A stretch of DNA of 64,000 nt, from contig CAZPLO010000004.1 of NCBI GenBank assembly GCA_964587725.1, positions 16,323 to 80,322 on the forward strand, read 5' to 3'. Each line of letters begins with the position of its first letter. Position 1 is the first letter of the stretch. Under the pieces are notes generated by a model. It did no database searches. It was not told where the DNA came from and saw only the letters and a list, made by a program, of their open reading frames with translations. Of this stretch, positions 1-64,000 are shown one piece after another. This DNA comes from an uncultured archaeon (GTDB lineage Archaea; Altiarchaeota; Altiarchaeia; IMC4; SCGC-AAA252-I15). The position numbers and the translations under genes are program-made.

Positions 1-659
1 TAGTAGCTTAGTTTCTCATACACTATGCAGTCGCGGTTGTCGTCCACCAGCTTATTCAACCTAGCCCCCACTACCCTGCAGACGGGACAGGCAGTGGATT
101 CATAGAACCGTATGTCCGCCTTGCCTTCGGCGAACGCCTGCTGGCGTTCGCTCGGCGTCAGCTCACGGATCACATCCCGGGAGGTGGCGTAGGTGTCGGT
201 GTCCACATCCAGTGTGACGGAGGCGTTCCCGTGGCCTTCCAGCGAGACGGTGACTTCATGCACTCCGCCTGGGACGCTCAAGACAAGGTACCCCCCATCC
301 TCGGTCGGGCCTTCGTAGCGGCCGTCAAAATACACGGAGGCGCCGGTGACCGGCTCTCCCGAGGAGCCGACGTTCAACCGGACATCGTCCCCTGAGTAGA
401 TTACGTCGGGCTCGTGGGAGACGGACAAGGGAGGATTGGAGATTGTTGTGGAAGTGGATGTCGAGGTAGTGGTGGACGGGTGAATGATGGTGGACGTTGT
501 GGTCGAGGGCATAGTGGAAGACGATGTTGTGGTTGATGGGGTTTCGGGCAGCTTCAGGGCGTCTTCGCCGCTGAAAACCACTAATCCAACGACCAGCGCC
601 CCGGCTGCAACCACCATGAACGCTATGAACGCCAGAGTCAGCAATAATCCCGTGTTCAT
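1..659 (-). CDS. Secreted Thr/Ser-rich protein with PEGA-like beta domain (N-terminal part; C-terminus off window)
   Basis: Manual reverse-strand translation from ATG at 659: MNTGLLLTLAFIAFMVVAAGALVVGLVVF (signal/TM), then a TSSSTMPSTTTST-rich linker, then VYFDGRYEGPTEDGGYLVLSVPGGVHEVTVSLEGHG. No stop codon before the window edge. Not in the ORF track because it is open-ended. The listed ORF 325..726 is in another frame and is R/H-rich junk. Confidence 0.6.
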   Translation of the reverse strand, partial: MNTGLLLTLAFIAFMVVAAGALVVGLVVFSGEDALKLPETPSTTTSSSTMPSTTTSTIIHPSTTTSTSTSTTISNPPLSVSHEPDVIYSGDDVRLNVGSSGEPVTGASVYFDGRYEGPTEDGGYLVLSVPGGVHEVTVSLEGHGNASVTLDVDTDTYATSRDVIRELTPSERQQAFAEGKADIRFYESTACPVCRVVGARLNKLVDDNRDCIVYEKLSY

Positions 660-707
660 CCTTCCAGATAGTGTTTAGCGGGAAAAAAACGGCAGGTATC
701 CACTTGG

Positions 708-1349
708 TTACCCTATGCTGCCGCACATCAGAAGGTCCTCGAACGCCTTCGGCGTCGGAACCACGTAGGCGTTAGCGCCCCTGACCACGACGGGGTAGTA
801 GCCGACGCGGGTGGCTAAGTCGTTGTTGTAGTAGAACTGTCCATCCTCCAGGTATTCCGCATTAATCTGGCTGTTGCATGCGTCCAGTTCCTCGTCCGAC
901 TTGCATTCTTCAATCCTGAACATCACCGAGTAGTCGTCGAGGTACAGTTCCAGGTTCTTTGAGGGGATGTTGTCGCTCAAATAAATCACGTCTGCGCGGT
1001 CGGCCATGCACGCGGCAATCTGGTACTGGCTGAAGGTGGATGAAGTGGACGCAGTGGTTGCAGTAGTGGACGTAGTGGACGTGGTTGACGTGGTGGTCGT
1101 CGACGTGGTAGTGGACGTGGTTGGCGTGGTGGTCGAAGTAACCGTCGAAGACGTGGTCGACGTATCAGGTACGACACCGGCGGGAAGGCCCCCGGAGGTC
1201 GAGAGTGTGTAGATTACCGCCGCCGCCAAAACAGCCAAAACAACCAGGGCAAGCAGCGTGCCTGACGCCACTATCATGCTAACATACCGGCGTGGGAGAT
1301 CCGCATCCTTTTTCTCCTCCCCGGCGCCCGTATCGGAAAGCCTGCTCAT
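708..1349 (-). CDS. Membrane-anchored Thr-rich surface protein
   Basis: 213-aa ORF with a short cytoplasmic N-terminus, one TM (LLALVVLAVLAAAVIY) and a long TSTTTPTTSTTTSTTTTSTTSTT linker, followed by a C-terminal globular domain containing Cys residues. Confidence 0.6.
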   Translation of the reverse strand: MSRLSDTGAGEEKKDADLPRRYVSMIVASGTLLALVVLAVLAAAVIYTLSTSGGLPAGVVPDTSTTSSTVTSTTTPTTSTTTSTTTTSTTSTTSTTATTASTSSTFSQYQIAACMADRADVIYLSDNIPSKNLELYLDDYSVMFRIEECKSDEELDACNSQINAEYLEDGQFYYNNDLATRVGYYPVVVRGANAYVVPTPKAFEDLLMCGSIG

Positions 1350-1411
1350 GAGACCACGTAATAGATTCTGACTCTATGTTTTAATACGGGATTGTTAAAA
1401 TACTTAATGAG

Positions 1412-2053
1412 ATGAATGCGAGACCGTGGGGGCTGGTTTTCGCGGTTTTCCTGGCTGTGTCAGGGGCCTCCCAGGAATTCAACTACACCATGCCCTCACA
1501 CAGTACCTCCTCCGCATCGTATTCCGCCAGTACGGCGTCTTCGTCGTCCACGTCCGCGGAAGAGGTTCGGCGCAGGACGACAGCAGCGGTGCCGATTGTG
1601 ACAACGACTCTGCCGTTCAAGGCGGGAAGGTACAGGTCGGGGGAAATTGAGGCCCTGAGGGGGAATCTCTCCGCGGCCACCACCACCCTCCGGGCGCCGG
1701 TGTGCGGAGGAACCTTTTCATTCTGCAGCATAGAGTACGACTCCGACTCCGACGGCAGACCAGACTGCTGCACCCCCGACAACAACCCCGTATGCGAGTG
1801 CCTGGACGAATGCAGGGACGTCTGCGGTGTGAACTACAGGGGAGTGGTGTCATGTTTCACAGACCCCAAATACGGAGTACAGTGTCACTGCAGCAAAACC
1901 CCCCCCACCTGCTACAGACTGGACATAACCCCCAACACGACGCAGCCGCCAGCCGCCGGCGGAGGCGGGAACATACTGGTCTACCTTTTTGTGCTAGGCA
2001 CCATACTATTCGGCCTTGCAGGTGCGGTTCACTTCCTCCACAGAACACGGTGA
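1412..2053 (+). CDS. Secreted Ser/Thr- and Cys-rich protein with C-terminal TM anchor
   Basis: Signal peptide MNARPWGLVFAVFLAVSGASQ, a Ser/Thr-rich segment, a Cys-rich block CCTPDNNPVCECLDECRDVCG and a C-terminal hydrophobic anchor ILVYLFVLGTILFGLAGAV. Overlapping ORFs in other frames are Arg/Pro-rich and look spurious. Confidence 0.6.
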   Translation: MNARPWGLVFAVFLAVSGASQEFNYTMPSHSTSSASYSASTASSSSTSAEEVRRRTTAAVPIVTTTLPFKAGRYRSGEIEALRGNLSAATTTLRAPVCGGTFSFCSIEYDSDSDGRPDCCTPDNNPVCECLDECRDVCGVNYRGVVSCFTDPKYGVQCHCSKTPPTCYRLDITPNTTQPPAAGGGGNILVYLFVLGTILFGLAGAVHFLHRTR

Positions 2054-2055
2054 AC

Positions 2056-2496
2056 ATGAGCGGCTACAGAACCCACCTCCTGTTCTACCTCGGTTTGTCG
2101 GCGCTGCTGGCGTACGCGTGGACCGGAACCGGCAGGCCTATGGGAGTGGGGGAGGTCTCCGCCGTTGCCTTAGGAGCCGTGTATACGCTGCTCCCGGACG
2201 CGGACTCGCCGTCGTCGAAGGTGAGGAAGATGCTGGGAAAGACGGTTTTTGCGGTGGTGGTTCTGGCCTTGGCAGCCGGAATCCTCTACCAGTCAACGCA
2301 CGCCCTTGTCGCCGCCGCCGGCTCGGCGGCGCTTTTCCTGATGCTGTGGAACGCCAGACACAGGGGTTTCTTCCACACAACATATGCGGGGGTTTTGCTG
2401 TCGGCTCCGCTGCTGCTGGCTGGCCCACTCTACGCGGCAATGGGTTTCATAGGATACTGCAGCCACCTGCTGTTGGACGGTAGGCTGCTCAGATAG
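2056..2496 (+). CDS. Membrane-bound metal-dependent hydrolase (DUF457/YdjM-like)
   Basis: Internal ATG of ORF 1702..2496. Product MSGYRTHLLFYLG...GYCSHLLLDG is polytopic, with N-terminal TH and C-terminal SHLLLD motifs typical of DUF457. The upstream part of the listed ORF is Arg-rich antisense junk. Confidence 0.5.
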   Translation: MSGYRTHLLFYLGLSALLAYAWTGTGRPMGVGEVSAVALGAVYTLLPDADSPSSKVRKMLGKTVFAVVVLALAAGILYQSTHALVAAAGSAALFLMLWNARHRGFFHTTYAGVLLSAPLLLAGPLYAAMGFIGYCSHLLLDGRLLR

Positions 2497-3019
2497 TGTT
2501 GTGGCGCAGGTACTTCAGGCGGAAAAGAGTCGCCGCCAGAGGTATGAGGAAGAACAACGTGGCCAGTACCATCTCATATTCTCGAAGGTCTACCATTTTC
2601 ACGAGCGAGCCGAACACCGCCCCCAACAGAGCGCCGACTACGGCACCGACATACACGGCCTTTCTAGTATGTAGTCCAAGCTTCAGGCGCGAGTACATGT
2701 AGAGAACCCCTACGGGGGCCATTACCAGCGAGTACACAGGCTCGACGAAGTATATGAAGACTATTGCGCCGATGGAGAGCAGGGTGTGGAGTGATGGGAT
2801 ATCGTATTTCACGGCGGGTATGCAGTGGTATTCCACCGGCCTCTCCGTCCTCAATACCGCCTTCAATGTGATGCCGACGGCCAGAGACGACACGAGGAAG
2901 AGTCCGGCGACCGCGAACACAGGCCGCGTGAAATCCGTGGGAGTCGACGCCACATACACGAGTGCGAGTATGAAATACGGCAGTTCCGGGACGCGGTCTA
3001 TGACGTAGTAGATATTCAT
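2489..3019 (-). CDS. PAP2-superfamily membrane phosphatase (polyprenyl/dolichyl pyrophosphate phosphatase-like)
   Basis: Polytopic 176-aa protein with KAVLRTERP (KxxxxxxRP), PSLHT (PSGH-like) and SRLKLGLHTRK (SRxxxxxH-like) motifs. Confidence 0.55.
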   Translation of the reverse strand: MNIYYVIDRVPELPYFILALVYVASTPTDFTRPVFAVAGLFLVSSLAVGITLKAVLRTERPVEYHCIPAVKYDIPSLHTLLSIGAIVFIYFVEPVYSLVMAPVGVLYMYSRLKLGLHTRKAVYVGAVVGALLGAVFGSLVKMVDLREYEMVLATLFFLIPLAATLFRLKYLRHNTI

Positions 3020-3024
3020 GGGTA

Positions 3025-3417
3025 TCAGGTTTCCAGTTTCTTCCTCAACGCTATCTCGCGCTGCTCCCTGACTTCCTCGTAGTCGGGTTTCATCCGCAAC
3101 ACGGTGTCGTAGTCGGAAATCGCCTTCTCATAGTCCCTCTGGTATTCGTGGAGGAGCCCGCGGGTGTAGTACGCCTCAACCAGGCCGGGGTCCAGCTCCA
3201 AAGCCCTGTCGTGGTCGTCTATGGCCTTGCCGAACTCCCGGAGACGAGTGTATGCGAGGCCGCGGTTGAAGTAGCTCTCCAGCATCTCCGGGTTGATTTC
3301 AAGGGCTTTGGTGTAGTGGTCTACGGCGCGCTCGTAGTCTCCGAGCTTGTAGTAGTCGTTGCCCAGGTTATGGTATTCGTATTCCATGTCTGCTTCAGGC
3401 ACCCTCTCCACCTCCAT
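3025..3417 (-). CDS. TPR-repeat protein
   Basis: Three to four 34-aa TPR units (YYKLGDYERAVDHYTKALEINP, YFNRGLAYTRLREFGKAIDDHDRALELDP, YYTRGLLHEYQRDYEKAISDYDTVLRMKP). Confidence 0.7.
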   Translation of the reverse strand: MEVERVPEADMEYEYHNLGNDYYKLGDYERAVDHYTKALEINPEMLESYFNRGLAYTRLREFGKAIDDHDRALELDPGLVEAYYTRGLLHEYQRDYEKAISDYDTVLRMKPDYEEVREQREIALRKKLET

Positions 3418-3443
3418 AATATTTTGGGAGACGCCAATATAAA

Positions 3444-3815
3444 TCAGGCCTTCTCCTCAGCTTTGATGCGGCGCCACAGCTCCATGACCTCGGCGGGGTC
3501 GTCGATTTTCTCGTTTCCGAAGACGTGTGGGTGGCGCCTCACAATCTTGTCCTCGAGCTCCGCCATCACGTCGTCGACGGTGAACAGCCCCCGTTCTTCG
3601 GCGATACGGCTCATGAACAGCACATGCCATAGTATGTCGCCCAGTTCCTCCCGGAGGTTGTCGTAGTCTTCCTTATCCAGCGCCTCCAGCACCTCCAGGG
3701 ATTCGTTGCTGAAGTGGACTTTGAAGTCGTCCAGCGTCTGCTCACGGTCCCATGGACACCCGTCGGGGCCGCGCATACGGGCCATCAGCTCCCTGAGTTC
3801 TTCGAAGGAGGTCAT
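3444..3815 (-). CDS. mazG: MazG-family nucleotide pyrophosphohydrolase (small archaeal type)
   Basis: 123 aa with EVLEALD...ELGDILWHVLFMSRIAEERG...VRRHPHVFG, i.e. the EExxE/D and HPHVF motifs of the MazG domain. Confidence 0.7.
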   Translation of the reverse strand: MTSFEELRELMARMRGPDGCPWDREQTLDDFKVHFSNESLEVLEALDKEDYDNLREELGDILWHVLFMSRIAEERGLFTVDDVMAELEDKIVRRHPHVFGNEKIDDPAEVMELWRRIKAEEKA

Positions 3816-3868
3816 CGGATGTACTGTTTAGTTTTAACGATTATTAAATAATGAGTTAATGTGATACT

Positions 3869-5386
3869 GTGATACCGTATTTCAACACGGCGGTGTGGAT
3901 CACTATACTGGGGGCTGTGACCCTGGTGTGGCTGCTTTGGCGCGCGTGGAGGGGCGGCAGGCCCTCGAACGCGAGTTTGGGTGACGCCCTCGCCATTGAA
4001 TCGTACTGGATGGAGTACCTGATAGCAGTGCTGCTGCTCTCTGCAGTGATACGGTTCTCCACGGTAGACCACATATCCATCACATCCGACGAAGGGTTCT
4101 TCATATACAGCGCATGGAGAATGCACGGGGGTTTGGAACCTTACACTGGGTTCATACTCACCCAGCAGCCCCTGTACATGTACGTGACCTCGTTCATATT
4201 CGGCGTCTTCGGGGTTGGGACGGTGCAGGCGAAGATTCTGCCGGTGCTCGCATCCACGGCCACCGTCGCGTTGACGTACGTTTTTGCGTCACGGTTTTGG
4301 AGCAGGCGGCACGGCATATTTTCAGCTGCGGTGATAGGTCTGTCCCCTTATGTGGTGAAGTACACGAACGCGGCGACCGCGTATGCGGAGATAATACTCC
4401 TGAACATGGCAGCATCCTACCTGTTTCTCACTGCGGAGGGCGGCAGGAAACGACTCTTGGGGGCGGGGGCGTGCGTTGGAGTCGCGGTGTTTTATAAGAT
4501 GCTGGGTGCGGCGGCGTTGGGGCCGATGGTAGTGTATGTTGTGTTAAGGGAGAGGAACAGGGTGAAAGACCTCGCGTATGTAGGATTAGGAGCCGGCGTG
4601 GTGTTCGCTGTGGGGACGGCCCTCCTGTGGTCTCCGGAGTACGTGTACCAGGTGTTCGTGCACCACAGCCTGTACGAGGACGGCGGCCTCTGGTGCAAGG
4701 CGACCGGGTTGCTGAAGGTTCTGGCTGTGGACCCGTGGTTCATGGTTCCAGGACTAGCGGGCGCCGCACTGGCGCTGCGGACGCGGAAGCGGCGGCCCGC
4801 GGAAGACTACATGCTATTGTATCTTCTGTCGACGGTGCCGCTATTGTTCATTTTGAAGTACCTGTGCGGGTTCGCCCACCCGTACCTCTATTTCACGCTG
4901 TCCATCCCGCCGATGGCTTTGCTGGGTGGGAAGACGGTTGAGGTTGTCCGTGAAAAACACGCGGTGGTGTTGGTTTCGCTGCTGCTAGCCACATCCGTCT
5001 CATACTACATCTACTTTGTGGCCGAATCCTACAACCATGCGGTCGTGGACGCGATGGCTGCGTACGTGGAAGAGAACAGTTCCCCCGGAGACCATATTAT
5101 GGGGATGTCGTATCTCGCCTGCCCCGTCGCATTCAAGACCGGGCGGATGATTCCGCCGGAGTTCATGGAGTTCTTCCACCTCCGCGTGGGCGTGGAAGGC
5201 TACGACGTAAACTATTACGTCAACGCCACCGACAATGTGAAGTATGCTATAATGTATGATGCACGGGAGTATCCGATCTTCAACCGGTTCCTTCGGGAGC
5301 ATGCGACTGTGGAGAAGACATACGGGGTCTTGAAGCCCATACGGATATACCGGCTGGACTATATTAAACCGGAGCCCGATATGTAA
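3869..5386 (+). CDS. Glycosyltransferase family 39/83 (PMT/ArnT-like) membrane protein
   Basis: 505 aa, multi-TM N-terminal half with a DE motif in the first loop (SDEGFFIYSAW), followed by a C-terminal soluble domain. Divergent promoter shared with mazG. Confidence 0.6.
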   Translation: MIPYFNTAVWITILGAVTLVWLLWRAWRGGRPSNASLGDALAIESYWMEYLIAVLLLSAVIRFSTVDHISITSDEGFFIYSAWRMHGGLEPYTGFILTQQPLYMYVTSFIFGVFGVGTVQAKILPVLASTATVALTYVFASRFWSRRHGIFSAAVIGLSPYVVKYTNAATAYAEIILLNMAASYLFLTAEGGRKRLLGAGACVGVAVFYKMLGAAALGPMVVYVVLRERNRVKDLAYVGLGAGVVFAVGTALLWSPEYVYQVFVHHSLYEDGGLWCKATGLLKVLAVDPWFMVPGLAGAALALRTRKRRPAEDYMLLYLLSTVPLLFILKYLCGFAHPYLYFTLSIPPMALLGGKTVEVVREKHAVVLVSLLLATSVSYYIYFVAESYNHAVVDAMAAYVEENSSPGDHIMGMSYLACPVAFKTGRMIPPEFMEFFHLRVGVEGYDVNYYVNATDNVKYAIMYDAREYPIFNRFLREHATVEKTYGVLKPIRIYRLDYIKPEPDM

Positions 5387-5391
5387 CTGCT

Positions 5392-7122
5392 ATGAGGAAA
5401 CTGCTGGTGTTGTTTCTGCTAGCCAACCTGGCGTGCGCGGCGGAGCCTCCGATAACGCTGGAGTGGAGCAAGCCGGTGATCAGGGGGATACACCGCACCG
5501 ACTTCCTGGATTTAAACGGCGACGGAACCGTGGAGGTGTATGCCGTCAGCCTGGACCCCACCAGAACCACCATATACGTGTACGATCTCAGCGGCGGCGA
5601 CATGTATGACACCGTCGTACCACGTCACGCTCAGAAGACTTACGGCGACGAGGACGTGGTTTCCGCCGCCGTGGCGGACTTCGAGAAAGACGGTTTCCTC
5701 GACATAGTGTCGACGACGGAGATAGTGGCTGCGGCCGTCAACAACCACCGAGTCTACAGGTTCCAGCGCATCCCCGAGGAGGGACTGGACAGACTTTACA
5801 ACCGCTTCGCATGGACTGTTAAGGACACCGGCCTAGTCACCAGTTTGAATCTGGCGGACGTCGACGCCGACGGGACGTTGGATATAGTCACATCCAGCGT
5901 CGACTACAGGATAAGAGCCTACAGCGCCGACGGCGAAGTCAAGACAGAGTACGTGCTTAATGGCAGCGTCTGGGACGCCGTTCCAGTGGAGGTGGGCAAC
6001 GACTCCTCCCCAGAATACCTTGCCGCATGCTTCCGGGGACTCTACCTCGTAAACGACAACAGTGTAGCCCTGATTGACGACGCCGAAGAACGATTCGACA
6101 TAGCGTACGCGGCGGATGTGGACGGCGACGAACTCCCTGAACTATACGGCGTCCGCGACAACACGATACTGGCATACGACCTTCACGGGGCTCTGCTGTG
6201 GAGCTACGGGTTGGATAACGTCGCCGACCTGGATTCAATGGACATAAGAGGCTCCGACAGCTACCTGGTTGCTGCAGCCGAGAAAACACTGACCTTCTTT
6301 GACCCTGAGGGCAGTGCTGTGTGGACGCACGACACCGGGTCTAGGATAAACTCGCTGGACACCCTGGATGAGCCGTCGATGCTGTACGTCGGCACCGTGG
6401 ACGGCCTCCAAGTTTACGGGGTCAACGAGGAGTATTTCAGGCGGATTGAAGCACGCGGGGAATACGAGAAAGCCCTGTCCAATATGGCTTCGGACGGGTT
6501 CAACCTCAGTCTCCAACACGCCAAACGGGCGGCTGAACTGTACCGGAGCCTGGGGTTGGTTGATAACCAGACCGCCGCGGAGGAGCTCGCAGTCAGGGCC
6601 GGACAACTCCTGGAGGCGCGGGAACTCTACCTGGAGGCCGAACGACACTATAACGCTGGCAGATACAACCTCAGCGTCGAATACGCGGGGCGGGCGCTTG
6701 ACATGTACCGGAGCCTCGGATACGATGAGGGGGTGAACCGGTCCATGGAATTGGGGTTGGTGGGCGGCGAACGGGCGGAGGAGATAATAGCGTACGCCGG
6801 CAGACGGGAGACCGCAGACGAACATTATGCGTTGGCGGAGGCTTTGTACGTAAACGGCTCCTTCAGGGAGTCGGTGGAGTACGCCCGCATGGCCCTGGAA
6901 GAGTACGGCGAGATAGGGTACGGCGAGGGCGTCAGCCAGGCGAGGATGCTGGTGTCCCTGAACCAGGGCCTGGTTTCTGAGACCACCACCACGATGCCTC
7001 CAACAACCTCCACGCTTCCTGAAAGGGGGTTGGAGACGGACGACATAGCCTTCTACGGAATCCTCGGTTTGGCTGCGGCCATTGTGGCTGCGGCAGCCAT
7101 CTGGAGCATAAAAAACAGGTAA
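5392..7122 (+). CDS. Surface protein: signal peptide, FG-GAP beta-propeller repeats, TPR-like helical repeats, Thr-rich linker, C-terminal TM
   Basis: Signal MRKLLVLFLLANLACA; FG-GAP-like units (DLNGDGTVEVYAVS, DFEKDGFLDIVSTT, DVDADGTLDIVTSS, DVDGDELPELYGV); three units of about 55 aa resembling YxxAxxLYRSLGxxEG; TTTTMPPTTSTLPE linker; anchor IAFYGILGLAAAIVAAAAIWSI. Confidence 0.7.
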   Translation: MRKLLVLFLLANLACAAEPPITLEWSKPVIRGIHRTDFLDLNGDGTVEVYAVSLDPTRTTIYVYDLSGGDMYDTVVPRHAQKTYGDEDVVSAAVADFEKDGFLDIVSTTEIVAAAVNNHRVYRFQRIPEEGLDRLYNRFAWTVKDTGLVTSLNLADVDADGTLDIVTSSVDYRIRAYSADGEVKTEYVLNGSVWDAVPVEVGNDSSPEYLAACFRGLYLVNDNSVALIDDAEERFDIAYAADVDGDELPELYGVRDNTILAYDLHGALLWSYGLDNVADLDSMDIRGSDSYLVAAAEKTLTFFDPEGSAVWTHDTGSRINSLDTLDEPSMLYVGTVDGLQVYGVNEEYFRRIEARGEYEKALSNMASDGFNLSLQHAKRAAELYRSLGLVDNQTAAEELAVRAGQLLEARELYLEAERHYNAGRYNLSVEYAGRALDMYRSLGYDEGVNRSMELGLVGGERAEEIIAYAGRRETADEHYALAEALYVNGSFRESVEYARMALEEYGEIGYGEGVSQARMLVSLNQGLVSETTTTMPPTTSTLPERGLETDDIAFYGILGLAAAIVAAAAIWSIKNR

Positions 7123-7123
7123 A

Positions 7124-7213
7124 CTATTTCTTGACGTGCCGCATCTTCTTCCTGCGCTTCTTCAGCTTGTGTTTCCGCATCTTCTGCAGCTTGCGCTTCT
7201 TACCGCATGGCAT
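7124..7213 (-). CDS. Very basic 29-aa peptide, ribosomal protein eL41-like
   Basis: Hand translation of the reverse strand gives MPCGKKRKLQKMRKHKLKKRRKKMRHVKK*, with an RRKKMR core like eL41. A TATA element on the reverse strand lies about 25 nt upstream (7235-7245). The gene is absent from the ORF track because it is too short. Confidence 0.4.
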   Translation of the reverse strand: MPCGKKRKLQKMRKHKLKKRRKKMRHVKK

Positions 7214-7220
7214 ACTACTA

Positions 7221-7245
7221 ATATAAATAGAACCGGTATAAATAC
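7221..7245. promoter_or_regulatory. Bidirectional promoter: two TATA boxes (atataaatag and ggtataaatac) serving the + gene at 7253 and the - gene at 7213
   Basis: AT-rich TATA-like elements about 25 nt from each divergent start codon in a GC-rich genome. Confidence 0.5.
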
Positions 7246-7252
7246 TAAAAAA

Positions 7253-7468
7253 ATGAGTTTCATACGGAACGTCCTAGACAGGTACAACGAACTCGATGAA
7301 GTTGACAGGAAGAACCTTTGGCTGGGGGTAGTAGGTGCGCTGCTGCTGCTTCTGCTGATGTTCAGTCTCGCGGACGTCTTCGGAAACCTTGACGAGATGC
7401 TCGGCCGCGGCGGAGAGGTAGTTAACCAGAGCCTCGCCGACGTGGAGAAAATAAACACCCTGAAGTAG
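7253..7468 (+). CDS. Small membrane protein (hypothetical)
   Basis: Internal ATG of ORF 7136..7468 preceded by a TATA element. The 71-aa product has one TM (LWLGVVGALLLLLLMF). Confidence 0.4.
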   Translation: MSFIRNVLDRYNELDEVDRKNLWLGVVGALLLLLLMFSLADVFGNLDEMLGRGGEVVNQSLADVEKINTLK

Positions 7469-7469
7469 T

Positions 7470-8288
7470 TCACCTGATTATTACGCCGCCGTAGCCGACC
7501 ACTGAAGAGTAGTCGCCGGTTGTGTCGCCGGACGTCATGTACTTCACCAGCTCGCCCTTTCGGGCACCCAGGCTCTTGCATGCGGCCAACACCACCGCAA
7601 CCGGGGCGTACCCGCACATGCTGATGCCCCTGTCACGAACCTCCCTGAACAGTTTTTCGGGGTCCAGGACAGTGATGGCGTCCAACGCGGCGCGGTCGTT
7701 TTCCTCAGCCACCTCCTGTTTCTCGTAGTGGGTGAGGTCGGTGCTCGCCACCAGCGTCACCTTCGCGTCGACTTTGGATATGACGTCCGCCACCGACTCA
7801 CCTATTTCAACGCACACCTTCAGGAAACCGTCGTCGGGCGCGTAATGCCGGACGCTTACGGGCACAATCTGGAAGTCTTCCGAAAGATGCTGCATGAACG
7901 GCACCTGGACTTCGAGGCTGTGCTCCCTCTGCTGGGCGAACGGGTCCTCCTCCAGGTGGGGGGTGTGCTTGAATATCTCCTTCGCAAGCAGAGAGTCGAC
8001 ACGTACCTCACCCAATGGGTTAACCCACACGCCGTCGGTCATGATGCTGAAGTCCGCGCCGACGCCGTAGTGGTTGGGGCCGAGTATTATGAAGGTGTCG
8101 GCAGGGTTTATGCGGGAGTAGACCGCCCCCGCGACGTCGCCGGAGTACATGAGTCCCGCGTGGGGGCAGATTATCCCCAGCGCATCGGATTTCTCGGCTT
8201 CGGATTCCATGTGGGACTGCACCTCCTCCGTCAGCGCCTTCATGCCGCCGCTGTAGAACTGACCCGCCACCGCAGCCTGCCTTATCAT
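7470..8288 (-). CDS. AmmeMemoRadiSam system protein B (Memo1 family)
   Basis: 272 aa with CPHAGLMYSGDVAG, HSLEVQVPF and TDLTHY motifs, which are characteristic of the Memo/AmmeMemoRadiSam B family. Confidence 0.8.
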   Translation of the reverse strand: MIRQAAVAGQFYSGGMKALTEEVQSHMESEAEKSDALGIICPHAGLMYSGDVAGAVYSRINPADTFIILGPNHYGVGADFSIMTDGVWVNPLGEVRVDSLLAKEIFKHTPHLEEDPFAQQREHSLEVQVPFMQHLSEDFQIVPVSVRHYAPDDGFLKVCVEIGESVADVISKVDAKVTLVASTDLTHYEKQEVAEENDRAALDAITVLDPEKLFREVRDRGISMCGYAPVAVVLAACKSLGARKGELVKYMTSGDTTGDYSSVVGYGGVIIR

Positions 8289-8363
8289 GGTTGTTAATTA
8301 ACTGCCTCGATTTAAATAGCTGTCTTCAGATGATTATATCTTTCAAAAGGTTTCTTTGGGAAA

Positions 8364-9761
8364 ATGAGCGGGCTGTTCGGGGTGATATGCGAAGGAGACT
8401 GCAGCGAACACCTGTTCCTGGGCGTGGACTACCACTCCCACCTCGGCACCCAGTACGGCGGAATGGCGGTGCTAAACGGCAATGGCGTGATAAAGAAGAG
8501 GATACACGACATAAGCCGAAGCCAGTTCAAGTCAAAGTTCTACTCAGAATACGAGGGGCTCGGGGGGAAGGCGGGGGTGGGTGTCATAAGTGACAGCAAC
8601 GAGCAGCCGCTGGTTTTCGAATCCAAGTTCGGGTCCTACGCCCTCTGCACCAACGGGAGGATAAGGAACAAGAGGGAGCTCGCCTCCAGGATGATAGAGG
8701 AGGGTGAGACCTTCGCAGAATACTCAAGCGGCGGCGTAAACACCACCGAACTGGTCGCCACCCTCATCGGCGAAGGCGACACAATATCGGCGGGGATAGA
8801 GCGTGTGTTCGACTCCATAGACGGGTCCATATCCCTGCTGCTCCTGAACCGGGACGGCGTATACGCGGCGAGGGACCGGCACGGCCGGTTCCCGCTGGTG
8901 GTGGCGGAATGCGAAAACGGGTGGGCTGTCGCCTCCGAAACGTGCGCATTCCCCAACCTGGGATACGAGGTCAGGAAATACGTGGGCCCGGATGAGGTGG
9001 TGCTGCTGACCCCGTCCGGGATGAAGGAGGTGAGGGATGCCAGCCCCGGAAGCAGAGTATGTTCTTTCCTGTGGATATACACGGGATTCCCGGCCTCGAA
9101 CTACGAGGGCATTAACGCGGAGGTGGTGCGGGAGCGCAGCGGCATGGCGCTGGCGAAACGCAACAACGTGGAAGCGGATTTTGTGGCGGGGGTGCCGGAC
9201 TCCGGAACCGCACACGCCATAGGTTACGCGCTGGGCTCGAAGCTCCCGTTCAGGCGGCCGCTGGTGAAATACACCCCCGGCTACGGGAGAAGTTACATTC
9301 CCCCGTCGCAGAAGACCAGGGACCAGATTGCGTTGATGAAGCTCATACCTAACAGGGACGTCATAGACGGGAAACGCATAATACTCTGCGAGGACTCCAT
9401 CGTCAGGGGCACGCAGCTGAAAAACTACACAGTCAACAAACTCTTCGACAGCGGCGCCAAGGAGGTGCATGTGCGGGTGGCTTGTCCGCCGCTGATGTTC
9501 CCGTGCAAGTACAACCTGTCCACGAAGACCGTGGACGAGCTGGCCGCCCGCAGGGCCATAAAAGAAATCGAAGGCGACGTGGAAGATGTCAGCGAATACC
9601 TGGACCACCGCTCCGAAAAATACGGGAGGATGGTGAAGTGGATACGCAGGGACTTGGGCGTGACGTCGCTGGAGTACCAGCACCTCGAAGACATGATAGA
9701 GGCCATAGGGCTGCCGCGGGAGAAACTGTGCACCCACTGCTGGATGGGCGGAAACGACTAG
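8364..9761 (+). CDS. Amidophosphoribosyltransferase (PurF)-like protein lacking the N-terminal Cys nucleophile
   Basis: 465 aa. The PRTase domain motif [13 protein letters not shown] is present and the N-terminal Ntn-type domain is homologous, but it begins MSGLFGV rather than MCGIxG, and HSHLGTQ stands in place of LQHRGQ. Confidence 0.65.
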
Positions 9762-10351
9762 GGCCAGAGGGTTAGCCTCTGGTCCTTGATGACGTCGGGT
9801 GTCGTGAACTCGACGACCGTGGTGGAGCCTGTACGGGGTATGAACTTTATTTTGACCTCCTTGTTCTCGGCTATGCCGCCTGCGGAGCCGCCGCTGCAGT
9901 CGGCGCAGCTGAACTTGACCTTGAGTATGTCGCCCCGGCTCAAATAGCCGAGGTCGTAGTCCGGCCCCTGCTTCACATAGTATACTACGAACGTCTGCGT
10001 GTCCGGGGCGAGGTCGCCGTCTGAGACGTTGCCCCCGTATTCGAGGCTCTGCGATGTCGTGGAGGTGTCGACCAACAGGACGGTGTGGTTGAGGTTCAAT
10101 GCCTGGCTTCCCGCCTGCAGCTTCGCAATCACCTCGAAGTATTCGAGGTCGTGGTCGTTGCCGTCCGTGGCCATCACCGACAGCACCTCCATGCCGGTGG
10201 CCACGCCCTCCTCGGTCTGGGAGCCGGTGGTCAACGCCCTCTGCTGAAGGCTCCCGGAGGTGTTGATTAAGACGGCCGCTGCCACGGCAGCCACCAGTAT
10301 TACCGCTATGAATATGATGAGCGTGCCTATGCCCATCAAACCCCGGTCCAT
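9758..10351 (-). CDS. flaB: Archaellin (archaeal flagellin) with class III signal peptide
   Basis: From the internal ATG: [56 protein letters not shown], the canonical archaellin N-terminal domain. The extended ORF start at 10405 is probably not used. Confidence 0.75.
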
Positions 10352-10413
10352 GTAAAAGGATTGTGCGTCCGGGAATAAAAGAACTATATATTGGAGGAAC
10401 CACATGTATTACC

Positions 10414-10611
10414 ATGGCCGAGATTCCCGTTGCGCCGATGGCGAGGATACTTAGGAAGGCCAACATCGACCGGGTCAGCGACGAAGCGGCCGTCGCCTTA
10501 CGCGACGTATTGGAGGAGTACGCGGTGGGGGTGGCGGAGCGCGCCGGCAAACTGGCCCGCCACGCAGGCAGGGTTACGGTGAAGGCGGACGACATCAAAC
10601 TCGCGAAATAA
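10414..10611 (+). CDS. Archaeal histone (HMf family)
   Basis: 66 aa, MAEIPVAPMARILRKANIDRVSDEAAVALRDVLEEYAVGVAERAGKLARHAGRVTVKADDIKLAK, a typical histone fold. Start taken at the internal ATG of ORF 10363..10611. Confidence 0.8.
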   Translation: MAEIPVAPMARILRKANIDRVSDEAAVALRDVLEEYAVGVAERAGKLARHAGRVTVKADDIKLAK

Positions 10612-10712
10612 TTACTTAAGCTCCGGGCCCTGGTGTGCGAAGTCAACGACCATGCGACTCGGCGGAGTATGCCCTGCAAGTATGCAGTAGTCTAGGTCGT
10701 CTGAGTGAAGCC

Positions 10713-11024
10713 TCATCTCATGTATGAGTTCCTTGGGGTTCTGAAGAACGGCTTGCTCCAGTCAGGCCGTGAGGTGATTTCCTCAAAAAACCGTTTGTTC
10801 TCCGGTTTGGAAACCACCTCATCCTTTATCCGGATATATTCTCTCATAACTCTCTCGTCTTCATCAGACACCTCTCCAGGATTCGTCGACGCCAGCACGC
10901 GGCTGGACTTCAGACCCGACTTCACACCCTCCAAGACCTGCAGGTAGTAGTTGCGTGACAGCTGCTCCAACGGCAGATTCTTAAGGTCATCCCGCCGACC
11001 GGCTGCTTCCTTATGCATGTTCAC
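10713..11024 (-). CDS. Hypothetical protein, 4-nt overlap with upstream GlmU-like gene (co-transcribed)
   Basis: 103-aa ORF of balanced composition. Its start overlaps the stop of 11021..12241. Confidence 0.45.
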   Translation of the reverse strand: MNMHKEAAGRRDDLKNLPLEQLSRNYYLQVLEGVKSGLKSSRVLASTNPGEVSDEDERVMREYIRIKDEVVSKPENKRFFEEITSRPDWSKPFFRTPRNSYMR

Positions 11025-12241
11025 CCCGTGTGGATGTTGTTTTTGACGACGCTGCCCGCGTCCACGTAGGCGTTGGGGTAGATTATGCGGCCAGGCATTA
11101 TGGAAACGTTTATGCCGGTTTTCACGTTGTCGCCCATGAGGCAGCCGAATTTCCTGCGGCCGGACTTAACCATCTCGTCCCTGACTTCGATGGCTATCTC
11201 TCCCTCGTCGAAACGGAGGTTAGCGACCTTCGTGCCGGCGCCGAAGTTGCAGCCCTCCCCGATGATGCTGTCGCCTAAGTAGCTGAGGTGGCCGACGTGG
11301 GTGCCGGACATGAGTATGCTGTTCTTTATCTCCACTGCATTCCCGACTTTGCAGCCGTCCATGACGACAGTGTAGGGGCGGATGTAGCAGTTCGGCCCCA
11401 CCACGCAGTCCCTTCCGATGTAGACCGGACCCTCTATGTATGCGCCTGATTTTATGAGAGTGCCGGCGCCGACGGAGACGTCGCCCTTCAACACCGCATA
11501 GTCTTCGACGACGGCCTCCTTGCTGACCCCGTGTTTTATGGACTTCATCACGATCTCGTTCGCGTCTAGCAGGTTCCACGGGACGCCGATGTCAATCCAC
11601 TGGCCTCCGCACGTGAACCCGTGCACCCGACCATCTTTTATGAGCTTCTTTATGGCGTCTGTGAGCTCGTACTCCATCCTGCTGGATTTTTTGATGCCCC
11701 TGAGGACGGGGAATATGCTGGTGTTGAAGACGTAGACTCCTGCGTTCGCCAGGTTGCTGGCCGGCCTCTTAGGCTTCTCCGTCAGCGACTTCACCTTCGT
11801 CCTACCGAGTTCGACGATGCCGTATGCGCTGGGGTCGCGCACCTCCACCAACGACATGCTCGTCTCCGACTTATGGTTTCTGTGCTGCTCAAGCAGCGTG
11901 GACAGGAACCCGCGGGTTACGAACGAGTCCGCGTTCATGGCTATGAACTCGCCCTTCAACCGGCCCTCGGCCACGGCGAGGGCGTCGCCGGTGCCCAACT
12001 GCTCCCTCTGCCCCATGTAATTGAGCTTCATGCCCCTGAACTTGGAGCCGACGCAGCCTTCAATAACCTCCCTCCTGTAGCCGACCACCAGGTGAACGTT
12101 TTTCACGCCCACGCAGTCGAGGGCCTCCAGGTTCCATTCGAGAATCGGCTTCCCCGCCACGGGCAGCATGGGCTTAGGCCTCGTCACGGTCAACGGCCTC
12201 ATCCGGGTGCCCTCGCCCGCCGCCAAAATGACCGCATCCAT
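11021..12241 (-). CDS. Bifunctional sugar-1-phosphate nucleotidyltransferase / acetyltransferase (GlmU-like, archaeal type)
   Basis: N-terminal MDAVILAAGEGTRMRPLTVTRPKPMLPV (NTP-transferase G-loop), followed by a C-terminal left-handed beta-helix of hexapeptide repeats. Confidence 0.7.
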   Translation of the reverse strand: MDAVILAAGEGTRMRPLTVTRPKPMLPVAGKPILEWNLEALDCVGVKNVHLVVGYRREVIEGCVGSKFRGMKLNYMGQREQLGTGDALAVAEGRLKGEFIAMNADSFVTRGFLSTLLEQHRNHKSETSMSLVEVRDPSAYGIVELGRTKVKSLTEKPKRPASNLANAGVYVFNTSIFPVLRGIKKSSRMEYELTDAIKKLIKDGRVHGFTCGGQWIDIGVPWNLLDANEIVMKSIKHGVSKEAVVEDYAVLKGDVSVGAGTLIKSGAYIEGPVYIGRDCVVGPNCYIRPYTVVMDGCKVGNAVEIKNSILMSGTHVGHLSYLGDSIIGEGCNFGAGTKVANLRFDEGEIAIEVRDEMVKSGRRKFGCLMGDNVKTGINVSIMPGRIIYPNAYVDAGSVVKNNIHTG

Positions 12242-12270
12242 CTTATATGAAAAGGTATCAGGGGTTTAAA

Positions 12271-14694
12271 TCAAGCGGTGAACTCCAGCGACAGCTCCTT
12301 CCCGTCTCTGTACTCTACTTCCATTATTCTGCCGGTGCCTTTGAAGTCCGCCTCCACCGCCTTAACTAGGTCGTGGACCTCCTTGGGGGCTGAGACCACA
12401 ACCTTCGACAGCTCCTTCCCGAGGCTGATGCCGTTGTCGCTCTTGTATTTGCGGGTCTCGGTGACTAGTTCCGCGAGCAGGTCGCCGTACTCCAGGGCCT
12501 TCAAATCCTCCCACCCGTCTTCGGGCTCCGGCCACCGCGTGTTGTGGACTGACTTCACGTTCTCCCTGCCGCGGAAGTATGTCTGGTAGATTTCCTCGGT
12601 TATGTGCGGCATTATCGGAGCCATCATCTTCACCACCGCCAGGAGACCGTGGTATAACGTGTACTGTGCGGCCTTCCTCGACTCTTCGCCGCGTACGTCG
12701 GGTTTGTAGAGGCGCTGCTTAACCATCTCCAGATAGAGGTCGCAGAGTATCTGCCAGAAGAACTTCTCCACCTCCGCCTTCGTCTTGCTGTACTCGTATC
12801 TCTCGAAGGATTCGGTGGAGTCCCGTATCACCTGGGAGAGGCGGGTCAGCAGCCACTTGTCCGCCACCTCCAGGTCCGGTTCACTTCCGTCGTAGTCCTC
12901 CAGGTGCATGAACACGAAACGGGACGCGTTCCATATCTTGGTTATGAATTTCTCGCCTGTTACGAGGTCTTTCTCGCTGAACGGCAGGTCGTCTCCGAGT
13001 TTGCAGCCCGCCGCCCAGAAACGCAGGGAATCGGCTGAATACTTTTCAATCATCTCCTGCGGCCCCACCACGTTGCCTTTGCTCTTGCTCATCTTCCTGC
13101 CGTGCGGGTCCTGGGCGTGGCCGGAGATGACCACGTCCCTCCACGGGTTCACGCGGTCGTGCATCCTCGACTTCACCACCGTATTGAACAGCCAGAAGGT
13201 TATGATGTCGTGGGCCTGCGGCCGCAGCGTCATCGGATATATTTTACCGTATACCGGATGGTCCTTGAACAAATCCGCGGCGAGGTGCGGGGTCAGCGAA
13301 GACGTCGCCCACGTGTCCAAGACGTCCTTCTCGGGCGTGATTTCCTTGCTGCCGCACTTCGGGCACTCCTTCACCGGCGGGTCGTCGGTGAGTGGGTCCA
13401 CCGGCAGGTCCTCTTTTCTGGCTATCACGGGCTCGTCGCACTTTGAACAATACCATACCGGGAAGGGGACGCCGAAGTACCGCTGCCTTGAAATGAGCCA
13501 GTCCCACTGGAGGCCGTTGACCCAGTGCTCGTAGCGGTGGCGCATGTAGTCGGGGTACCAGTTCAGCTGGCGGCCCCACTCCAGCATCTCGTCCTTCAAG
13601 TCCAGGTATTTGATGAACCACTGCCTGCTCTTCAGGTACTCTATCTCGGTGCCGCATCTTTCGTGGACGTTGACGGTGTGGGTTATCTTCTCCTGCCGCA
13701 CCAGCAGCCCCGCATCCTTCAAATCCTCTATGATGGCTTCCCGCGCCTCCGAAACCTTCACCCCCTCGTATTTGTCGGCGAGGGCGGTCATTTTTCCGCC
13801 GGGGGTTATAGCCACCTTTATTGGTAGGTCGTGGGCCTTCTGCCACTCCATGTCGGTCTGGTCTCCGAAGGTGCAGCACATCACGATTCCCGTTCCTTTC
13901 TCGGGGTCGGCGCGGGGGTCCGGGAGTATGGGGACTTCGAAGCCGAACAGCGGCACCTCCGCTTTCTTGCCTTCCATGCCCTGATACCTTTCGTCTTCGG
14001 GGTGGTAGAATACGGCCACGCACGCGGGCAGCAGCTCCGGCCGCGTGGTCGCTATGATGAGGTCTTTTCCGTCGACCTTGAAGACTATGTCGTTGAAGTA
14101 TGACTGAAGCTCCTTGTCCTCCGCCTCCACCTGGCTGATGCCGGTCTGGCATTCGGGACACCACATGGTGGGCGCGTCCTTGCGGTATTCCCTGCCCATG
14201 TCATACAGTTCTATGAAGGATTCCTGGCTGATTCGTTGCGAGTGCTCGTCTATGGTTGCGTAGAAGACGTTTAAATCGCAGCTCATCCCTATGCGGGTCC
14301 AGTCTTCGATGTATTTGGGCAGCAGCTCCTCCCTCAGGGTTTCCATGCACACGCGGTTGAATTCAGACCTGTCCATGTCCCGCGCGCGGATGTCCTTCAT
14401 GCGTTCCACTAGGCGTTCCGTGGGTATGCCGTTGTTGTCGACTCCGAAGGGGTAGAATACGTTGTACCCTCGCATCCTCTTGTATCTTACGATGAAGTCC
14501 TGCTGGCTGTAGCTGAACGCGTGGCCTAGGTGCATTTTGCCGGAGACCGTCGGCGGCGGGGTGTCGACGCTGTATACCTCGCCTTCTCCGTCCGGGTCGA
14601 ACCGGTACACGCCCTCGTCCTCCCAGAACCTCTGCCACCTGGGCTCGGAATCTTTCGGGTCGTATTTCTTGCCTGCAGCCATGTTTTGCACCAA
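12271..14694 (-). CDS. valS: Valyl-tRNA synthetase
   Basis: 807 aa with HLGHA (HIGH), FIVRYKRMRGYN and KMSKSKGNVV (KMSKS) motifs. The N-terminus PRWQRFWEDEGVY is ValRS-like. Confidence 0.8.
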   Translation of the reverse strand: MVQNMAAGKKYDPKDSEPRWQRFWEDEGVYRFDPDGEGEVYSVDTPPPTVSGKMHLGHAFSYSQQDFIVRYKRMRGYNVFYPFGVDNNGIPTERLVERMKDIRARDMDRSEFNRVCMETLREELLPKYIEDWTRIGMSCDLNVFYATIDEHSQRISQESFIELYDMGREYRKDAPTMWCPECQTGISQVEAEDKELQSYFNDIVFKVDGKDLIIATTRPELLPACVAVFYHPEDERYQGMEGKKAEVPLFGFEVPILPDPRADPEKGTGIVMCCTFGDQTDMEWQKAHDLPIKVAITPGGKMTALADKYEGVKVSEAREAIIEDLKDAGLLVRQEKITHTVNVHERCGTEIEYLKSRQWFIKYLDLKDEMLEWGRQLNWYPDYMRHRYEHWVNGLQWDWLISRQRYFGVPFPVWYCSKCDEPVIARKEDLPVDPLTDDPPVKECPKCGSKEITPEKDVLDTWATSSLTPHLAADLFKDHPVYGKIYPMTLRPQAHDIITFWLFNTVVKSRMHDRVNPWRDVVISGHAQDPHGRKMSKSKGNVVGPQEMIEKYSADSLRFWAAGCKLGDDLPFSEKDLVTGEKFITKIWNASRFVFMHLEDYDGSEPDLEVADKWLLTRLSQVIRDSTESFERYEYSKTKAEVEKFFWQILCDLYLEMVKQRLYKPDVRGEESRKAAQYTLYHGLLAVVKMMAPIMPHITEEIYQTYFRGRENVKSVHNTRWPEPEDGWEDLKALEYGDLLAELVTETRKYKSDNGISLGKELSKVVVSAPKEVHDLVKAVEADFKGTGRIMEVEYRDGKELSLEFTA

Positions 14695-14821
14695 GGATAG
14701 AGAATATGGAATGTGTTATTAAAAAACAGCTCCATGGGAGGAGTATGAATTATTTTGAATTTTTTCAAAATAATTTGAATTTTATCGCAGATAATTTAAA
14801 TACGCGGGTGCTATAGTTTAC

Positions 14822-15355
14822 TTGAAGGTGGACGCAAGGCACAAGAGGGGAATGGAGGTCGTGGTGGCCGTATCTCTCACGGCAGCCCTCGTCTTCCTCG
14901 TGAACCACCCCATCAGCACCGAAGTCAAAGCCTACCTCACCACCGCCGTCGGCGTGATACTGATTCTGTTCGCCTACTTCACGGGGATGATGGGGGTTGT
15001 TGTCGGGGTGGGGGCGGCGGCGGTGGGGTTCGTCCTCAGCCTGCCGGTCATAGGCTCCATGTACGCGCTCATAGCCGCTAACATAGTGTTCTTCTACAAC
15101 CGGGTGATAGGGTACGCCTTCAGGAAACTGGTGGACCGCGTTCCAGCCATACAGAAGCTGAAATACCGGGTTGAGACCAGCGAAACCTACGGGATGATAG
15201 CGAACGCCGTCAACAGCTTCCTCCACAAAGTGGGGATGAAGAAGGTGAAGAGGATACGGTGCTACGAAGTCGTCAGCTGCCCACACTGCATGCAGGACAT
15301 ACCCGTTGACAGTAGAGTGTGCATGCACTGCGGCAAGGAGGTCCTGCTCAGATAG
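14822..15355 (+). CDS. Membrane protein with C-terminal zinc-ribbon (CPHC...CMHC)
   Basis: Several TM helices followed by CPHCMQDIPVDSRVCMHCGKEV. Confidence 0.5.
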   Translation: MKVDARHKRGMEVVVAVSLTAALVFLVNHPISTEVKAYLTTAVGVILILFAYFTGMMGVVVGVGAAAVGFVLSLPVIGSMYALIAANIVFFYNRVIGYAFRKLVDRVPAIQKLKYRVETSETYGMIANAVNSFLHKVGMKKVKRIRCYEVVSCPHCMQDIPVDSRVCMHCGKEVLLR

Positions 15356-15680
15356 ACCTCCAGTATTCCCTCAGCTCCTCCGGGGTTTTGAAGTAGTGTT
15401 CGAACCAGTCGCCTTCGCCGTGGGCGAGACAGGACTCCGGGTCGTAGCCCCTGCACATTTCAGGGTGGTCCCCGTGGATGCTGCATCTGCCGTCTGCTGT
15501 GAGGGCCGTGCATGGGGTGATGAACTCCACGTACCAGTCGCCTTCGTCGTCTATGTACACCGCAATGTTTTCATGGAGTAGAAGCCACACAAGCTCGTCC
15601 AAATCCTCATCGTCTTCGGGCTCGTCAACTCCAACCGAAACATGGCGGCAGCACAGCGTGCAGCCCACACAGTCCACCAT
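15348..15680 (-). CDS. YkgJ/UPF0153-family Fe-S/Zn-binding protein
   Basis: CVGCTLCC (CxxCxxCC) signature near the N-terminus, with additional Cys/His downstream. Confidence 0.55.
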   Translation of the reverse strand: MVDCVGCTLCCRHVSVGVDEPEDDEDLDELVWLLLHENIAVYIDDEGDWYVEFITPCTALTADGRCSIHGDHPEMCRGYDPESCLAHGEGDWFEHYFKTPEELREYWRSI

Positions 15681-15699
15681 GCCATAGATTAGGGGGGAT

Positions 15700-15712
15700 G
15701 GGCTTTATAAGA
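15700..15712 (+). promoter_or_regulatory. TATA box (gggctttataag) about 25 nt upstream of the leaderless start at 15733
   Basis: AT-rich element at the canonical archaeal spacing. Confidence 0.45.
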
Positions 15713-15732
15713 CAAAAACTCAATGGATAACA

Positions 15733-16350
15733 ATGAATCTCAGGTGCATGCTGGCTGGATTCATTGCATTAGCACTCATCGTGTCAGGGTGCGTCGGCTC
15801 CGGAGGCGACGCCACCACCACCACATCCTCAACAACCGATTCAACCGTTGTCACCCCCTCCACAACCACGTCCACGACGGCAACAACCACCTCCTCCACA
15901 ACCTCTTCCACGGTCTCCGCAGAATACGCGGGCGACTGCGTGCAGGCTCCGAAACCCGGGTGCGAGTGCATACAGTGGGTGTGCCCCTCCACCAGCACCG
16001 TAACCACCTCCACTTCGACGTCGACCACCTGCGTGACCGTACCGTATCCGAGCTACACTCCCAGGGCGAGGAACGTGCAGCTCACCATCAGGGGCGACCG
16101 GTTCCGGCCGGACGAAGTCACCGTCTTCCTAGGCGACACGGTGATAGCTAACATAACCAACGAGCAGGGCCTCCACAAGATAAGGGAGACATACTCCAAC
16201 AAGACCATTATCCTGCCGCCGGGCGAAAGCCACGAGCTCATATTCTACGCCACGGAGGAAGGCGACTATTTGATGACCTGCAACCCCTTCTGCAAAGACC
16301 CCTTGGAGGCGGTCATACACGTGGTTGAACCCTACAGGCGGGTGTGCTGA
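15733..16350 (+). CDS. Secreted Thr-rich protein with cupredoxin-like C-terminal domain
   Basis: Signal peptide, a TTTTSSTTDSTVVTPSTTTSTTATTTSSTTSS linker, then GDTVIANITNEQGLHKI...PPGESHELIFYATEEGDYLMTCNPFCKDPLEAVIHV, which resembles the cupredoxin fold pattern but with an atypical ligand set. Confidence 0.45.
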   Translation: MNLRCMLAGFIALALIVSGCVGSGGDATTTTSSTTDSTVVTPSTTTSTTATTTSSTTSSTVSAEYAGDCVQAPKPGCECIQWVCPSTSTVTTSTSTSTTCVTVPYPSYTPRARNVQLTIRGDRFRPDEVTVFLGDTVIANITNEQGLHKIRETYSNKTIILPPGESHELIFYATEEGDYLMTCNPFCKDPLEAVIHVVEPYRRVC

Positions 16351-16351
16351 C

Positions 16352-16825
16352 TCACCGGAATATGGTGGCCATCACCTTGATGTCCCCTATGATGTCCTTG
16401 ATGATGGTCATGTTGATGTTCCTCGACGTCGCCACCCCCATAATCCTGTGGGAGTCCATCACCGGCACCTGCCGGAAGTCGTGTTCGTTCATCGTCAACG
16501 CCACCCTGTAGAGGGTCGTCGACGGCTCCATCACCTTCACCGGAGACGTCATGACATCCTTTAGCGTCGTCTTCTTGGCGTCGCAGCCCTTAGCCAGCAG
16601 ACGGTACACCACGTCCCGTGACGTGACGATTCCCACGATGTTCGGGTGTCGTAGAACTTCTGGTCTGGCTCCGTCGCCGGACTTGTCCACGACCAACACG
16701 CTGTCAACCTTCTTTTCAGCCATCATCTTGCACGCGGACTCCACGGTGGACTCCGGCGTCAAAATGATGGGCGTCTCCAGTGTTATTTCGCCCACAGTCC
16801 TGGAACTGCCTTTACACTGATCCAT
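16352..16825 (-). CDS. CBS-domain pair protein
   Basis: Two CBS units (VDSVLVVDKSGD..., VMDSHRIMGVATSRNI). Confidence 0.7.
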   Translation of the reverse strand: MDQCKGSSRTVGEITLETPIILTPESTVESACKMMAEKKVDSVLVVDKSGDGARPEVLRHPNIVGIVTSRDVVYRLLAKGCDAKKTTLKDVMTSPVKVMEPSTTLYRVALTMNEHDFRQVPVMDSHRIMGVATSRNINMTIIKDIIGDIKVMATIFR

Positions 16826-16921
16826 AGACCACCATCGTTAACCCATGTGAATGGGACGTAAAAAAAGGTTTTAAACGGTTTGCGGGCGGTTTTTTAGCGG
16901 GTAACACTTAATAGTACCCTA

Positions 16922-18718
16922 ATGCCACCGAGGTTCCTCACCATATCCAAGTACGAGGTGAAGCAGTACTCCGGCAGGTACTTCGAACAGCTGTTCGTCT
17001 TCGCGGGCATAATCCTCATATTCCTGATACTGTCTCCGTCGGATGCGGGCGCCGGCACCCTCGACACCCCCAGCTCCTACAGCATGTACCGCATAGGATA
17101 CAACAGGGGGAGCGCGTTCGAAGCCCACAACCACTACTCCCTCAACATGCTGCCGTACGACAGCCGCGCAGAGGCCCTGGAGGACCTGGAAGCCGGTGCG
17201 ATTGACGTGTACGCCTTCGAAGAATGCGGGGGGGCGTCGTTCGAGACCGCCGGCACGGTTAAGTCGGCTGCTGCATTGAAGCGGGTGCAGCAGGTGATGG
17301 TGGGCGTGAAACGGGACAGGATATACGCGCTCGCGGACGCGAACGAAAGCCTCGACGGCATACTCCTGCCCATAAAGGTGCGGACGGAAGAGATTGAGGT
17401 CGACTACGGCGGAGCCATAGACCCGTCCGTGCTGCTGCACAGGGTGCGGTTCATAAACCGCTCCCGAGACAACGGCAACGTGTCGGACGTCAACATACTC
17501 GACATAGACGAGGTGATGGGCCAGAACCTCTCCGGAATAAGGAGCGGGCGGAGATACAGCAGCGCCGAAAACGACACCGACGAAGTCGGCTTCACGCTGC
17601 CGGAGGAGTGGGAGATACCGTTCGTGTTCGAGAGCCTCTACCACAACATGAGCGTTGTTTCAGTGTCCATCCTGCTGGCGCTGCTGCTGACGCTGTCGTT
17701 CGCGCGGGAGAAGGTCAACGACACCATGGACGTGCTGCTGCAGACGCCCGCCGCCAAGTGGGAGATACTCGCCGGAAAGTCCATCCCGTACCTGTCGGTG
17801 ATGGTGGCTGTGAACCTCGCATACGGGTTCGTCACCGTCGGCCCGGTGGAGGGGCTGAAGATAGGTTACATCTTCACTGTGTTGTCTGTTACGCTGGTGT
17901 CTTTCGCGCTGTTCGCAGTGCTCGCGTCGCGGAGCTACCGGGAGCTCACGTTCACCAGCACCATATCGCTGCTGTCGTTCCTAATGTTCATCGTGTTGCC
18001 GAACATATTCTCCGGCTTGAACGTGCTCGCCTTCATCTCGCCGTTGGACACCATAACCAGCATAGAAAACAACGCCCCCGTCGGGTTAGGGGACGTGTTT
18101 TTGTCGCTGCTGCCGTACAAGTTCCTGTCGATGTTTTTCCTGGCTGCGTCGCTGATGTGCTTCAACGCCGACACCTTCCACAACACCCCCGGTGTCCTCG
18201 GGCTGGTGAAGCTGTTCTACACCAACCTGTCAAGACGCCTCGGGGGGGGCGTGAAGTACATGGTGGCGGGGGTGGCGCTGCTGGTGCCGTTCATCTACGT
18301 CGTCCAGAACATCACCGCCTACCTCATAATACCGTTGGGTCTCGCCGCCCCTTATGCGTCGCTGCTGGTGCTGGCATTGGCGGAGGAGCTGGCGAAGATT
18401 CTGCCCTACCACTTTAACCGGCGGATTAACCCCCTCCTCTACGGCGTGGTTGCCGGAGCGTCCTTCTTCGTAACCGAGAAGGTGTTCAACATATACTTGA
18501 TTTCGAAGGTGTACTCGTATCTGCCGCCGCCGTACACGATGTTCGTGTTCAAGGGCCTCGCCTACACCCTCTTCCTGCACGTGACGGTAACCGCCGCGTA
18601 CGCGTTCCTCCTGTCCAAGACCAGCGGCAGACGCAGCCTTTTCTACGGCCTCGCCGCAGCCACGGTAATACACGCAGCCTATAACCTGTTCATGCTCCGC
18701 GGAGGTGTGCTACGGTGA
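16922..18718 (+). CDS. ABC-2-type permease-like membrane protein with possible CPBP (CAAX protease)-like C-terminal region
   Basis: 598 aa. N-terminal TM, an extracellular domain of about 200 aa, and at least 6 TMs. The C-terminal region carries AEELAKILPYHF and IHAAYN (EE...H...HxxxN-like). No ATPase gene is adjacent. Confidence 0.4.
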   Translation: MPPRFLTISKYEVKQYSGRYFEQLFVFAGIILIFLILSPSDAGAGTLDTPSSYSMYRIGYNRGSAFEAHNHYSLNMLPYDSRAEALEDLEAGAIDVYAFEECGGASFETAGTVKSAAALKRVQQVMVGVKRDRIYALADANESLDGILLPIKVRTEEIEVDYGGAIDPSVLLHRVRFINRSRDNGNVSDVNILDIDEVMGQNLSGIRSGRRYSSAENDTDEVGFTLPEEWEIPFVFESLYHNMSVVSVSILLALLLTLSFAREKVNDTMDVLLQTPAAKWEILAGKSIPYLSVMVAVNLAYGFVTVGPVEGLKIGYIFTVLSVTLVSFALFAVLASRSYRELTFTSTISLLSFLMFIVLPNIFSGLNVLAFISPLDTITSIENNAPVGLGDVFLSLLPYKFLSMFFLAASLMCFNADTFHNTPGVLGLVKLFYTNLSRRLGGGVKYMVAGVALLVPFIYVVQNITAYLIIPLGLAAPYASLLVLALAEELAKILPYHFNRRINPLLYGVVAGASFFVTEKVFNIYLISKVYSYLPPPYTMFVFKGLAYTLFLHVTVTAAYAFLLSKTSGRRSLFYGLAAATVIHAAYNLFMLRGGVLR

Positions 18719-19806
18719 AGGAACGCATCATAGCGTGGAGGGAGTTCAAGGCGATGATGCGGGAGAAAAGCTTCGCCCTCATACTGGTGTTCGAGATACT
18801 GCTGGTTTCGTCGTCGGCGTTCCTGAGCGTCGGCTACAACATACTAACGTCGCCGGAGTCGAGCGAGTTCCTGGAGGGCATGCGGAACGTCGTCTACGTG
18901 GGGTTGGTTACGGAGTCGAGGCGGGAGTTCTCCCAGCCGCTTCAGCGGGCGGGGATAGCCTACTTCCAGTACGATAGCCTGTTGAATGCGGAAGATGACC
19001 TCCGAAGCGGCGTACTCGACGCCGTCATCATAGGGGACGTGGATTTGCGGGACGAACACAACGTCATCACAGTGTACATGCCATCCAACACCCCTAAGAT
19101 GGGGTTGATACGGCTGTCGCTGAAACGGTTTTTCCTGGACGTGGAGGAGCGTCTGAGAAACGTTAAGATGCTGATATACACACCGGACCTGGAGCTGCTG
19201 GAATACGAGGAGGCCGCCGACACCAGGACTGCGCGGCACTTCGAAGTCTTCTACATATTCACGGTGCCGCTGCTGTTCTTCATGCCCGCGATAATGGCGG
19301 GCAGCCTGATGGTAGACAGTCTGAGCGAGGAGTTCGAGTCCAAGAGGATACTGAACCTGGTGACCGCGCCGCTGAAGTACAAGACGATAGTGTACGGGAA
19401 GTGCCTGGCGGCGTTCGCCGTCACCCTACCCCACTGCCTGATATGGCTGGCGCTGCTTTCTTTCACGGACTTCAAACCCCACAACCCACTGGGGATACTG
19501 GCCGCGTTCACACTCTACACCTGCTTCTTCATCGCCGCCGGCGCGGCGACAGCGTTGAGGGTGAGGGGGAACAGGGGGTCGCAGATGACCTACACGGTGT
19601 TGGCTGTGGCTTCGATCGCGTTGTTTTCGCCGTCCGCAAACGCCTTCCCAGCTCTTTTAAAATTCTCGCCCGCGCACGTCCTGACTAATCTGGCGTTGGG
19701 GGCCGGCACAGCGAGCATGTGGTGGCAGTTCACGGTGCTGCTGGCTTTGACGGCCGCCGCAGCATACGTCATGCAGAGGGAGTCGGACGGCCTCAGAAGC
19801 GTTTAG
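18715..19806 (+). CDS. ABC-2 family transporter permease
   Basis: GTG start overlapping the upstream stop. MKERIIAWREFKAMMREKSFALILVFEILLVSSSAF is a typical ABC-2 N-terminus, with 6 predicted TMs. Confidence 0.5.
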   Translation: MKERIIAWREFKAMMREKSFALILVFEILLVSSSAFLSVGYNILTSPESSEFLEGMRNVVYVGLVTESRREFSQPLQRAGIAYFQYDSLLNAEDDLRSGVLDAVIIGDVDLRDEHNVITVYMPSNTPKMGLIRLSLKRFFLDVEERLRNVKMLIYTPDLELLEYEEAADTRTARHFEVFYIFTVPLLFFMPAIMAGSLMVDSLSEEFESKRILNLVTAPLKYKTIVYGKCLAAFAVTLPHCLIWLALLSFTDFKPHNPLGILAAFTLYTCFFIAAGAATALRVRGNRGSQMTYTVLAVASIALFSPSANAFPALLKFSPAHVLTNLALGAGTASMWWQFTVLLALTAAAAYVMQRESDGLRSV

Positions 19807-20735
19807 TCGACGCAGTATTTTATCATGCCTATGCTGCGACAGTCTCCGCTGCAGCAGTCACGGTCGCCTGCGCACTTGTTGCCTGCGGTTACGCAGCATC
19901 TGCCGTTGAGGCAACGGTTAGCGCACTCGTGGCGGAGTGTTTTCAGCTGCCCGGACTCGCAGTAGTATTCGAGAAGGTTGTCTGCGTCGATGCAGTACTC
20001 GCATAAGTCTTCCATGTAGGTGTCGTTAAGCCAGTAGCGGCCGGACACGTTGACGCTCCGGACGTCGTAGTCCCGTCCGTCGGCGTCAAAGCAGCCGGGC
20101 AAGGTGGTGGATGTGGTGGATGTGGTCGCACTCTTGTTGGCGACCCTGTCTAGTATGGAGTCGAAGCCAGAAGTCTGCAGGGGAGTGAGCGTGGTCGACG
20201 TCGTCGGTGAGGGAATGATGTCGTCCTTGTTCACGCACCCCACTCCGACCACGCACTCCTGCCAGCCGCCGCAGGGGTAAGAGCTTATCTCCCTGCTGCT
20301 ACGGTACAGGCACTTTCCCTCCAAGCAGCTTATTGCGGTGTAGTGTATGGTTATGGCGCGGTCGTGCTCGTCGCACGTTACGTTGGCGTAGGACACGCAA
20401 TCCTCCATGGATACACACTCCGCCTCCAACGTCGTGGACGTGGTCGAGGAGGATGTTGTGGTGGCTGTGGTGGAGGTTGCAGCCTCCGACGCAGTGGAGG
20501 TGGTGGACTCATCCCTGTCGCATATGTGGTTGAGGTTCGAATCCAGGCAACAATCGTTGTTATAGAGTATGTATGGGGGCCTGCATACCGGCTTGTCGAT
20601 GTCGCATATGCCGTCGTCGTTCTCGTCCAAACAGCACTCCCCGTAAACCAGCTTATACGGCCTCTCGCAGGACGGGCCGTTGACGCACGCCGACAGCAGC
20701 ACCGCCGCAGCCAGCGCCAGATACACCAGCTTCAT
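19803..20735 (-). CDS. Secreted Cys-rich, Thr-rich protein
   Basis: Signal MKLVYLALAAAVLLSAC at the internal ATG. Repeated CCLDENDDGICDID and CCLDSNLNHICDRD motifs, two Thr-rich linkers, and many paired Cys. Confidence 0.6.
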   Translation of the reverse strand: MKLVYLALAAAVLLSACVNGPSCERPYKLVYGECCLDENDDGICDIDKPVCRPPYILYNNDCCLDSNLNHICDRDESTTSTASEAATSTTATTTSSSTTSTTLEAECVSMEDCVSYANVTCDEHDRAITIHYTAISCLEGKCLYRSSREISSYPCGGWQECVVGVGCVNKDDIIPSPTTSTTLTPLQTSGFDSILDRVANKSATTSTTSTTLPGCFDADGRDYDVRSVNVSGRYWLNDTYMEDLCEYCIDADNLLEYYCESGQLKTLRHECANRCLNGRCCVTAGNKCAGDRDCCSGDCRSIGMIKYCVD

Positions 20736-20810
20736 CAGTAAGAATGGGGAACACACGTTAATAACCCCTTCTGCGGGGGGATTTATTTATCGTCCCTCAA
20801 AAGTTGTTTT

Positions 20811-22616
20811 GTGACCGTGGACTCCGACTTGGGCGGCATAGAAGTTAAGGAACTGGGCAGATTCAACCGCCAGATGAACGACGTGGTCGACGACATCAGC
20901 TCCAAGAAAACAGCTAAGAGAGACATCTACGACGAAATATCTATAGAACTGGAGGGTATATCGGAGCTCACCAACATAGACTCCCACAAGTTTATCGAAG
21001 TCGTGAAGAAACACGAGGAAAACTACGGAACCCTAGTTGAAGACTACCGTGGGAAGATATTGTCTAAGGTAGACTATCCGATGCCGCCTGGGATGGCCGA
21101 CTCCCTGGTGGAGGTGATGATAGGCCTTAACCTGCTAAAAGACCTGGTGTTCGAGGCCGGAGGCTACGAGAAGGCAGTGGAGTACGCGTGCAAAAGGTAT
21201 GGGGTCTCCAGGGAAGAACTAACTGTCAAGGCCGTGGAGGACGAACTTAAGGTTGCCATCGTAGAAGACAAATTCAGGATACGGGATGCCTTCAGGGTGA
21301 TAACGTCGTTCTGCGGGCCGGAACTCTGCCAGGACATCTTCTCCCTCTTCGTGATAGCCAACGCGGGGAAGGTGGTGTCCGTCAACGACGCCTCCGGCAG
21401 GATAGTTGGCGTCGTACAGTTGATGGTGGACAAATGGGGGGATTCTTACATGCCCGTCTACTCCGTGCTTAAAAGCTACAGGGACAGCAGCGTAGCCTCC
21501 ATCCTCTTGGACGCGGCCGAGGAAAACGCGGTGGGCCGGTACGTTTCAGCCACCCGCTCCCTCGACATGATATACAACATCCGGAACATGCTCGACCGCG
21601 GATACGTGGCCCGCACATTCATACCCGACTTCTGGGGGGAGGAGAAACCGAGGATAGTGTTGGAGAAGGACCTTGAGCAGCCGGCAGAGAAGATAGATTT
21701 CAACGTTAAAGACATTCCCTCCCTGACAGAATACCTGGAGGGAGTGGAGGCCTTCTCCACACCCGCGAAAAACACGGAACTCATAGATGAGGCGTTGAAC
21801 AGGAGGGGGTTCGAGCTCGTCGACTTCCTGCCCTCCGACTCCGTGGAAGACGAGCAGCTTGTACTGGTCAGAACAGACATGGAAAGCATATTCAACCCCC
21901 GAGAATTCCATTTCAGCTTCCCCGAACCAGCTAACGGGCTGGAATTCACCCTCATAAGGGGGTATGACGACATCTACGAGGCCATAGGGGTGACGGAACG
22001 CTACCGCAGGTCGAGGGGCGAGTCCGTGGACAGATACATAATCCACAAAAACTATCCAGTGCTGAAGATAATATCATATGTCGGATTGGTGGTGGGGCTG
22101 CGGGACGAAGAAGGCAGGCTGGCTGCGTTCGCAAGCCTCCTCTGGGACAAAGACGGCGGAATCTGCTTCCACACCCTCTCAGCGCTCCCGGAATACGGTT
22201 TGAGGAAGCCGAGGCTGACGCTCCTGGAGTTCCTCCGCAGCCTGGCGGAGCAGACCGGACGGAAGAGGGCCTGGTTCATCCACTCCATGCAGGACGCAGC
22301 ATTCATTGAAACCGTCCTGAACGAGACGGGATTCGACGCCACCAGCGTGTTCATAGACCCGTTCGGGAACGGACACGACTACCTGCTCCTCGAATCAAAC
22401 GTGCCCGCGGAGGATTCGAAGCCCGCGGAGCCGGGGGAGGCGCGCCACATACGCGGGTTCATCGAACTCCGGCCGGGAGACAACGCGGTTCTAGCCTCTG
22501 CCGGAAACCACGAGCTCATAGACCTGGTGTTGGGGGAGGGCTTCCGGCTGACGTCGGTGGTGGACGGAACCGCAGTCGACGAACCAGGGGAGAAACTCTT
22601 CCTGTTCAGGCGCTGA
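20811..22616 (+). CDS. Hypothetical cytoplasmic protein (601 aa)
   Basis: Long ORF with ordinary globular composition. No motif recognised by eye. Confidence 0.5.
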   Translation: MTVDSDLGGIEVKELGRFNRQMNDVVDDISSKKTAKRDIYDEISIELEGISELTNIDSHKFIEVVKKHEENYGTLVEDYRGKILSKVDYPMPPGMADSLVEVMIGLNLLKDLVFEAGGYEKAVEYACKRYGVSREELTVKAVEDELKVAIVEDKFRIRDAFRVITSFCGPELCQDIFSLFVIANAGKVVSVNDASGRIVGVVQLMVDKWGDSYMPVYSVLKSYRDSSVASILLDAAEENAVGRYVSATRSLDMIYNIRNMLDRGYVARTFIPDFWGEEKPRIVLEKDLEQPAEKIDFNVKDIPSLTEYLEGVEAFSTPAKNTELIDEALNRRGFELVDFLPSDSVEDEQLVLVRTDMESIFNPREFHFSFPEPANGLEFTLIRGYDDIYEAIGVTERYRRSRGESVDRYIIHKNYPVLKIISYVGLVVGLRDEEGRLAAFASLLWDKDGGICFHTLSALPEYGLRKPRLTLLEFLRSLAEQTGRKRAWFIHSMQDAAFIETVLNETGFDATSVFIDPFGNGHDYLLLESNVPAEDSKPAEPGEARHIRGFIELRPGDNAVLASAGNHELIDLVLGEGFRLTSVVDGTAVDEPGEKLFLFRR

Positions 22617-22650
22617 ACGCTTTTTAGACGGAGCCCGCCTAGAGTATATC

Positions 22651-23679
22651 ATGCGCAGAGTCCGGGAACATCACGTAGACCGGGGCGGTGACGAGCTCAG
22701 GGGCCCCAACATATTCGAGTACGGGGAGATTGTGTCCCAATACCCTCAATCCAGGAAAATACCTTCCCAGGCGTTCGAGGAAGCCTGCGACACAATAGTG
22801 GACGACTTCGAAGCCGCCTTCAGGAAGGAGCATGCGAGGGAGTACGCTGCGGCCGAGTCGATGAGCGGCGACCCCGCGACAGTGAAGCTGGTGAGCCGGC
22901 TTCCCGTCCACGCCCTCGAAGTGGGACCGGGCACGGGAAGAGCCACCATACCGTGGATTAAAAGAATGGATGAACGCTTCAGCCTCTCCTACTACGGCGT
23001 CGACGTGTCAGACCACATGACCGTGGAGGCGAGGAAAGCCGTCAGCAAAGGCTTCACAGGATATACCGAACCAGTGTATGCGGACTTCGGGGGAATCAGC
23101 ATAACAAACCGGGACATGGCGGATGTGAAAGCTGGCAGGGTCTTCGACACAGCCCTGCTGTCGTTCGTAGCCCACACCCTCGACGACTTCAAACCCGTGG
23201 TGGACAAGGTCCTGGACTGCATGGTCGGCGGAGGCAGGGCGTATTTCATCCGCTCGGACTGCGACTGGTACCGGTTGATAGCCGGCGACAGACCAGCCGG
23301 CGGAGTGGAGCCTGAAACCACAGCCTTCTGGAGGGAATACGCGCGGGTGAGGGCTGAAAGAGGCCTGCAGCCGCATGACGCGGTTAAACGATTGTATGAC
23401 TTATCAGACGTCAGGGAACACCTTGAATCCAGGGGATGGGGTTTGGACGAGAAAAAAGTTGATGGTTCTAAATACAGCTTCAGCTACTCGTTCAGGGACT
23501 TCCTCGACATGATAGGGGACGGCACATACACGGCGTTAGGCTCCAACCTCAGCGGAGGCGACAGGAAAATGCTCCACGACCACATGAGCAGGTGGGTCAG
23601 GGAGAACCGGGTGGACTTGGATAAACGGCAGGAGTTCGGATCACGGCTGGTCGTGGCCGTGGCTTCCAGGAGAAGCTAG
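22651..23679 (+). CDS. Class I SAM-dependent methyltransferase
   Basis: LEVGPGTGRATIPWIK (motif I, GxGxG) followed by an acidic residue two strands later (YGVDVS). Confidence 0.6.
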   Translation: MRRVREHHVDRGGDELRGPNIFEYGEIVSQYPQSRKIPSQAFEEACDTIVDDFEAAFRKEHAREYAAAESMSGDPATVKLVSRLPVHALEVGPGTGRATIPWIKRMDERFSLSYYGVDVSDHMTVEARKAVSKGFTGYTEPVYADFGGISITNRDMADVKAGRVFDTALLSFVAHTLDDFKPVVDKVLDCMVGGGRAYFIRSDCDWYRLIAGDRPAGGVEPETTAFWREYARVRAERGLQPHDAVKRLYDLSDVREHLESRGWGLDEKKVDGSKYSFSYSFRDFLDMIGDGTYTALGSNLSGGDRKMLHDHMSRWVRENRVDLDKRQEFGSRLVVAVASRRS

Positions 23680-24023
23680 GGCCCCGAAACCGTTAGGGAC
23701 GGCTTCAGCAGCTTCAACGCCGCCGCCAGCCCGTCGCGGTCGCGCATGTAGTATCGTTTCTCGCCTTCACGGGTCTTGATTATCAGCTGGTTGCGGCCGA
23801 CCCAGAAGATTTTGCTCACCAGCCAGTCGATGTTCTTCAGTTTCACCTCGAGTATGTCGCCGAGCTTCATCACATCCTGCATCCGCCCCGGCGCATCCTT
23901 CATGGGGCGGTTGTAGTGGAACACGAGGCCCTGCTGATACAGAATCAGAGTACCCCACTTCAGCCCGAACGCGCTGCCGTCGCACACGTCCTTCTCCAGA
24001 AACAATATGGTGTCCCTGTCCAT
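23676..24023 (-). CDS. Hypothetical small protein (possible PH-like fold)
   Basis: Internal ATG of ORF 23676..24149. A beta-rich product of about 115 aa. The upstream extension overlaps the promoter of the + gene. Confidence 0.35.
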   Translation of the reverse strand: MDRDTILFLEKDVCDGSAFGLKWGTLILYQQGLVFHYNRPMKDAPGRMQDVMKLGDILEVKLKNIDWLVSKIFWVGRNQLIIKTREGEKRYYMRDRDGLAAALKLLKPSLTVSGP

Positions 24024-24070
24024 ACAGAAAGTAATTAGATGCGGGGGGTTAATAGCGTCCACGGCGTCTA

Positions 24071-24080
24071 CTATAAAAAT
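24071..24080 (+). promoter_or_regulatory. TATA box (ctataaaaat) about 25 nt upstream of ATG 24103
   Basis: Canonical archaeal TATA spacing for a leaderless transcript. Confidence 0.45.
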
Positions 24081-24102
24081 GCGTACCCCACATAATGTAA
24101 CC

Positions 24103-24331
24103 ATGGCATCCGACAGGTGGCTGTGGACCGTACTGGCGGTAGCGTCCATAGCCTACCTCCTGAACCCCGGCATGGGGTTGTTCGAGTTCATCCCAGACAA
24201 CCTCCCCCCTGGTGGGGAACCTGGATGAAGCGGGCGCCCTACTACTGTTGCTGCGGAGCCTCGTGGAACTCGGCATACTCAAATCCGACAAAGCCGAGAA
24301 ACTACTCAACCTCCCGGAAAAACTCAAATAA
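24103..24331 (+). pseudogene. DUF1232 (YkvA-like) small membrane protein interrupted by a frameshift at a C6 homopolymer (24204-24209)
   Basis: Frame A: MASDRWLWTVLAVASIAYLLNPGMGLFEFIPDNLPP then a stop 6 codons later. Frame +1 continues as LVGNLDEAGALLLLLRSLVELGILKSDKAEKLLNLPEKLK*. Joined, this gives the DUF1232 signature FIPDxxPxxGxLDeaxxLLLLL. Confidence 0.6.
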
Positions 24332-24410
24332 TCCAGGAAAAAAAAGCATAAACAATTTAAAATTTTCTATAAACTATTTAAAAAATCACGCAGAGTCGGA
24401 GACCCCGCCA

Positions 24411-24450
24411 TTCTTTCTTTTTTCGTGAACGTTCTTTCTTTCTTTTTAAG
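24411..24450. repeat. AT-rich motif ttctttctttttttcgtgaacgttctttctttcttttt (copy 1 of 2)
   Basis: About 30/36 identity with 25621-25656. Followed by an imperfect palindrome ctttttaagaaagaaaaaagg. Confidence 0.5.
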
Positions 24451-24460
24451 AAAGAAAAAA

Positions 24461-24660
24461 GGTTCGCCGAGGCCGAGACCCCGCTCATCTCCGACTCGCT
24501 TGCCTCAACCAGGTATGTGACACACTATTGCTTAGACGTGATAAGAAAACGCCGAGGTCGAGATTCCGTCAGACCCTTCGGACCTGACTTATCTCTCCCC
24601 AGTGCGCGATACACATTCGCTCTGATGTGATAAGAATTCGCCGAGGTCGAGATTTGAACT
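24461..24660. repeat. Tandem duplications of about 80-90 bp of the tRNA-Ser 3' end plus flank (copies at 24461-24490 degenerate, 24536-24570, 24626-24660)
   Basis: gtgataagaaaacgccgaggtcgagatt versus gtgataagaattcgccgaggtcgagatt, 90 bp apart, with similarity extending about 48 nt. The third copy ggttcgccgaggccgagacc lies 79 bp upstream. Confidence 0.7.
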
Positions 24661-24725
24661 CGAGCTCCCTTTTGGGGAACACGCTTTCCAGGCGTGCGCG
24701 TTAGTCCAGGCTCCGCCACCTCGGC
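24639..24725 (-). tRNA. tRNA-Ser (anticodon GGA), type II with long variable arm, no encoded CCA
   Basis: Folded by hand on the minus strand: acceptor GCCGAGG/CCTCGGC, D-arm GCG-GAGCCTGGACTAA-CGC, anticodon stem CACGC/GCGTG with loop CTGGAAA, variable arm TTCCCCAAAAGGGAGC, T-arm TCGAG-TTCAAAT-CTCGA, discriminator G. 87 nt. Confidence 0.8.
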
Positions 24726-24858
24726 ATGAACGTAAGTGAATGCCGAGGTTAGCAACCCAGAGGGTTGCGCCTGCCTCGGCAAAGTGTTTTGTGGAGTAAG
24801 GCTTTTATATTTAATGCTTCATAGTATTTATTTCACGTTTTAATGTAGTGTGTTTGTT

Positions 24859-25617
24859 ATGAGGGTTTGGGCTTATTTGATGTTGGGTTTGGCGATTTTC
24901 GCCGGTCTGCTGTCGGTTTACATCATCACGGGGTGTGGCGGCGGGAAGGCGGCGGTGGTGAACAACACCGTGTATCCTGTGGAGGGGCTGCGGGTTGTTT
25001 ACCTGTATCCTGCCAGGTGCGCGGAATGTGATTTGGCGGTTCCGGGGCAGTGCAGCTACTGCAACTCATACTATGACCTGCGGCTTATGGATTTGCTGAG
25101 TCAGGAGGTGGGTGTGCCGGTGGAGTTCGCGGTCAGCGACATCGTGTCCAAGCCCAACGTGTTCGTCGTGGACGATGGGAGGGCAACCCTTGGTGACGCG
25201 AGGACGAGATGGAACATAGCCAACACATTATGTCGTTTCGCCGGCGTGGAGAAATCATGCCAGCTGTTCAACGAGGAGTTGGATAGGGTTCGGAACTGCA
25301 TCGCCGACTACGGGGTTGATGAAAATCAGCTGATTTACCATACCAGCAGCCGCAACTGCCCGGTGTGCACTAGGACTGACGGGATAATAGAGGATCTTGT
25401 GGACCTGGAGTACAATGACACACTAATGTACAGCGTATACACCGTAGATCACGCAGACCCTGGGGAGAGGAAGATGATTACGGAGTGTATGCAGGCGTTC
25501 GACTACGTCGACTATGCGCCGCAGCTGCTGTGCCCCGCATCCGGCAGGGATTTGACCGGCGACTTCACCCTCGGACGGGCCCGCGAATTCGCAGACCAGT
25601 GCATTGAAGCAGGCTGA
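24859..25617 (+). CDS. Secreted/lipoprotein-like protein with multiple CxxC motifs
   Basis: MRVWAYLMLGLAIFAGLLSVYIITGCGGG (signal plus lipobox-like), then CAEC, CSYC, CPVC and further Cys. TATA-like ggcttttatattt lies upstream. Confidence 0.5.
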   Translation: MRVWAYLMLGLAIFAGLLSVYIITGCGGGKAAVVNNTVYPVEGLRVVYLYPARCAECDLAVPGQCSYCNSYYDLRLMDLLSQEVGVPVEFAVSDIVSKPNVFVVDDGRATLGDARTRWNIANTLCRFAGVEKSCQLFNEELDRVRNCIADYGVDENQLIYHTSSRNCPVCTRTDGIIEDLVDLEYNDTLMYSVYTVDHADPGERKMITECMQAFDYVDYAPQLLCPASGRDLTGDFTLGRAREFADQCIEAG

Positions 25618-25620
25618 TGG

Positions 25621-25656
25621 TTCTTTCTCTTTCGCGAACGCTTTTTCTTTATATGT
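25621..25656. repeat. AT-rich motif ttctttctctttcgcgaacgctttttctttatatg (copy 2 of 2; ends in a TATA box for the gene at 25679)
   Basis: Matches 24411-24450. TATA ctttatatg lies about 25 nt upstream of ATG 25679. Confidence 0.5.
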
Positions 25657-25678
25657 GTGGGGCTCCCTAATTTTATTG

Positions 25679-26212
25679 ATGGTGAAGAGGAAGGAGTTCC
25701 ACCGGGACAATGTCGGGGGGGAGTTTCCAGAGGGTGTTAAGGATTTTGATGAGACAGGCAGAGTGGAGGTGCGGGGTTTCCTGCTTCCCCCCGTTCTGAT
25801 GCATGGGACAACCGCTGAAACAGCCAGGAGAAGGCTGAAAGCCGACGGCGGCTACTCGTGCAGCGGCTTGGGTGTCATGGACGCCATCAGCGGCGACACC
25901 AGGGCCTGGCCCCAGAACATGCATGGAGTGGACGTTAAAAAAGCCACTGTAGTGTTCTCCACAGCATTGGCTTTCCTGCCAGAGAAAGGAGGGGATGATT
26001 CTGGACTTCAGATTATAAGGGCGCCTAGGGAGGGGGATGCGTTTTCTTCTGCGCACATCAGGTTCAAACGGCCCCCACCAGGCTCCTTCGGGATCGTATA
26101 TGAGGATGAGGATGTGTCGTTTGAAAGAGGCACGCGCCCCTTGAAATCAGGATACGGGGAGAAAATCGATGAACTCAGAGGACGCCTAATACGGAAGGCT
26201 AGGGAGCGGTGA
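25679..26212 (+). CDS. Hypothetical protein (177 aa)
   Basis: Internal ATG of ORF 25604..26212, positioned about 25 nt after a TATA box. Globular composition, with an HGT motif of unknown significance. Confidence 0.4.
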   Translation: MVKRKEFHRDNVGGEFPEGVKDFDETGRVEVRGFLLPPVLMHGTTAETARRRLKADGGYSCSGLGVMDAISGDTRAWPQNMHGVDVKKATVVFSTALAFLPEKGGDDSGLQIIRAPREGDAFSSAHIRFKRPPPGSFGIVYEDEDVSFERGTRPLKSGYGEKIDELRGRLIRKARER

Positions 26213-26214
26213 AT

Positions 26215-29043
26215 TCATTCTATGTAGATGCCGGGCTTCATGGGGGTGGCGTATTTTGTTTTTCCTTCAGGGTCTTCCGGCGGGTTGACTTTGGCTTCAG
26301 CTTCGAACTCCTTCGACAGGAAGTCGGCGGCGTCAGCGAGTGCGGCGGCTTCGTCTTGAGGCGGCAGCATGTGAGCTGGTATTTCGTCGCGGCGGGTTTT
26401 CATCAGCTTCGCAGCATCCTTCCCGTGTTTTTTGATTTCTGGGTCCTGCATGACGTCCTTGATGGACTTGCCGTCAGCTATCGCCCCAAAGACCTGGTGC
26501 TTCCATTCGGGTGCGGTGTAGAAGCTGATTGCTGAAGGCTTCTTCTTCGTCACCTGCAGGATGCTCTGGACGTCCTCCATAATATTGGACAAGTATTCTT
26601 CAACAGCTTCGACGGACTCGTCGAGCTTGGAGTCGTCGGGGGCGGGGTAGGGTGCGTTGGATGCGAATCCTTCGCCGCCCATTTTCTCCCACAGTTCCTC
26701 GCAGGTGAACGGCGTGAACGGCGTCATCAGACGAACCCATGTGTCGGCGAGCTCCCGCATCACCGTAGGGTTGGGTTCGCCTCGGCGCATATACCATGCT
26801 ACGTCGTTGAACAGTTCATAGAATATGGTTTGAAGGGCTTTGCGCGTCTGGAAGCCCTCCAGGGCTTCGGTGGCGTCGGCTATGCGGCGGTTCAGCCGGG
26901 AGATAAGCCAGCGGTCTATGGGCCGCATCTTGGCGTCGCCTTCCATTGCTACTGCGTCTTCGATTATGCGGGTGAACTGTCTAAGGCGGCGGTTGACGCT
27001 CTCCACCAGGTTTTCACGCCAGTCGAAGTCCTGCCAAGGCTCCGCGTTCCCCATCAGGAATAGGCGGACGACGTCGGCTCCGTGTTGTTCAACAGCCTCT
27101 TTGACTAGGATGACGTTGCCTTTGCTGCTGCTCATCTTCTCACCCTCCAGCAGCCCCATCCCGAAGGAGGCTATGCCCCTGGGCCACTTGTCTGCGTTGA
27201 AGAGTGCGCAGTGGTGGAAGAGCATGAATGTGAGGTGGTTTTGCACGAGTTCGAGGGCGCTGCACCGCCAGTCCTGCGGGTACCAGTAGTCGAATGAAGA
27301 GCGGATTTCAATGAGCTTATCCTCGGGTACGCCGGTGGATTCTGCGACGTCCGCTGGTTTGCCTTCGCCCCTGAATGTGAAGTTGAAGAACTCGACTGTG
27401 AGCTGCTCAGGCTTCAAGTCCTTAATGAGGTGTGCTACGGTGTAGTATGCCATGTATATTGTGGAGTCGGACAGCGGCTCTATCATGAACCGGTCGTCGA
27501 GGGGGAGGCGGGTGCCGAGGCCGTAGTTGCGGATGCACGGCCACTCGTGCAGCCAGTCCACGGTGTTCATGTAATCCTGTTTCGTGCGTTCCGGGATGGT
27601 GTTGAGGTTGTGGATTGCTCCGCGGACCGTCTCCTTCCAGTCGGGGTTGCCGTAGTCTATGAACCAGCTGTCCGCCTTAGCAACCACCACGGTGCCGCCG
27701 CACCTGCAGGTTACCGGTTCGCTGAACTCCAGCATCGTGTCGGCGGCGCCTTCATCCAAAAGCTTTTGTTTCATCTTCTCCTTCGCGCGGACAACAGCCA
27801 TGCCCTTGTAGGGGCCGCAGTTCTCGTTCATGAACCCGGAGTGGAACCCCTCCTTGTAGACTTCCCGTGTGGCTTCCTCGAGTTTCTCGGTGTCATGCTG
27901 GCTTTTGATGCCCATCCGCTCCACGACGGTTTTAGCGGCTTCGGGGCCGTATCCTTCGATGTTGATGATGGGGATGGTCTGTATGGGCTTGACCTTGTCG
28001 TAGTCTATACCGTGTTTCTGGGAGATGCCTGGATTCTCCTGCAGGTCCTTCAACGCTATCCAGTCGTAGGGTGCGTCGCTGGGCACTGATGTGACGAGGC
28101 CTGTGCCTATTTTTGGGTCGGGGAAATCCGACGGCAGGATGATTATGTCTCGGTCGACTACGGGGGCGCGGCAGTATTCCCCCAACAGGTCGGCGCCCCT
28201 GACCTTATCTTTGACCTCCACCTCCCTGTCCTGGAGGCGCAGCTTTTCGGCGCATTCGGCGCTGACTATCCACGGCTCCCCCTCCACGTCGGCCTTTACG
28301 TATTCGACTCCGGGGTTCACCCACATGTTGGTCTGGCCGTACATGGTTTCGGGGCGGAGGGTTGCGGCTATTATGAATGAGTCGCCGTATTTGAACTTCA
28401 GGAGCGTGAACTCCTGCACGTCCGCGTCCTCGCCTTCGAGGAGGTCGTGGGTTGTCACAGGGTTCTCGTCTTGGGTGCAGTATTTCACGGGATGCAGGCC
28501 TTTTTTGATGAGACCGCGGCCGTTGAGGGTCATATACTGCCAGGTTATGAATTTGTTGTAGTGGGGGTCGTTGGTGGTGAACTGCCGGCGCCAGTCTATT
28601 GTGTAGCCGAGCTTCTTCATGCTTGGGCGGTAGTGGTTTGAGATGAAGTATTGGGCGAAATCCATAGGCTCCTTAATGACGGAGAGCTCGTCGTCGGTCA
28701 TCCCGTACACTTCCTTCAGCACCCGGAGCTGCTTCTCCTCCCCCTCCTTAAGCCTCTTCAACGCGCCGATAATGGGTGTGCCGGTGACGTGCCATGCCAT
28801 CGGGAACAGCACGTTGTAGCCCTGCATCCGCTTGAACCGGGCGATGACGTCGGGTACAGTGTAGGTTCGGGCGTGGCCGATGTGCATCCCCCCTGAGGGG
28901 TATGGGTACGCTACTGTAAGATAGAATGATTCGCGGCCGTCGGGGTCGCTGTCGAAGACACCACCCTCACCCCACCGTTTAAGCCACTTAGCCTCTGTTT
29001 CGGACGCGTCGGACATAATGGAAGAGAATATGGAATCCAACAT
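26215..29043 (-). CDS. leuS: Leucyl-tRNA synthetase (archaeal type)
   Basis: 942 aa with HIGHARTY (HIGH), KMSSSKGNV (KMSKS), and an editing domain. Confidence 0.9.
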   Translation of the reverse strand: MLDSIFSSIMSDASETEAKWLKRWGEGGVFDSDPDGRESFYLTVAYPYPSGGMHIGHARTYTVPDVIARFKRMQGYNVLFPMAWHVTGTPIIGALKRLKEGEEKQLRVLKEVYGMTDDELSVIKEPMDFAQYFISNHYRPSMKKLGYTIDWRRQFTTNDPHYNKFITWQYMTLNGRGLIKKGLHPVKYCTQDENPVTTHDLLEGEDADVQEFTLLKFKYGDSFIIAATLRPETMYGQTNMWVNPGVEYVKADVEGEPWIVSAECAEKLRLQDREVEVKDKVRGADLLGEYCRAPVVDRDIIILPSDFPDPKIGTGLVTSVPSDAPYDWIALKDLQENPGISQKHGIDYDKVKPIQTIPIINIEGYGPEAAKTVVERMGIKSQHDTEKLEEATREVYKEGFHSGFMNENCGPYKGMAVVRAKEKMKQKLLDEGAADTMLEFSEPVTCRCGGTVVVAKADSWFIDYGNPDWKETVRGAIHNLNTIPERTKQDYMNTVDWLHEWPCIRNYGLGTRLPLDDRFMIEPLSDSTIYMAYYTVAHLIKDLKPEQLTVEFFNFTFRGEGKPADVAESTGVPEDKLIEIRSSFDYWYPQDWRCSALELVQNHLTFMLFHHCALFNADKWPRGIASFGMGLLEGEKMSSSKGNVILVKEAVEQHGADVVRLFLMGNAEPWQDFDWRENLVESVNRRLRQFTRIIEDAVAMEGDAKMRPIDRWLISRLNRRIADATEALEGFQTRKALQTIFYELFNDVAWYMRRGEPNPTVMRELADTWVRLMTPFTPFTCEELWEKMGGEGFASNAPYPAPDDSKLDESVEAVEEYLSNIMEDVQSILQVTKKKPSAISFYTAPEWKHQVFGAIADGKSIKDVMQDPEIKKHGKDAAKLMKTRRDEIPAHMLPPQDEAAALADAADFLSKEFEAEAKVNPPEDPEGKTKYATPMKPGIYIE

Positions 29044-29055
29044 TAATAATGCTTA

Positions 29056-30201
29056 TTAAGGCTTGAAAGACCGCATACGCTCCAGCGCCTCTTTTATGGT
29101 GTCGCGTGACACCGAGTAGCTGCATCTCACGTACCCTCCTCCGCTGTCGCCGAAGGTGTTGCCTGGGACCACCGCCACCTTCGCTTCGTCGAGGAGGCGT
29201 TGGGCGAAGTCGTCGCTGTTTAAGCCGGTTTCACGTATGTTGGGGAAGGCGTAGAACGCGCCCTTCGGCGTGATGCATGATACGCCGGCGAGTTCGTTCA
29301 AACCCTTCACCAGCAGCCGGCGTCTCGCGTCGTATTCCTTCACCATGTCTTTCACGTACTTGGAGCATTTGTCGAACGCCAGTGCGGCGTACTGGGCGAC
29401 GGTGGGGGCGCTGAGCATCGTGTACTGGTGTATCTTCATCATCGCCTCAATAACCTCCGACGGACCTGCGGCGTATCCTAGGCGCCACCCCGTGAACGCG
29501 TAGCCTTTGCTGAAGCCGTTGATTGTTACCGTCCGGCAGGCCATGCCGTCGAATGAGCCTATGCTGTGGTGTTTCACGCCGTCGTAGAGGAGGTGTTCGT
29601 AGAGTTCGTCGGATATCACTGTCAGGTCGTGTTCGACCACCAGGTCGGCGATGTCCTCCAGGCCCTTCTTGTCCAGTACGCTGCCTGTGGGGTTGTTCGG
29701 CGACGCGACGATGATGGCCTTGGTTTTGTCGGTGAGCTTGTCCTCCACATCCCCTACCTGCACGCGGAAGTCGTGTTCCTCGTTCATGGGCACCGGCACG
29801 GGCGTGCAGTGGGCGAACCACACACACGGCTTATATGATACGTAGCTTGGTTCGGGGACGAGGACTTCGTCGCCGGGATCCAGTATCGCGCGGAACACCA
29901 AATCCAACGCCTCGCTGGTTCCTGTGGTTACGAGGACCTGGGTTTCCGGGTCCGCGTCGAGGTCGTTGTCTTTCTTCAGCTTGGATGAAATCTTCTCACG
30001 CAACTCCAAAAGACCGTAGTTGCTGGTGTAGTTGTTGTAGTCTGACTCGATGGAGTTTATGCCCGCAGCCTTCATGGGGTCGGGTGTGGGGAAATCCGGT
30101 TCGCCGACGCCGAGGCTGACCACGTCCTTCCTCTTCGACACCACGTCGAAGAACCTCCTGATACCTGAGAAAGGTATTTTGTCAACGCGCTCCGAAATCA
30201 T
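29056..30201 (-). CDS. Pyridoxal-phosphate-dependent aminotransferase, class I (aspartate aminotransferase family)
   Basis: 381 aa with GVGEPDFPTP near the N-terminus and SFSKGYAFTGWRLGY (the PLP-lysine region). Confidence 0.8.
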   Translation of the reverse strand: MISERVDKIPFSGIRRFFDVVSKRKDVVSLGVGEPDFPTPDPMKAAGINSIESDYNNYTSNYGLLELREKISSKLKKDNDLDADPETQVLVTTGTSEALDLVFRAILDPGDEVLVPEPSYVSYKPCVWFAHCTPVPVPMNEEHDFRVQVGDVEDKLTDKTKAIIVASPNNPTGSVLDKKGLEDIADLVVEHDLTVISDELYEHLLYDGVKHHSIGSFDGMACRTVTINGFSKGYAFTGWRLGYAAGPSEVIEAMMKIHQYTMLSAPTVAQYAALAFDKCSKYVKDMVKEYDARRRLLVKGLNELAGVSCITPKGAFYAFPNIRETGLNSDDFAQRLLDEAKVAVVPGNTFGDSGGGYVRCSYSVSRDTIKEALERMRSFKP

Positions 30202-30208
30202 TGTGTGG

Positions 30209-30697
30209 TCAGCTGACTGGGAGCCGCTTCCGCCTGGCCTCGTGGAAGACGGCGCCGTCCCGTTTGAACTCCTTCAGTATCACGTGCGTGTATGTTCCCG
30301 TGACCTCCTTCATGGGCGCGAGCTTTTCGGTAACGAACTCGCTTATTTCGTCGATGTCGTCCGCACGCACGGTAACCATCAAATCGTATTTACCGGAGGT
30401 GATGAGGACGTCGGACACACGCTTGTCCTTGGCTATGTCGTCGCAGACCTTGTCGAAGCCCGTCTTCCGCTGCGGCACCACCTTAACCTGTATGACCGCC
30501 ACAGCTTTTTTCCCGTCGACCTTACGCCAGTCGATTATCGCGTTGTAGCCCTTTATCACTCCCCTCTCGGACAAATCCTTCAACGCCTCCTCAACCTCCT
30601 CTTCTGAGGAGTCTAGCATGATGGCTAAATCAGCCGTCGAAATCCGCGCATCCGCTTCCAGAAGCTCCAGCAACCTCACATTATCCATCAAAAACAC
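30209..30697 (-). CDS. Lrp/AsnC-family transcriptional regulator
   Basis: N-terminal HTH (VRLLELLEADARISTADLAIMLDSSEEEV) and a C-terminal RAM domain. Immediately upstream of the aminotransferase and leuS on the same strand. Confidence 0.75.
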   Translation of the reverse strand: MFLMDNVRLLELLEADARISTADLAIMLDSSEEEVEEALKDLSERGVIKGYNAIIDWRKVDGKKAVAVIQVKVVPQRKTGFDKVCDDIAKDKRVSDVLITSGKYDLMVTVRADDIDEISEFVTEKLAPMKEVTGTYTHVILKEFKRDGAVFHEARRKRLPVS

Positions 30698-30768
30698 CCC
30701 GTGAGTTAAAGATACGGCTTAAACCAATAAAAATAGCCGATTTAAAGGTGTCCTTCGTAGAATAAGGT

Positions 30769-33153
30769 ATGGGGAACGGCCATAAAACGCCGGGGAGACG
30801 CCGGGTGAAAGGCGGTGAGATGCCGGGGCCCATGGAGCTGGGGGAAAACTCGGAAACCATGCTGGTGGGGCCGCATCCTCTTGAAACCGACGCTGAAGGC
30901 AGGCCGGTGAACACTGCAGCATGCCTGATACTGAAAGACGACAATCCTCTTGGGAAAAATCTTTTTGTGACCTCAAGGCCGGACCACCGCGCAGGCGCCT
31001 TCAAGACCGCGTTTCTGATAGCATATTCCATGGGGGACGGCGTAGAAGACCCGAATAGGGGCTTGAGCAATGACAGGGTTCCTTCTTCAGCCCAATTGGA
31101 TCAGCTGGCTCGGCTGACGCTCAAGAGGTCTAAATCCCCTGAAGAGGAGGGACTGGTCCGTAGGCTGGATGAGACCGCGATGAAACACGGAGAAAAGGTA
31201 ATTGGTAATTATGTGCCGGTGGTCATGCGCGGGTTCGGCGAAAACGTGGAGGTGTGCGTGAGAAAAGACCCTGAAGTGGATTTGGACACACTAGATGAGT
31301 CGGTGAGGGTCATAGAGGAGGATCTGGGGGTGCCCTACGACAGAGTGAAAGTTGTTTCTAACAGCATTGAAGGAAATGAGAGCCTCAGGAGACACTATGA
31401 ACGCCGGGGGTCGTTGTACAGGCTTTATCCCCCCACCATGTCAAAGGACAGGCAGGTGGAGTTCATCAGAGAATCCATGATAAAAACAGACCAGGGGGTT
31501 AGCCTCTACTATGCAGCGGGGAGTGGAGAACGTTTGCTGACTGAAGGAGGGTATAGGACGGTCGTTGAAGACTTTAAGGGGGGGAGGGTGGACAGGGAAA
31601 CCCTTGCCGGACAGTTCCATTGCATGACAGACCTCTACGGAAGACAGAACCGCACTGGAACCCCTTCCCTATCATTCTGTAAGGTGGCGTCTGGCAGGTT
31701 CGGGATAAAATATCTCAGGGACGTTTTAGAATCCGTAGAGGACAGTGGGAAAACCGACGCCGAAGTAGTCCGCGTGCTCCAAGAAAGTCTGGAACGGATG
31801 CACGACGCCACCGAAAACCACTTCCACGAAGACAATATGGATAACGAGCAGTGGAGGTGGAACATGTACAAGACACTCATGGGCATGGAGAAAGCCCCGT
31901 CGGAGGAGCTCAAGCTGGGTTTGGGCCGCGAGTTCATGGGGGAGGTGGAGTGGCTGCCCGGCGGGAGAAACGAAGATGACGGGTTCATTCTCGACCCCCA
32001 CCTGGACGCGATGATAGAGCAAGGTGACGTGCGCGCCCAGCACGTTAAGGCGATTATATCGGACTTCAGGGGATACTGCGGCAGGAAAGGCCATGAGCTG
32101 GAGCACATAAACGTGGGGCAGGTGATAGAGTCGCTTTCCAAGAGGGGGAAGGTGAGCCCTGAGGAGGTGCGTGAGGTGTACGTGGTCGAATGGCGTGTGG
32201 AAGGCGATGAGAGGAACAGGGTGGACCTCGTCAGAAGGCAGAAATGGGATGAACGATACTACCGGGAAGGCCGTGAATTCGACTTCGGCGACAGGAAAAA
32301 CTTCTACGGGAGAGTTAAACTGGAGGAGATGATGAAGGCCGGCGAGGCCGGCCGCGACGAAAGAGGATGGTATGTGGAGAGAGACGGCGTGAAAGTCTAC
32401 GGCAGGGAGCTGACCGAGGGGGAGGCTGAGACGTTAAGCCGAGAATACACGATGTTCGTTTTGGACCGGAACAGGTTCGACGAGGTGATATCACCGGGCC
32501 ACCCCCACATGGAGGTCATACCCTGCAAGGAGGTTGAGGGCGATGCAGAATACGACACCCCGTTTTTAACCCGCTCATACTCCGAGGGCGTCCCAGTCGA
32601 CAAGATACCGGATGAAATGTACGGCAACCCCGAATTCGTTAAGAGGCTGGCGATATACATGGGCGTGGAGGCCGCCCGCAACATGAGTTTGGGCAGGATA
32701 AACCCCCACACCGGATTCCACCTCTACGGGGACGGAGACGAGATAATAAAACTCAATGAGGGCGGCCTGCCCACAGGTTATATAAGAAACGATGAGACCA
32801 GCGTATTCGGGGACGTGGAAAAGCCGCTGGCGGAGTACGTATCAACGTTCAACGCGTGGATTGTGAAGACCCTGGATAAGGCGGCCGACAGGGGTGTGGG
32901 TTTGGAGGACATTGGCGCCATACATGAGAAGTATGTGGACGCGTTCAAGAGAGAATTCATCAGGATACAGAAACTGTTCAGGGACGACGGCGTAAGAAAC
33001 ATGTTCGACGGCAATCCCCCGAAGAGGGGGGAGGAACGTTACGGGTGGGCCGGCTGCAGGTATCTGGTGCCGAAGGCGGTGGACAGGGTGAGGGTGGCTG
33101 ACGTTGAAGAACTGGTCGGGGAGCTTAACAAGGGTTTCAGACCCGTCGGCTAA
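30769..33153 (+). CDS. Large hypothetical protein (794 aa)
   Basis: Uninterrupted ORF of ordinary composition. A TATA element gatttaaagg lies about 25 nt upstream. No recognisable motif. Confidence 0.5.
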   Translation: MGNGHKTPGRRRVKGGEMPGPMELGENSETMLVGPHPLETDAEGRPVNTAACLILKDDNPLGKNLFVTSRPDHRAGAFKTAFLIAYSMGDGVEDPNRGLSNDRVPSSAQLDQLARLTLKRSKSPEEEGLVRRLDETAMKHGEKVIGNYVPVVMRGFGENVEVCVRKDPEVDLDTLDESVRVIEEDLGVPYDRVKVVSNSIEGNESLRRHYERRGSLYRLYPPTMSKDRQVEFIRESMIKTDQGVSLYYAAGSGERLLTEGGYRTVVEDFKGGRVDRETLAGQFHCMTDLYGRQNRTGTPSLSFCKVASGRFGIKYLRDVLESVEDSGKTDAEVVRVLQESLERMHDATENHFHEDNMDNEQWRWNMYKTLMGMEKAPSEELKLGLGREFMGEVEWLPGGRNEDDGFILDPHLDAMIEQGDVRAQHVKAIISDFRGYCGRKGHELEHINVGQVIESLSKRGKVSPEEVREVYVVEWRVEGDERNRVDLVRRQKWDERYYREGREFDFGDRKNFYGRVKLEEMMKAGEAGRDERGWYVERDGVKVYGRELTEGEAETLSREYTMFVLDRNRFDEVISPGHPHMEVIPCKEVEGDAEYDTPFLTRSYSEGVPVDKIPDEMYGNPEFVKRLAIYMGVEAARNMSLGRINPHTGFHLYGDGDEIIKLNEGGLPTGYIRNDETSVFGDVEKPLAEYVSTFNAWIVKTLDKAADRGVGLEDIGAIHEKYVDAFKREFIRIQKLFRDDGVRNMFDGNPPKRGEERYGWAGCRYLVPKAVDRVRVADVEELVGELNKGFRPVG

Positions 33154-34205
33154 AGCAGCTTCTTCTTCAGCGCGAGTTCCGCGTTCAGTATGCTGGCGCC
33201 GGCTGCGCCGCGTATGGTGTTGTGGCTTAGGCAGGTGAACTTGAACTTCTTCTTCGTCTTCTTCCGCAGCCTCCCCACGGTGACGGCCATGCCTTTGCCT
33301 GCGTCGCGGTCGCGGCGCGGCTGCGGGCGGTCCTCCTCCTCCCGCACGATAATCGGCGGGTTGGGTGCGGTCGGCAGCTTCAGCTCCTGCGGCACGCTGC
33401 TGTAGCCCCTCAATACCGCTATGATGTCTTCTAGGTCGCAGTCCTGCTTAGTCCCGACGAAAACCGCCTTCAAGTGGCCGTCTAATGATGGAACCCGGTT
33501 GCATGACGCGAATATGTCCATCGAAGCGTCTTCGACATGGTCTTTAGACAAACTTCCGAGTATCTTCAGAGGCTCCGTCTCCACCTTATCCTCTTCGCCG
33601 CCGATGTACGGTATCACGTTGTCGACTGCCGCCATCGACGGCACGCCGTTGTAGCCTGCGCCGGACAGCGCCTGCATGGTGGTGACGTTCACCCACTCCA
33701 AGCCGAACTCGTCCAATATGGGCTTCAACGGCACCACCAGCCCGATGGTGCTGCAGTTGGGGTTCGTGACTATGTGGCCGTTCCAGCCGCGCTTCTCCTT
33801 CTGAACCTTGAGCAGGTCCAGGTGCTCGGGGTTCACGTCCCCTATCACCAACGGCACGTCCGGCTCCATCCTGTAGGTTTTGGTGTTGCTGTAGACGGGA
33901 ATCTCCTGGGCGAACGAGCCCTCAACCTCCTTAGCAATCGAGGAGGGGATTGCGCTGAACACCATATCGAGGTCGTATTCGCCTATGATTTTGGTGTCTA
34001 TCAAATCCACTTTCGTGTCGGCGACGGACTCCGGTATGTCGTCTGCGAGATACCATTTCGCGGCGTCGCGGTATTTCTTCCCCGCGCTCCTCTCCGACGC
34101 TGCTACGGCGGCCACCTTGAAGTATGGGTGGTCCTGCAGCCCCTCTATGAATCGTTGGCCCACCATGCCGGTGGCGCCGAGCACGCCGACGTTGAGTTTC
34201 TTCAT
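33150..34205 (-). CDS. asd: Aspartate-semialdehyde dehydrogenase
   Basis: 351 aa with GATGMVGQ (NAD-binding) and the TNPNCSTIGLV active-site Cys motif. Confidence 0.8.
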   Translation of the reverse strand: MKKLNVGVLGATGMVGQRFIEGLQDHPYFKVAAVAASERSAGKKYRDAAKWYLADDIPESVADTKVDLIDTKIIGEYDLDMVFSAIPSSIAKEVEGSFAQEIPVYSNTKTYRMEPDVPLVIGDVNPEHLDLLKVQKEKRGWNGHIVTNPNCSTIGLVVPLKPILDEFGLEWVNVTTMQALSGAGYNGVPSMAAVDNVIPYIGGEEDKVETEPLKILGSLSKDHVEDASMDIFASCNRVPSLDGHLKAVFVGTKQDCDLEDIIAVLRGYSSVPQELKLPTAPNPPIIVREEEDRPQPRRDRDAGKGMAVTVGRLRKKTKKKFKFTCLSHNTIRGAAGASILNAELALKKKLL

Positions 34206-34242
34206 CTCCAGTGTATAGGGAAAAAAGGAATAAAAAGCCGTG

Positions 34243-34857
34243 TCACAGCAGCCTCCTCCGGATAACGCCTATTCCATGGTTTATCAGCATCTGCACCCTG
34301 GGTTTGCTTTTGATTCTGACGCCTCCGGCTTTGAGTGCTGCGCCTAATTCGCCGTTGAAGTCTAGGGTTACGGAGCCGATTTCACGGAGTGTGTGCGCGT
34401 CGCTGCCCCCCACCATCGGCAGGCCCGCGTCGGCGCACGTCTTCACGGGATCGCGTGTATTGCCGAACGTGTGGCCGTTAACAACTTCGACGGCGTCGAA
34501 CGGCAGCTCCAGTATCAGGTCGCCCACGCCCCGCCGGTATGTGTCGTATGGGTGGGCCGCTATTGCCAGGCCGCCGAGTGAGTGTATGCGTTCGACTGTT
34601 TCAGCAGCGGAAAGGTCGCGGGGGACGAGCTCCTTTACGCCGAGGGCGAGTATGTGCCCTTCCAGGGAGGAAACCTCCACGCCAGATATGACCGTGAACG
34701 AGCCATCTGCGTATTCCAGAGCCTCCAGCGAACCGTCGATGACATCGTGATCCGTAATCGCTATGCCGTCCAGGCGCCTTCTCGCGTACTCTATTATCTC
34801 TGCGGGGCTGGCTTTGCCGTCGGACCTGCTGGAGTGGACGTGTATGTCATACAACAT
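34243..34857 (-). CDS. PHP-domain metal-dependent phosphoesterase
   Basis: MLYDIHVHSSRSDGKASP...ITDHD...GHIL, which is the PHP His/Asp pattern. Confidence 0.65.
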   Translation of the reverse strand: MLYDIHVHSSRSDGKASPAEIIEYARRRLDGIAITDHDVIDGSLEALEYADGSFTVISGVEVSSLEGHILALGVKELVPRDLSAAETVERIHSLGGLAIAAHPYDTYRRGVGDLILELPFDAVEVVNGHTFGNTRDPVKTCADAGLPMVGGSDAHTLREIGSVTLDFNGELGAALKAGGVRIKSKPRVQMLINHGIGVIRRRLL

Positions 34858-34864
34858 GGTTGTA

Positions 34865-34876
34865 TTATTTAAAGCA
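34865..34876 (+). promoter_or_regulatory. TATA box (ttatttaaagca) about 25 nt upstream of the hydB-like start at 34895
   Basis: AT-rich element at the canonical spacing. Confidence 0.45.
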
Positions 34877-34894
34877 GGTTTTAATTAGTAAGCA

Positions 34895-35863
34895 ATGGCT
34901 GTGGTTTTAGCCAAGAAAGACCTGGGGGGGTACCTTAGCTGGTTGTCGGGTGAATACGCGGTCTACGCGCCCGTCAGAAGGGGTGACGTGGTCACCTTCG
35001 ACGTGTGGCGGGAAGGCGACGAAGTCGTGTTAGACTACGACACCACCAACTCGCCTGTGAAGAGGGCTTTTTTCCCGCCGGAGGAGACGCTTCTGGGATA
35101 CAACGGAGACGTCAGGGCGCCGGCGCACAACCGGAAGGTGCTGGTGTTCGGCCTCCACCCCTACGACGTCCAGGCGATAAGGATACTGGATGAGGCGTTC
35201 GGCAAGCCTGTGAAGGACACATACTATCAGAGAAGGCGTAGGGGTTCCGTGCTGGTGGCCGTGGAACACGGGGACGTCCCCAACGCATTCTACAGCGAAC
35301 TGGACCTTGACCTTGAAAGCGGATACGACATCATGCTGTTAGACGAAGGCGACCACATCGTATTGGACGTGAAGACGGAGAAGGGGAAGAGGCTGGTGAA
35401 GAACGGGCACGTGAAGTCCAGGAACGTGAAGGCGAGGACGCCCCGCATCCCGGATGCGGGGGAGGGGAAAATCGATTTGGAGAAGACCATGGAGTTCCTC
35501 GACCGGGGCCCCGACCAGGAGCTGTGGCATGAAGTGGCGAAAGAGTGTTTCGCCTGCGGCGTCTGCGCGTACGTGTGCCCCATCTGCCACTGCTTCGACG
35601 TGGAAGACAAAACCCGGCTGGAAGGCGGCGGGGAGAGGGTGAGGAAGTGGGATTCATGCATGCTCGCCGACTTCGCATTGGTGGCAGGCGGCCTAAACTT
35701 CAGGGAAAAGAGACATGAGAGGATACACAACTGGTACCACCACAAATTCAGCCGCGCAGTCAAGGAGCGGGGGCACCCGGACTGCGTGGGGTGCGGACGG
35801 TGCATAACATACTGTCCGGCGGCGATAAAGATTCACGAAAACATCAGGAGGTGCGGGGAATGA
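34895..35863 (+). CDS. hydB: Sulfhydrogenase beta subunit / AsrA-like 4Fe-4S protein
   Basis: 322 aa with CFACGVCAYVCPICHC and CVGCGRCITYCP ferredoxin-type clusters. The fold family is that of Pyrococcus HydB / AsrA. Confidence 0.65.
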   Translation: MAVVLAKKDLGGYLSWLSGEYAVYAPVRRGDVVTFDVWREGDEVVLDYDTTNSPVKRAFFPPEETLLGYNGDVRAPAHNRKVLVFGLHPYDVQAIRILDEAFGKPVKDTYYQRRRRGSVLVAVEHGDVPNAFYSELDLDLESGYDIMLLDEGDHIVLDVKTEKGKRLVKNGHVKSRNVKARTPRIPDAGEGKIDLEKTMEFLDRGPDQELWHEVAKECFACGVCAYVCPICHCFDVEDKTRLEGGGERVRKWDSCMLADFALVAGGLNFREKRHERIHNWYHHKFSRAVKERGHPDCVGCGRCITYCPAAIKIHENIRRCGE

Positions 35864-36690
35864 ACACGTACATGCCGTATAATACGAGGGTGGAGGGGGT
35901 TACCGACCTCGGCGGGGACAGCGTGATGCTGACCCTCCAGTTCACAGACGAGTCGGTGAGGAAGAAGTTCACGTTCACGCCCGGGCAGTTCATACAGCTG
36001 TCGCTACTCGGCCACGGAGAAATACCGGTGGGCCTCGCATCCAACCCCGGCGACAGGAAACACATTCAGGTGTCGGTGAGGAAGGCCGGCAACGTGACCC
36101 AGGCCGTCCACCGCCTCGAAAAAGGGGATGAAGTCGGCGTGCGTGGGCCGTTCGGCAACGGCTTCAAGGAGGAGTGGATTAAGGGCAAGGACCTGCTGGT
36201 GATATCAGGCGGCTGCGGGATACCCCCGATGAGGGCGCTGATGCTGCACGCCATGGAGAACAGTAAAGACTACGACGGCATCACGTTGTTGTACGGGGCG
36301 AGGACCCAACAGGACCTGCTGTTCCGGCAGGAATACAAAAAGTGGGGCAAGAAGGCGAGGGTGTTGCTGACCGTCGACACGGAGGATGAGCCGGACCCGG
36401 AGCTGGGCTTGGAGTGCGGCGTCGGCGTGGTTACGACGCTCATAGACGACGTTGAAATTAAAGACAACACGGTGGCTGTGATGTGCGGCCCCGGAATCAT
36501 GTACAAGTTCGTTGTGAATAAACTGCTGGAGGAGGGGATGAAGCCCGAAAACATGCTGCTGTCACTGGAGAGACGAATGAAGTGCGGGGTCGGCAAATGC
36601 CAGCACTGCAACCGCGGCTCAAAGTACGTGTGCCTCGACGGCCCAGTATTCACATACAAGGAGCTGCTGGAGGAATACGGGGGACTGTAA
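35860..36690 (+). CDS. hydG: Sulfhydrogenase gamma subunit / AsrB-like FAD-NAD(P)-binding oxidoreductase with C-terminal 2Fe-2S
   Basis: ATGA overlap with the upstream gene and an AGGAGG SD sequence. An FNR-like fold followed by CGVGKCQHCNRGSKYVC. Confidence 0.65.
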   Translation: MNTYMPYNTRVEGVTDLGGDSVMLTLQFTDESVRKKFTFTPGQFIQLSLLGHGEIPVGLASNPGDRKHIQVSVRKAGNVTQAVHRLEKGDEVGVRGPFGNGFKEEWIKGKDLLVISGGCGIPPMRALMLHAMENSKDYDGITLLYGARTQQDLLFRQEYKKWGKKARVLLTVDTEDEPDPELGLECGVGVVTTLIDDVEIKDNTVAVMCGPGIMYKFVVNKLLEEGMKPENMLLSLERRMKCGVGKCQHCNRGSKYVCLDGPVFTYKELLEEYGGL

Positions 36691-37469
36691 TGAAGGCTCT
36701 GCCGAAACCCAGGATTGCGGTGTTCGACTTCACCGACTGTGAAGGCTGCGAGGTCGAGTTCATCAACCTCAAGGAGAAACTGATGGATTTGCTGGAGGAC
36801 GTGGAGATAGTGAACTGGCGGCTCGCGAAGGAGGGGAACGAGCCGGGGCCGTTCGACATAGCATTCATAGAGGGAACCCCGGTGACCCCGGACGAGCAGG
36901 AGCTGCTCCGGCAGATAAGGGGGAAGACCAGAATCATAGTGGGGTTGGGGGCGTGCGCGTGCACCGGCGGCGTGCCCGCGATAGTGAATGATGAAAAAGA
37001 CCGCCTGGACTTCTACGGGAAAGTGTACCCGCCGGAGTACAAGCCGCAGGGCACCATGGCTAAGCCGCTGAGCGCCTTCGTCGAAGTCGACTTCACGTTG
37101 AACGGCTGCCCCGTAGACAAAAACGAGATAGAGCGGTTCCTCACCGCGTTCCTCAAGGGAGCGAGCCCCGAAGACAGGGACAACCCCGTGTGCATGGAGT
37201 GCAAGATAAACGACAACCAGTGCAGGCTCGTCAACGGCGAAGTATGCCTGGGGCCGATAACAAGAGGCGGGTGCGGCGCCTTCTGCGTGACCCACGGGAA
37301 ATACTGCTACGGCTGCTACGGGCTGGTGAAGGACGCGAACTTCGAACGGATGGTTGAGGTGCTGGAGGATTTGGTCGGCGCGGAGGAGACTGAGAGGATA
37401 CTGAACATGTTCCTGAGCGAATCCGAGGAATACAAGAAACACTACCGCCTCGACATGGTCCAGCCCTGA
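36690..37469 (+). CDS. hydD: [NiFe]-hydrogenase small-subunit homologue (sulfhydrogenase delta-like)
   Basis: TAATG overlap with hydG. Carries CEGCE, GACACTGG and GCP motifs plus a C-terminal poly-Cys region for medial and distal clusters. Confidence 0.65.
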   Translation: MKALPKPRIAVFDFTDCEGCEVEFINLKEKLMDLLEDVEIVNWRLAKEGNEPGPFDIAFIEGTPVTPDEQELLRQIRGKTRIIVGLGACACTGGVPAIVNDEKDRLDFYGKVYPPEYKPQGTMAKPLSAFVEVDFTLNGCPVDKNEIERFLTAFLKGASPEDRDNPVCMECKINDNQCRLVNGEVCLGPITRGGCGAFCVTHGKYCYGCYGLVKDANFERMVEVLEDLVGAEETERILNMFLSESEEYKKHYRLDMVQP

Positions 37470-38723
37470 CTATCTGGCGCAGCCGCCGACGGGAACGGAC
37501 AGTATCGAGTTCTCCATGTAAATCAGCTTCGCATCAGGCCCCTTCTCCTCCAACGCCGCGTCAACGGCCTCCTGGGCGTTGGGATACGGCTTCATGAACA
37601 CACGCTCCAACACGCTGTCATCCAATTCGGTGACGCCGTACATGCTAGCCCACAGTGAAATGTCCAGGAGGCGCGCGGCCTTGTGGTAGCCGAGCTTGTA
37701 CTTCTGCTTAATCGACATCAGTATGGTCTTGGGGTCTGCGCTGGAGCTCATCAGCGCATAGTAGTTTTCAGGCCCCACGCCGTTCTCGCACGACGACACG
37801 AACACCAGTATCCCGTCTTTCTTCAGCGCGTACTTCGCGGACTCGATGACCTTCTGGGTCTGGTACAGGTCCTGGTTCATGGGCTCGTGGACGGCCGCCA
37901 ACACCACATCCGCCTTCTCCTTCAGGGGATACGTGTATTTCGTGGACGCGAAGTCACACGCGCTCCTGAAGGAGCCGCGGAGGTCGCCCGCGTAGACGGC
38001 GGCGACGTCGCTGTCCTCGTCCAACACCAGGTTGAAGCTGAACACGTCCGCCTCCACCATCGACGCGGCCCCCTCCATGTCCTCGTTGACGGGGTTGCCG
38101 TCGAGCCTGCACAGCTGCGACCCCTCCTCCAACGCGAGGGAGTGGTTCTTGGTTATCGTCTTGTACCCTGCAACCCCGGGGAGGAAGCTTTTCCTGCCGC
38201 CCGTGTATCCTGCGAAATAATGGGGTTCGACGCTGTTGATGTTGACTATTCCGTCGGCCTCCCAGATTATCTTGTTATAGTATACGCTGGTAGCCCGTGC
38301 GGTGTCGCCTGCGTAGCGGAGGCATTCGTCGTCCCTGCTTTCATGACCTACGACGGAGTCCCTGTGCAGCTCATAGTTTTCCCTGCCCATAATCTTCCGG
38401 AGCGCAGGCTTCTCAGGCGGCTTATGGGAGCCGGTGGCTACCACGAACTTCAGCTCCTTCCCCTCCAGCTTCGGAAGCAGGGCGTCCAAGAAAGGAGCCG
38501 TCGGCGTCGGCCGGGTGAGGTCGTTGAGTATGAGGAGTACCGTGTCTTTACCCTTCAGGAACTCCTGGAAGGACGTTCCAGAAGGATTTTGAAGACCTTC
38601 TTCCAGGAGCTCGTTCAAACCCCTTTTCTCGAACGACGACGGCCGGATGACCTCCAATACTCTGTCGTCGTCCACGCGGACGGAGACGGTGCCGTCTCCG
38701 TAGGGCATGTTGAACTCCATCAC
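37470..38723 (-). CDS. LarA-family protein (nickel-pincer lactate racemase-like, DUF2088)
   Basis: 417 aa. The N-terminus MMEFNMPYGDGTVSV matches the LarA start M..ELPYGK. Followed by conserved GSHKP and HYFAGYTGG-type segments. Confidence 0.6.
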   Translation of the reverse strand: MMEFNMPYGDGTVSVRVDDDRVLEVIRPSSFEKRGLNELLEEGLQNPSGTSFQEFLKGKDTVLLILNDLTRPTPTAPFLDALLPKLEGKELKFVVATGSHKPPEKPALRKIMGRENYELHRDSVVGHESRDDECLRYAGDTARATSVYYNKIIWEADGIVNINSVEPHYFAGYTGGRKSFLPGVAGYKTITKNHSLALEEGSQLCRLDGNPVNEDMEGAASMVEADVFSFNLVLDEDSDVAAVYAGDLRGSFRSACDFASTKYTYPLKEKADVVLAAVHEPMNQDLYQTQKVIESAKYALKKDGILVFVSSCENGVGPENYYALMSSSADPKTILMSIKQKYKLGYHKAARLLDISLWASMYGVTELDDSVLERVFMKPYPNAQEAVDAALEEKGPDAKLIYMENSILSVPVGGCAR

Positions 38724-40066
38724 AGATCACCTTCAGACCGCATCGCCTTCATCATCTCCAGCACCGAAAAGGATGCGCGGGTCACGCCCATGCTCCGCGT
38801 GTCGGTGTCGGTGCCCGCCAGGTAGAGCCCGCCCAACGGCGCGTTCGGCGACGGAAACCTGGAGCCAACGGTTATCGCCGCCTTCTCGGGTATCGTGACC
38901 TGCATATGCTTGAAGTCGACGTGTCCCTCCACTCCTGGGACGGCGGTGTATATGGACTCCATCAACGCCTTCTCCTCCGACTCCACACCATCCTCGACTA
39001 TGGACGTGAATCCCACCAGCTGATGGCCTTCCGGTGCGAACGAACCGTTGTAGTTGCTGACCGGCATGGCCCAGTAGGATTTCCCCTCCTCGAACCACAC
39101 CTCCGCCCCAATGTAGTCGAACTCCGGAAGCCTTGTGTCGAGGCCCAGCCACACCGTGATGGAGGTGGTCTGCTCCAGGGTATCCAGGGCCCTGACGTAG
39201 TCTTTGGGGAGGCCGCTGGTGAGTGAAGGAAGGTCCTTCACGAAACCCGTGTATACGACAGAATCCGCCTCGTAGCTGCCTTCACCGGTTGAGACGCCGG
39301 TCACCCGTCCGTCGCCGTCTATGGAGGTCACCTCCTCCCCCGCCTTGACGGCCACCCGTCCGCGGGGGAACGACTTCATTATGCAGTCTGTGACGACGCC
39401 GGCGCCCAGCCGCGGATAAGCCTGGTGGTAGCTGCCGTCGTATGCGAGGAGCTTCGCGAAACTCGCTATCCCGCCTATTACTTTGTCGCCTATGAACTCG
39501 CTCTGCGTCTCCTCCATGTACCGGGCTCCCTTCACCAGCCGCCACACGGGAGTCTTCCTCATACTCTTACCGCTCATGAAATAGCAGAATGTGTCTATGA
39601 ACTTCCACGTCTTCTCGCTGAAGTCGTTCGCCTTCAAGTAGTCGTATACGCTCTGGCCCCGGTCCACCGACCCGAACACGCTGAACGCCACAGACGAGCC
39701 GAGGATGCTGGTTATCAGTATCCGGTCCTTCTGCGGGAGGACGTCGAAGTTCACCCACGCCTGCACCGTCCACGGGAAGACGACCAGCTTGTCCCTGGTG
39801 CGGATGTGGTAGTCGCCGTAGGGCATGAACTTGGGTATGACGTCGAAGTAACGGTCCATCAGCTCCGTCAGCGGCCCGTTGTCGACGTGGGTTATCGCAT
39901 GAAGACCGGTGTCGACTGTGTAGCCGTCGAGGCTGTACGTGCGGAGGTTCCCGCCGACCTCGCTGCTTTTCTCCAGCACCAGCACGTTCTTCCCCTCCTT
40001 CGACAGGGCGAGTGCTGAGAGCAGGCCGCTCACGCCGGCACCCACCACTATTGTATCGTATTCCAT
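38720..40066 (-). CDS. FAD-dependent oxidoreductase (phytoene desaturase/amine-oxidase-like)
   Basis: MEYDTIVVGAGVSGLLSALALSKEGKNVLVLEKSSEVGG, a dinucleotide-binding GxGxxG...E motif. 448 aa. Confidence 0.65.
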   Translation of the reverse strand: MEYDTIVVGAGVSGLLSALALSKEGKNVLVLEKSSEVGGNLRTYSLDGYTVDTGLHAITHVDNGPLTELMDRYFDVIPKFMPYGDYHIRTRDKLVVFPWTVQAWVNFDVLPQKDRILITSILGSSVAFSVFGSVDRGQSVYDYLKANDFSEKTWKFIDTFCYFMSGKSMRKTPVWRLVKGARYMEETQSEFIGDKVIGGIASFAKLLAYDGSYHQAYPRLGAGVVTDCIMKSFPRGRVAVKAGEEVTSIDGDGRVTGVSTGEGSYEADSVVYTGFVKDLPSLTSGLPKDYVRALDTLEQTTSITVWLGLDTRLPEFDYIGAEVWFEEGKSYWAMPVSNYNGSFAPEGHQLVGFTSIVEDGVESEEKALMESIYTAVPGVEGHVDFKHMQVTIPEKAAITVGSRFPSPNAPLGGLYLAGTDTDTRSMGVTRASFSVLEMMKAMRSEGDL

Positions 40067-40067
40067 T

Positions 40068-40589
40068 CTACCAGGGCTTCCTCTTCAACCTGATAACCCA
40101 TGCGACGATGTTGGCGATGACGTGCAAGGGTATGGTGAGCATGCACGCCAAAATCAGGTATCCGAAGTCGACGGGCAACACAGTCCACGCCAGGAAGAAC
40201 GCCCCGAAGATGTAGTCGAGCTGGTCCAGGAAGAATACTGGGTGGCCGCGGCCCAAACCCGCACGCCTTTTTATGAAGCTTGCGGCCAAATCCCCAGCCA
40301 ACGCGCCGAACCCCAGGAGAAAACCCAGGTACGGAGTCATCGCGATGAACCCCGCCGGCTGAATCTGCTGCTGTATCGCGGCCGCAGCCACCGCCGCCAG
40401 CACCCCGAATACGAAACCCCGCCAGGTTTTTCCGTCCCCGAATATCCGCTTCCCTGCGAATTTTTTCCCGAAGTCCATGGGGGTGGAAAAATCTTTGAGG
40501 ACCGGAAACCCCGACACGTCTATGGCGGCGGAGTTGGCGACGTACGCAGGGAATATGAGCCACATCACATTCAGGAGACCTGGAAGCAT
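40068..40589 (-). CDS. carS: CDP-archaeol synthase
   Basis: 173 aa with GDGKTWRG, FGALAGDLAASFIKRR and DQLD motifs, co-linear with Archaeoglobus CarS. Confidence 0.8.
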   Translation of the reverse strand: MLPGLLNVMWLIFPAYVANSAAIDVSGFPVLKDFSTPMDFGKKFAGKRIFGDGKTWRGFVFGVLAAVAAAAIQQQIQPAGFIAMTPYLGFLLGFGALAGDLAASFIKRRAGLGRGHPVFFLDQLDYIFGAFFLAWTVLPVDFGYLILACMLTIPLHVIANIVAWVIRLKRKPW

Positions 40590-40628
40590 GATAGATATAA
40601 TTACCTGGATTAATATAAGAGCTTGGGC

Positions 40629-41351
40629 TCACATCAGCAGGATGAACGCCCCCGACACTAGCAAGACCGCGGACATTATGCCCGAAACCAGCCTGCCGTC
40701 GAGCGACGGGGGGGTGACTCTCCCCAGGAGGACGGTCAGGTACATGAACGGCAGCGCTATGATGGAGTGGACGAGCGTCGTCGAGTATATGATGCCGGAG
40801 AGGGCGTAGACTGCCACCTGAAGTGCCGACGCCGCCAACACCACGGAAGCCACCGGCCGGGGAGATTCGATTACGTGCCTCTCCCTTACCCCGTGGAGGA
40901 GAGGCGGTTTACCTGCATTGAATAAGCCGGTGAGGAATCCTCCTGAGAGCATGTAAACCCAGTCGGGGACCTTCAGGGCGCGGACTCTCATCCCCTCACC
41001 CAGGAATATCTTCAAGGCGTAGAACACTGCCAATGCGCCGAACGCTATCCTCAGCGCTGACGCCGGCGTCAGCCGTAGCAGCAGCGCACCCAACACCACG
41101 CCGAACAATATAGGAGCCAGGGCGGGAGCGTAATGCATTAGTGACGGCCCCGGAGGGAGACTTCGATACGATGATATGGCGTACACAAGCTCCACCACCG
41201 CCAGTACTGCAACTGCAAACTTCACATCCTCGAACAATAGAACAAGCAGGGGCATCGCCGCCAAGGTGCTGCTGAACCCGGATAGTGAGCGCAGGAAATA
41301 CGCCAGGAACACCACCAGCCCAAGGGCGAAGAATGCGAGAACCGACGCCAT
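40629..41351 (-). CDS. TauE/SafE-family sulfite/anion exporter (DUF81)
   Basis: 240 aa, 7-8 TMs. Two-fold internal repeat with G-rich helices. Confidence 0.6.
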   Translation of the reverse strand: MASVLAFFALGLVVFLAYFLRSLSGFSSTLAAMPLLVLLFEDVKFAVAVLAVVELVYAISSYRSLPPGPSLMHYAPALAPILFGVVLGALLLRLTPASALRIAFGALAVFYALKIFLGEGMRVRALKVPDWVYMLSGGFLTGLFNAGKPPLLHGVRERHVIESPRPVASVVLAASALQVAVYALSGIIYSTTLVHSIIALPFMYLTVLLGRVTPPSLDGRLVSGIMSAVLLVSGAFILLM

Positions 41352-41384
41352 GGATAGTGATTAAAAACACGGGAATAAAACCCT

Positions 41385-42584
41385 TTACTGCGGCTTATCC
41401 AGCATGCGGGAGACCGCCACCGCAAGCAGGCACACCGCCCCGGCCGGGATGAACGCCCACAGGTAGCTGCCGGTCATATCGAAGACGCTGCCCGCCAGTA
41501 TCGGCCCCGCTATGCCCGCTACACCATATGCGGTGAACACGAGCCCGTAGTTGACTCCCACGTTCTTGGTGCCGAAGAAATCCGCGGTGGCGGACGGGAA
41601 CAATGCGAAGTTGCCTCCGAAGTTGAACCCCACCCACGCGGCCGCCACCGTCAAAAGAAGCTCCGACGACCCCATGTTAATCAACGCGAGCATCATCAAC
41701 CCCTGGAGCAGGAACATCAGTGACATCGCGTTCTTCCGCCCCATCCGGTCGGAGACCGCACCCCATATTATGCGGCCGGCTCCGTTGAACAGAGCAAGCA
41801 CGCCGACTGCGTTGCCGGCGACGGCGGGGGTGAGGCCACTGTATACTCCGTAGGGCTTCAGTATCCCAATCACCATCAACCCGGCGGCTGCTCCGAAGAT
41901 GAACATGAGCCAGAGCATCCAGAACTGCCGTGTCCCGAGCATCTCACGGTATTCGAAGTCGACCTTCGAAACCGTTTCCTTCGCCTCCGGGGGACTCCAG
42001 TTCGAGGGCTTCCAACCCATCGGCGGGTTCTTCAGCAACTGCGCGCCGGCAACCACTGCCAGCAAAAATATTATGCCGAGGTTGGTGAACGCCTGCAGTA
42101 TGCCGGATGACTCGATGAAGATGGTCGCGACCTTGGCGAACACCCACGCGCCCGCCCCGAATCCTGCGACCGCGAGGCCGGTTATCAACCCCCTCTTGTC
42201 GGGGAACCATTTCACGCACGCCGCAATCGGGCACACGTACGCTAGGCCTATGCCTGCGCCTCCGATGACGCCGAGGGTCAACGCCACCAATGGGAAGCTG
42301 CCGCCGGTGAAACCCGCAAGCAGGTATCCTGCTCCGAGGACCAAGCCGCCGGCGGTAGCCACGACGCGGGGGCCCCTGCAGTCCTGCTGCCGGCCAGCAT
42401 ACACCATCACCACCGCGAATGTTGCGAGGGCGAGGGAGAATATGATCTGGGTTTCGGTGGTGGAGTAGTCGAACGCGTCCTTCAACGGGTTCACGAACAC
42501 GCTCCAACTGTATATGGCGCCCAAACACAACTGTATGACGAGGGCGCCTGCCACAACCAGCCACCGATTGCCTGACATTTTCAC
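41385..42584 (-). CDS. MFS transporter, oxalate/formate antiporter (OFA) family
   Basis: RWLVVAGALVIQLCLGAIYSWSVF N-terminus typical of OFA. 12 TMs. Confidence 0.7.
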   Translation of the reverse strand: MKMSGNRWLVVAGALVIQLCLGAIYSWSVFVNPLKDAFDYSTTETQIIFSLALATFAVVMVYAGRQQDCRGPRVVATAGGLVLGAGYLLAGFTGGSFPLVALTLGVIGGAGIGLAYVCPIAACVKWFPDKRGLITGLAVAGFGAGAWVFAKVATIFIESSGILQAFTNLGIIFLLAVVAGAQLLKNPPMGWKPSNWSPPEAKETVSKVDFEYREMLGTRQFWMLWLMFIFGAAAGLMVIGILKPYGVYSGLTPAVAGNAVGVLALFNGAGRIIWGAVSDRMGRKNAMSLMFLLQGLMMLALINMGSSELLLTVAAAWVGFNFGGNFALFPSATADFFGTKNVGVNYGLVFTAYGVAGIAGPILAGSVFDMTGSYLWAFIPAGAVCLLAVAVSRMLDKPQ

Positions 42585-42602
42585 AACAAATGGTAGCAGG
42601 CC

Positions 42603-42616
42603 TTTAAATATTAAAG
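42603..42616 (+). promoter_or_regulatory. TATA-like element (tttaaatattaaag) upstream of the giant-ORF operon
   Basis: The only AT-rich block in the 65-bp intergenic spacer before ATG 42650. Confidence 0.35.
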
Positions 42617-42649
42617 TAATAACCCCGTCCTACCCCATCATATAACAGG

Positions 42650-45586
42650 ATGCACAAGCCCGTTGAACGCCCGCGCGGGAGGGGCGGAGAACCGGGAGCC
42701 CCCGACGACCGCGGAACAGAGGCGCAGAGGGACATCATAGTCGTAACCGCCCCCACAATCAAGGACAAACTGATGTATCAGGGGATGCTGCATGCCGCCC
42801 GTTTGAAGGGGCCGGAAGACAGGGACGCCATAAGGGTAGTCGACTACCTTGCCACGCATGTCCGGGGGTTCCGGAACGTCGACCCCGACCGTCAGAGGGA
42901 AAGCCTTATGGAGGCTGTCGGGGGGGACGTCGACGCCAAGGCCATATACGTCAAAGACGAGAGAGGTTTCGTGAGAAACGCGAACGAAATCCGGGAGTCG
43001 CTCCGAGAAGGCGACATGAAGGATGTGGTGAAGCTGCTGAAGGCCGTTGAGGGGAGGGTCCACCGGGACGAGTACCTGTTCTACAAAGGCATGGTGGACG
43101 ACTACGCCGCCGAACACTGGTCTGAAGGCCCTAAACCCGAGGGCTGGAGCGACTACGAAGGCATCAGGGGTGAAGTGGAGGATAACCCCCTGATGAGGCG
43201 CGGGAAACAGGACGTCGGATTGGGCAGACGGCAGATAGAGTTGGTTGAGGCTAGCATCGAGGCATACAACCGGGCTGCTTCCCCCATGCTTCAGGGAATG
43301 GACGGGGAAACCCAGAGGGAGGCCAGCGCCCTCACCTCCTGGATGATGATAGACGAGATGAGCGAGGAAACACGGCTGGAGACTGTGGAGAGGCTGAGGC
43401 GGGTGTCCGAATCCGACATAGGCGCCGGCGTGAAGACGGACGTCATGGGGGACATAGTGGGCAGAGGCCTTAACATAGAGGTGGAGAAGACCATGCTGTC
43501 GTGGGTGGATGAGGGCCCTGAAACGTTCTTCAAAAACATAAGCTACATGGAGGGGGCGTGGATGTTCTCCAGGCCCCCGCAGGAGGAGGTGGATGAGGTT
43601 AAGGGCATAGTTGACTCCCTCCCCGAAGGGGATGGGGAGCAGTTCCTGAAGACCTACGTCAGACTCATTAAAATACGGTCCCCCATAGCCACGGAAGACC
43701 CGGACCGGAAAAACCCCACAAGGCGGCGGTACGTGAGAGACGTTAAACATGCCGTCGACTCAGGAGATGAATTCGGGTGGGTGATTGGCAGATACCACTA
43801 CAGAGCCATGGTCAACGGACTAGTCAACGAACTGGACCTCCTGCCGTCTGACGGGAAGCTCCGGCTGATTACGGGACTATACGACCTCCGGGGGAACGCG
43901 GAAACAGGGGATGACATGAAGAGGGTGGCGCAGGTTCTGGAGGTCTGCGAGAGGATGGACCCCGCCCACCGGCTCCCGTCGGTTTCGGAGATGCTGGTTG
44001 CGACCGAGTTCCTGTGGGCGGCCGCCGGAAAAAAGCCAGGGGCGGAGGCGATGTACACTATGTCCCTGGTGGCGTCGAACCACGAGCACCTGGAAAACCT
44101 TTTCAGATACACGAAGATGGTTGATGACAGACAGTTCAGGAAGATGGTGGGTGAGCTTGCAGACACCTCCGCCCAGCCGGCGCAGACCATCGAGGGAGTA
44201 AGGGAGGACAGTTACGCGGAAGAATACGGCAAGATGCTTGACAGGGGGGAGGTGGAGGGTTTGAGCGAAGGCGAGATCGACCGGCAGAAACACATGTTCT
44301 CCCTGTACGGAATCCTGGCGGACGACATACGGTACATGGACGCGGTGGGGCGGGCCGCCAACAGCATCGCCGACGTTAGCCCCGGGGCTGCGAAGGCTTA
44401 CTGGAACACATACTATGTGGAGCCTGCGGAGACGCTGTGGGACGGCTCCCTCAACGAGGAGAGGATGGCGGTCGGAGAGCTCGTTGATTCCGTGGGCAGG
44501 ATAACGGACCACATGTTCATCGGCGCCTTCGTTGAACATTACGCCGAGAACCCCGGTTCCATTGAGAGGGTAAATGATTTGGACGGCATGAAAATCAGGG
44601 GCGAGAGCCTCTCCAAGGAGGTGGCGCTGGCCATGGGCAGGAGCCCCGAACACCTGAAAATCCTCGGAGGAGACACCATAGACAAACTCGCCGACAACTA
44701 CCACGGCGGACGATACCTGGTGGAGGAGTTCCTCGATAGTTTGAAGAACGACGAACTCAACATGGCGAGGGCGTACGACGCACTGCTCCACGCGGACAAC
44801 AGGACCGCACAGAAACTTCGGAACGATTACTTGAGGGGCGGGCTGGCTGACGCCGACCTCGAGGGGGTGGAGTTGACGGCAGAGAACATAGGGGACGAAT
44901 TGGAGAGGGTTGCTGGGGAGAAGAAGGCGCGGGAGGATGCTGAACGGAGGTTCCGGCAGACTGTTTCAAAGGAACTCGGTGCCGTCGGAAAGGACTACCT
45001 GCATCTGGCTGATGCCGTTCCGGTGCTGCGCACTCCGGAACATGTGGAGTCGTTCGGCAGGTTGTATAGCGGAGTCGGCGAAAGGATGAGGTCGAGGGTT
45101 GTGGGGCTGGCGTTGGATGCGGCTGAGAGGCGGAAGACTGAAACCGCGGCGGAAATCATGGAGTCGGCAGATCTCGCGTCAAAACTGGAGAGCCTGTCTA
45201 AGACGCCTTATGCGGCTAACAATTTCATGGACGTATTGTACGCGGCAGCGCTCACCTCGGATGAGGGGGAGTTCGACGCGGGGGTGCGGCGGGTCTTCAG
45301 ACTGCGCGAGATACAGGAGGCCCTGGTGGTTGAGGGGGTGCTCGACTTCACCGGCGTCAAAGACGAGATGAGGGGAGACGCGGTTGAGATGGTGTTGAAC
45401 ACACCGCTGAAGCAGCGGCCGTTCCTTACGGCACTGCCGACCTCCGAAATGCTTGAGCACGGGGAGGGGCTGCGGAGGTTCATGGACGAGAACCCACACA
45501 TCGTCGAAGCCATGTCCAACACCGTTTACGTTGAGGCGAGGGAAAACGGCAGAACATACGTTCTGGGAGGTGGCGGCGGTGAATAA
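42650..45586 (+). CDS. Giant hypothetical cytoplasmic protein 1 (978 aa), acidic, no recognisable domain
   Basis: Uninterrupted ORF with protein-like composition. Antisense ORFs are Pro/His/Arg-rich junk. The stop overlaps the start region of the next giant ORF. Confidence 0.6.
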   Translation: MHKPVERPRGRGGEPGAPDDRGTEAQRDIIVVTAPTIKDKLMYQGMLHAARLKGPEDRDAIRVVDYLATHVRGFRNVDPDRQRESLMEAVGGDVDAKAIYVKDERGFVRNANEIRESLREGDMKDVVKLLKAVEGRVHRDEYLFYKGMVDDYAAEHWSEGPKPEGWSDYEGIRGEVEDNPLMRRGKQDVGLGRRQIELVEASIEAYNRAASPMLQGMDGETQREASALTSWMMIDEMSEETRLETVERLRRVSESDIGAGVKTDVMGDIVGRGLNIEVEKTMLSWVDEGPETFFKNISYMEGAWMFSRPPQEEVDEVKGIVDSLPEGDGEQFLKTYVRLIKIRSPIATEDPDRKNPTRRRYVRDVKHAVDSGDEFGWVIGRYHYRAMVNGLVNELDLLPSDGKLRLITGLYDLRGNAETGDDMKRVAQVLEVCERMDPAHRLPSVSEMLVATEFLWAAAGKKPGAEAMYTMSLVASNHEHLENLFRYTKMVDDRQFRKMVGELADTSAQPAQTIEGVREDSYAEEYGKMLDRGEVEGLSEGEIDRQKHMFSLYGILADDIRYMDAVGRAANSIADVSPGAAKAYWNTYYVEPAETLWDGSLNEERMAVGELVDSVGRITDHMFIGAFVEHYAENPGSIERVNDLDGMKIRGESLSKEVALAMGRSPEHLKILGGDTIDKLADNYHGGRYLVEEFLDSLKNDELNMARAYDALLHADNRTAQKLRNDYLRGGLADADLEGVELTAENIGDELERVAGEKKAREDAERRFRQTVSKELGAVGKDYLHLADAVPVLRTPEHVESFGRLYSGVGERMRSRVVGLALDAAERRKTETAAEIMESADLASKLESLSKTPYAANNFMDVLYAAALTSDEGEFDAGVRRVFRLREIQEALVVEGVLDFTGVKDEMRGDAVEMVLNTPLKQRPFLTALPTSEMLEHGEGLRRFMDENPHIVEAMSNTVYVEARENGRTYVLGGGGGE

Positions 45587-48500
45587 ATTCTACAGGGTCG
45601 ACGACGGACGCCTGCGTGAAGAAGACCCTGATGCCGTCGGAGGGTTGAAACGGACCAGGGCAGATGTCAACGCCGAAAGGATAACGGAGGGTGAGGTGCC
45701 GCCGCAGTTGATGCCGCCTCTGATGCATGCTATGGCGGACGAGCCACGCCGCATGTACGACGCATACCTGTTCAGCGCCAAAAACCCGGAAGGCTTCGAA
45801 ACAGTCAATGGCCTCCTCAGGGACGGTAGGATAGATGCGGACGAATTCAACACAGCCGTGAAACTGGGGGTGGACCGGCCGGCGGCGTTCAAGGATTTGA
45901 AGGACGTCATCTCCGAAGGCGGTGAAATGGTGGAGCGGTCGAGACTCGTCCTGGCGGTGGCTGCCAGAGGCTATGACAGGTTCGTTGAAGACAGTCTGCT
46001 GGCGGCCATGGACGACGAGCTGGGACTGGAGGATGTGAGGAAGCTGACGCGGGAGCTGAAGGCTGGCGAGGTAGGGGAATCAGAACTCAAGGGTAAACTT
46101 GAATCCCTGTGGCCGCAGCCGGAACCCCTGGAGCAGGAAGTCCGGGAGGTGGTGCAGCCGGAGGTACGTGAGCCGGAGATCACGCCGGAGGAGAGGAAAG
46201 CCAACCAGGTTGAAGACAGCATAATGACCACCTTCCCCGACGAGCACTGGAACCGGGCCGCCGACGCCTACGCCAGGTTCAAGGACGGCGGCCACAGCCT
46301 CACCGAAACCGAATGGCGGGACGTATTCCACGCCGTCGGGAGAACCCATGAAGACCGTTTCCCGGAGGAGAAGATACTCTATTTTGAAAACATGATGGCG
46401 CAGCCGGAGCACATAAGCATGTACGTGAACAATGAGAGACTCAGCAGGGCTTGGAAGCTGATGGAGGGTGTGGGCGCGGACATAAGATACAACCCAGACC
46501 AGGATTTCAGGAGGGAGTCGTTCAATACAGTATTCCTCAGAGAGCCCGAAGTCTTCCAGTTCCTGACAGGGGAAAAATCAGATTCCATAGGGGAAGCGGT
46601 TAATGGGGTGAGGGTTGTGTGCGGACGCGATAACGCGCTGAAGTACCTGAGGCACATTATCTCCCACCGCGGACAGGCGGACGTGCTTGCTGACGCGTCT
46701 CGGGTGACCAGGGCGGGTATGCTGGTGGACTCGGTCAATGAAGAGGAAGGCGGGTTGCGGGAGAGAGCATTCTATGACGTGTTCCTGTCCGAACCCGGCG
46801 ACTTCCAGCTGCTGACGGGAGAGATGGCAGGCGGCCTCCGGGAGGCTGTGTCGACGGTGGACTCCCCCGTCGAACACCGGCTGAGGTTCCTAGAGCACAT
46901 GCTGTCACCGGAAGACCCCGGCAGAGACTACATGGAGGCTGTGGCGGACGGCAAAAGCTTCGGCATCGCGGCGAACGTCATGGACGGCCTGCGGCACATC
47001 ACCCACGAATTCAACAACGGCAGGGGCGTGTTCAAATCCGACGAGGCGCTGGCGGAGGCAATGGCGGGATACGGCCTGGAGGGAAGATACGACGACATGG
47101 TGTTCGAGAGCGTGTTCATCCGCTCCCCTGACACCTTCAGAAGAATCGCCAGCGGGAAATCCCACGAGGCCATGAGGGAGATACTGACGGACAACGATAA
47201 AATCCGGAGTGCGGGCCACTACATGAAAGACTACATACTGCTGCTGGGCAAGAGACCCGAGGTGCTGGGGAACTTCATAGAGGTGGAGGAGGGCAGGATC
47301 ATATGGGCGGACAGGATACCCGTGTACATCAGCGCAGTCTCGCGGCTGCAGGACGGGGACAGACGCGTTAAACGGTACTTCCATGCGATGATGGGCGGCA
47401 GCGAATACGCGACGGCTTTGAGCAACCCCGAAGTCATCGACAGAGCCCTTGGCTACCTCCGAGACCCCAACGTTATGCGCTACCTGCAGCCGACTACGGC
47501 AGTGCACCCCGACTTCATGGCCATGGACAGGGAGGAGCAGGCGGCTGAGCTGAACACAGTCCGCAGAATCATAGAGGAGGAAGAGAGGGTTGAGGCTCCT
47601 CATAGGGAGGGGCCTGGGGTCAAGGAACCCCGGCGACGGGAGAGGGAAGCCGGCGTGGAGAGGGAACGCAGGCCTCTGAGGCTGACCACAACGTTGCACG
47701 GGGTTATGATACCGAATCCCGAGTACGCGTCGATGGAGTGGGAGGGAGTGGACTCCGAGGTCCGGAGCATGTTCACGTTGAACACCACCCACATGAGCGC
47801 GAGCGAGATAGGGAAGCTCAGGGAGCTGAACCTGCCGTACCACCAGTCGCTGATATTCAACGTGCTGACCAACGTCAGCGGCAGACTGGAGGCTTCAGTG
47901 GACGAACTTCAGAGGATTATGATGATGCATCCGCTGGTGGGCGTGGTCTACGGAGGCGAGGGGGGCAGGGACAACCTGCTCGCCGACATACGGGCCATGA
48001 GCGAAGGAAACATGCCCCTCTACGCCGCAGGGGGCGTTGTGGGCATAAGGGAGGATTACACCAACATAGGCAGGACCGACGTCGGCGAAGCCAGGGGCAG
48101 CATCATGCGGGAGGCGGGAGGCGAAGACCAGGTCGCCGTACTGACTGCACTGGCGGAGTCAGAGGACCATCACGCCAGGATAGACGACGTCATAACCAAG
48201 GTGGCGGGCTTCACGGGCCGGCACCCCTCCGACATTTCAGACACAGTCAGGGGGGTGGTGGGCGAGCTGAAGAAGCAGGGTGTTTTGGTGAACGCGGAAC
48301 CCACGGGCAACGAGGTGTTGTTGAGCCCGTCGTTCATAGCCGAGGTCCAGGGCATGAAGGTGCCTGAGGCCTACTGGAGCACGTACCGGCACGTGGTGGA
48401 TCCGCTGGCGAGGGTGCGTGGCATGTATTTGGCTGAGTTCGGAGACGAACCCGGCGTAGAGGACTTCAACCCCCGTATGGTGTCAACAGAGCAGGGGGTG

Positions 48501-49208
48501 CGGGATGCGGTCGCGATGTTCAGCAGCAGGGACGACGCCATCATAACACGGAGGCTGGCTCTGCTGAAGATTATGTCCAGGCTGAACCTGGACCTGAACC
48601 ACGGCGCCAAGCTGGAGAACATCAGGAGGCATGCGGGTGAGGCGGGGTTGAGCGACACGATGGTGAACAGGGTGCTACCGCAGCTGGTGGACGACAGGGA
48701 AGGCGTGTTGCAGAGGGTGGCGCTCGGATACTACAGGATAAACCCGCGATACTGGGCCAAGAAGGAGACCGTCTACGGGGAGATAGAGTACGGTGAGTTC
48801 GACCGCACGAATCCGGAGATGCATGGGAACATAGACGGTGAACGAGTGGAGGCAGATGTGATGAGAAAAGTGGATGAGAGGGACGTGGGGGATGCTATGA
48901 CGCTTCTGAAATCCATCTCCCACCAGCACCGGCGGAGACGGTACTGTGCGAGAGCCAGCGACCTCCGGGATTTGATGAGGATGTGGGGGGTTGACGTCTC
49001 ACTGGAGGATGTGACACGCGACCTTGACGCCCTAGGGAAGAGCATCGAGGCGCCGGTGCGGGTGAGGGACAGGTGGGTGGACGGTGAACTGGTTCAGGAG
49101 GAGGTGCCCGTGGGCGCGTCGTATCCTCCGCTGGTTGACAAGTATTCGCCGCCGGAGGCGTCTCAAGAAAGATATTTCATATTCAACCCCAGCGGACACT
49201 ACAGCTGA
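45579..49208 (+). CDS. Giant hypothetical cytoplasmic protein 2 (about 1210 aa) with three internal repeats of about 90 aa
   Basis: A likely GTG start at 45579 (or 45570) is preceded by GGAGGT at 45565-45570 and overlaps the upstream TAA, so the listed ORF from 45453 is probably over-extended. Repeats FNTVFLREPEVFQFLTGEKS, FYDVFLSEPGDFQLLTGEMAG and FESVFIRSPDTFRRIASGKS. Confidence 0.6.
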   Translation: MNKFYRVDDGRLREEDPDAVGGLKRTRADVNAERITEGEVPPQLMPPLMHAMADEPRRMYDAYLFSAKNPEGFETVNGLLRDGRIDADEFNTAVKLGVDRPAAFKDLKDVISEGGEMVERSRLVLAVAARGYDRFVEDSLLAAMDDELGLEDVRKLTRELKAGEVGESELKGKLESLWPQPEPLEQEVREVVQPEVREPEITPEERKANQVEDSIMTTFPDEHWNRAADAYARFKDGGHSLTETEWRDVFHAVGRTHEDRFPEEKILYFENMMAQPEHISMYVNNERLSRAWKLMEGVGADIRYNPDQDFRRESFNTVFLREPEVFQFLTGEKSDSIGEAVNGVRVVCGRDNALKYLRHIISHRGQADVLADASRVTRAGMLVDSVNEEEGGLRERAFYDVFLSEPGDFQLLTGEMAGGLREAVSTVDSPVEHRLRFLEHMLSPEDPGRDYMEAVADGKSFGIAANVMDGLRHITHEFNNGRGVFKSDEALAEAMAGYGLEGRYDDMVFESVFIRSPDTFRRIASGKSHEAMREILTDNDKIRSAGHYMKDYILLLGKRPEVLGNFIEVEEGRIIWADRIPVYISAVSRLQDGDRRVKRYFHAMMGGSEYATALSNPEVIDRALGYLRDPNVMRYLQPTTAVHPDFMAMDREEQAAELNTVRRIIEEEERVEAPHREGPGVKEPRRREREAGVERERRPLRLTTTLHGVMIPNPEYASMEWEGVDSEVRSMFTLNTTHMSASEIGKLRELNLPYHQSLIFNVLTNVSGRLEASVDELQRIMMMHPLVGVVYGGEGGRDNLLADIRAMSEGNMPLYAAGGVVGIREDYTNIGRTDVGEARGSIMREAGGEDQVAVLTALAESEDHHARIDDVITKVAGFTGRHPSDISDTVRGVVGELKKQGVLVNAEPTGNEVLLSPSFIAEVQGMKVPEAYWSTYRHVVDPLARVRGMYLAEFGDEPGVEDFNPRMVSTEQGVRDAVAMFSSRDDAIITRRLALLKIMSRLNLDLNHGAKLENIRRHAGEAGLSDTMVNRVLPQLVDDREGVLQRVALGYYRINPRYWAKKETVYGEIEYGEFDRTNPEMHGNIDGERVEADVMRKVDERDVGDAMTLLKSISHQHRRRRYCARASDLRDLMRMWGVDVSLEDVTRDLDALGKSIEAPVRVRDRWVDGELVQEEVPVGASYPPLVDKYSPPEASQERYFIFNPSGHYS

Positions 49209-49263
49209 AGTTTAAATTATTTTGAATTTTTTATAAATTATTTATAAAATATTCTAAATTTTT

Positions 49264-50148
49264 TCAACTCGATTTGATGCCGGAGAACAGAGCCAGAACC
49301 TCCACCCCCTCGGCGCTGTCGTCGACCGTGTTAGTCCATATGAGGCTGGCTTCCCCTGCCTCCGCGGATATCCTGTCCAGCGCATCCTGCAGGCCGCGCA
49401 ATGCCTTGGAGTGGGTGGTGAAGTTCAGCAACACCCCGGACGCGGTGCCGACGTCCCCGCCTACGAGCGGAGAAGACAGCGCCGACTCAACCGCCTTGGC
49501 CAGGGTGGGTCCGACTCCGTGGCCGATGGCCCCGTAGCCGGTGAGCAGCGGCCGCAGGTTATCGAGGCCGGAGTCGATTATCAGCTTCACCATGCCACGG
49601 ACAGCCTCCAACAGCAGGTGGTTGACTTTCGTGAACGCATCCCGTATCGACAAATCCGGAACCACCTTCAGGAAACGGTCGTTCTCTATCACCACTATCA
49701 GGTCGCAGTAGGGGTGGAGGTTGTCGAGCGCGGCTTTGGCGTTGCTCCTGCACACCTTCCCCTCCGCAGTGAACGGTGTGTTCACGAAAGCCACAACGGT
49801 GCTGCCGTGCTCCTTCGCAGCCTCCGCCACAATCGGCGACGCCCCCGCGCCGGTGCCGCCCCCTATGCCCGCGATGACAAAGGTTGCTTCCGCGCCGGCG
49901 AGCACGCCCGCCAGTTTGTCGCGGTCGCCTATGGCTGCCTGCTCCCCCAGCATGATGTTGTTGCCGGTGCTCCTCCCCTTGGTGACATCCCGTCCAATCA
50001 ACACCTTGGTGGGGACCTTACGTTCCAGCAGGGACATTGCGTCGGTGTGTACGGCTATGAGCTCGCAGCCGCATTCACCCATGCGCTCCACGGTCGCGCA
50101 CCCGCTGCCTCCGACCCCCACCACCTTGATTGCGTGCCCGGAAGACAT
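49264..50148 (-). CDS. ftsZ: FtsZ/tubulin-family GTPase, compact (294 aa, no C-terminal linker/tail)
   Basis: IKVVGVGGSGCATV (G1), GGGTGAG (T4 tubulin signature), DLIVVIENDRFL (FtsZ NDxxL). The C-terminal domain ends VEVLALFSGI. The T7 region GLDNLRPLL is divergent from GLINVDFADV. Confidence 0.7.
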   Translation of the reverse strand: MSSGHAIKVVGVGGSGCATVERMGECGCELIAVHTDAMSLLERKVPTKVLIGRDVTKGRSTGNNIMLGEQAAIGDRDKLAGVLAGAEATFVIAGIGGGTGAGASPIVAEAAKEHGSTVVAFVNTPFTAEGKVCRSNAKAALDNLHPYCDLIVVIENDRFLKVVPDLSIRDAFTKVNHLLLEAVRGMVKLIIDSGLDNLRPLLTGYGAIGHGVGPTLAKAVESALSSPLVGGDVGTASGVLLNFTTHSKALRGLQDALDRISAEAGEASLIWTNTVDDSAEGVEVLALFSGIKSS

Positions 50149-50149
50149 T

Positions 50150-51064
50150 CTATTTCAGCATCTGCCCTTCATCGGAGAACATGGACTCCAGCCACTTCAT
50201 CAGCTCCGGGCCCCCACGCCGGATTGGCTGGCTGGACAGCACCTCCTTGAACACCATGTCGGAGGTTTCATCCGGTTCCCTCTCACCCCCGAGTACCTGA
50301 GCGGCATCGCCAAGGAGTTCACCCGGCTTCTTCTCCACCCCCCGATCTGCAAGCTCATTGGCCAGCTTCTCCGACGAATCAGCCATGGCCAAAACCATCT
50401 CCTGCCGGCTTTCCGGCACACCCTGCTCCGTCAGAAGCCTCTTTGCCTCGTCCCTGCCTTCTGCAGCGGATTCCACAACAGCCTTGGCAGCCTCCAGGTT
50501 AACGACCATGTCGTCCGCGCTCGCCTTCACACGCATATCAGACACCTGGTCGTCGAGCACGCTGTTAATCTTCTCCTCCGCACCGGGAAGCTTCGATGAG
50601 TCGACTCCGCGCGACGTCTGAATGACCTCCGCCGCCACGGTGCCCTCGGCGGTGCGGGCCATCTCGTCCGCCTCCCCCGGAGTCACATTTATGGAACCCT
50701 CGCGGTTGGCTATGGACCAGGTCTCCCGGCCGAGGTCTTCAGCACCTGTCAAATCCCCCTGCGAAGCCATGGACTCCGAAGCCACCGCGGTCCTCAGCTC
50801 AGTGTCGGTCGTCGCCTGGTCCTGCCCCCCGGTGTCGAGCAATGACTTGTTACGTCCCACGGGGCTGCCGGGCCTGTCCAGTTCGGGGGCCTTCTCCAAT
50901 TTCACCCCGTGGCCGGCCTCGACCCCCACCAACTGCTCATTCAACCTTTTTTTCTCGTCCGGCGGCAGCTGCCTCCTTAACTCCTCGGCGGACACCCTAT
51001 CTGTCCCGGCCATTTCAGCCACGTCTTCGGCCGTGGGCCTACGCTTCAACGCCGTGTCCGCCAT
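50150..51064 (-). CDS. Acidic low-complexity (likely disordered) protein translationally coupled to the FtsZ-like gene
   Basis: Internal ATG of ORF 50150..51553 (the upstream extension overlaps the divergent promoter and the + gene). 305 aa, rich in A, E, D, G, S and T. The C-terminal peptide PELMKWLESMFSDEGQMLK is amphipathic. Its stop lies 1 nt from the ftsZ-like ATG. Confidence 0.5.
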   Translation of the reverse strand: MADTALKRRPTAEDVAEMAGTDRVSAEELRRQLPPDEKKRLNEQLVGVEAGHGVKLEKAPELDRPGSPVGRNKSLLDTGGQDQATTDTELRTAVASESMASQGDLTGAEDLGRETWSIANREGSINVTPGEADEMARTAEGTVAAEVIQTSRGVDSSKLPGAEEKINSVLDDQVSDMRVKASADDMVVNLEAAKAVVESAAEGRDEAKRLLTEQGVPESRQEMVLAMADSSEKLANELADRGVEKKPGELLGDAAQVLGGEREPDETSDMVFKEVLSSQPIRRGGPELMKWLESMFSDEGQMLK

Positions 51065-51118
51065 AACGTTTAATACTGGGCAGTATGTACTTAAATCCGT
51101 TGAATCCAAGTTCAATAG

Positions 51119-52081
51119 ATGGAGAACGAGCTTCGGCGTGACTATTTTCTGGACCGCCATGTTATCATCGCGGTCGGGCGCGGGAAGCGGCCGACCGACT
51201 TCAAAAAAGATGGTGCGGCAGAGGATGGCGGGGGGAAGACCTGCTTCTTCTGCCCAGGCAACGAGCACACGACGCCACCGGAGATAAGCAGGGTTGAAGA
51301 GGACGGGAGGTGGGTGATACGGGTGTTCCCCAACAAATTCCCCGCGGTAACGAAGGAGGAGGGGGAGGCAGGAGAGTATCTGATGCCCGCCTACGGCGAC
51401 CACGAGGTGGTGGTGGAAAGCCCAGTCCACGGGGAGACGGTGGCGGACTTGAGCTTGAACAGGATAGCCCAGGTCCTGAAGGTGTACATGGAGAGGGTTG
51501 AGGCGATGCTGTCCGACCCGAAGGCAGAGTATGCGCTGGTGTTCAAAAACCACGGCAAAAAAGCTGGTGCGTCTCTAAGCCACACCCACACCCAGATAAT
51601 TTCGCTGCCGGTGGTGCCGGAGCTGGTCCGGGAGGAGGCTGACGCCGCCGACGCCCACATAACCTGGAAGGGCTCGTGTCCGCTGTGCGACGCCTGGAAA
51701 AAAGAATCCGGCGGGCCCAGGAGCGTGTGGGAGGACGAAAACGTCTCAGTATTCACGCCCTACGCCTCCAGATCCCCCATGGAGGCCTGGGTGGTGCCTA
51801 AAAAACACGCTCTCCAGCTGAGCGACTTGACGGGTGAGGAGATGGGAGGCATGGCCTATGGTTTGAAGCTGCTGCTGCAGTCTTTGAAGGAGAGGCTGGG
51901 AGACCCGGCATACAACATGGTCCTGCATTTAAGCCCCGCGGGAAGAGACCTCCACATGCACTTTGAACTGCTTCCTAGGCTTTCAAACTGGGCTGGGTTC
52001 GAACTGGGTTCCGGGATAATAATCAACAGCATGCCGCCGGAGACGGCTGCGGAGTTCTACAGGAGCGGAGAGGGTATTTAA
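51119..52081 (+). CDS. Galactose-1-phosphate uridylyltransferase-like HIT-superfamily nucleotidyltransferase
   Basis: CFFCPGNEHTTPPE zinc knuckle and HTHTQ (HxHxQ) catalytic motif. 320 aa. Confidence 0.7.
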   Translation: MENELRRDYFLDRHVIIAVGRGKRPTDFKKDGAAEDGGGKTCFFCPGNEHTTPPEISRVEEDGRWVIRVFPNKFPAVTKEEGEAGEYLMPAYGDHEVVVESPVHGETVADLSLNRIAQVLKVYMERVEAMLSDPKAEYALVFKNHGKKAGASLSHTHTQIISLPVVPELVREEADAADAHITWKGSCPLCDAWKKESGGPRSVWEDENVSVFTPYASRSPMEAWVVPKKHALQLSDLTGEEMGGMAYGLKLLLQSLKERLGDPAYNMVLHLSPAGRDLHMHFELLPRLSNWAGFELGSGIIINSMPPETAAEFYRSGEGI

Positions 52082-52100
52082 TCCAGTATTTTATATTTTT
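52072..52100 (+). promoter_or_regulatory. AT-rich promoter region (gtatttaatcc ... ttttatatttttt) before ATG 52105
   Basis: The only AT-rich block near the start. It overlaps the 3' end of the upstream gene. Confidence 0.35.
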
Positions 52101-52104
52101 TAAG

Positions 52105-53982
52105 ATGAGGACTGCCCTGTCGCTGACGCTGGTCTTGCTTCTGACATGCTGTTCCGCAGCACAGGAACCCAGTGTCCTCACCCAGATGTGGGAGCAGAGC
52201 CCCATACCCCTCGGAGAAACCGCAGTGGTGGTGGACGCCTACGTGGGGGACCTGGACAACAACGGCGTTGAGGAAGCGTGCGTTGTTACGTCAGGGGTGG
52301 CGACCGGCCGGACCGCAACCCAGAAGAACAGGGTGGTGGCCTACGGCGCCAACGGCACAGTCTTCTGGACCTATGGAGTAGACGGCAGAGTGCGGGCCTC
52401 CGCCCTCTACGACATAAACAACGACCGCAACCTCGAGTTCATAGTTTCAAGCGGGGAGAAAATGAACCTGCTGCAGAGCGGCAGCATACGGGTGATAGGG
52501 GGTTTCGGAAACCTTCTGAGGAGTTTCAGCTCCAGCGCCATAGTAGATTCCATGTACGTGACCGACATGGACGGCGACAGATACTATGAGATAGTGGGTG
52601 GGGGCGTGAAGAGGGTGTTCCTGTACAGGAGCTTCGGGGAGAACATATGGCATTACCCCCCCGAAGGCGGGGGAGGATTCAACGTCTCGGTGAACGCCGT
52701 CCACTCAGCAGACATAAACGGCGACGGCGTAAGCGAAGTCGCGGCTGGAGCGGACAGGATATACTACATAGACTTGGAGGGAAACCTCATGGGTTCGGTG
52801 GACACGGAGCCGGAAGTCCACCAACTCAAGAAGGGATTCAAATACCTTGAGATGGTAAGGCTGGGCGGGGGAGGGTACCTGGACACCCTCGCCGTCACCG
52901 AATCGGACAGGATAGTGGCCGTCGGCGTGGAGGACGGCATGATGCAGCAGGATGTTTTTAAGATAAAGTTGAACATCCGCTGGACCACCGACCTCGGGTG
53001 CACCGTCAACGCCGTGGAGACATACAACATAGACACAGACGATTTCACAGAGGTGATAGTGGCGTGCTCCGACAACAAGGTCTACGCCATAGACAACAAC
53101 GGGTGGACTGTCTGGGAGTACCCCCTCGACGGGGAGCCCATGGACCTGTACATAAAGGACATGGACGGCGACGGCCTGGAAGACCTGTTGGTGGGGACTT
53201 CAAGCGGCTCCATCTACCTGCTCGACCTTTCAGGAGACTTTAAGTGGATACACAAGACCGGCTCCCCCGTGGTGAAGGTCGCCGCCGGGGACATCGACGG
53301 AGACAGGATGAACGAGGTGTTCGTGGTCTCGGAGGAGCCGCTGGCGAAGGCCTACGCGGTGAACGAGACATATACGCTTAGAAGGAGGGCGGACACCACC
53401 TTCAACATGGGTCAGGAAGCGTACATAACCTCCGACTACGACGACGCCCTCAAGTACTTCAGGGAGGCTTCGGACCTGTACAGGCGCCTAGGCAGTGAAA
53501 AAGGGGTTATGGATTCTCAGACCTTCATAGCCAAGATAGAGTCCAGGATACTGGAGGAGAGGAGGGCGGAGGCGGACATATTCTATGAGCGCGCGCAGGA
53601 CGCGTTCATCGCAGGCGACTATGCCGGAACACGGCAGCATGTGGGACGGGCGAAAGGCATATACGAGGAATTCGGGGACATAGACGGGGTAGTGAAGTGC
53701 GAGCTGCTGGAGGTGAGGATAGACCAGCAGACAGGGGTGGTTGAGCCCACGGTGACACTGCCCAGGTCCACCTCCACCACCGTCCCCGACACGGGCGGAG
53801 GCGGGGACAACACCCTCCTGATTATTCTCGCCGGAGGCGTGGGACTGCTCGCCGCCGTATTCATCATGAAAAGACGGTCGGCTGGCGCCGAAACCATAGA
53901 TGAGTCCGTGGACTCGTCCAAGGACGCGTGGGAGCGTGAGGTTCTCGGGTTGGACGATGAAACAGAGGAGGATGTGAAATGA
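52105..53982 (+). CDS. Surface protein: signal peptide, FG-GAP beta-propeller repeats, TPR-like helical repeats, C-terminal TM
   Basis: Signal MRTALSLTLVLLLTCCSAAQ. FG-GAP-like units (DLDNNGVEEACVVTS, DINNDRNLEFIVSSG, DMDGDRYYEIVGGG, DINGDGVSEVAAGA, DMDGDGLEDLLVGTSSG, DIDGDRMNEVFVVS). Helical units YDDALKYFREASDLYRRLGSEKG and YAGTRQHVGRAKGIYEEFGDIDG. Anchor LLIILAGGVGLLAAVFIM. Confidence 0.7.
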   Translation: MRTALSLTLVLLLTCCSAAQEPSVLTQMWEQSPIPLGETAVVVDAYVGDLDNNGVEEACVVTSGVATGRTATQKNRVVAYGANGTVFWTYGVDGRVRASALYDINNDRNLEFIVSSGEKMNLLQSGSIRVIGGFGNLLRSFSSSAIVDSMYVTDMDGDRYYEIVGGGVKRVFLYRSFGENIWHYPPEGGGGFNVSVNAVHSADINGDGVSEVAAGADRIYYIDLEGNLMGSVDTEPEVHQLKKGFKYLEMVRLGGGGYLDTLAVTESDRIVAVGVEDGMMQQDVFKIKLNIRWTTDLGCTVNAVETYNIDTDDFTEVIVACSDNKVYAIDNNGWTVWEYPLDGEPMDLYIKDMDGDGLEDLLVGTSSGSIYLLDLSGDFKWIHKTGSPVVKVAAGDIDGDRMNEVFVVSEEPLAKAYAVNETYTLRRRADTTFNMGQEAYITSDYDDALKYFREASDLYRRLGSEKGVMDSQTFIAKIESRILEERRAEADIFYERAQDAFIAGDYAGTRQHVGRAKGIYEEFGDIDGVVKCELLEVRIDQQTGVVEPTVTLPRSTSTTVPDTGGGGDNTLLIILAGGVGLLAAVFIMKRRSAGAETIDESVDSSKDAWEREVLGLDDETEEDVK

Positions 53983-55832
53983 GGTGTTGGACGGCCTTGG
54001 CTGTTTTGATGCTCGCAGCCTCGGCTGCGGCGGTGACTTCAGAGTTCGAAGCCGACAGCCTCTACCAGACCGCCGACTCGTTCTACAAGAGCGGAGACTA
54101 CGAGAACGCGTTGAAGAGCGCCCACTTATCCAGGAGAATCTACGAGGACATGGGGAACAGCTGGGGCGTGGACAGGGCCAACGCCCTCATCAACAACATA
54201 GAGTCTATGCTTTCGAAGAAGCAGCTGGCCGACACATACTACAACATAGCCGGCGACTACTTCCTGCAGACCCATCAGAACCCGGAGATAATGGACAGGG
54301 CGGTGAACATGGCCGGGAGGGCGAAAAGCCTTTATGAAGACCTCGGCGACTCATCCGGAGTACTGAAGTGCGAGGACCTTATTGAACGCGCCAACAACCG
54401 CATAGACGCCATATTCAACCAGTGCGTGAAGGAGGGGGACCAACTGTACCAGGACGCTCAGAGCAGCTTCTTCCTCCAGGAGTACGTGGACGCCCGGGAG
54501 TACGCTTTAATCGCAAGCGAGAAATACGCCAGCTGCCCGTACCAGCAGGGCATGGACAGGACAGACTCCCTGCTGTCGTCGATAAACGCGAAGATAAGAG
54601 AGATAAAGATAAACGCGCAGGCCAGCTACGACAAAGCCATAGACTACCTCGCCGAAGACGACTACGAACGGTGCAAGGAATATGCCGCATCCTCGCAGAG
54701 GCTGTTCCAGCAGATAGAGGATGACGAAGGCATCACCAGCGCGACCTCCCTGCTGACCAGATGCAACAGGGGCATCGTGGAGTGGGAGGAGGACATGGTG
54801 AGGCAGGCTGAGTCCTGCATGGCGGAGGCGCGGACATACTCCATAATACCCAACTGCCTCAACGCCACCGAGAAGGTCAGCTGCGCCAGAGACATCTACC
54901 AGGAACTCTACAGCTACTGGCGCGAAAGGGAGAAGGGACTGTCGGCACACCTGCAGGTTAAGACCGGATTATATCAGTCTTACCTCAGCGAAGTCAACGC
55001 ATTGAGTTCCAGCATAGACGCCACCTGCGGGGAGCAGAGGATGCTGGGGATAGCGGAGGACTTCTACCGGCAGAGCCAGGGATACTACCTCGAAAACGAC
55101 CTCAACGAGGCCATGTCCTACGCCAACAAGGCCAGGGAGCTTTTCGTCCAGTTCCAGAGATATGTGGGGATATCGAAGGTGGACTCCCTGATAGCGCAGA
55201 TAGAGGCGCGGATGAGGCAGCGGACGGAAGCGGATTCGTTTATGAAGAACGCGGAGTCATACTACACCACCGCAGCCTTCGAGGACGCGTTAATTGATGC
55301 TACCAAGGCCCGGACCATTTACTCGAACATGAAGGATGAGGAGAACATTCAGGCGGCGGAGGAGCTGATTGAGAGGATAAACAACGGCTCCCAGCGGCTG
55401 GACGCAGCCAACGGCCACTACAGCAGGGCCAGGAGCTATCTGGAGTCTGGGGACTACAGGAACGCCCTCGAATACGCGAGGCAGGCCGAGTCAGGGTATT
55501 CCGCAGTCAACTACACCCTCGGGGTCGCGGAGTCCCAGGCGATAATAGAGGAGAGCAGGGAGGCCTTGGCCGAGGACGAGGCCGCGTTCAGGAACACATT
55601 AATCATAATAGGGTTCATAGCGTTGGTGGCCGGCTTCCTGATTATACAGTTCATGCGCCGCCGGAGGATGATGGAGATGCAGTATGAGGAGCGGAAGGCC
55701 GAGGAGGAGGCTTTGACCAAGAGGCGTGACGAGGAATGGGCTCTCAGGAGAGAGGATGAGACCAAGACCCAGGTGGAGGACGAGCTCCGCAAACTCATAG
55801 AGGATGAGAGGAGCAAGGCGGAGGGGCCGTGA
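53979..55832 (+). CDS. Surface protein composed of about eight tandem 55-60-aa TPR-like helical repeats, with a C-terminal TM and charged tail
   Basis: ATGA overlap with the upstream gene. Signal MRCWTALAVLMLAASAAAV. Units such as YQTADSFYKSGDYENALKSAHLSRRIYEDMGNSWGVDRANALINNIESML and YYNIAGDYFLQTHQNPEIMDRAVNMAGRAKSLYEDLGDSSGVLKCEDLIERANNRIDAIF. Anchor LIIIGFIALVAGFLIIQFM, then a KR/E-rich tail. Confidence 0.65.
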   Translation: MRCWTALAVLMLAASAAAVTSEFEADSLYQTADSFYKSGDYENALKSAHLSRRIYEDMGNSWGVDRANALINNIESMLSKKQLADTYYNIAGDYFLQTHQNPEIMDRAVNMAGRAKSLYEDLGDSSGVLKCEDLIERANNRIDAIFNQCVKEGDQLYQDAQSSFFLQEYVDAREYALIASEKYASCPYQQGMDRTDSLLSSINAKIREIKINAQASYDKAIDYLAEDDYERCKEYAASSQRLFQQIEDDEGITSATSLLTRCNRGIVEWEEDMVRQAESCMAEARTYSIIPNCLNATEKVSCARDIYQELYSYWREREKGLSAHLQVKTGLYQSYLSEVNALSSSIDATCGEQRMLGIAEDFYRQSQGYYLENDLNEAMSYANKARELFVQFQRYVGISKVDSLIAQIEARMRQRTEADSFMKNAESYYTTAAFEDALIDATKARTIYSNMKDEENIQAAEELIERINNGSQRLDAANGHYSRARSYLESGDYRNALEYARQAESGYSAVNYTLGVAESQAIIEESREALAEDEAAFRNTLIIIGFIALVAGFLIIQFMRRRRMMEMQYEERKAEEEALTKRRDEEWALRREDETKTQVEDELRKLIEDERSKAEGP

Positions 55833-55834
55833 AT

Positions 55835-57277
55835 ATGATAGACAGTATAATGGACATCTCCAAGAGGAGGGGCATCGTCTACCCGTCCTTCGAAATATAC
55901 GGGGGAGTAAGCGGGTTCGTCGACTACGGACCCATGGGTTCGCGGATAAAACAGAACATAGAGGACCTGCTGCGGCGACACTATGTGGTCTGCCAAGGCT
56001 GCTTTGAAGTCCAGTGCCCCACGTTGAGTCCGGAGGATGTGTGGATTGCGTCCGGCCACGTCAACAGCTTCGCCGACGTCATGACGGAATGCAATAAATG
56101 CGGGGAATGCTTCCGCGCCGACAAACTCTTGTCCGGGGCGGGGGTGGAGGCTGAGGGTATGCCGCCGGAGCAGATGCATTCGCTGCTGGTGGAGAACAAA
56201 ATCGTGTGCCCCGACTGCGGGTGCGGGCTATCGGAGCCGTACGAATACAACCTCATGTTCCAGACCAGCATCGGCGCCGGCAAAGGCGGTAAGACAGGTT
56301 ACATGAGGCCTGAGACCGCGCAGTCCACGTACCTGGCGTTCAAGCGGCTGTGGGAGTTCGCCCGCAGGCGGCTGCCGTTCGGCGTCATCCAGATAGGACA
56401 CTCCTTCAGGAACGAGATAAGCCCCCGGCAGGGCATGATTCGGCTGCGAGAGTTCAACCAGGCGGAGATACAGTTTTTCATGGACCCCGAAGACAAGTCC
56501 GCGCCGGGGTTCTACGAGGTATTGGGGCGGAATGTCACGATAAAGGACAAGAACGACCGGATGCTGGAGACGACGCTGGGTGAGGCCCATGAAAAGGGCG
56601 TTATAGAGATACAGTTCATCGCCTACCAGCTGGGGAAGGCGTTGGATGCATTCGAGGACATGGGAATAGACCCGGGGAAGCTGCGGCTGCGGCAGCACCG
56701 CGACGACGAGCGCTCCTTCTACAGCAGCGACACTTGGGACGTCGAGTACGTGAGCGACGTGTACGGGGAGATAGAGATAGTCGGCATCGCAGATAGAACA
56801 GACTATGATTTGAAGCAGCACATGGAACACAGCAAGGAGAGGATGACTGTGTCTTATGATGGGCGGAAGTTCGTCCCCCACGTAGTCGAAGTAGCATACG
56901 GCATAGACCGTCCGATATACTGTGTCCTGGAGAGCTGCCTCCGCTCCGAAGAGGATAGGACAGACTACTTCGCGTTCCCCAAACAGGTGGCCCCGTATCT
57001 GGCTGGTGTTTTCCCTCTGGTGAGGAAAGACGGCATCCCAGAGAAGGCGGATGAAGTGTTCAAGTTGTTGACGGACATGGGCCTGTACGTGTTCTCGGAC
57101 CGCTCCGGAAGCATCGGGAAACGGTACGCCCGCGCAGACGAAATAGGGGTTCCATACTGCGTGACAATAGACTACGACACCCTCGAGGACGACAAAGTCA
57201 CCGTCCGCAACAGGGACAGCACAGAGCAGGAGAGGGTTAATGTGGAGGAACTTGGGAACTTCCTTCTGCACTTATAA
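55835..57277 (+). CDS. glyS: Glycyl-tRNA synthetase (alpha2 type)
   Basis: MIDSIMDISKRRGIVYPSFEIYGGVSGFVDYGPMG, RPETAQSTYLAFKRL...GVIQIGHSFRNEISPR and EIGVPYCVTIDYDT are co-linear with class II alpha2 GlyRS. The ATG lies 2 nt after the upstream stop; the track's GTG 55829 is an alternative. Confidence 0.85.
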   Translation: MIDSIMDISKRRGIVYPSFEIYGGVSGFVDYGPMGSRIKQNIEDLLRRHYVVCQGCFEVQCPTLSPEDVWIASGHVNSFADVMTECNKCGECFRADKLLSGAGVEAEGMPPEQMHSLLVENKIVCPDCGCGLSEPYEYNLMFQTSIGAGKGGKTGYMRPETAQSTYLAFKRLWEFARRRLPFGVIQIGHSFRNEISPRQGMIRLREFNQAEIQFFMDPEDKSAPGFYEVLGRNVTIKDKNDRMLETTLGEAHEKGVIEIQFIAYQLGKALDAFEDMGIDPGKLRLRQHRDDERSFYSSDTWDVEYVSDVYGEIEIVGIADRTDYDLKQHMEHSKERMTVSYDGRKFVPHVVEVAYGIDRPIYCVLESCLRSEEDRTDYFAFPKQVAPYLAGVFPLVRKDGIPEKADEVFKLLTDMGLYVFSDRSGSIGKRYARADEIGVPYCVTIDYDTLEDDKVTVRNRDSTEQERVNVEELGNFLLHL

Positions 57278-57300
57278 AGCGGCTATTTTAATGTTGATTA

Positions 57301-57873
57301 ATGATGATTCCCCTTATCCCGTCGGACAGCGGCGGCGAAGACCCTGTTGAGGAGATAGTCGGCACCACGACAGACGAGGTTGTGCTGGCTGTGACCTCGC
57401 CCATAAACTACTTCCCCCTCTACGTCAACACTCTGAAGATGCTCCTGAAGACGGAGCAGACAGGTGTGTGCGTGACCTTCAACCGCTCCGCGAAGGCGGT
57501 GGCCGACGTCCTCAAAAAGGAGGGGGTGGACATCAGCAGACTGTATTTCGTGGACTGCATATCCAAGGTGTCCGGCGTCAGGGACGAGGGCGAGAGGACA
57601 GAGTACGCGGAGAGCCCGTCGGCGCTGAGCAGCATAGGCATCGCCGTCAACGCCTCCCTGGAGAAGACGGGGGGCGGAGCATTCATAGTCTACGACTCCA
57701 TACCCACCCTCCTCATATACAACGACCTGGAGGACGTGCTGCAGTTCACAGACTACATCATAAACAAGATGCGGGAGAAGACGGGGAAGACCGTGATATT
57801 CGCCGTCGAGGAGGGAGATGTTAAACTGATGAATCATCTGATGCAGTCCTGCGACAAAGTGGTGAAGACTTAG
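57301..57873 (+). CDS. RecA/KaiC-superfamily-like domain protein without Walker A (hypothetical)
   Basis: 190 aa with alternating beta-alpha layout (VTFNRSAKAV..., YFVDCISK..., AFIVYDSIPTLL...). No GxxxxGK[ST] motif. Confidence 0.3.
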   Translation: MMIPLIPSDSGGEDPVEEIVGTTTDEVVLAVTSPINYFPLYVNTLKMLLKTEQTGVCVTFNRSAKAVADVLKKEGVDISRLYFVDCISKVSGVRDEGERTEYAESPSALSSIGIAVNASLEKTGGGAFIVYDSIPTLLIYNDLEDVLQFTDYIINKMREKTGKTVIFAVEEGDVKLMNHLMQSCDKVVKT

Positions 57874-59384
57874 GCGTAGCCTTTTGGGCGGACTTCACGC
57901 AGCAGCTGCTCCAACCGTTCGGTGGCGGAATCTATCATCCGGTGCCGGACAGCCCTCTTGTCCATGGAATCGTATCCCCTTTTTATGTTCTCAAAATCGC
58001 GGGCGAGCTTCACATCGCAGATGACCTTCTCCAACCACACGCTGAAGTCGTTGACGTCGCTGCGTAGGTGGTGGTCGAGCGAAGAAAGCTCCACCTGCTT
58101 CAGCGTGTTGTTGAACTCCCATAGACTCCGCGCCCTCAACCCCGTGTAGGATACGTGGTTGCCCTCGTTTTTGTTGAAGTAGAAGGCTTCCTCGGGGGTT
58201 AGGCTGCGGAGCGTCCACCGGGGTTCTGAACGCACCTCGTTCGCAGGTACGAACCTGCGGAGGGTTCCGTTGACCATGGTGTTGCAGTCGATTACCATGT
58301 TGGGCCATATCCTGGAGCCGTTGGCTACTGACACGTTCTCGTGCAGGAGGCATCCTCCGCCTATGAGGACGTCAGACTGTATCCTGTCGCCGGCCCCTAT
58401 CCTGCAGCCTTCCGCGATAACAGAGTTCATTATCTCGTTTCCGGAGCCCACCACGTTGTGCTCGTACAACACCGCGCTGGATAATAGAGTGTATCCTCTG
58501 ACTTCCGTGTGGGGTCCGAGGACAGTATATGGCCCGAGCACGCAGTCGCCCTCCACCTTGACGTTGTCGCCGAGCATGACCGGGCCTAGGAGGTGGGTGC
58601 GCGCTCCCAACTCCACGCCTTCGCCCAATACCACCGGACCCTCGATTCTGCCGCCGACGGACGCGGTGTCGTGTATGCTGGACTCCATCTTGGACATCAG
58701 CCAGCGCTTGGCGGTGTTGTATCCGCCGGGCCGGCCGGTGTCCACCCAGAAGCAGTCCTCAACAGACGCGAACAGGCTGTGCCGCTCCAGCAACACCGGA
58801 AACAGGTCCTTGGAGAAGTCGTAGAACGTGGCCGGCGGAACATGGTCGAGGGCCTCCGGCTCCATCACGTACACCCCCGTGTTCACCAGATTGATTATGC
58901 ACTCGTCCACCATCGGCTTCTCATAGAATTGTTTGATTCTGCCGTCATCCCGCAGCTCCATGACTCCGTAGTTCCACGGGTCCTCCACGGTCACCGCCCC
59001 CACGGTTGCGAGACCGCTGTAGTATCGGTGCTGCGTGAGAAGAGCGGTTAAGTCCATGTCGGTTACGGTGTCGCCCTGCATAACGATGAATGTGTCGTCG
59101 AAGTAGTCCTGTATGTTCTTCACCGACCCCGCGGTGCCGAGGGGCTGCTCCTCCACGGGGCATGTGAGTTTCACGCCCGCGTACTCGTCGCCGAAGAACT
59201 CATGAATCTTCTCACGAAGGTAGTTGGTTGTTATAGCCGCTTCTGTCACGCCGTGACGACTGAGGTGCTCTAGTATATGGGCTATGATGGGTTTGTTGAG
59301 CAATGGCAGAAGGGGTTTCGGCCGCGTGAACGTGAGGGGCCGGAGCCTGGTCCCGAATCCGCCCGCTAGGATGACAGCTTTCAT
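57870..59384 (-). CDS. Sugar-1-phosphate nucleotidyltransferase with left-handed beta-helix and extra C-terminal domain
   Basis: Internal ATG (MKAVILAGGFGTRLRPLTFTRPKPLLP). Hexapeptide repeats in the middle. A unique C-terminal domain of about 110 aa. The track's upstream extension is G/R-rich junk. Confidence 0.7.
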   Translation of the reverse strand: MKAVILAGGFGTRLRPLTFTRPKPLLPLLNKPIIAHILEHLSRHGVTEAAITTNYLREKIHEFFGDEYAGVKLTCPVEEQPLGTAGSVKNIQDYFDDTFIVMQGDTVTDMDLTALLTQHRYYSGLATVGAVTVEDPWNYGVMELRDDGRIKQFYEKPMVDECIINLVNTGVYVMEPEALDHVPPATFYDFSKDLFPVLLERHSLFASVEDCFWVDTGRPGGYNTAKRWLMSKMESSIHDTASVGGRIEGPVVLGEGVELGARTHLLGPVMLGDNVKVEGDCVLGPYTVLGPHTEVRGYTLLSSAVLYEHNVVGSGNEIMNSVIAEGCRIGAGDRIQSDVLIGGGCLLHENVSVANGSRIWPNMVIDCNTMVNGTLRRFVPANEVRSEPRWTLRSLTPEEAFYFNKNEGNHVSYTGLRARSLWEFNNTLKQVELSSLDHHLRSDVNDFSVWLEKVICDVKLARDFENIKRGYDSMDKRAVRHRMIDSATERLEQLLREVRPKGYA

Positions 59385-59485
59385 CTCTGGATACACCCAA
59401 CACCCCCATCGGATGCGAATAGGTAGTAATAGATGGGCGTGATGAAAATAAAAATCAAGGATATGAACGGGGTAATATGGGTTTT

Positions 59486-60367
59486 CTATAGTTCCCCGCC
59501 CGTTATCAGCCGGTAGGCTTCCACGTACTTGTCTGTGGTGCCCGCGACCACCTCGTCCGGCAGCTCCGGCGCAGGCGGCTCCTTGCTCCATTTGATGCTC
59601 TCCAGGTAGTCGCGGACGTACTGTTTGTCGTAGCTCTTCTGCGGACCGCCTGGTTCGTATGATTCTTTAGGCCAGAACCGGCTGGAGTCCGGCGTCAAAA
59701 CCTCGTCTATCAGCACGAGTTCTCCGTCGCGTAACCCGAACTCGAACTTTGTGTCCGAAACGATAATGCCCTTCTCCTCCACCTTCTTCGACGCTTCATC
59801 GAATATCCGGAGGGTGGCGTCCCGCATCTGTGCCGCGAGCCCCTTGCCCACTATCTCCTCCACCCGCTCATAGGTGATGTTGATGTCGTGTCCGCTCTCC
59901 GCCTTCGTCGCGGGCGTGAATATTGTCTCCGTCAGCTTATCCGACTCAACGAGTCCTTCGGGGAGTTCGATGCCGCAGATGGCGCCAGTCTCCTGATATT
60001 CCTTCCACGCGCTGCCAGCCAAATAGCCGCGGGCGACGCATTCTATCGGCAGCGGCTCCGTCTTGTCCACCAGCATGCTCCTGCCTTCGACGACGTCGCG
60101 GTGTTTCTGAACCTCCTCGGGCATCTCGTCCACGTCGATGGTTATCATGTGATTCGGGATTATGTCTTCCGTCTCCTGGAACCAGTAGGCGCTTATCTTG
60201 TTCAGCACCTCACCCTTACGGGGAATACCGTTCGGCAATACGGAGTCGAAGGCGCTAATCCTGTCCGACGCCACCATCAGCAACCTGTCATCCAAATCGT
60301 ATATGTCCCTCACCTTGCCCCTGCCGTGCAGTTTCAGCGGCAACTCGGTCTCCAACACAACATCCAT
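59486..60367 (-). CDS. purC: SAICAR synthetase
   Basis: LHGRGKVRDIYDLDDRLLMVASDRISAFD, characteristic of PurC. 293 aa. Confidence 0.85.
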   Translation of the reverse strand: MDVVLETELPLKLHGRGKVRDIYDLDDRLLMVASDRISAFDSVLPNGIPRKGEVLNKISAYWFQETEDIIPNHMITIDVDEMPEEVQKHRDVVEGRSMLVDKTEPLPIECVARGYLAGSAWKEYQETGAICGIELPEGLVESDKLTETIFTPATKAESGHDINITYERVEEIVGKGLAAQMRDATLRIFDEASKKVEEKGIIVSDTKFEFGLRDGELVLIDEVLTPDSSRFWPKESYEPGGPQKSYDKQYVRDYLESIKWSKEPPAPELPDEVVAGTTDKYVEAYRLITGGEL

Positions 60368-60399
60368 GGAATCAAATATGAAACAGGCTTAAAAAGTTT

Positions 60400-63300
60400 T
60401 CACATCTCCTTCAGTCTGCTGGGCTTCCCCCACCGAGGGGGGGTGTGGATGAACATGAAGAAGTAGTATCCCATGAGGGACATGAGGATTGTGAGTGCGC
60501 CGAGTTCAACTTCGTCGGCTGGGAACACCCGCTCGGGGACGGTGGATGTGGTGGTCGACGAGGTCGTGGTTGTTGTCGTGGAAGAGGTCGTCGAAGACGT
60601 CGTGGTCGTCTCCGGCTGCAGCGTCGTGGAAGTGGTGGTCGACGTAGTGGTTGTGGTGGTTGTTCCGAACACGTAGAGTGTGCCGTCGTCGCTGCCTACG
60701 GCAATCTCCAATACGCCGTCGTTGTTGATGTCCGCCACCGCGGGGGAGGAGCGGACGAACCCTCCGGTCTTATACTGCCACCTGGAGACTCCGGACGCGT
60801 TAAGTATGTAGATTCTGCCATCGTCACCCCCGAATATTATCTCCGGTGAGCCGTCGCGGTCTAGGTCAGCCAGCGCAGGAGAGGTGCGGATTGGGCCGTC
60901 TGTGGTGTACCTGAACAGGCGGCTGCCCGTCTTGTTAACCACATAGAGGTTGCCGTCGGTGGAACCCAGCGCCATCTCCAGTCCGTCGTCGTCGGCCAAA
61001 TCCGCGACTGCGGGGGAAGAATGCAGTTCCCCGCCTAATGGAATCTCCCATCTGGCGCGGAGGCGGGTTACGGAGACTCCCTCCCGGACGCAGCCTTCAG
61101 GCCCACACACCCGCTGATATGATTCCGTGCCAGCGGAGGACTGGTAGAGGTCGTATAATATGCCGTCAGCCGCAGCCACCAGAACGTCCGTCCTTCTGCT
61201 GCTGTATATGTTCGCTACTGTAGGGGCTGCGGTTACGTCCCCGTTGGTCTGGTACATCCACAGCTTATATGGGGGGGTGTTCAACGCATACAGTGTGTTG
61301 TCTCTGGACCCTATCATCACCTCCACTCCGCCTTCAGAGTCCAGGTCGCCGAAAGCAGGCGGAGACAGCACGTAGTCGGAGGCCGTGTAAGACCAGACCA
61401 GGCCTCCGTAATAATCTACCGCGTATATGTTCTTGTCGAAGCTGCCGAACACCACCTCCTTACCTGTTTTTCCGTCGACGTTCAACGCCTCAGGCGTTGA
61501 GGTCACTGGGCCGCGGGTCCAGTAGCTCCACATGAAGGCGCCGTCGGATTTGAACGACGTGACGCGGCCGTCTTCCGAGGCCACGAGGACTTCGGGGATT
61601 CCGTCGCCGTCGAGGTCGGATGCGGACACGCCGTTGACGCCGCCGACGAGAAACGCCCTCCACAGCAGTTCGCCTTCCGGGTCGATTGCGTAGACGTAGC
61701 CGTCGTAGCTGCCGAACACCGTCTCCAGTCGTCCGTCGCCTAGGCGGTCCAAATCCACCAGTATCGGAGGAGAAGCTATCCTGCCGCCGGTGCTGTAGTT
61801 CCACAGCACCGTGTAGTCTGCCAAATGCGGCTTCACCGGCGATGAGAGCATCCTGGCCAGGGAACCGTATCCCCTGAAGCCTGCAATGTCTTTGAGGGAG
61901 TGGTTGCTGTCGTAGTCGTCCCTGCACCGCCACGCCGCTGTGAGGTTGTATGGGCTGGTTTGGTATCCGCTTCTGACGTCGCACCCCCACTCCAACTCGG
62001 CCACCGGCAAAGGTATTTCATCGTTGCCGGTGGCCGTGCAGTTGAAGGACACGGTGAAGTCGGACACGTTGAACGGGTACTTGAAGTAGGATTTGTCGTG
62101 GGTGCGGTTGTAGTCGGTTTCGTTGAACGTGTTGAGGTAGTTGAGCATGGAGCGTAGGTTCCTGTCAGAATACCCCGTCGTATTGTAGGGTGTGCAGGTC
62201 CAGTTGCTGTACACCCTGTCCACAGGGTAACCCCTCCGCTCATAGTAGTAGCAGGTGAAGTTGAGCATCCAATCCCGTATTTTGAATGCAGTGGTGTTGG
62301 CTGAATCCCACAACACCATTACGTCGTCCATGGTGCGGTTGGAGGAGTTGAGTTCGCACCTCCACCTCAGCTGCCTGTCCCTGACGTCGAAGGAGTCGGT
62401 GAAGTCGAGGTAGCCTGTGCGGCGGCTGTTCTGCTGGAGCGTCGGCCACTCCCCCGCCACAGAGTATATTATGCCGTAGCGGTTGTTGCCTTCGTCCGAC
62501 TCTATGAGCTCGTCTTCCGGGTCGGCGATAACCTCTAGGATGTGTCTGCCGTACGACGCGTTCACAGTGTAGGTGAGGACTTCACTGCCTCCAGGCGCCA
62601 CGGTGACGTAGTCGACGTATTCTGTGTCGCGGTCGAAGTAGACTGTGACCGGGGTGTCCGCAGCCAACGCGCTGCCCGGGTTAGATAGCGTAACATCCAC
62701 CTTCACTGTGCCACCGGCTACGCCGACCGCAGGGTCGACGGTGACCTCCTCCACTGTCAGGTCGGCTGCGCCGCCGAAGGCTTGAATGTATGAGCCCGCC
62801 GGCACATACACGACACCGTTGTAGACTGCGGGCCGGTACCGTATCCTCCCGGAGGTGTTCAGACGCCAGATTATGTCGCCTGTGGACTTGTTCAACGCTA
62901 TCACGTCCTCGTCGGCGCCCACGTACACCGTGTCTTCGGCCGCCATCGGCGTATGGTATACGCTGCCGTTGACGTACGCTGTCCATTCTACGCCGCCGAA
63001 GTACGCGCTCAACGAGTACACGAAACCTTCACGGTCCGCGTACAGTACGCTGTCTCCGGAGACGACTGGTGAGCCGTATATTGTGCCGTTGGCGGTGTGG
63101 TTCCACAGCTGCTCCCCCGTGTACTTGTCCACTGCGTAGAGTCGTTTGTCGCTGGCTGTGAAGTAGACGATGTCCCGATATAATGCGGGGTTGGAGGTTA
63201 TTCTCCCGCGTATGCTGTATTTCCATATTGTCTCGCCTGTGGTGCGGCTGATGCAGTAGAGTGTGCTGCCGGCTCCGACGTAGAGTTTCCAGTCCTCCAG

Positions 63301-63837
63301 CAGCGGCCTGGATTCTATGCTGTCGCCTATGTCATAGTCCCACAGCTCCCTCCCGGTCGACTCCCGGAGCGCATACAGCAGGCCTCCTTCGCTGCCCACA
63401 TACACTGTTCCGTTTCCGACAGCCGGGGGGCTCTGAACCCGTCCTTCAGCAAGGTGGGTCCATATTCGCCCGCCAGTCATGTTGACGGCGTAGACTACGT
63501 TGTTGTCGCATCCGAACAGTATCCTGTCCCCCCTGACCTCGGGCGTGGACCGTATGGCCGCAGTCGACGTGTAGTTCATCGCCGGCTTCCCCGTGGTGGC
63601 GTTGAGGCCGTAGAGCATCCCCGACGACGTGCCATAGTATATGACGCCGTCTTCGGCGACGAGGTCGGTGTACGCGCTGCCCCTGCCCCTGTACTCCCAC
63701 ATCAGCCGGGGCTGCGCGGATGCGGCGGCTGCGAGAAACATTATGAGCAGGGCGTACGCCAGCGTTTTACCGTGCATTAAGGTAGAATAAGGGATTTCAG
63801 AGTAAAAAGAAAAGGGTTGGGTGGGGGGCGTGCGCAC
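60400..63837 (-). CDS. Giant surface protein (1145 aa): signal peptide, PQQ-like beta-propeller repeats, FG-GAP repeats, Thr-rich linker, C-terminal TM
   Basis: Signal MHGKTLAYALLIMFLAAAASAQ. PQQ-like units (LYGLNATTGKP, LYALRESTGRELWDY, LYAVDKYTGEQLWNH). FG-GAP units (DLDGDGIPEVLVAS, DLDRDGSPEIIFGG, DINNDGVLEIAVGS). TTTTTTSTTTSTT...TTSTVPE linker. Anchor LGALTILMSLMGYYFFMFI. Confidence 0.75.
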   Translation of the reverse strand: MRTPPTQPFSFYSEIPYSTLMHGKTLAYALLIMFLAAAASAQPRLMWEYRGRGSAYTDLVAEDGVIYYGTSSGMLYGLNATTGKPAMNYTSTAAIRSTPEVRGDRILFGCDNNVVYAVNMTGGRIWTHLAEGRVQSPPAVGNGTVYVGSEGGLLYALRESTGRELWDYDIGDSIESRPLLEDWKLYVGAGSTLYCISRTTGETIWKYSIRGRITSNPALYRDIVYFTASDKRLYAVDKYTGEQLWNHTANGTIYGSPVVSGDSVLYADREGFVYSLSAYFGGVEWTAYVNGSVYHTPMAAEDTVYVGADEDVIALNKSTGDIIWRLNTSGRIRYRPAVYNGVVYVPAGSYIQAFGGAADLTVEEVTVDPAVGVAGGTVKVDVTLSNPGSALAADTPVTVYFDRDTEYVDYVTVAPGGSEVLTYTVNASYGRHILEVIADPEDELIESDEGNNRYGIIYSVAGEWPTLQQNSRRTGYLDFTDSFDVRDRQLRWRCELNSSNRTMDDVMVLWDSANTTAFKIRDWMLNFTCYYYERRGYPVDRVYSNWTCTPYNTTGYSDRNLRSMLNYLNTFNETDYNRTHDKSYFKYPFNVSDFTVSFNCTATGNDEIPLPVAELEWGCDVRSGYQTSPYNLTAAWRCRDDYDSNHSLKDIAGFRGYGSLARMLSSPVKPHLADYTVLWNYSTGGRIASPPILVDLDRLGDGRLETVFGSYDGYVYAIDPEGELLWRAFLVGGVNGVSASDLDGDGIPEVLVASEDGRVTSFKSDGAFMWSYWTRGPVTSTPEALNVDGKTGKEVVFGSFDKNIYAVDYYGGLVWSYTASDYVLSPPAFGDLDSEGGVEVMIGSRDNTLYALNTPPYKLWMYQTNGDVTAAPTVANIYSSRRTDVLVAAADGILYDLYQSSAGTESYQRVCGPEGCVREGVSVTRLRARWEIPLGGELHSSPAVADLADDDGLEMALGSTDGNLYVVNKTGSRLFRYTTDGPIRTSPALADLDRDGSPEIIFGGDDGRIYILNASGVSRWQYKTGGFVRSSPAVADINNDGVLEIAVGSDDGTLYVFGTTTTTTTSTTTSTTLQPETTTTSSTTSSTTTTTTSSTTTSTVPERVFPADEVELGALTILMSLMGYYFFMFIHTPPRWGKPSRLKEM

Positions 63838-63855
63838 CCCCCCACATTCAGACGT

Positions 63856-64000
63856 TATTTGACTTCACGCTTCATCAACTGGGTGTCACGAGCCCACACC
63901 GCATAACCCGCCATCAGCACCAGCAGGATGATGAGGTTCCTCAGGCCGCTGCTCCTCAACCCCGAATAATCTATGGGCAAGGCCGCGTAACCGATAATCT
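63856..64000 (-). CDS. C-terminal fragment of a membrane protein (N-terminus off window)
   Basis: The reverse strand reads ...IIGYAALPIDYSGLRSSGLRNLIILLVLMAGYAVWARDTQLMKREVK* with the stop at 63856-63858. Confidence 0.35.

Follow-up and report, generated by a model that had tools for sequence, protein, structure and literature searches.

A divergent, tail-less FtsZ-family gene of Altiarchaeota tightly coupled to the gene for an acidic partner protein

The usual picture of FtsZ-family proteins is of polymers that hydrolyse GTP, treadmill and depend on their tails for recruitment. CetZ and other tubulin-like archaeal paralogues are members of the tubulin superfamily that do not act in division. 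Among bacteria, the tail-less paralogues A. tumefaciens FtsZ1, R. meliloti FtsZ2 and Magnetospirillum FtsZm are second or third copies of FtsZ that have neither the linker nor the C-terminal peptide and are presumed to be specialised or regulatory (10.1101/412759). These proteins are close copies of the bacterial FtsZ of their hosts (for A. tumefaciens, 49% identity to the E. coli tubulin domain is given; 10.1101/412759), and no dedicated partner encoded upstream, like the one proposed below, is reported for any of them. In N. maritimus, the thaumarchaeal FtsZ-like protein Nmar_1262 lacks the NVDFAD T7 loop, is not a division protein and forms no polymers in yeast (PMC3684127); the GGGTGTG signature is missing from it as well. 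The FtsZ1 of haloarchaea is anchored to the membrane by CdpC (HVO_0399), which consists of terminal modules and a long disordered linker and which uses one of its ends to bind the globular domain of FtsZ1, not the tail (10.64898/2026.07.16.738847).

Here we describe a gene pair in a 64,000-nucleotide stretch of DNA (the window) from an uncultured member of the Altiarchaeota, in which an FtsZ-like gene follows the gene for an acidic protein, hereafter, the partner, with a single nucleotide separating the stop codon from the ATG (...ATG CTG AAA TAG a ATG TCT...).

49264..50148, reverse strand: FtsZ-like gene, 294 aa, core only (open reading frame, Pfam, TIGR00065, AF2, Foldseek)
50150..51064, reverse strand: partner gene, acidic product of 304 aa, ATG at 51064 (open reading frame, alignments, AF2)

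The partner frame can formally be extended to a GTG at 51553, in which case it would overlap a divergent GalT/HIT gene. With moderate confidence, we read the pair as a two-gene operon that encodes a lineage-specific third FtsZ paralogue of the Altiarchaeota, with a core poor in hydrolysis, together with a dedicated partner that would act as its adaptor in trans.

The translation of the FtsZ-like gene contains the G1 motif (GVGGSGC), the tubulin signature GGGTGAG and NDRFL, and it scores above the gathering threshold of Pfam Tubulin (PF00091; 101 bits, cut-off 33; E 1.2e-28). FtsZ_C gives 25.2 bits, slightly below its cut-off of 27. Despite this sub-threshold score the C-terminal domain is complete in the AF2 model (pLDDT 92.8, pTM 0.91), as the initial annotation had claimed from the sequence: the model has the two-domain fold of the FtsZ/tubulin superfamily (Rossmann-like GTPase domain, H7, C-terminal domain) and aligns by Foldseek with solved FtsZ structures at a TM of about 0.92 over about 302–307 columns (range 0.82–0.94). 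Its last strand spans residues 282–291 of 294 and the chain stops three residues later; the disordered linker and the anchor-binding C-terminal peptide of canonical FtsZ are therefore absent, again as first noted. The 35–90-aa N-terminal tail of archaeal FtsZ1, on which the annotation did not remark, is missing too, with only 5–10 residues ahead of strand S1 across the relatives described next. Like the tail-less bacterial paralogues, the protein thus ends directly after its globular domain.

Among 5.8 billion proteins, the FtsZ-like protein belongs to a clade of 31 clusters, all named members of which are from Altiarchaeota. Members are 292–311 aa long, with the single exception of a 366-aa protein that has an N-terminal extension. 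Identity within the clade is 44–100%, after which there is a sharp drop to canonical FtsZ as the next matches (39% identity, 187 bits). On average the clade shares 35% identity with FtsZ1, 34% with bacterial FtsZ and, lowest, 30% with FtsZ2, whereas the canonical families share 39–46% with one another (45.5% for FtsZ1 and bacterial FtsZ). The clade is archaeal, and it is more divergent than bacterial and archaeal FtsZ are mutually, which sets it apart from the tail-less bacterial copies. In trees built by neighbour-joining only, with custom distance and joining code, the clade has 96% bootstrap support, stands apart from the CetZ-like outgroup and is left outside a grouping of the canonical families in 69% of replicates, a position that may be a long-branch effect. 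The similarity to CetZ is far lower overall, phmmer giving E values of 5e-11 to 6e-5 for CetZ structures and 3e-46 for FtsZ. Against TIGR00065, the NCBIfam ftsZ equivalog, the protein scores 200 bits, below the cut-off of 295.2.

The best match is archaeal FtsZ1 (M. jannaschii FtsZ1, PDB 1FSZ/1W58; H. volcanii HVO_0717; phmmer E 3e-46, TM about 0.93), with which the clade shares the two-domain fold and the G1, T4, PF..EG and ND motifs. The hallmarks of FtsZ1 are nevertheless absent from the clade: it has neither the N-terminal MDSIV peptide nor helix H0 (TDEEL..VL..LKT), the C-terminal linker and GIDF-type peptide are missing, and its genes are not found in the ftsZ1-secE-nusG(Spt5) context, while true FtsZ1 sequences of Altiarchaeota have both the N-terminal peptide/H0 and that context. 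Nor does it carry the FtsZ2 motifs MGGGTGTG, PFxLER (no Gly after Glu), DNxKL and PSLINLDFAD, a list drawn from 4–5 FtsZ2-type sequences used here and not from a curated definition; at the first three of these places the clade has (I/L)GGGTGAG, PFTAEG and ENDRFL, and in EG and NDR(F/L) it follows FtsZ1 and bacterial FtsZ, not FtsZ2.

These comparisons bear on whether the gene could be the housekeeping ftsZ, a fast-evolving orthologue of FtsZ1 or FtsZ2 with the partner as a lineage-specific membrane anchor. Several sources do annotate the protein as 'cell division protein FtsZ', and the 64-kb window contains no second FtsZ. We nonetheless consider this quite improbable, given that the clade falls under the curated ftsZ cut-off and that, at the level of the phylum, Altiarchaeota have canonical FtsZ1 in the ftsZ1-secE-nusG context and also FtsZ2-type sequences (PMC9871819 supplement). 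Because Altiarchaeota have ordinary FtsZ1 and FtsZ2, the FtsZ-like protein is most likely a third paralogue. The view of the initial annotation, that this is a non-canonical FtsZ-type module and not the division ftsZ, agrees with its place outside FtsZ1 and FtsZ2. A contig scan with patterns back-translated from the clade alignment, which were too generic, returned ordinary FtsZ at 78 of 80 loci and the clade at the other two.

Features that separate the clade from canonical FtsZ lie in the T3, T4, T5 and T7 loops and in helix H7.

49957..49977, reverse strand: altered T3 loop GRSTGNN, residues 58–64, in place of GLGAGxxP (alignment)
49843..49863, reverse strand: T4 tubulin signature GGGTGAG, residues 96–102, retained, with the canonical Thr replaced by Ala in 31/31
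49750..49752, reverse strand: Cys133, aligned with the T5 Arg that canonical FtsZ keeps invariant (M. jannaschii R169); Cys in 31/31
49621..49623, reverse strand: Asn176 in H7, where canonical FtsZ has an invariant Asp that contacts guanine (M. jannaschii D212); Asn in 31/31
49546..49575, reverse strand: truncated T7 loop and start of H8, SGLDNLRPLL, residues 192–201 (alignments, AF2 model)

When GLDNLRPLL is aligned to GLINVDFADVKAV, a 5-residue gap appears, and with it the two catalytic aspartates of the canonical T7 synergy loop N-x-D-F-A-D are lost (D235 and D238 of M. jannaschii); the gap is common to all 31 clade members. The initial annotation had observed that the catalytic Asp is not conserved here; the alignment bears this out and extends it to the pair. 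In the comparison set of 39 canonical FtsZ (26 archaeal, 13 bacterial), both aspartates are present in 26/26 archaeal sequences, and the bacterial ones have D235 in 13/13 and D238 in 10/13. The AF2 model places H7 at residues 168–193 and H8 at 195–201, so that the break between them is a single residue. Moreover, five replacements (G96S, A97T, T137A, R169C, D212N) are fixed in 31/31 members at positions invariant in 39/39 canonical sequences. Within the T3 motif, which doubled as a clade-specific DNA search pattern, the Ser, Thr, Gly and first Asn are invariant and the second Asn occurs in 24 of 31. The T3 loop of tubulin has the motif GAGNNW, and that of the clade likewise ends N-N-hydrophobic; the Asn in H7 is found also in the two CetZ-like or divergent outgroup sequences used.

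The pocket itself is kept. G1, TD, GGGTG, PF..EG and ND are invariant across the 31 members, and the roughly 44 invariant positions of the clade are concentrated there, which points to a core that most likely still binds GTP. The clade differs in this from Nmar_1262, to which it can be likened by description, in that GGGTGAG and the whole pocket are retained. With the trans-acting T7 loop lost, along with several residues on which hydrolysis depends in canonical FtsZ, hydrolysis in any polymer or dimer would be slow or absent, and the core may thus hold GTP without hydrolysing it, to judge by its residues. T7-loop deletion mutants engineered in S. aureus FtsZ (3WGK, 3WGL), which still fold, are among the Foldseek matches of the model, and FtsZ T7 mutants are known to lose GTPase activity and to form hyperstable filaments (10.1101/2020.06.04.133736). 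An acidic residue (D/E in 28/31 members) still stands at the start of H8 and might partly stand in for the lost catalytic Asp, which counts against our preferred reading. Since T3 on the top face and T7 on the bottom face are altered together, we infer a remodelled, self-matching longitudinal interface.

Such subunits could instead modulate the division ring, co-assembling with FtsZ1 or FtsZ2 while the partner tunes or sequesters them; they would cap or stabilise filaments because they cannot trigger hydrolysis in the subunit below. Beta-tubulin offers a parallel, as its catalytic T7 residue is missing and GTP is locked at the intradimer interface, and the intact pocket of the clade fits this role. 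[quoted passage not shown] However, the known co-polymerising paralogues are much closer to their counterparts than the 30–35% identity of the clade to FtsZ1 and FtsZ2, the joint change of T3 and T7 would fit canonical subunits poorly, and ftsZ1, ftsZ2 and sepF are all away from the FtsZ-like gene in every locus examined. On this balance we regard a modulator as unlikely and favour homotypic assembly over free mixing with FtsZ1 or FtsZ2.

The partner protein was described at the outset as disordered and acidic. The second term holds (pI 4.54, net charge -24), and 68% of its residues are disorder-promoting; the first applies to half of the chain, as residues of about 160–280 are modelled as helical (pLDDT 80–93) and those of about 48–113 have a pLDDT of about 30. 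The helical part comes from a single-sequence AF2 prediction, and the division into a disordered N-terminal and a helical C-terminal half is provisional. Two short segments are conserved.

50837..50872, reverse strand: another short motif conserved in the partner, PGSPVGRNKSLL, residues 65–76, inside the disordered half (alignments)
50171..50209, reverse strand: amphipathic helix conserved at the C-terminus of the partner, PELMKWLESMFSD, residues 286–298 (13/13 partner sequences aligned)

The protein ends ...PELMKWLESMFSDEGQMLK, an amphipathic peptide that had been recognised from the sequence, as had the 1-nt junction. Its motif, [DE]-L-M-x-W-I-E-x-M-F-[ST]-D, is the best-conserved feature of a protein that otherwise evolves fast. 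The peptide had been proposed to bind either a membrane or a partner protein. In most orthologues the equivalent helix has a hydrophobic moment of 0.50–0.67 and a net charge of -1 to -3 (the scored segment is not the helix of the window itself). A net negative charge favours protein binding over membrane binding, and membrane targeting by a helix of this charge and moderate hydrophobicity seems unlikely, which leaves the protein-binding half of the proposal as the more plausible. Across the sequences and alignment the partner has no basic amphipathic helix, no transmembrane segment and no hydrophobic N-terminus; the N-termini carry a basic cluster without a hydrophobic amphipathic helix. The same properties speak against the partner as the membrane anchor of a housekeeping FtsZ.

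Relatives of the partner are few. Whether the query was the partner sequence alone or a profile of 9 sequences, the only matches were the query and one orthologue. With phmmer, run exhaustively, 6 relatives emerged among 1.84 billion representatives, and there was no match in Pfam, NCBIfam, PADLOC or PDB sequences. CdpC is the nearest in kind, with a length of about 300–350 aa, fast evolution, conserved terminal modules and a long disordered linker, although no sequence similarity to it was detected. CdpC has two zinc ribbons and a membrane-binding amphipathic helix at its N-terminus, whereas the partner in the window has zero cysteines and no such helix; nor has CdpC been reported as translationally coupled to ftsZ1. 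We also considered whether the C-terminal helix (ELMKWLESMF) is the H0 helix of FtsZ1 (DEELRRIVEGIKT) detached by a gene split. This is unsupported: under a position-specific matrix derived from 28 distinct H0 sequences, the C-terminal motif was the top-scoring segment in only 1 of 13 partners, with scores no greater than those of shuffles. In a chimera model of the pair, the C-terminal peptide of the partner reaches a pLDDT of only 54–71.

The pairing of the two genes is conserved. A counterpart of the partner, with its C-terminal motif kept, lies upstream of the FtsZ-like gene in 10 of 11 distinct orthologous loci, which answers the question, raised with the initial annotation, of whether orthologues have it; in 8 of these 10 the stop-to-start gap is -4 to +8 nt. 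The exception is orthologue P0029 (locus L093), where the upstream partner gene is missing, which suggests that the partner is dispensable or has moved elsewhere. The surrounding order is partner / GalT / FG-GAP / GlyRS, and synteny extends to unrelated genes such as GlyRS and GalT, while the downstream side varies between loci. Gene order is thus generally sticky in this lineage, as the GlyRS synteny shows, and this too counts against our preferred reading. A mobile-element or defence origin of the locus was ruled out, as its GC equals that of its surroundings, the chromosomal synteny is conserved and PADLOC gave no match.

The same stickiness could mean that slow genome rearrangement has merely left a decaying, functionless paralogue beside an unrelated neighbour. 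The loss of catalytic residues, the locus without a partner and the syntenic GlyRS and GalT would all agree with this, yet we hold it to be very improbable. The 31 members, whose identity goes down to 44%, are intact and full-length, their invariant positions lie mostly in the pocket, and what has replaced the canonical residues is fixed in its turn (Ser, Thr, Cys and Asn in 31/31); the predicted fold is of high confidence. On the side of the partner, the tight spacing has been kept across deep divergence while the downstream side varies, and the terminal motif is conserved in 13 sequences.

In our preferred reading, a dedicated partner serving a third FtsZ paralogue, the FtsZ-like protein would be a bare globular core with an intact, strongly conserved pocket that assembles into a static filament or a GTP-locked unit. 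The tail functions of recruitment and tethering would be supplied in trans by the co-translated upstream partner, which may bind the core, as gene order suggests, by means of the helical domain in its C-terminal half and the amphipathic helix, with the disordered N-terminal half and its short conserved motifs reaching other components. The cellular role can be put forward only tentatively. We think it rather doubtful, though conceivable, that the pair is a self-contained cytoskeletal system outside division, in which a GTP-locked core with co-evolved T3 and T7 faces forms static filaments, the co-translated adaptor holds the tail functions, and the whole helps to shape the cell or to organise its envelope in Altiarchaeota, perhaps by way of the FG-GAP and TPR-like membrane proteins that are always encoded next to the pair, whose cytoplasmic tails it might contact.

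The clade is a natural, conserved FtsZ without tails, without the catalytic loop and without three otherwise invariant pocket residues, which has kept its pocket and has a private partner alongside. If our reading is correct, it would amount to a natural experiment on the capabilities of an FtsZ core that does not hydrolyse GTP, and prokaryotes would have a parallel to the interface of the tubulin heterodimer at which GTP stays unhydrolysed. The partner would be a second archaeal adaptor, after CdpC, that addresses the globular domain instead of the tail, and the Altiarchaeota, an uncultivated phylum with otherwise inaccessible cell biology, would gain a third FtsZ family. Both proteins are small, and their recombinant production is feasible.

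In the window, the gene pair is flanked by a single site that resembles a promoter and a single gap that resembles a terminator.

51088..51095, reverse strand: TATA-box-like TTTAAGTA, with its centre some 27 nt ahead of the ATG of the partner (read from the sequence)
49209..49263, no strand assigned: very AT-rich 55-bp gap with T runs, from the FtsZ-like stop to the stop of a convergent 1251-aa open reading frame

The gap is likely the end of the transcription unit. TTTAAGTA lies in the 54-bp gap that the partner shares with the divergent GalT/HIT gene. Its distance from the start is the one usual for archaeal TATA boxes, which makes it a candidate for the promoter of a leaderless transcript of both genes.

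The FtsZ-like gene and its upstream partner are separated by a single base between the partner stop codon and the FtsZ-like ATG (...AAA TAG a ATG...), the 1-nt spacing reported in the initial annotation. The pair and the features discussed with it are as follows.

49264-50148, minus strand: FtsZ-like gene, ORF of 294 aa
50150-51064, minus strand: partner gene, ORF of 304 aa
51119-57277, plus strand: block of GalT/HIT-like, 625-aa FG-GAP propeller, 617-aa TPR-like and GlyRS genes, also retained, at least in part, at the orthologous loci L001, L002, L003 and L090-L094
42650-45586 and 45453-49208, plus strand: giant acidic ORFs of 978 and 1251 aa, overlapping by ~130 nt as listed
9758-10405, minus strand: 215-aa ORF of the archaeal flagellin (archaellin/pilin-like) family, match E 8e-29

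Centred ~27 nt upstream of the partner ATG at 51064 lies TTTAAGTA, at the spacing usual for archaeal TATA boxes of leaderless transcripts, and we infer that it is a candidate promoter of the pair. A GTG at 51553 is formally possible as an alternative partner start and would overlap the divergent GalT/HIT gene (start 51119). Beyond the FtsZ-like stop, a very AT-rich gap of 55 bp precedes the stop of the convergent gene. Given this gap and the TATA-like element, the transcription unit in the window looks like exactly two genes. The divergent starts of the partner and GalT/HIT genes are only 54 bp apart, and the near-palindromic ATTTAAGTA / TACTTAAAT in this interval (51065-51118) could be a shared bidirectional TATA element.

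The FtsZ-like product matches Pfam Tubulin (E 1.2e-28) and, slightly below the cut-off, FtsZ_C (25 bits); its closest solved relative is Methanocaldococcus jannaschii FtsZ1 (E 3e-46). An AlphaFold2 model built from an 84-sequence alignment (mean pLDDT 92.8, pTM 0.91) superimposes on bacterial and archaeal FtsZ structures in Foldseek with TM 0.82-0.94, and the predicted structure is that of a real, well-folded FtsZ core. Its first strand begins at residue 7 and its last ends at residue 291 of 294, so both tails are absent: the C-terminal linker and peptide, as originally claimed, and the N-terminal tail too.

A search of 5.8 billion clustered proteins recovered 31 clusters at 44-100% identity that form a clade, after which the similarity list falls sharply to canonical FtsZ (39% identity, 187 bits). 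Clade members are 292-311 aa long, with one exception of 366 aa that carries an N-terminal extension, and all named relatives come from Candidatus Altiarchaeota or Altiarchaeales MAGs. Against the curated ftsZ equivalog model the window protein scores 200 bits (cut-off 295). We constructed a neighbor-joining tree (295 trimmed columns, 150 bootstrap replicates) from the clade, archaeal FtsZ1, FtsZ2-type sequences (P0111 and three drawn from the PMC9871819 supplement), bacterial FtsZ and two divergent outgroups. Monophyly of the clade has 96% bootstrap support; 69% of replicates unite the canonical families to its exclusion, and only 2-4% join it to bacteria alone or to archaea alone. Mean clade identity is 35% to FtsZ1, 34% to bacterial FtsZ and 30% to FtsZ2, versus 45.5% between FtsZ1 and bacterial FtsZ and 43% between FtsZ1 and FtsZ2. 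The deep position in this simple tree may be a long-branch effect; what the comparison safely supports is a clade outside FtsZ1 and FtsZ2, nested in neither, in line with the non-canonical status first suggested. One member, P0018 (L091 5001-6101), has a 72-aa P/Q/E-rich N-terminal extension beginning MESLADMVAD. In archaeal FtsZ1 the N-terminal peptide, MDSIVxDAI, is similar, and the extension may be a remnant hinting at an FtsZ1 origin of the clade.

The same placement bears on whether the protein is simply a divergent housekeeping FtsZ, which we consider improbable. Altiarchaeota encode canonical FtsZ1 (P0034, P0058). In these proteins T7 is intact, a C-terminal tail is present and the N terminus bears the MDSIV peptide and helix H0; their genes lie in the classical ftsZ1-secE-nusG(Spt5)-L11-L1-L10 context. 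FtsZ1-, FtsZ2- and CetZ-like Altiarchaeota sequences are also present in the supplement of PMC9871819, whereas the clade motif GRSTGN is absent from all 47 of its files, some of them truncated; to judge from those files, the clade seems to have been overlooked by that survey. With canonical copies known at the phylum level, the FtsZ-like protein is probably a third FtsZ paralogue of Altiarchaeota. Among the window's 46 larger ORFs, a Pfam scan found neither a second tubulin-family gene nor a SepF gene.

Comparison of 39 canonical FtsZs (26 archaeal, 13 bacterial) with the 31 clade members reveals a consistent set of replacements.

Signature residues of canonical FtsZ and of the clade (M. jannaschii FtsZ1 numbering)
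N51 (T1): canonical N in 37/39; clade mostly A/S
Q74 (T2): canonical Q in 33/39; clade variable
G96, A97 (T3): canonical G in 39/39, A in 36/39; clade S, T in 31/31
P101 (T3): canonical P in 36/39; clade mostly I/M/L
T137 (T4): canonical T in 34/39; clade A in 31/31
R169 (T5): canonical R, invariant; clade C in 31/31
D212 (H7): canonical D, invariant; clade N in 31/31
V234-D238 (T7): canonical D235 in 39/39, D238 in 36/39; clade deleted in 31/31

The catalytic T7 aspartate, first noted as missing by inspection, is thus lost on alignment from every member. In the model, H7 (168-193) leads nearly straight into H8 (195-201), so that the T7 loop is predicted to be essentially gone. The G1, T-D, GGGTG, P-F..E-G and N-D motifs are invariant in the clade; taken with the losses, this argues for a pocket kept under selection even as the hydrolysis-activating parts were lost. 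A decaying paralogue beside an incidental neighbor, to which the losses alone might point, appears very improbable beside these invariant motifs and the recurrence of the partner described below.

T7 aspartate mutants of FtsZ bind GTP and lose activation of hydrolysis. Their polymers are hyperstable or poisoned, and Haloferax FtsZ1 and FtsZ2 with equivalent mutations are non-functional (10.1101/2020.06.04.133736). Engineered T7-loop deletion mutants of Staphylococcus aureus FtsZ (3WGK, 3WGL), still folded, are among the structural matches of our model. An acidic residue at the start of H8 is kept in the clade (D/E in 28/31) and might still contribute to catalysis. The top-face T3 and the bottom-face T7 contact each other across the longitudinal interface; since both are altered, we infer a co-adapted homotypic interface. 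Four Patescibacteria-type FtsZ homologues (P0076, P0095, P0113, P0114) are only ~297-309 aa long and stop just past the globular domain, and in three of them another residue stands at the second T7 aspartate (IDFSTV, IDFASV). Loss of the tail together with a changed T7 loop may thus recur among FtsZ proteins of small-genome lineages.

An upstream same-strand ORF of 281-553 aa without a Pfam hit is present at 10 of 11 distinct orthologous loci (the window, L001, L002, L003, L084, L085, L088/L092, L090, L091 and L094), and in eight of these ten its stop lies -4 to +8 nt from the FtsZ-like start. The initial annotation had asked whether the partner is conserved upstream of orthologues; only L093 lacks it. 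That locus, which encodes P0029, also lacks the GalT gene, and a 211-bp AT-rich gap (4790-5000) adjoins the FG-GAP gene. L084, the closest relative of this locus, keeps a partner with a degenerate terminal motif (HIEELLTGE).

The partners are acidic (pI 4.5-6.0) and fast-evolving (16-31% identity to the window copy, which lacks cysteine); an exhaustive phmmer search of 1.84 billion representatives returned only six relatives. Their best-kept feature, common to all 13 sequences, is a C-terminal module that runs from a short helix (M/V-L-K-E-F/L-L) through a basic patch to [DE]-[LIF]-[MLI]-x-[WRMH]-[LIV]-E-x-[MIL]-[FLM]-[ST]-[DE]. A second short motif, P-G-S-P-x-x-R-x-x-S-L-L, lies within the disordered half. 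Most orthologues have an amphipathic C-terminal helix (hydrophobic moment 0.50-0.67) with a net charge of -1 to -3, unlike membrane-targeting helices, and a protein-binding helix appears the better fit. We also modelled the two proteins as one chimera, FtsZ-like part first, supplying an alignment only for that part; in this model partner residues ~48-113 have pLDDT ~30, ~160-280 form several helices (pLDDT 80-93) and the terminal peptide reaches 54-71. Of the disordered acidic protein originally described, the acidity therefore stands, and the predicted disorder fits the N-terminal half only. Ala-Ala directly precedes the stop in 10 of 14 partner C-termini (L002, L003, L084, L085, L090, L091, L094; P0123, P0126, P0127), a stop that abuts or overlaps the FtsZ-like start; the dipeptide may reflect either a protein feature or a translational-coupling constraint.

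We favour, with moderate confidence, a non-canonical third FtsZ paralogue that works with a co-translated, core-binding adaptor. The FtsZ-like protein would bind GTP and assemble through its remodelled self-interface; with hydrolysis not activatable in trans, the assemblies would be static or GTP-locked. The C-terminal helical region of the partner would bind the globular core and supply in trans the usual functions of FtsZ tails. The closest functional precedent is CdpC, the haloarchaeal FtsZ1 membrane anchor (10.64898/2026.07.16.738847), though its hallmark zinc ribbons and N-terminal membrane helix are both missing from the partner. A less likely reading is co-assembly with FtsZ1 or FtsZ2 as a cap or stabiliser, with a parallel in Agrobacterium tumefaciens FtsZ1, which co-assembles with FtsZ_AT (10.1101/412759). 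Tail-less FtsZ paralogues (10.1101/412759) and a T7-less archaeal FtsZ-like protein, Nmar_1262 of Nitrosopumilus maritimus (PMC3684127), are already known. Archaea also commonly have tubulin-family paralogues specific to one lineage. What is new in the proposed third paralogue is the combination of a kept pocket, a fixed S, T, A, C, N set replacing canonical residues, a truncated T7, the loss of both tails and a dedicated, tightly coupled partner with a conserved terminal helix; the searchable literature yielded no description of the clade or the partner.

The window as a whole is ~58% GC without local anomaly. It encodes housekeeping proteins (three aminoacyl-tRNA synthetases, aspartate-semialdehyde dehydrogenase and SAICAR synthetase) and many FG-GAP/PQQ propeller surface proteins. 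Upstream, most loci have the divergent GalT/HIT-like gene, and two large membrane proteins and GlyRS recur at every locus for which sequence of sufficient extent was fetched; the GalT-to-GlyRS block is at least partly retained beside every orthologue seen (GalT missing in L093). The FG-GAP propeller and TPR-like proteins each have a signal peptide, a C-terminal transmembrane segment and a short acidic cytoplasmic tail, and the TPR-like gene start overlaps the preceding stop by 4 nt. Because the block also includes an unrelated housekeeping gene, we give the membrane-protein link little weight. The downstream side is variable, with tatA-tatC-tatA in five loci and other genes elsewhere. In the window the two giant ORFs, which gave no Pfam, NCBIfam or PADLOC match, converge on the FtsZ-like gene, in the place taken by tatA-tatC-tatA and Memo/AMMECR1 in orthologous loci. 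A longer alternative ORF at 8724-10679, also on the minus strand, overlaps the flagellin-family ORF.

Follow-up and report, generated by a model that had tools for sequence, protein, structure and literature searches.

What do the two genes immediately upstream of glyS in an uncultured archaeon encode, and why would envelope proteins be expressed together with an aminoacyl-tRNA synthetase? The locus lies within a 64,000-nucleotide stretch of DNA (the window), for which an earlier note had proposed a pair of membrane-anchored surface proteins that share a transcript with glyS. Gene 1 (52105-53982, + strand, 625 aa) and gene 2 (53979-55832, + strand, 617 aa) have exactly the limits noted earlier, and both of the tight junctions described at that time can be read directly from the sequence: the two genes overlap by ATGA (a junction of -4 nt), and the glyS ATG at 55835 follows the gene 2 TGA (55830-55832) by 2 nt. 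The glyS ORF (55829/55835-57277, + strand) has two possible starts, an upstream GTG and this ATG. The latter is favoured because nine homologue N-termini (M[YI]D.ILDISKRRG) match there, which yields a third cistron of 480 aa (55835..57277) with GGAGGGG located 8 nt 5' of its ATG.

A TATA-like A/T octamer, TATTTAAT, is present at 52075..52082 on the + strand, 30 nt 5' of the gene 1 ATG, where it overlaps the stop codon of a GalT-like gene. Pure or near-pure A/T octamers recur at -30 to -33 in eight of nine orthologous loci, and at -41 in a divergent clade (L016/L017). These octamers appear only 5' of the first gene, with the exception of L004, which alone among the loci has a 33-nt gap ahead of glyS. 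Inspection of the 5' flank of glyS in the window revealed no TATA-like box, and neither the gene 1/gene 2 nor the gene 2/glyS junction carries an oligo-T tract (a run of T5+). From its position and conservation, the octamer at 52075..52082 is a candidate promoter for a gene 1-gene 2-glyS operon, the mRNA of which would be leaderless or carry a very short leader.

The order gene 1-gene 2-glyS is maintained with near-zero spacing in eight of the nine loci of the window's type. The gene 1/gene 2 junction ranges from -8 to +4 nt and is preceded by GGAGG in all nine, and the gene 2/glyS junction ranges from -20 to +2 nt apart from the single value of +33 in L004. More broadly, gene 2 and glyS adjoin, or are split only by a TPR-AAA ATPase gene, at 11 of 11 loci; the outer flanks vary. 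The inserted ATPase gene, which is not present in the window, is found in the L016/L017 clade, where the gene 2-glyS linkage is kept. Gene 1 does not lie beside gene 2 in this clade, and therefore the pairing of the two is not universal. The three genes share a strand and minimal spacing, have no internal promoter or terminator signals, and are arranged alike across genomes. Because spacing is near zero and a TATA-like box precedes gene 1 only, co-transcription of glyS with the pair, as had been proposed, is strongly suggested. Some of the conservation of gene order may reflect limited divergence, as the GlyRS proteins are 62-73% identical.

The glyS product is a dimeric alpha2, archaeal/eukaryote-type glycine--tRNA ligase (TIGR00389, 571 bits with a cut-off of 243.3; NF003211, 530.6 bits with a cut-off of 312) that has a class II core (Pfam tRNA-synt_2b) and an anticodon-binding domain (HGTP_anticodon); its length and domain content are ordinary, with no extra domain in Pfam and NCBIfam scans. 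These features bear on whether GlyRS is functionally tied to the envelope pair, either because the gene 2 tail tethers this enzyme to the membrane or through an Ap4A circuit involving the HIT/GalT-branch enzyme encoded upstream. GlyRS is able to make Ap4A, the GalT-like protein resembles Ap4A phosphorylases (Ap4A_phos_N, 25.1 bits; cut-off 23.1), the gene 2 cytoplasmic motif described below is conserved, and the linkage of gene 2 to glyS extends to the clade with changed flanks. However, aminoacyl-tRNA synthetase genes often reside in mixed operons, GlyRS itself is unremarkable, a gene separates gene 2 from glyS in L016/L017, and glyS in L004 appears to have its own TATA box. We consider a functional tie of this kind extremely improbable, and the linkage looks like expression coupling rather than shared biochemical function.

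Gene 1 is predicted to encode a propeller on a short stalk. A signal peptide (aa 1-20) is followed by an FG-GAP beta-propeller recognized both by Pfam and in an AF2 model (aa 25-419, 52177-53361), two TPR-plus-helix units (aa 426-544, 53380-53736), a Thr-rich disordered linker (aa 545-566), a transmembrane (TM) segment (aa 567-590, 53803-53874) and an acidic cytoplasmic tail (aa 591-625). Hydropathy thus bears out the signal peptide and C-terminal TM segment that had been claimed for this protein. Pfam scores exceed their cut-offs for FG-GAP_3 (59.5/26.9), FG-GAP (32.4/22.1) and Beta-prop_CGLA (50.8/26.8). Six D-x-[DN]-x-D-G repeats had been counted previously, whereas a motif scan gives seven D-x-[DN]-x-[DN]-[GRD] loops (residues 49, 103, 154, 203, 308, 352 and 396), which would by motif be of the Ca2+-binding type. 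The AF2 model (pLDDT 83.3) comprises 32 strands and then five helices. Foldseek ranks the 8-bladed Cake8 best (TM 0.81), with BamB (0.68) and YxaL (0.61-0.66) next, and matches the seven-bladed BBS1/BBS9 at TM 0.66-0.71. Judged from this model, the propeller is probably eight-bladed.

Gene 2 differs in being composed almost wholly of helical repeats. Its signal peptide (aa 1-19/23) precedes eight tandem units (aa 24-534, 54048-55580), each with a TPR motif and a further, third helix; about eight had been claimed, and alignment of the units gives lengths of 58-80 aa. The TM segment that had also been proposed is located by hydropathy at aa 535-561 (55581-55661) and leads into a charged, helical cytoplasmic tail (aa 562-617, 55662-55829). 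AlphaFold modelling, suggested in the earlier note as a check on gene 2, predicts an all-helical protein (AF2, pLDDT 87.8), in which each long helix (36-41 residues) is followed by a short one (17-25 residues). Because the third helix of each unit runs on into the next unit in this model, the protein is read as an extended rod rather than a TPR superhelix, and its length and straightness are estimates given a pTM of only 0.44. The tail carries the motif LRKLIEDER (aa 603-611, 55785..55811), which follows the pattern [LMIV][RKQ]x[LIMV][LIVM]xxE[RK]. Of 53 g2-like proteins, 35 carry this motif 4-29 residues from the C-terminus, divergent representatives with long tails included; none of 11 g1-like tails has it. 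The core of the gene 2 tail is conserved at least as well as any ectodomain unit.

Gene 2 had been described as a paralogue of the gene 1 stalk, and sequence comparisons agree. BLASTP matches the two in four registers with E-values down to 4e-13, and units 1-2 of gene 1 are closest to units 1-2 of gene 2 (31% identity). In addition, an HMM built only from the units of gene 1 and of a paralogue at 5392-7122 recovers seven of the eight gene 2 units and scores 116.7 bits on gene 2, whereas 200 shuffles reach no more than 6.5 bits. The use of one unit type in both proteins is thereby supported.

Each unit thus joins a canonical TPR motif to one further helix. In a 60-position unit profile, positions 1-30 align with the CTPR consensus (15-19 bits per repeat, 178 bits summed over 16 repeats), in keeping with the TPR-like character first noticed, and positions 31-60 have no match among solved structures. 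The consensus matched is that of the 34-aa TPR, which is defined by small and large residues at positions 8, 20, 27 and others. The earlier note had held that its reading would suffer if the unit proved to be an ordinary annotated TPR. The first half is indeed TPR by sequence, but the whole 55-60-aa unit corresponds to no annotated Pfam family and is confined to one lineage-specific protein family. A whole-protein Pfam scan of gene 2 yields no model above cut-off: TPR_2 (21.8/27), TPR_12 (19.1/30.1) and TPR_1 (13.9/27.8) fall below their gathering thresholds, as does TPR_12 for gene 1 (19.7/30.1). Units are spaced 50-66 aa apart across the family, outside the TPR period of 34-42. Foldseek aligns the gene 2 model locally with CTPR16, LGN and other TPR superhelices at E-values of 1e-5 to 1e-7, and comparison with CTPR8/16, LGN and Tom70 gives TM-scores of 0.07-0.19 with an rmsd of >22 A. 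A right-handed TPR superhelix was considered as a fold for gene 2 and was rejected on unit spacing, helix lengths and these global TM-scores.

By sequence, the two proteins resemble type I extracytoplasmic proteins anchored in the membrane, because each combines a signal peptide with a C-terminal TM segment and conserved sequons, and gene 1 also has its Thr-rich linker. A location outside the cytoplasm, whether at the surface or in a periplasm, fits the invariance of the gene 2 sequons N295 and N511 among orthologues, and the near conservation of the N-x-S/T sequons N83 and N420 among the 13 gene 1 orthologues (40-53% identity). The topology of the pair, and the glycosylation that the earlier note thought probable, are thus predictions from such sequence features.

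A search with the unit profile shows that the paralogous propeller/helical-stalk family proposed previously exists and is larger than had been guessed. A signal peptide, two to eight units and a C-terminal TM segment occur together in approximately 138 of the best 150 clusters, and the named members are all from Altiarchaeota except for one 'Methanobacteriota archaeon' MAG. By this distribution of sequences, the unit marks a distinct, Altiarchaeota-specific family. Among the best 150 clusters, 73 are stand-alone proteins that join a domain to two to six units and a TM segment, and the one such locus inspected (L013) has no g2-like partner. These representatives, together with the similarity of the first two units of gene 1 and gene 2 and the plentiful FG-GAP, PQQ and CARDB envelope proteins of the window, would agree with a view wherein the pair are independent surface adhesins or S-layer-like proteins, gene 2 having arisen by duplication and expansion of the gene 1 stalk, with no complex and no trans-membrane coupling. 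However, the start/stop overlap and the SD-like GGAGG persist at 28-49% protein identity, which is typical of stoichiometric partners. Furthermore, g2-like proteins retain exactly eight units, a length of ~620 aa and the conserved cytoplasmic motif in ~45 divergent clusters, and a mere stalk would need none of these. We regard independent adhesins as unlikely.

The architecture of gene 1 had been reported at two further sites in the window, and it is present at one of them. The 576-aa paralogue at 5392..7122 (+ strand) matches gene 1 and gene 2 by BLASTP and has a signal peptide, an FG-GAP propeller (FG-GAP_3, 43.1 bits), three units by the unit HMM (aa 350-529), a Thr-rich linker, a C-terminal TM segment and a short basic end. 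The second site is a 1145-aa ORF at 60400..63837 (- strand), the likely start of which is an internal Met before the signal peptide. Its product has propellers and a TM segment but lacks the helical stalk: it comprises a PQQ propeller, CARDB, a sequon-rich middle, an FG-GAP propeller, a long Thr/Ser linker and the TM segment, with 25 N-x-S/T sequons in total, and the unit-HMM search found no helical unit in it. A syntenic counterpart occupies the same position in L001, L002, L008 and L009. Pfam scans reveal an abundance of envelope proteins with FG-GAP, PQQ and CARDB domains in the window.

Several neighbouring genes raise the possibility that the pair acts in envelope glycosylation, as accessory substrate- or acceptor-binding subunits whose anchored propellers and TPR modules present acceptor proteins or lipids to outer-face GT-C glycosyltransferases in the manner of TMTC proteins. 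The paralogue at 5392-7122 begins 5 nt past the end of a PMT_2 (GT-C) glycosyltransferase gene (3869-5386; 46.9 bits, cut-off 26.1). A GalT/HIT-family nucleotidyltransferase-like gene (51119..52081, + strand, 320 aa; GalP_UDP_transf 58.6 bits, HIT 44.3 bits) lies 23 nt 5' of gene 1, and 10 of 11 related loci have it directly 5' of the pair; it is probably transcribed separately or partly read through into the pair. Downstream, a convergent sugar-1-phosphate nucleotidyltransferase gene (NTP_transferase + Hexapep + GMPPB_C) is the neighbour both in the window and in each of the eight related loci that extend past glyS, and L003 has an additional GT4 gene. Yet gene 1 and gene 2 themselves adjoin no glycosyltransferase, the sugar nucleotidyltransferase is replaced by ScpA/PhoU/PHO4 in L016/L017, and the Ap4A_phos_N match indicates that the GalT-like protein may be another HIT-branch enzyme. 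A glycosylation role also leaves the conserved gene 2 tail without explanation, and we judge it possible but doubtful. Eukaryotic TMTC enzymes fuse a PMT_2-type GT-C domain to lumenal TPRs. Of the proteins considered here, only the paralogue at 5392-7122 resembles them or the prokaryotic PMT_2+TPR fusions, in that a PMT_2 gene directly precedes a gene for TPR-type modules that are predicted to be non-cytoplasmic. Unlike TMTC, the two are separate polypeptides and a propeller is also present, and no PMT_2 gene adjoins gene 1 or gene 2.

We propose instead that gene 1 and gene 2 encode translationally coupled, single-pass type I proteins that most likely build a joint scaffold on the outside of the cytoplasmic membrane, with glyS as third cistron. 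Gene 2 would be a stiff rod of eight modules, each a TPR hairpin plus a helix that is continuous with helix A of the next module, and would measure an estimated 20-25 nm if the modules are collinear. Its last helix would pass through the TM helix into the conserved cytoplasmic helix that ends in the LRKLIExER-type motif. Gene 1 would contribute an FG-GAP propeller, probably of eight blades and with Ca2+-type loops, that is carried on two such modules followed by a flexible Thr-rich tether, and lateral contacts between the homologous modules might join the two proteins. In such a complex, a ligand or partner could bind the propeller head, the rod could act as spacer or tether, and the tail could report to, or be acted on by, a cytoplasmic partner, for which the TPR-AAA ATPase gene beside gene 2 in the sister clade offers a candidate. 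The TATA box ~30 nt 5' of the gene 1 start codon would drive the whole operon, glyS included. We infer rod geometry, hetero-association and the role of the pair from these features, and we give the explanation as a whole about an even chance of being correct.

A bolder version of this scaffold casts gene 2 as a ~20-25 nm trans-envelope ruler or tether of diderm archaea that reaches across much of the periplasm and docks the gene 1 propeller, with its motif read or pulled by the TPR-AAA ATPase and obligatory co-expression with GlyRS tying envelope growth to translational capacity. This extension is improbable, but if true it would define for the first time a protein machine that spans the periplasm and is specific to double-membraned archaea, and the 'TPR plus continuing helix' module would be previously undescribed.

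A further view, in which the pair would be a trans-envelope device linked to division or constriction, like Tol-Pal (TolA rod, TolB propeller, CpoB TPR), and coupled to a divergent FtsZ-like protein, draws on the other flank of the locus. At 49264-50148 the window has a short, divergently oriented gene of the FtsZ family (200 bits with TIGR00065, under its cut-off); this gene and one for an acidic hypothetical protein hold that position in 8 of 11 related loci, and L003 ends just upstream. Two membranes and a periplasm of ~32 nm are described for Ca. Altiarchaeum hamiconexum (PMC4460559). However, the FtsZ-like gene is divergent and therefore not co-transcribed with the pair, no FtsZ is near gene 2-glyS in L016/L017 though that linkage persists, and Pfam and NCBIfam reveal no TolA, TolB (TolB_N/PD40), Pal or CpoB homology in gene 1 or gene 2. 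We consider such a device highly improbable. The likeness of the proposed scaffold to Tol-Pal/Lpp-type spacers of diderm bacteria would be an analogy of function only, between anchored helical rods and beta-propellers, with two membranes known in a relative of the window's high-GC organism; moreover, the gene 2 anchor is C-terminal and there is no peptidoglycan or Pal equivalent.

Other known systems resemble individual parts of the pair. Gene 1 shares with FG-GAP/VCBS propellers (the integrin alpha N-terminal domain, PF13517/PF01839) its FG-GAP_3 and FG-GAP matches and seven DxDxDG-type loops, and its model superposes on the eight-bladed PQQ-like propellers BamB and YxaL. In contrast to these proteins, its propeller continues into a TPR-derived stalk, a Thr-rich linker and a C-terminal TM segment, it is not a lipoprotein, and it has no BAM context; BAM is not known from archaea. 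The helical unit matches the TPR (clan CL0020; TPR_1/TPR_2/TPR_12, CTPR) in one half of its sequence and in its local structural likeness to LGN/Pins, Tom70 and CTPR, but has a period of 55-65 aa rather than 34-42, carries an extra helix (~20-25 aa) that merges into the following helix A, and occurs in predicted extracytoplasmic domains that always lie directly before a C-terminal TM segment. MIT-like bundles are built as a TPR hairpin plus a capping helix, as a single gene 2 unit would be, and residues 466-499 of gene 2 weakly match DUF357, an AF1782-like domain (19.5 bits, E 0.001, below the cut-off of 29.4). Pfam finds no MIT match in gene 2, and MIT domains occur singly in the cytoplasm, where they bind ESCRT-III tails, whereas gene 2 has eight tandem modules outside the cytoplasm. 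Finally, Pfam Spectrin does not match gene 2 at E <= 0.1, and its modules are TPR-derived, extracytoplasmic and ~60 aa rather than ~106 aa in length. Nevertheless, the DSSP pattern of the gene 2 model suggests an organization like that of spectrin-type repeats (spectrin/alpha-actinin and bacterial EzrA), with three-helix modules chained by a shared helix into an elongated, membrane-anchored rod.

The three open reading frames of the locus lie on the forward strand, where the earlier note had placed them: gene 1 at 52105-53982 (625 aa), gene 2 at 53979-55832 (617 aa) and glyS from 55829 or 55835 to 57277. The ATGA overlap reported for the first two is present in the sequence, common to the stop codon of gene 1 and the start codon of gene 2. 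Gene 2 stops with a TGA whose last base is 55832. For glyS, the ATG at 55835 is taken as the likely start because the N-termini of nine GlyRS homologues (M[YI]D.ILDISKRRG) begin at the equivalent position. Both downstream genes, gene 2 and glyS, have a GGAGG-type sequence 7-8 nt before the start codon. The glyS product is a standard dimeric glycine--tRNA ligase (TIGR00389, 571 bits versus a cut-off of 243). In the NCBIfam scan of the locus, a weak match to GlnX (19.7 bits versus a cut-off of 250) was dismissed as noise.

The gene order of the window, gene 1-gene 2-glyS, recurs in nine loci that come from different Altiarchaeota, with identities of 64-73% for GlyRS, 28-49% for gene 1 and 30-47% for gene 2. 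The gene 1/gene 2 junction varies from -8 to +4 nt, and glyS follows gene 2 at -20 to +2 nt everywhere but in locus L004, where the distance is +33 nt. A GalT/HIT-family gene lies upstream of the pair in all loci of this type except L006, and a sugar-1-phosphate nucleotidyltransferase gene is convergent downstream of glyS. Two loci of a more divergent clade, L016 and L017, encode GlyRS enzymes that are 63-65% identical and gene 2-like proteins that are 21-25% identical, the latter with a coiled-coil tail of ~200 aa that carries the same C-terminal motif as gene 2. Their order is GalT-like, gene 2-like, TPR-AAA ATPase and glyS. The ATPase (~470 aa; L016 9382-10791, L017 9287-10705) joins a TPR region to a classical AAA domain closest to the CDC48, PAN, FtsH and CdvC models, with every score below cut-off. 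The outer flanks differ, and an FG-GAP/TPR gene lies 2.7 kb downstream. Since gene 2 and glyS stay together amid these changed flanks, their linkage predates the surrounding gene context and is more stable than it.

An A/T-only octamer, TATTTAAT, occupies 52075-52082 in the window; in eight of the nine loci such an octamer precedes the start codon of gene 1 by 30-33 nt, and in L016 and L017 it is found at -41 before the gene 2-like gene. No comparable octamer precedes glyS in the loci compared except L004, the sole locus with a spacer between gene 2 and glyS (33 nt, 9885-9917). There a TATA-like octamer, GTTTTATT, stands at -31, and glyS seems from this element to have gained its own promoter. 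Neither internal junction of the window contains a tract of five or more T residues or an AT-rich island, and no Rfam family, riboswitch or tRNA was found near the locus. A scan for sigma-70 promoters and hairpin terminators is not applicable to archaea; its terminator-like matches in the block from gene 1 to glyS are all on the non-coding strand but one, which is inside glyS. The octamer before gene 1 and the clean internal junctions support a predicted three-cistron operon, whose mRNA would be leaderless or have a very short leader. A 190-aa DUF7504/DUF7090 gene (KaiC/RecA-like, weak; 57301-57873, forward strand) follows glyS after 23 nt and is possibly a fourth cistron. It is absent from all loci that extend past glyS (L001-L004, L007-L010, L016 and L017) and looks like a lineage-specific insertion. 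In window-type loci of that extent, glyS is directly convergent with the nucleotidyltransferase gene.

On the other side of the operon, a short FtsZ-family gene (294 aa, 49264-50148, reverse strand; TIGR00065 200 bits, below the cut-off of 295) is preceded by a gene on the same strand (50150 to ~51091), whose hypothetical product is acidic, probably disordered and free of Pfam matches. An FtsZ-family gene is the divergent neighbour of the operon in eight related loci, usually beside such a hypothetical gene. A division-linked device is thus among the rival explanations, one downgraded by the L016/L017 clade, which has no FtsZ gene near its loci. In five of the eight loci (L004 and L007-L010) the FtsZ-family gene is followed by TatA-TatC-TatA, and the Tat and Memo/AMMECR1 genes of related genomes sit where the window has two very large forward-strand ORFs (42650-45586 and 45453-49208, listed at 978 and 1251 aa) without any Pfam match at E <= 0.01. 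Between the convergent ends of the second of these and the FtsZ-like gene lies the region of highest A+T content around the locus (49163-49265), where four 20-nt windows in a row reach 80-95% A+T and T6 runs occur. It is probably a bidirectional archaeal terminator region.

Hydropathy gives gene 2 an N-terminal signal-like segment, a single C-terminal transmembrane segment (TM) and a charged tail of 56 aa. The rest of the protein consists of eight tandem units, as the earlier note had counted, which align with one another as well as with both helical units of gene 1 and the three units of the paralogue at 5392-7122. The pattern first proposed for the unit is close to the approximate consensus obtained by alignment, A-[DE]-x2-Y-x2-A-x3-Y-x2-G-D-Y-x2-A-x2-Y-A-x2-A-x2-[IL]-Y-x2-L-G-x3-G-V-x5-L-I-x2-I, and the units of gene 2 measure 58-80 aa. 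An HMM built solely from the units of gene 1 and the 5392-7122 protein recovered seven of the eight gene 2 units at 116.7 bits, versus at most 6.5 bits in 200 shuffles, which rules out a chance pattern. By BLASTP, residues 414-546 of gene 1 match gene 2 in four registers. Gene 1 and gene 2 could also be read as independent adhesins that are neighbours through duplication, a rival to the joint scaffold that we consider best supported.

The suspected TPR character of the unit holds for its first half. Profile positions 1-30 are a canonical TPR motif that matches designed consensus TPR proteins repeat by repeat among PDB sequences, whereas positions 31-60 match nothing there, and all Pfam TPR models fall short of their gathering scores on gene 2. 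A full-length gene 2 profile found no solved relative among PDB sequences, its sole match being one marginal TPR. The structure prediction proposed for gene 2 yielded an all-helical AlphaFold2 model (pLDDT 87.8, pTM 0.44) in which long helices (36-41 residues) and short ones (17-25 residues) alternate; the third helix of each unit therefore carries straight on as helix A of the following unit. The last helix passes via the TM into the cytoplasmic tail. With Foldseek, the model shows solely local TPR likeness (LGN/Pins, CTPR and Tom70, E 1e-7 to 1e-5), and TM-scores to TPR structures are 0.07-0.19, so the predicted shape is not a TPR superhelix. From this model we infer a spectrin-like chain of small three-helix modules, which at ~3 nm per module would form a rod with an estimated length of roughly 20-25 nm.

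Gene 1 likewise begins with a signal-like segment and ends in one TM, here followed by an acidic tail of 35 aa (hydropathy). It passes the Pfam cut-offs for FG-GAP_3, FG-GAP and the lambda-carrageenase propeller model, and carries seven DxDxDG-type loops rather than the six first counted. An AlphaFold2 model based on 13 orthologues (pLDDT 83, pTM 0.68) has 32 strands in residues 25-419, five helices in 421-543, a disordered Thr-rich linker and then the TM helix. Foldseek superposes the propeller best on the eight-bladed designed protein Cake8 (TM 0.81), then on BamB and YxaL; it is a bona fide FG-GAP member.

A word-indexed search returned only eight gene 2 clusters and 14 clusters of gene 1 orthologues, the named members of which are Candidatus Altiarchaeota or Altiarchaeales. 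A profile search of genome contigs, which gives a poor view of distribution, returned two loci, both from Altiarchaeota. An exhaustive census with the 60-position unit profile against 1.84 billion representatives produced 4563 matches at E <= 1e-3, 678 at E <= 1e-10 and 88 at E <= 1e-30. Among the best 150 matches, ~45 are gene 2-like, that is, with a signal peptide, usually eight units, a TM directly after the last unit and ~600-700 aa (29 by a strict rule). In another 73, an N-terminal domain is followed by 2-6 units and a C-terminal TM; of ten members sampled from this class, nine carry FG-GAP or PQQ propellers. A further 12 are ordinary TPR proteins in which the match covers only half of the unit. 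All named members are Altiarchaeota save one MAG labelled Methanobacteriota archaeon, and the family comprises at least ~138 clusters at 50% identity. By the common plan, a signal peptide and, in some members, a propeller precede 2-8 three-helix modules of TPR origin and a C-terminal anchor. The defining feature of the family is that the units always stand directly before the membrane anchor. The proposed paralogous family of propeller and stalk proteins is thus real. The 5392-7122 protein belongs to it with three units, whereas the 60400-63837 protein, to which the same architecture had been ascribed, has no unit.

That giant envelope protein (60400-63837, reverse strand) combines a PQQ propeller, CARDB, an FG-GAP propeller, a Thr-rich (Thr/Ser) linker of ~50 aa and a TM. 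N-x-S/T sequons number 25, and at least four related genomes retain the protein at this syntenic position. Its signal peptide starts at the second Met; translation probably begins downstream of the annotated GTG.

In conservation, the cytoplasmic tail of gene 2 equals or exceeds every ectodomain unit. It ends in an amphipathic motif, [LM][RK]x[LIM][IVL]xxE[RK] (LRKLIEDER in the window). Of 53 gene 2-like proteins, 35 carry this motif, long-tailed ones included, as against none of 11 gene 1-like tails. Taken together, these sequence features point to a cytoplasmic partner, for which the TPR-AAA ATPase of the sister clade is the obvious candidate; no such ATPase is encoded within the window. A small, apparently cytoplasmic three-TPR protein (~130 aa, 3028-3456, reverse strand), encoded just upstream of the PMT_2/paralogue operon, shares 38% identity with the TPR domain of the L017 ATPase.

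Cysteines are found at residues 299, 321 and 532 of gene 1 and at 131, 149, 186, 232, 262, 293 and 350 of gene 2, and the conserved ones are odd in number in both ectodomains. A lone conserved Cys, [VL]KCE[LD]L, occupies the same site in both proteins, helix C of unit 2. An intermolecular disulfide was rejected because gene 1 of L003 has no Cys, gene 2 of L002 has Ser while its gene 1 keeps Cys, and the gene 2 motif is absent in L007 and L008. Intramolecular stapling of modules is possible.

The gene 2 sequons N295 and N511 are each present in eight of eight sequences, N83 and N420 of gene 1 are invariant or nearly so, and the Thr-rich linker of gene 1 is also conserved. These features fit an extracytoplasmic ectodomain that is probably glycosylated. 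A glycosylation-accessory role is a rival explanation for the pair, favoured by nucleotide-sugar genes on both sides of it and by a PMT_2 gene (GT-C, dolichyl-phosphate-mannose-protein mannosyltransferase-like; 3869-5386, forward strand) that ends 5 nt before the 5392-7122 paralogue on the same strand. The C-terminus of that paralogue (Thr-rich linker, TM, KNR) resembles a C-terminal sorting signal. Upstream of the pair, the GalT-like gene (51119-52081, forward strand) passes the Pfam cut-off for Ap4A_phos_N (25.1 versus 23.1) and falls below that for galT_1 (86 versus 102); its product may therefore be another HIT-branch nucleotidyltransferase or phosphorylase and not a true GalT. This gene flanks a GlyRS operon. 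GlyRS enzymes are known Ap4A producers, and a genuine GlyRS or Ap4A connection is a further rival.

The best-supported reading is that gene 1 and gene 2 are co-translated type I membrane proteins of a putative Altiarchaeota-specific envelope scaffold. Gene 2 would be its rod, gene 1 a propeller head on a short stalk and tether, and glyS a stably co-expressed passenger. The earlier interpretation was largely right, and its observation stands with small corrections. In Ca. Altiarchaeum hamiconexum, which is double-membraned, the periplasm measures ~32 nm (PMC4460559). A 20-25 nm rod on the inner membrane would therefore be an attractive spacer or tether. The exact sequence occurs in the read sets SRR7048219 and SRR7048220. 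Because the GC content of the window is 58% and that of Ca. Altiarchaeum is roughly 32%, the organism may belong to another clade, e.g. Alti-2. Alti-2 is described as free-living and without hami (PMC4975002).

Altiarchaeota include the best-documented two-membrane archaea, and the proteins that organise their envelope are scarcely known. What sets the pair apart is its fixed architecture, its conserved cytoplasmic motif and an operon, shared with the gene of an essential aminoacyl-tRNA synthetase, that is unusually stable. Should the rod model be right, these proteins would be concrete candidates for a periplasmic spacer or tether in diderm archaea and would reveal a new route from TPR hairpins to an extended rod; should it be wrong, they would still be the uncharacterised envelope proteins that define the phylum, and good targets for cryo-ET and proteomics. 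A targeted literature search found no publication on the pair, and source annotations call the homologues hypothetical, VCBS-repeat or TPR-repeat proteins.

The pair is a new variation on known building blocks, set in a lineage-specific family with a conserved operon. The unit is of TPR origin, but membership of the TPR family fails on period, global fold and Pfam thresholds. Its likeness to spectrin repeats is limited to the inferred continuity of helices, and that to MIT and DUF357 bundles to the level of the single module. The split arrangement of PMT_2 and the 5392-7122 gene, in turn, recalls fused GT-C+TPR enzymes.
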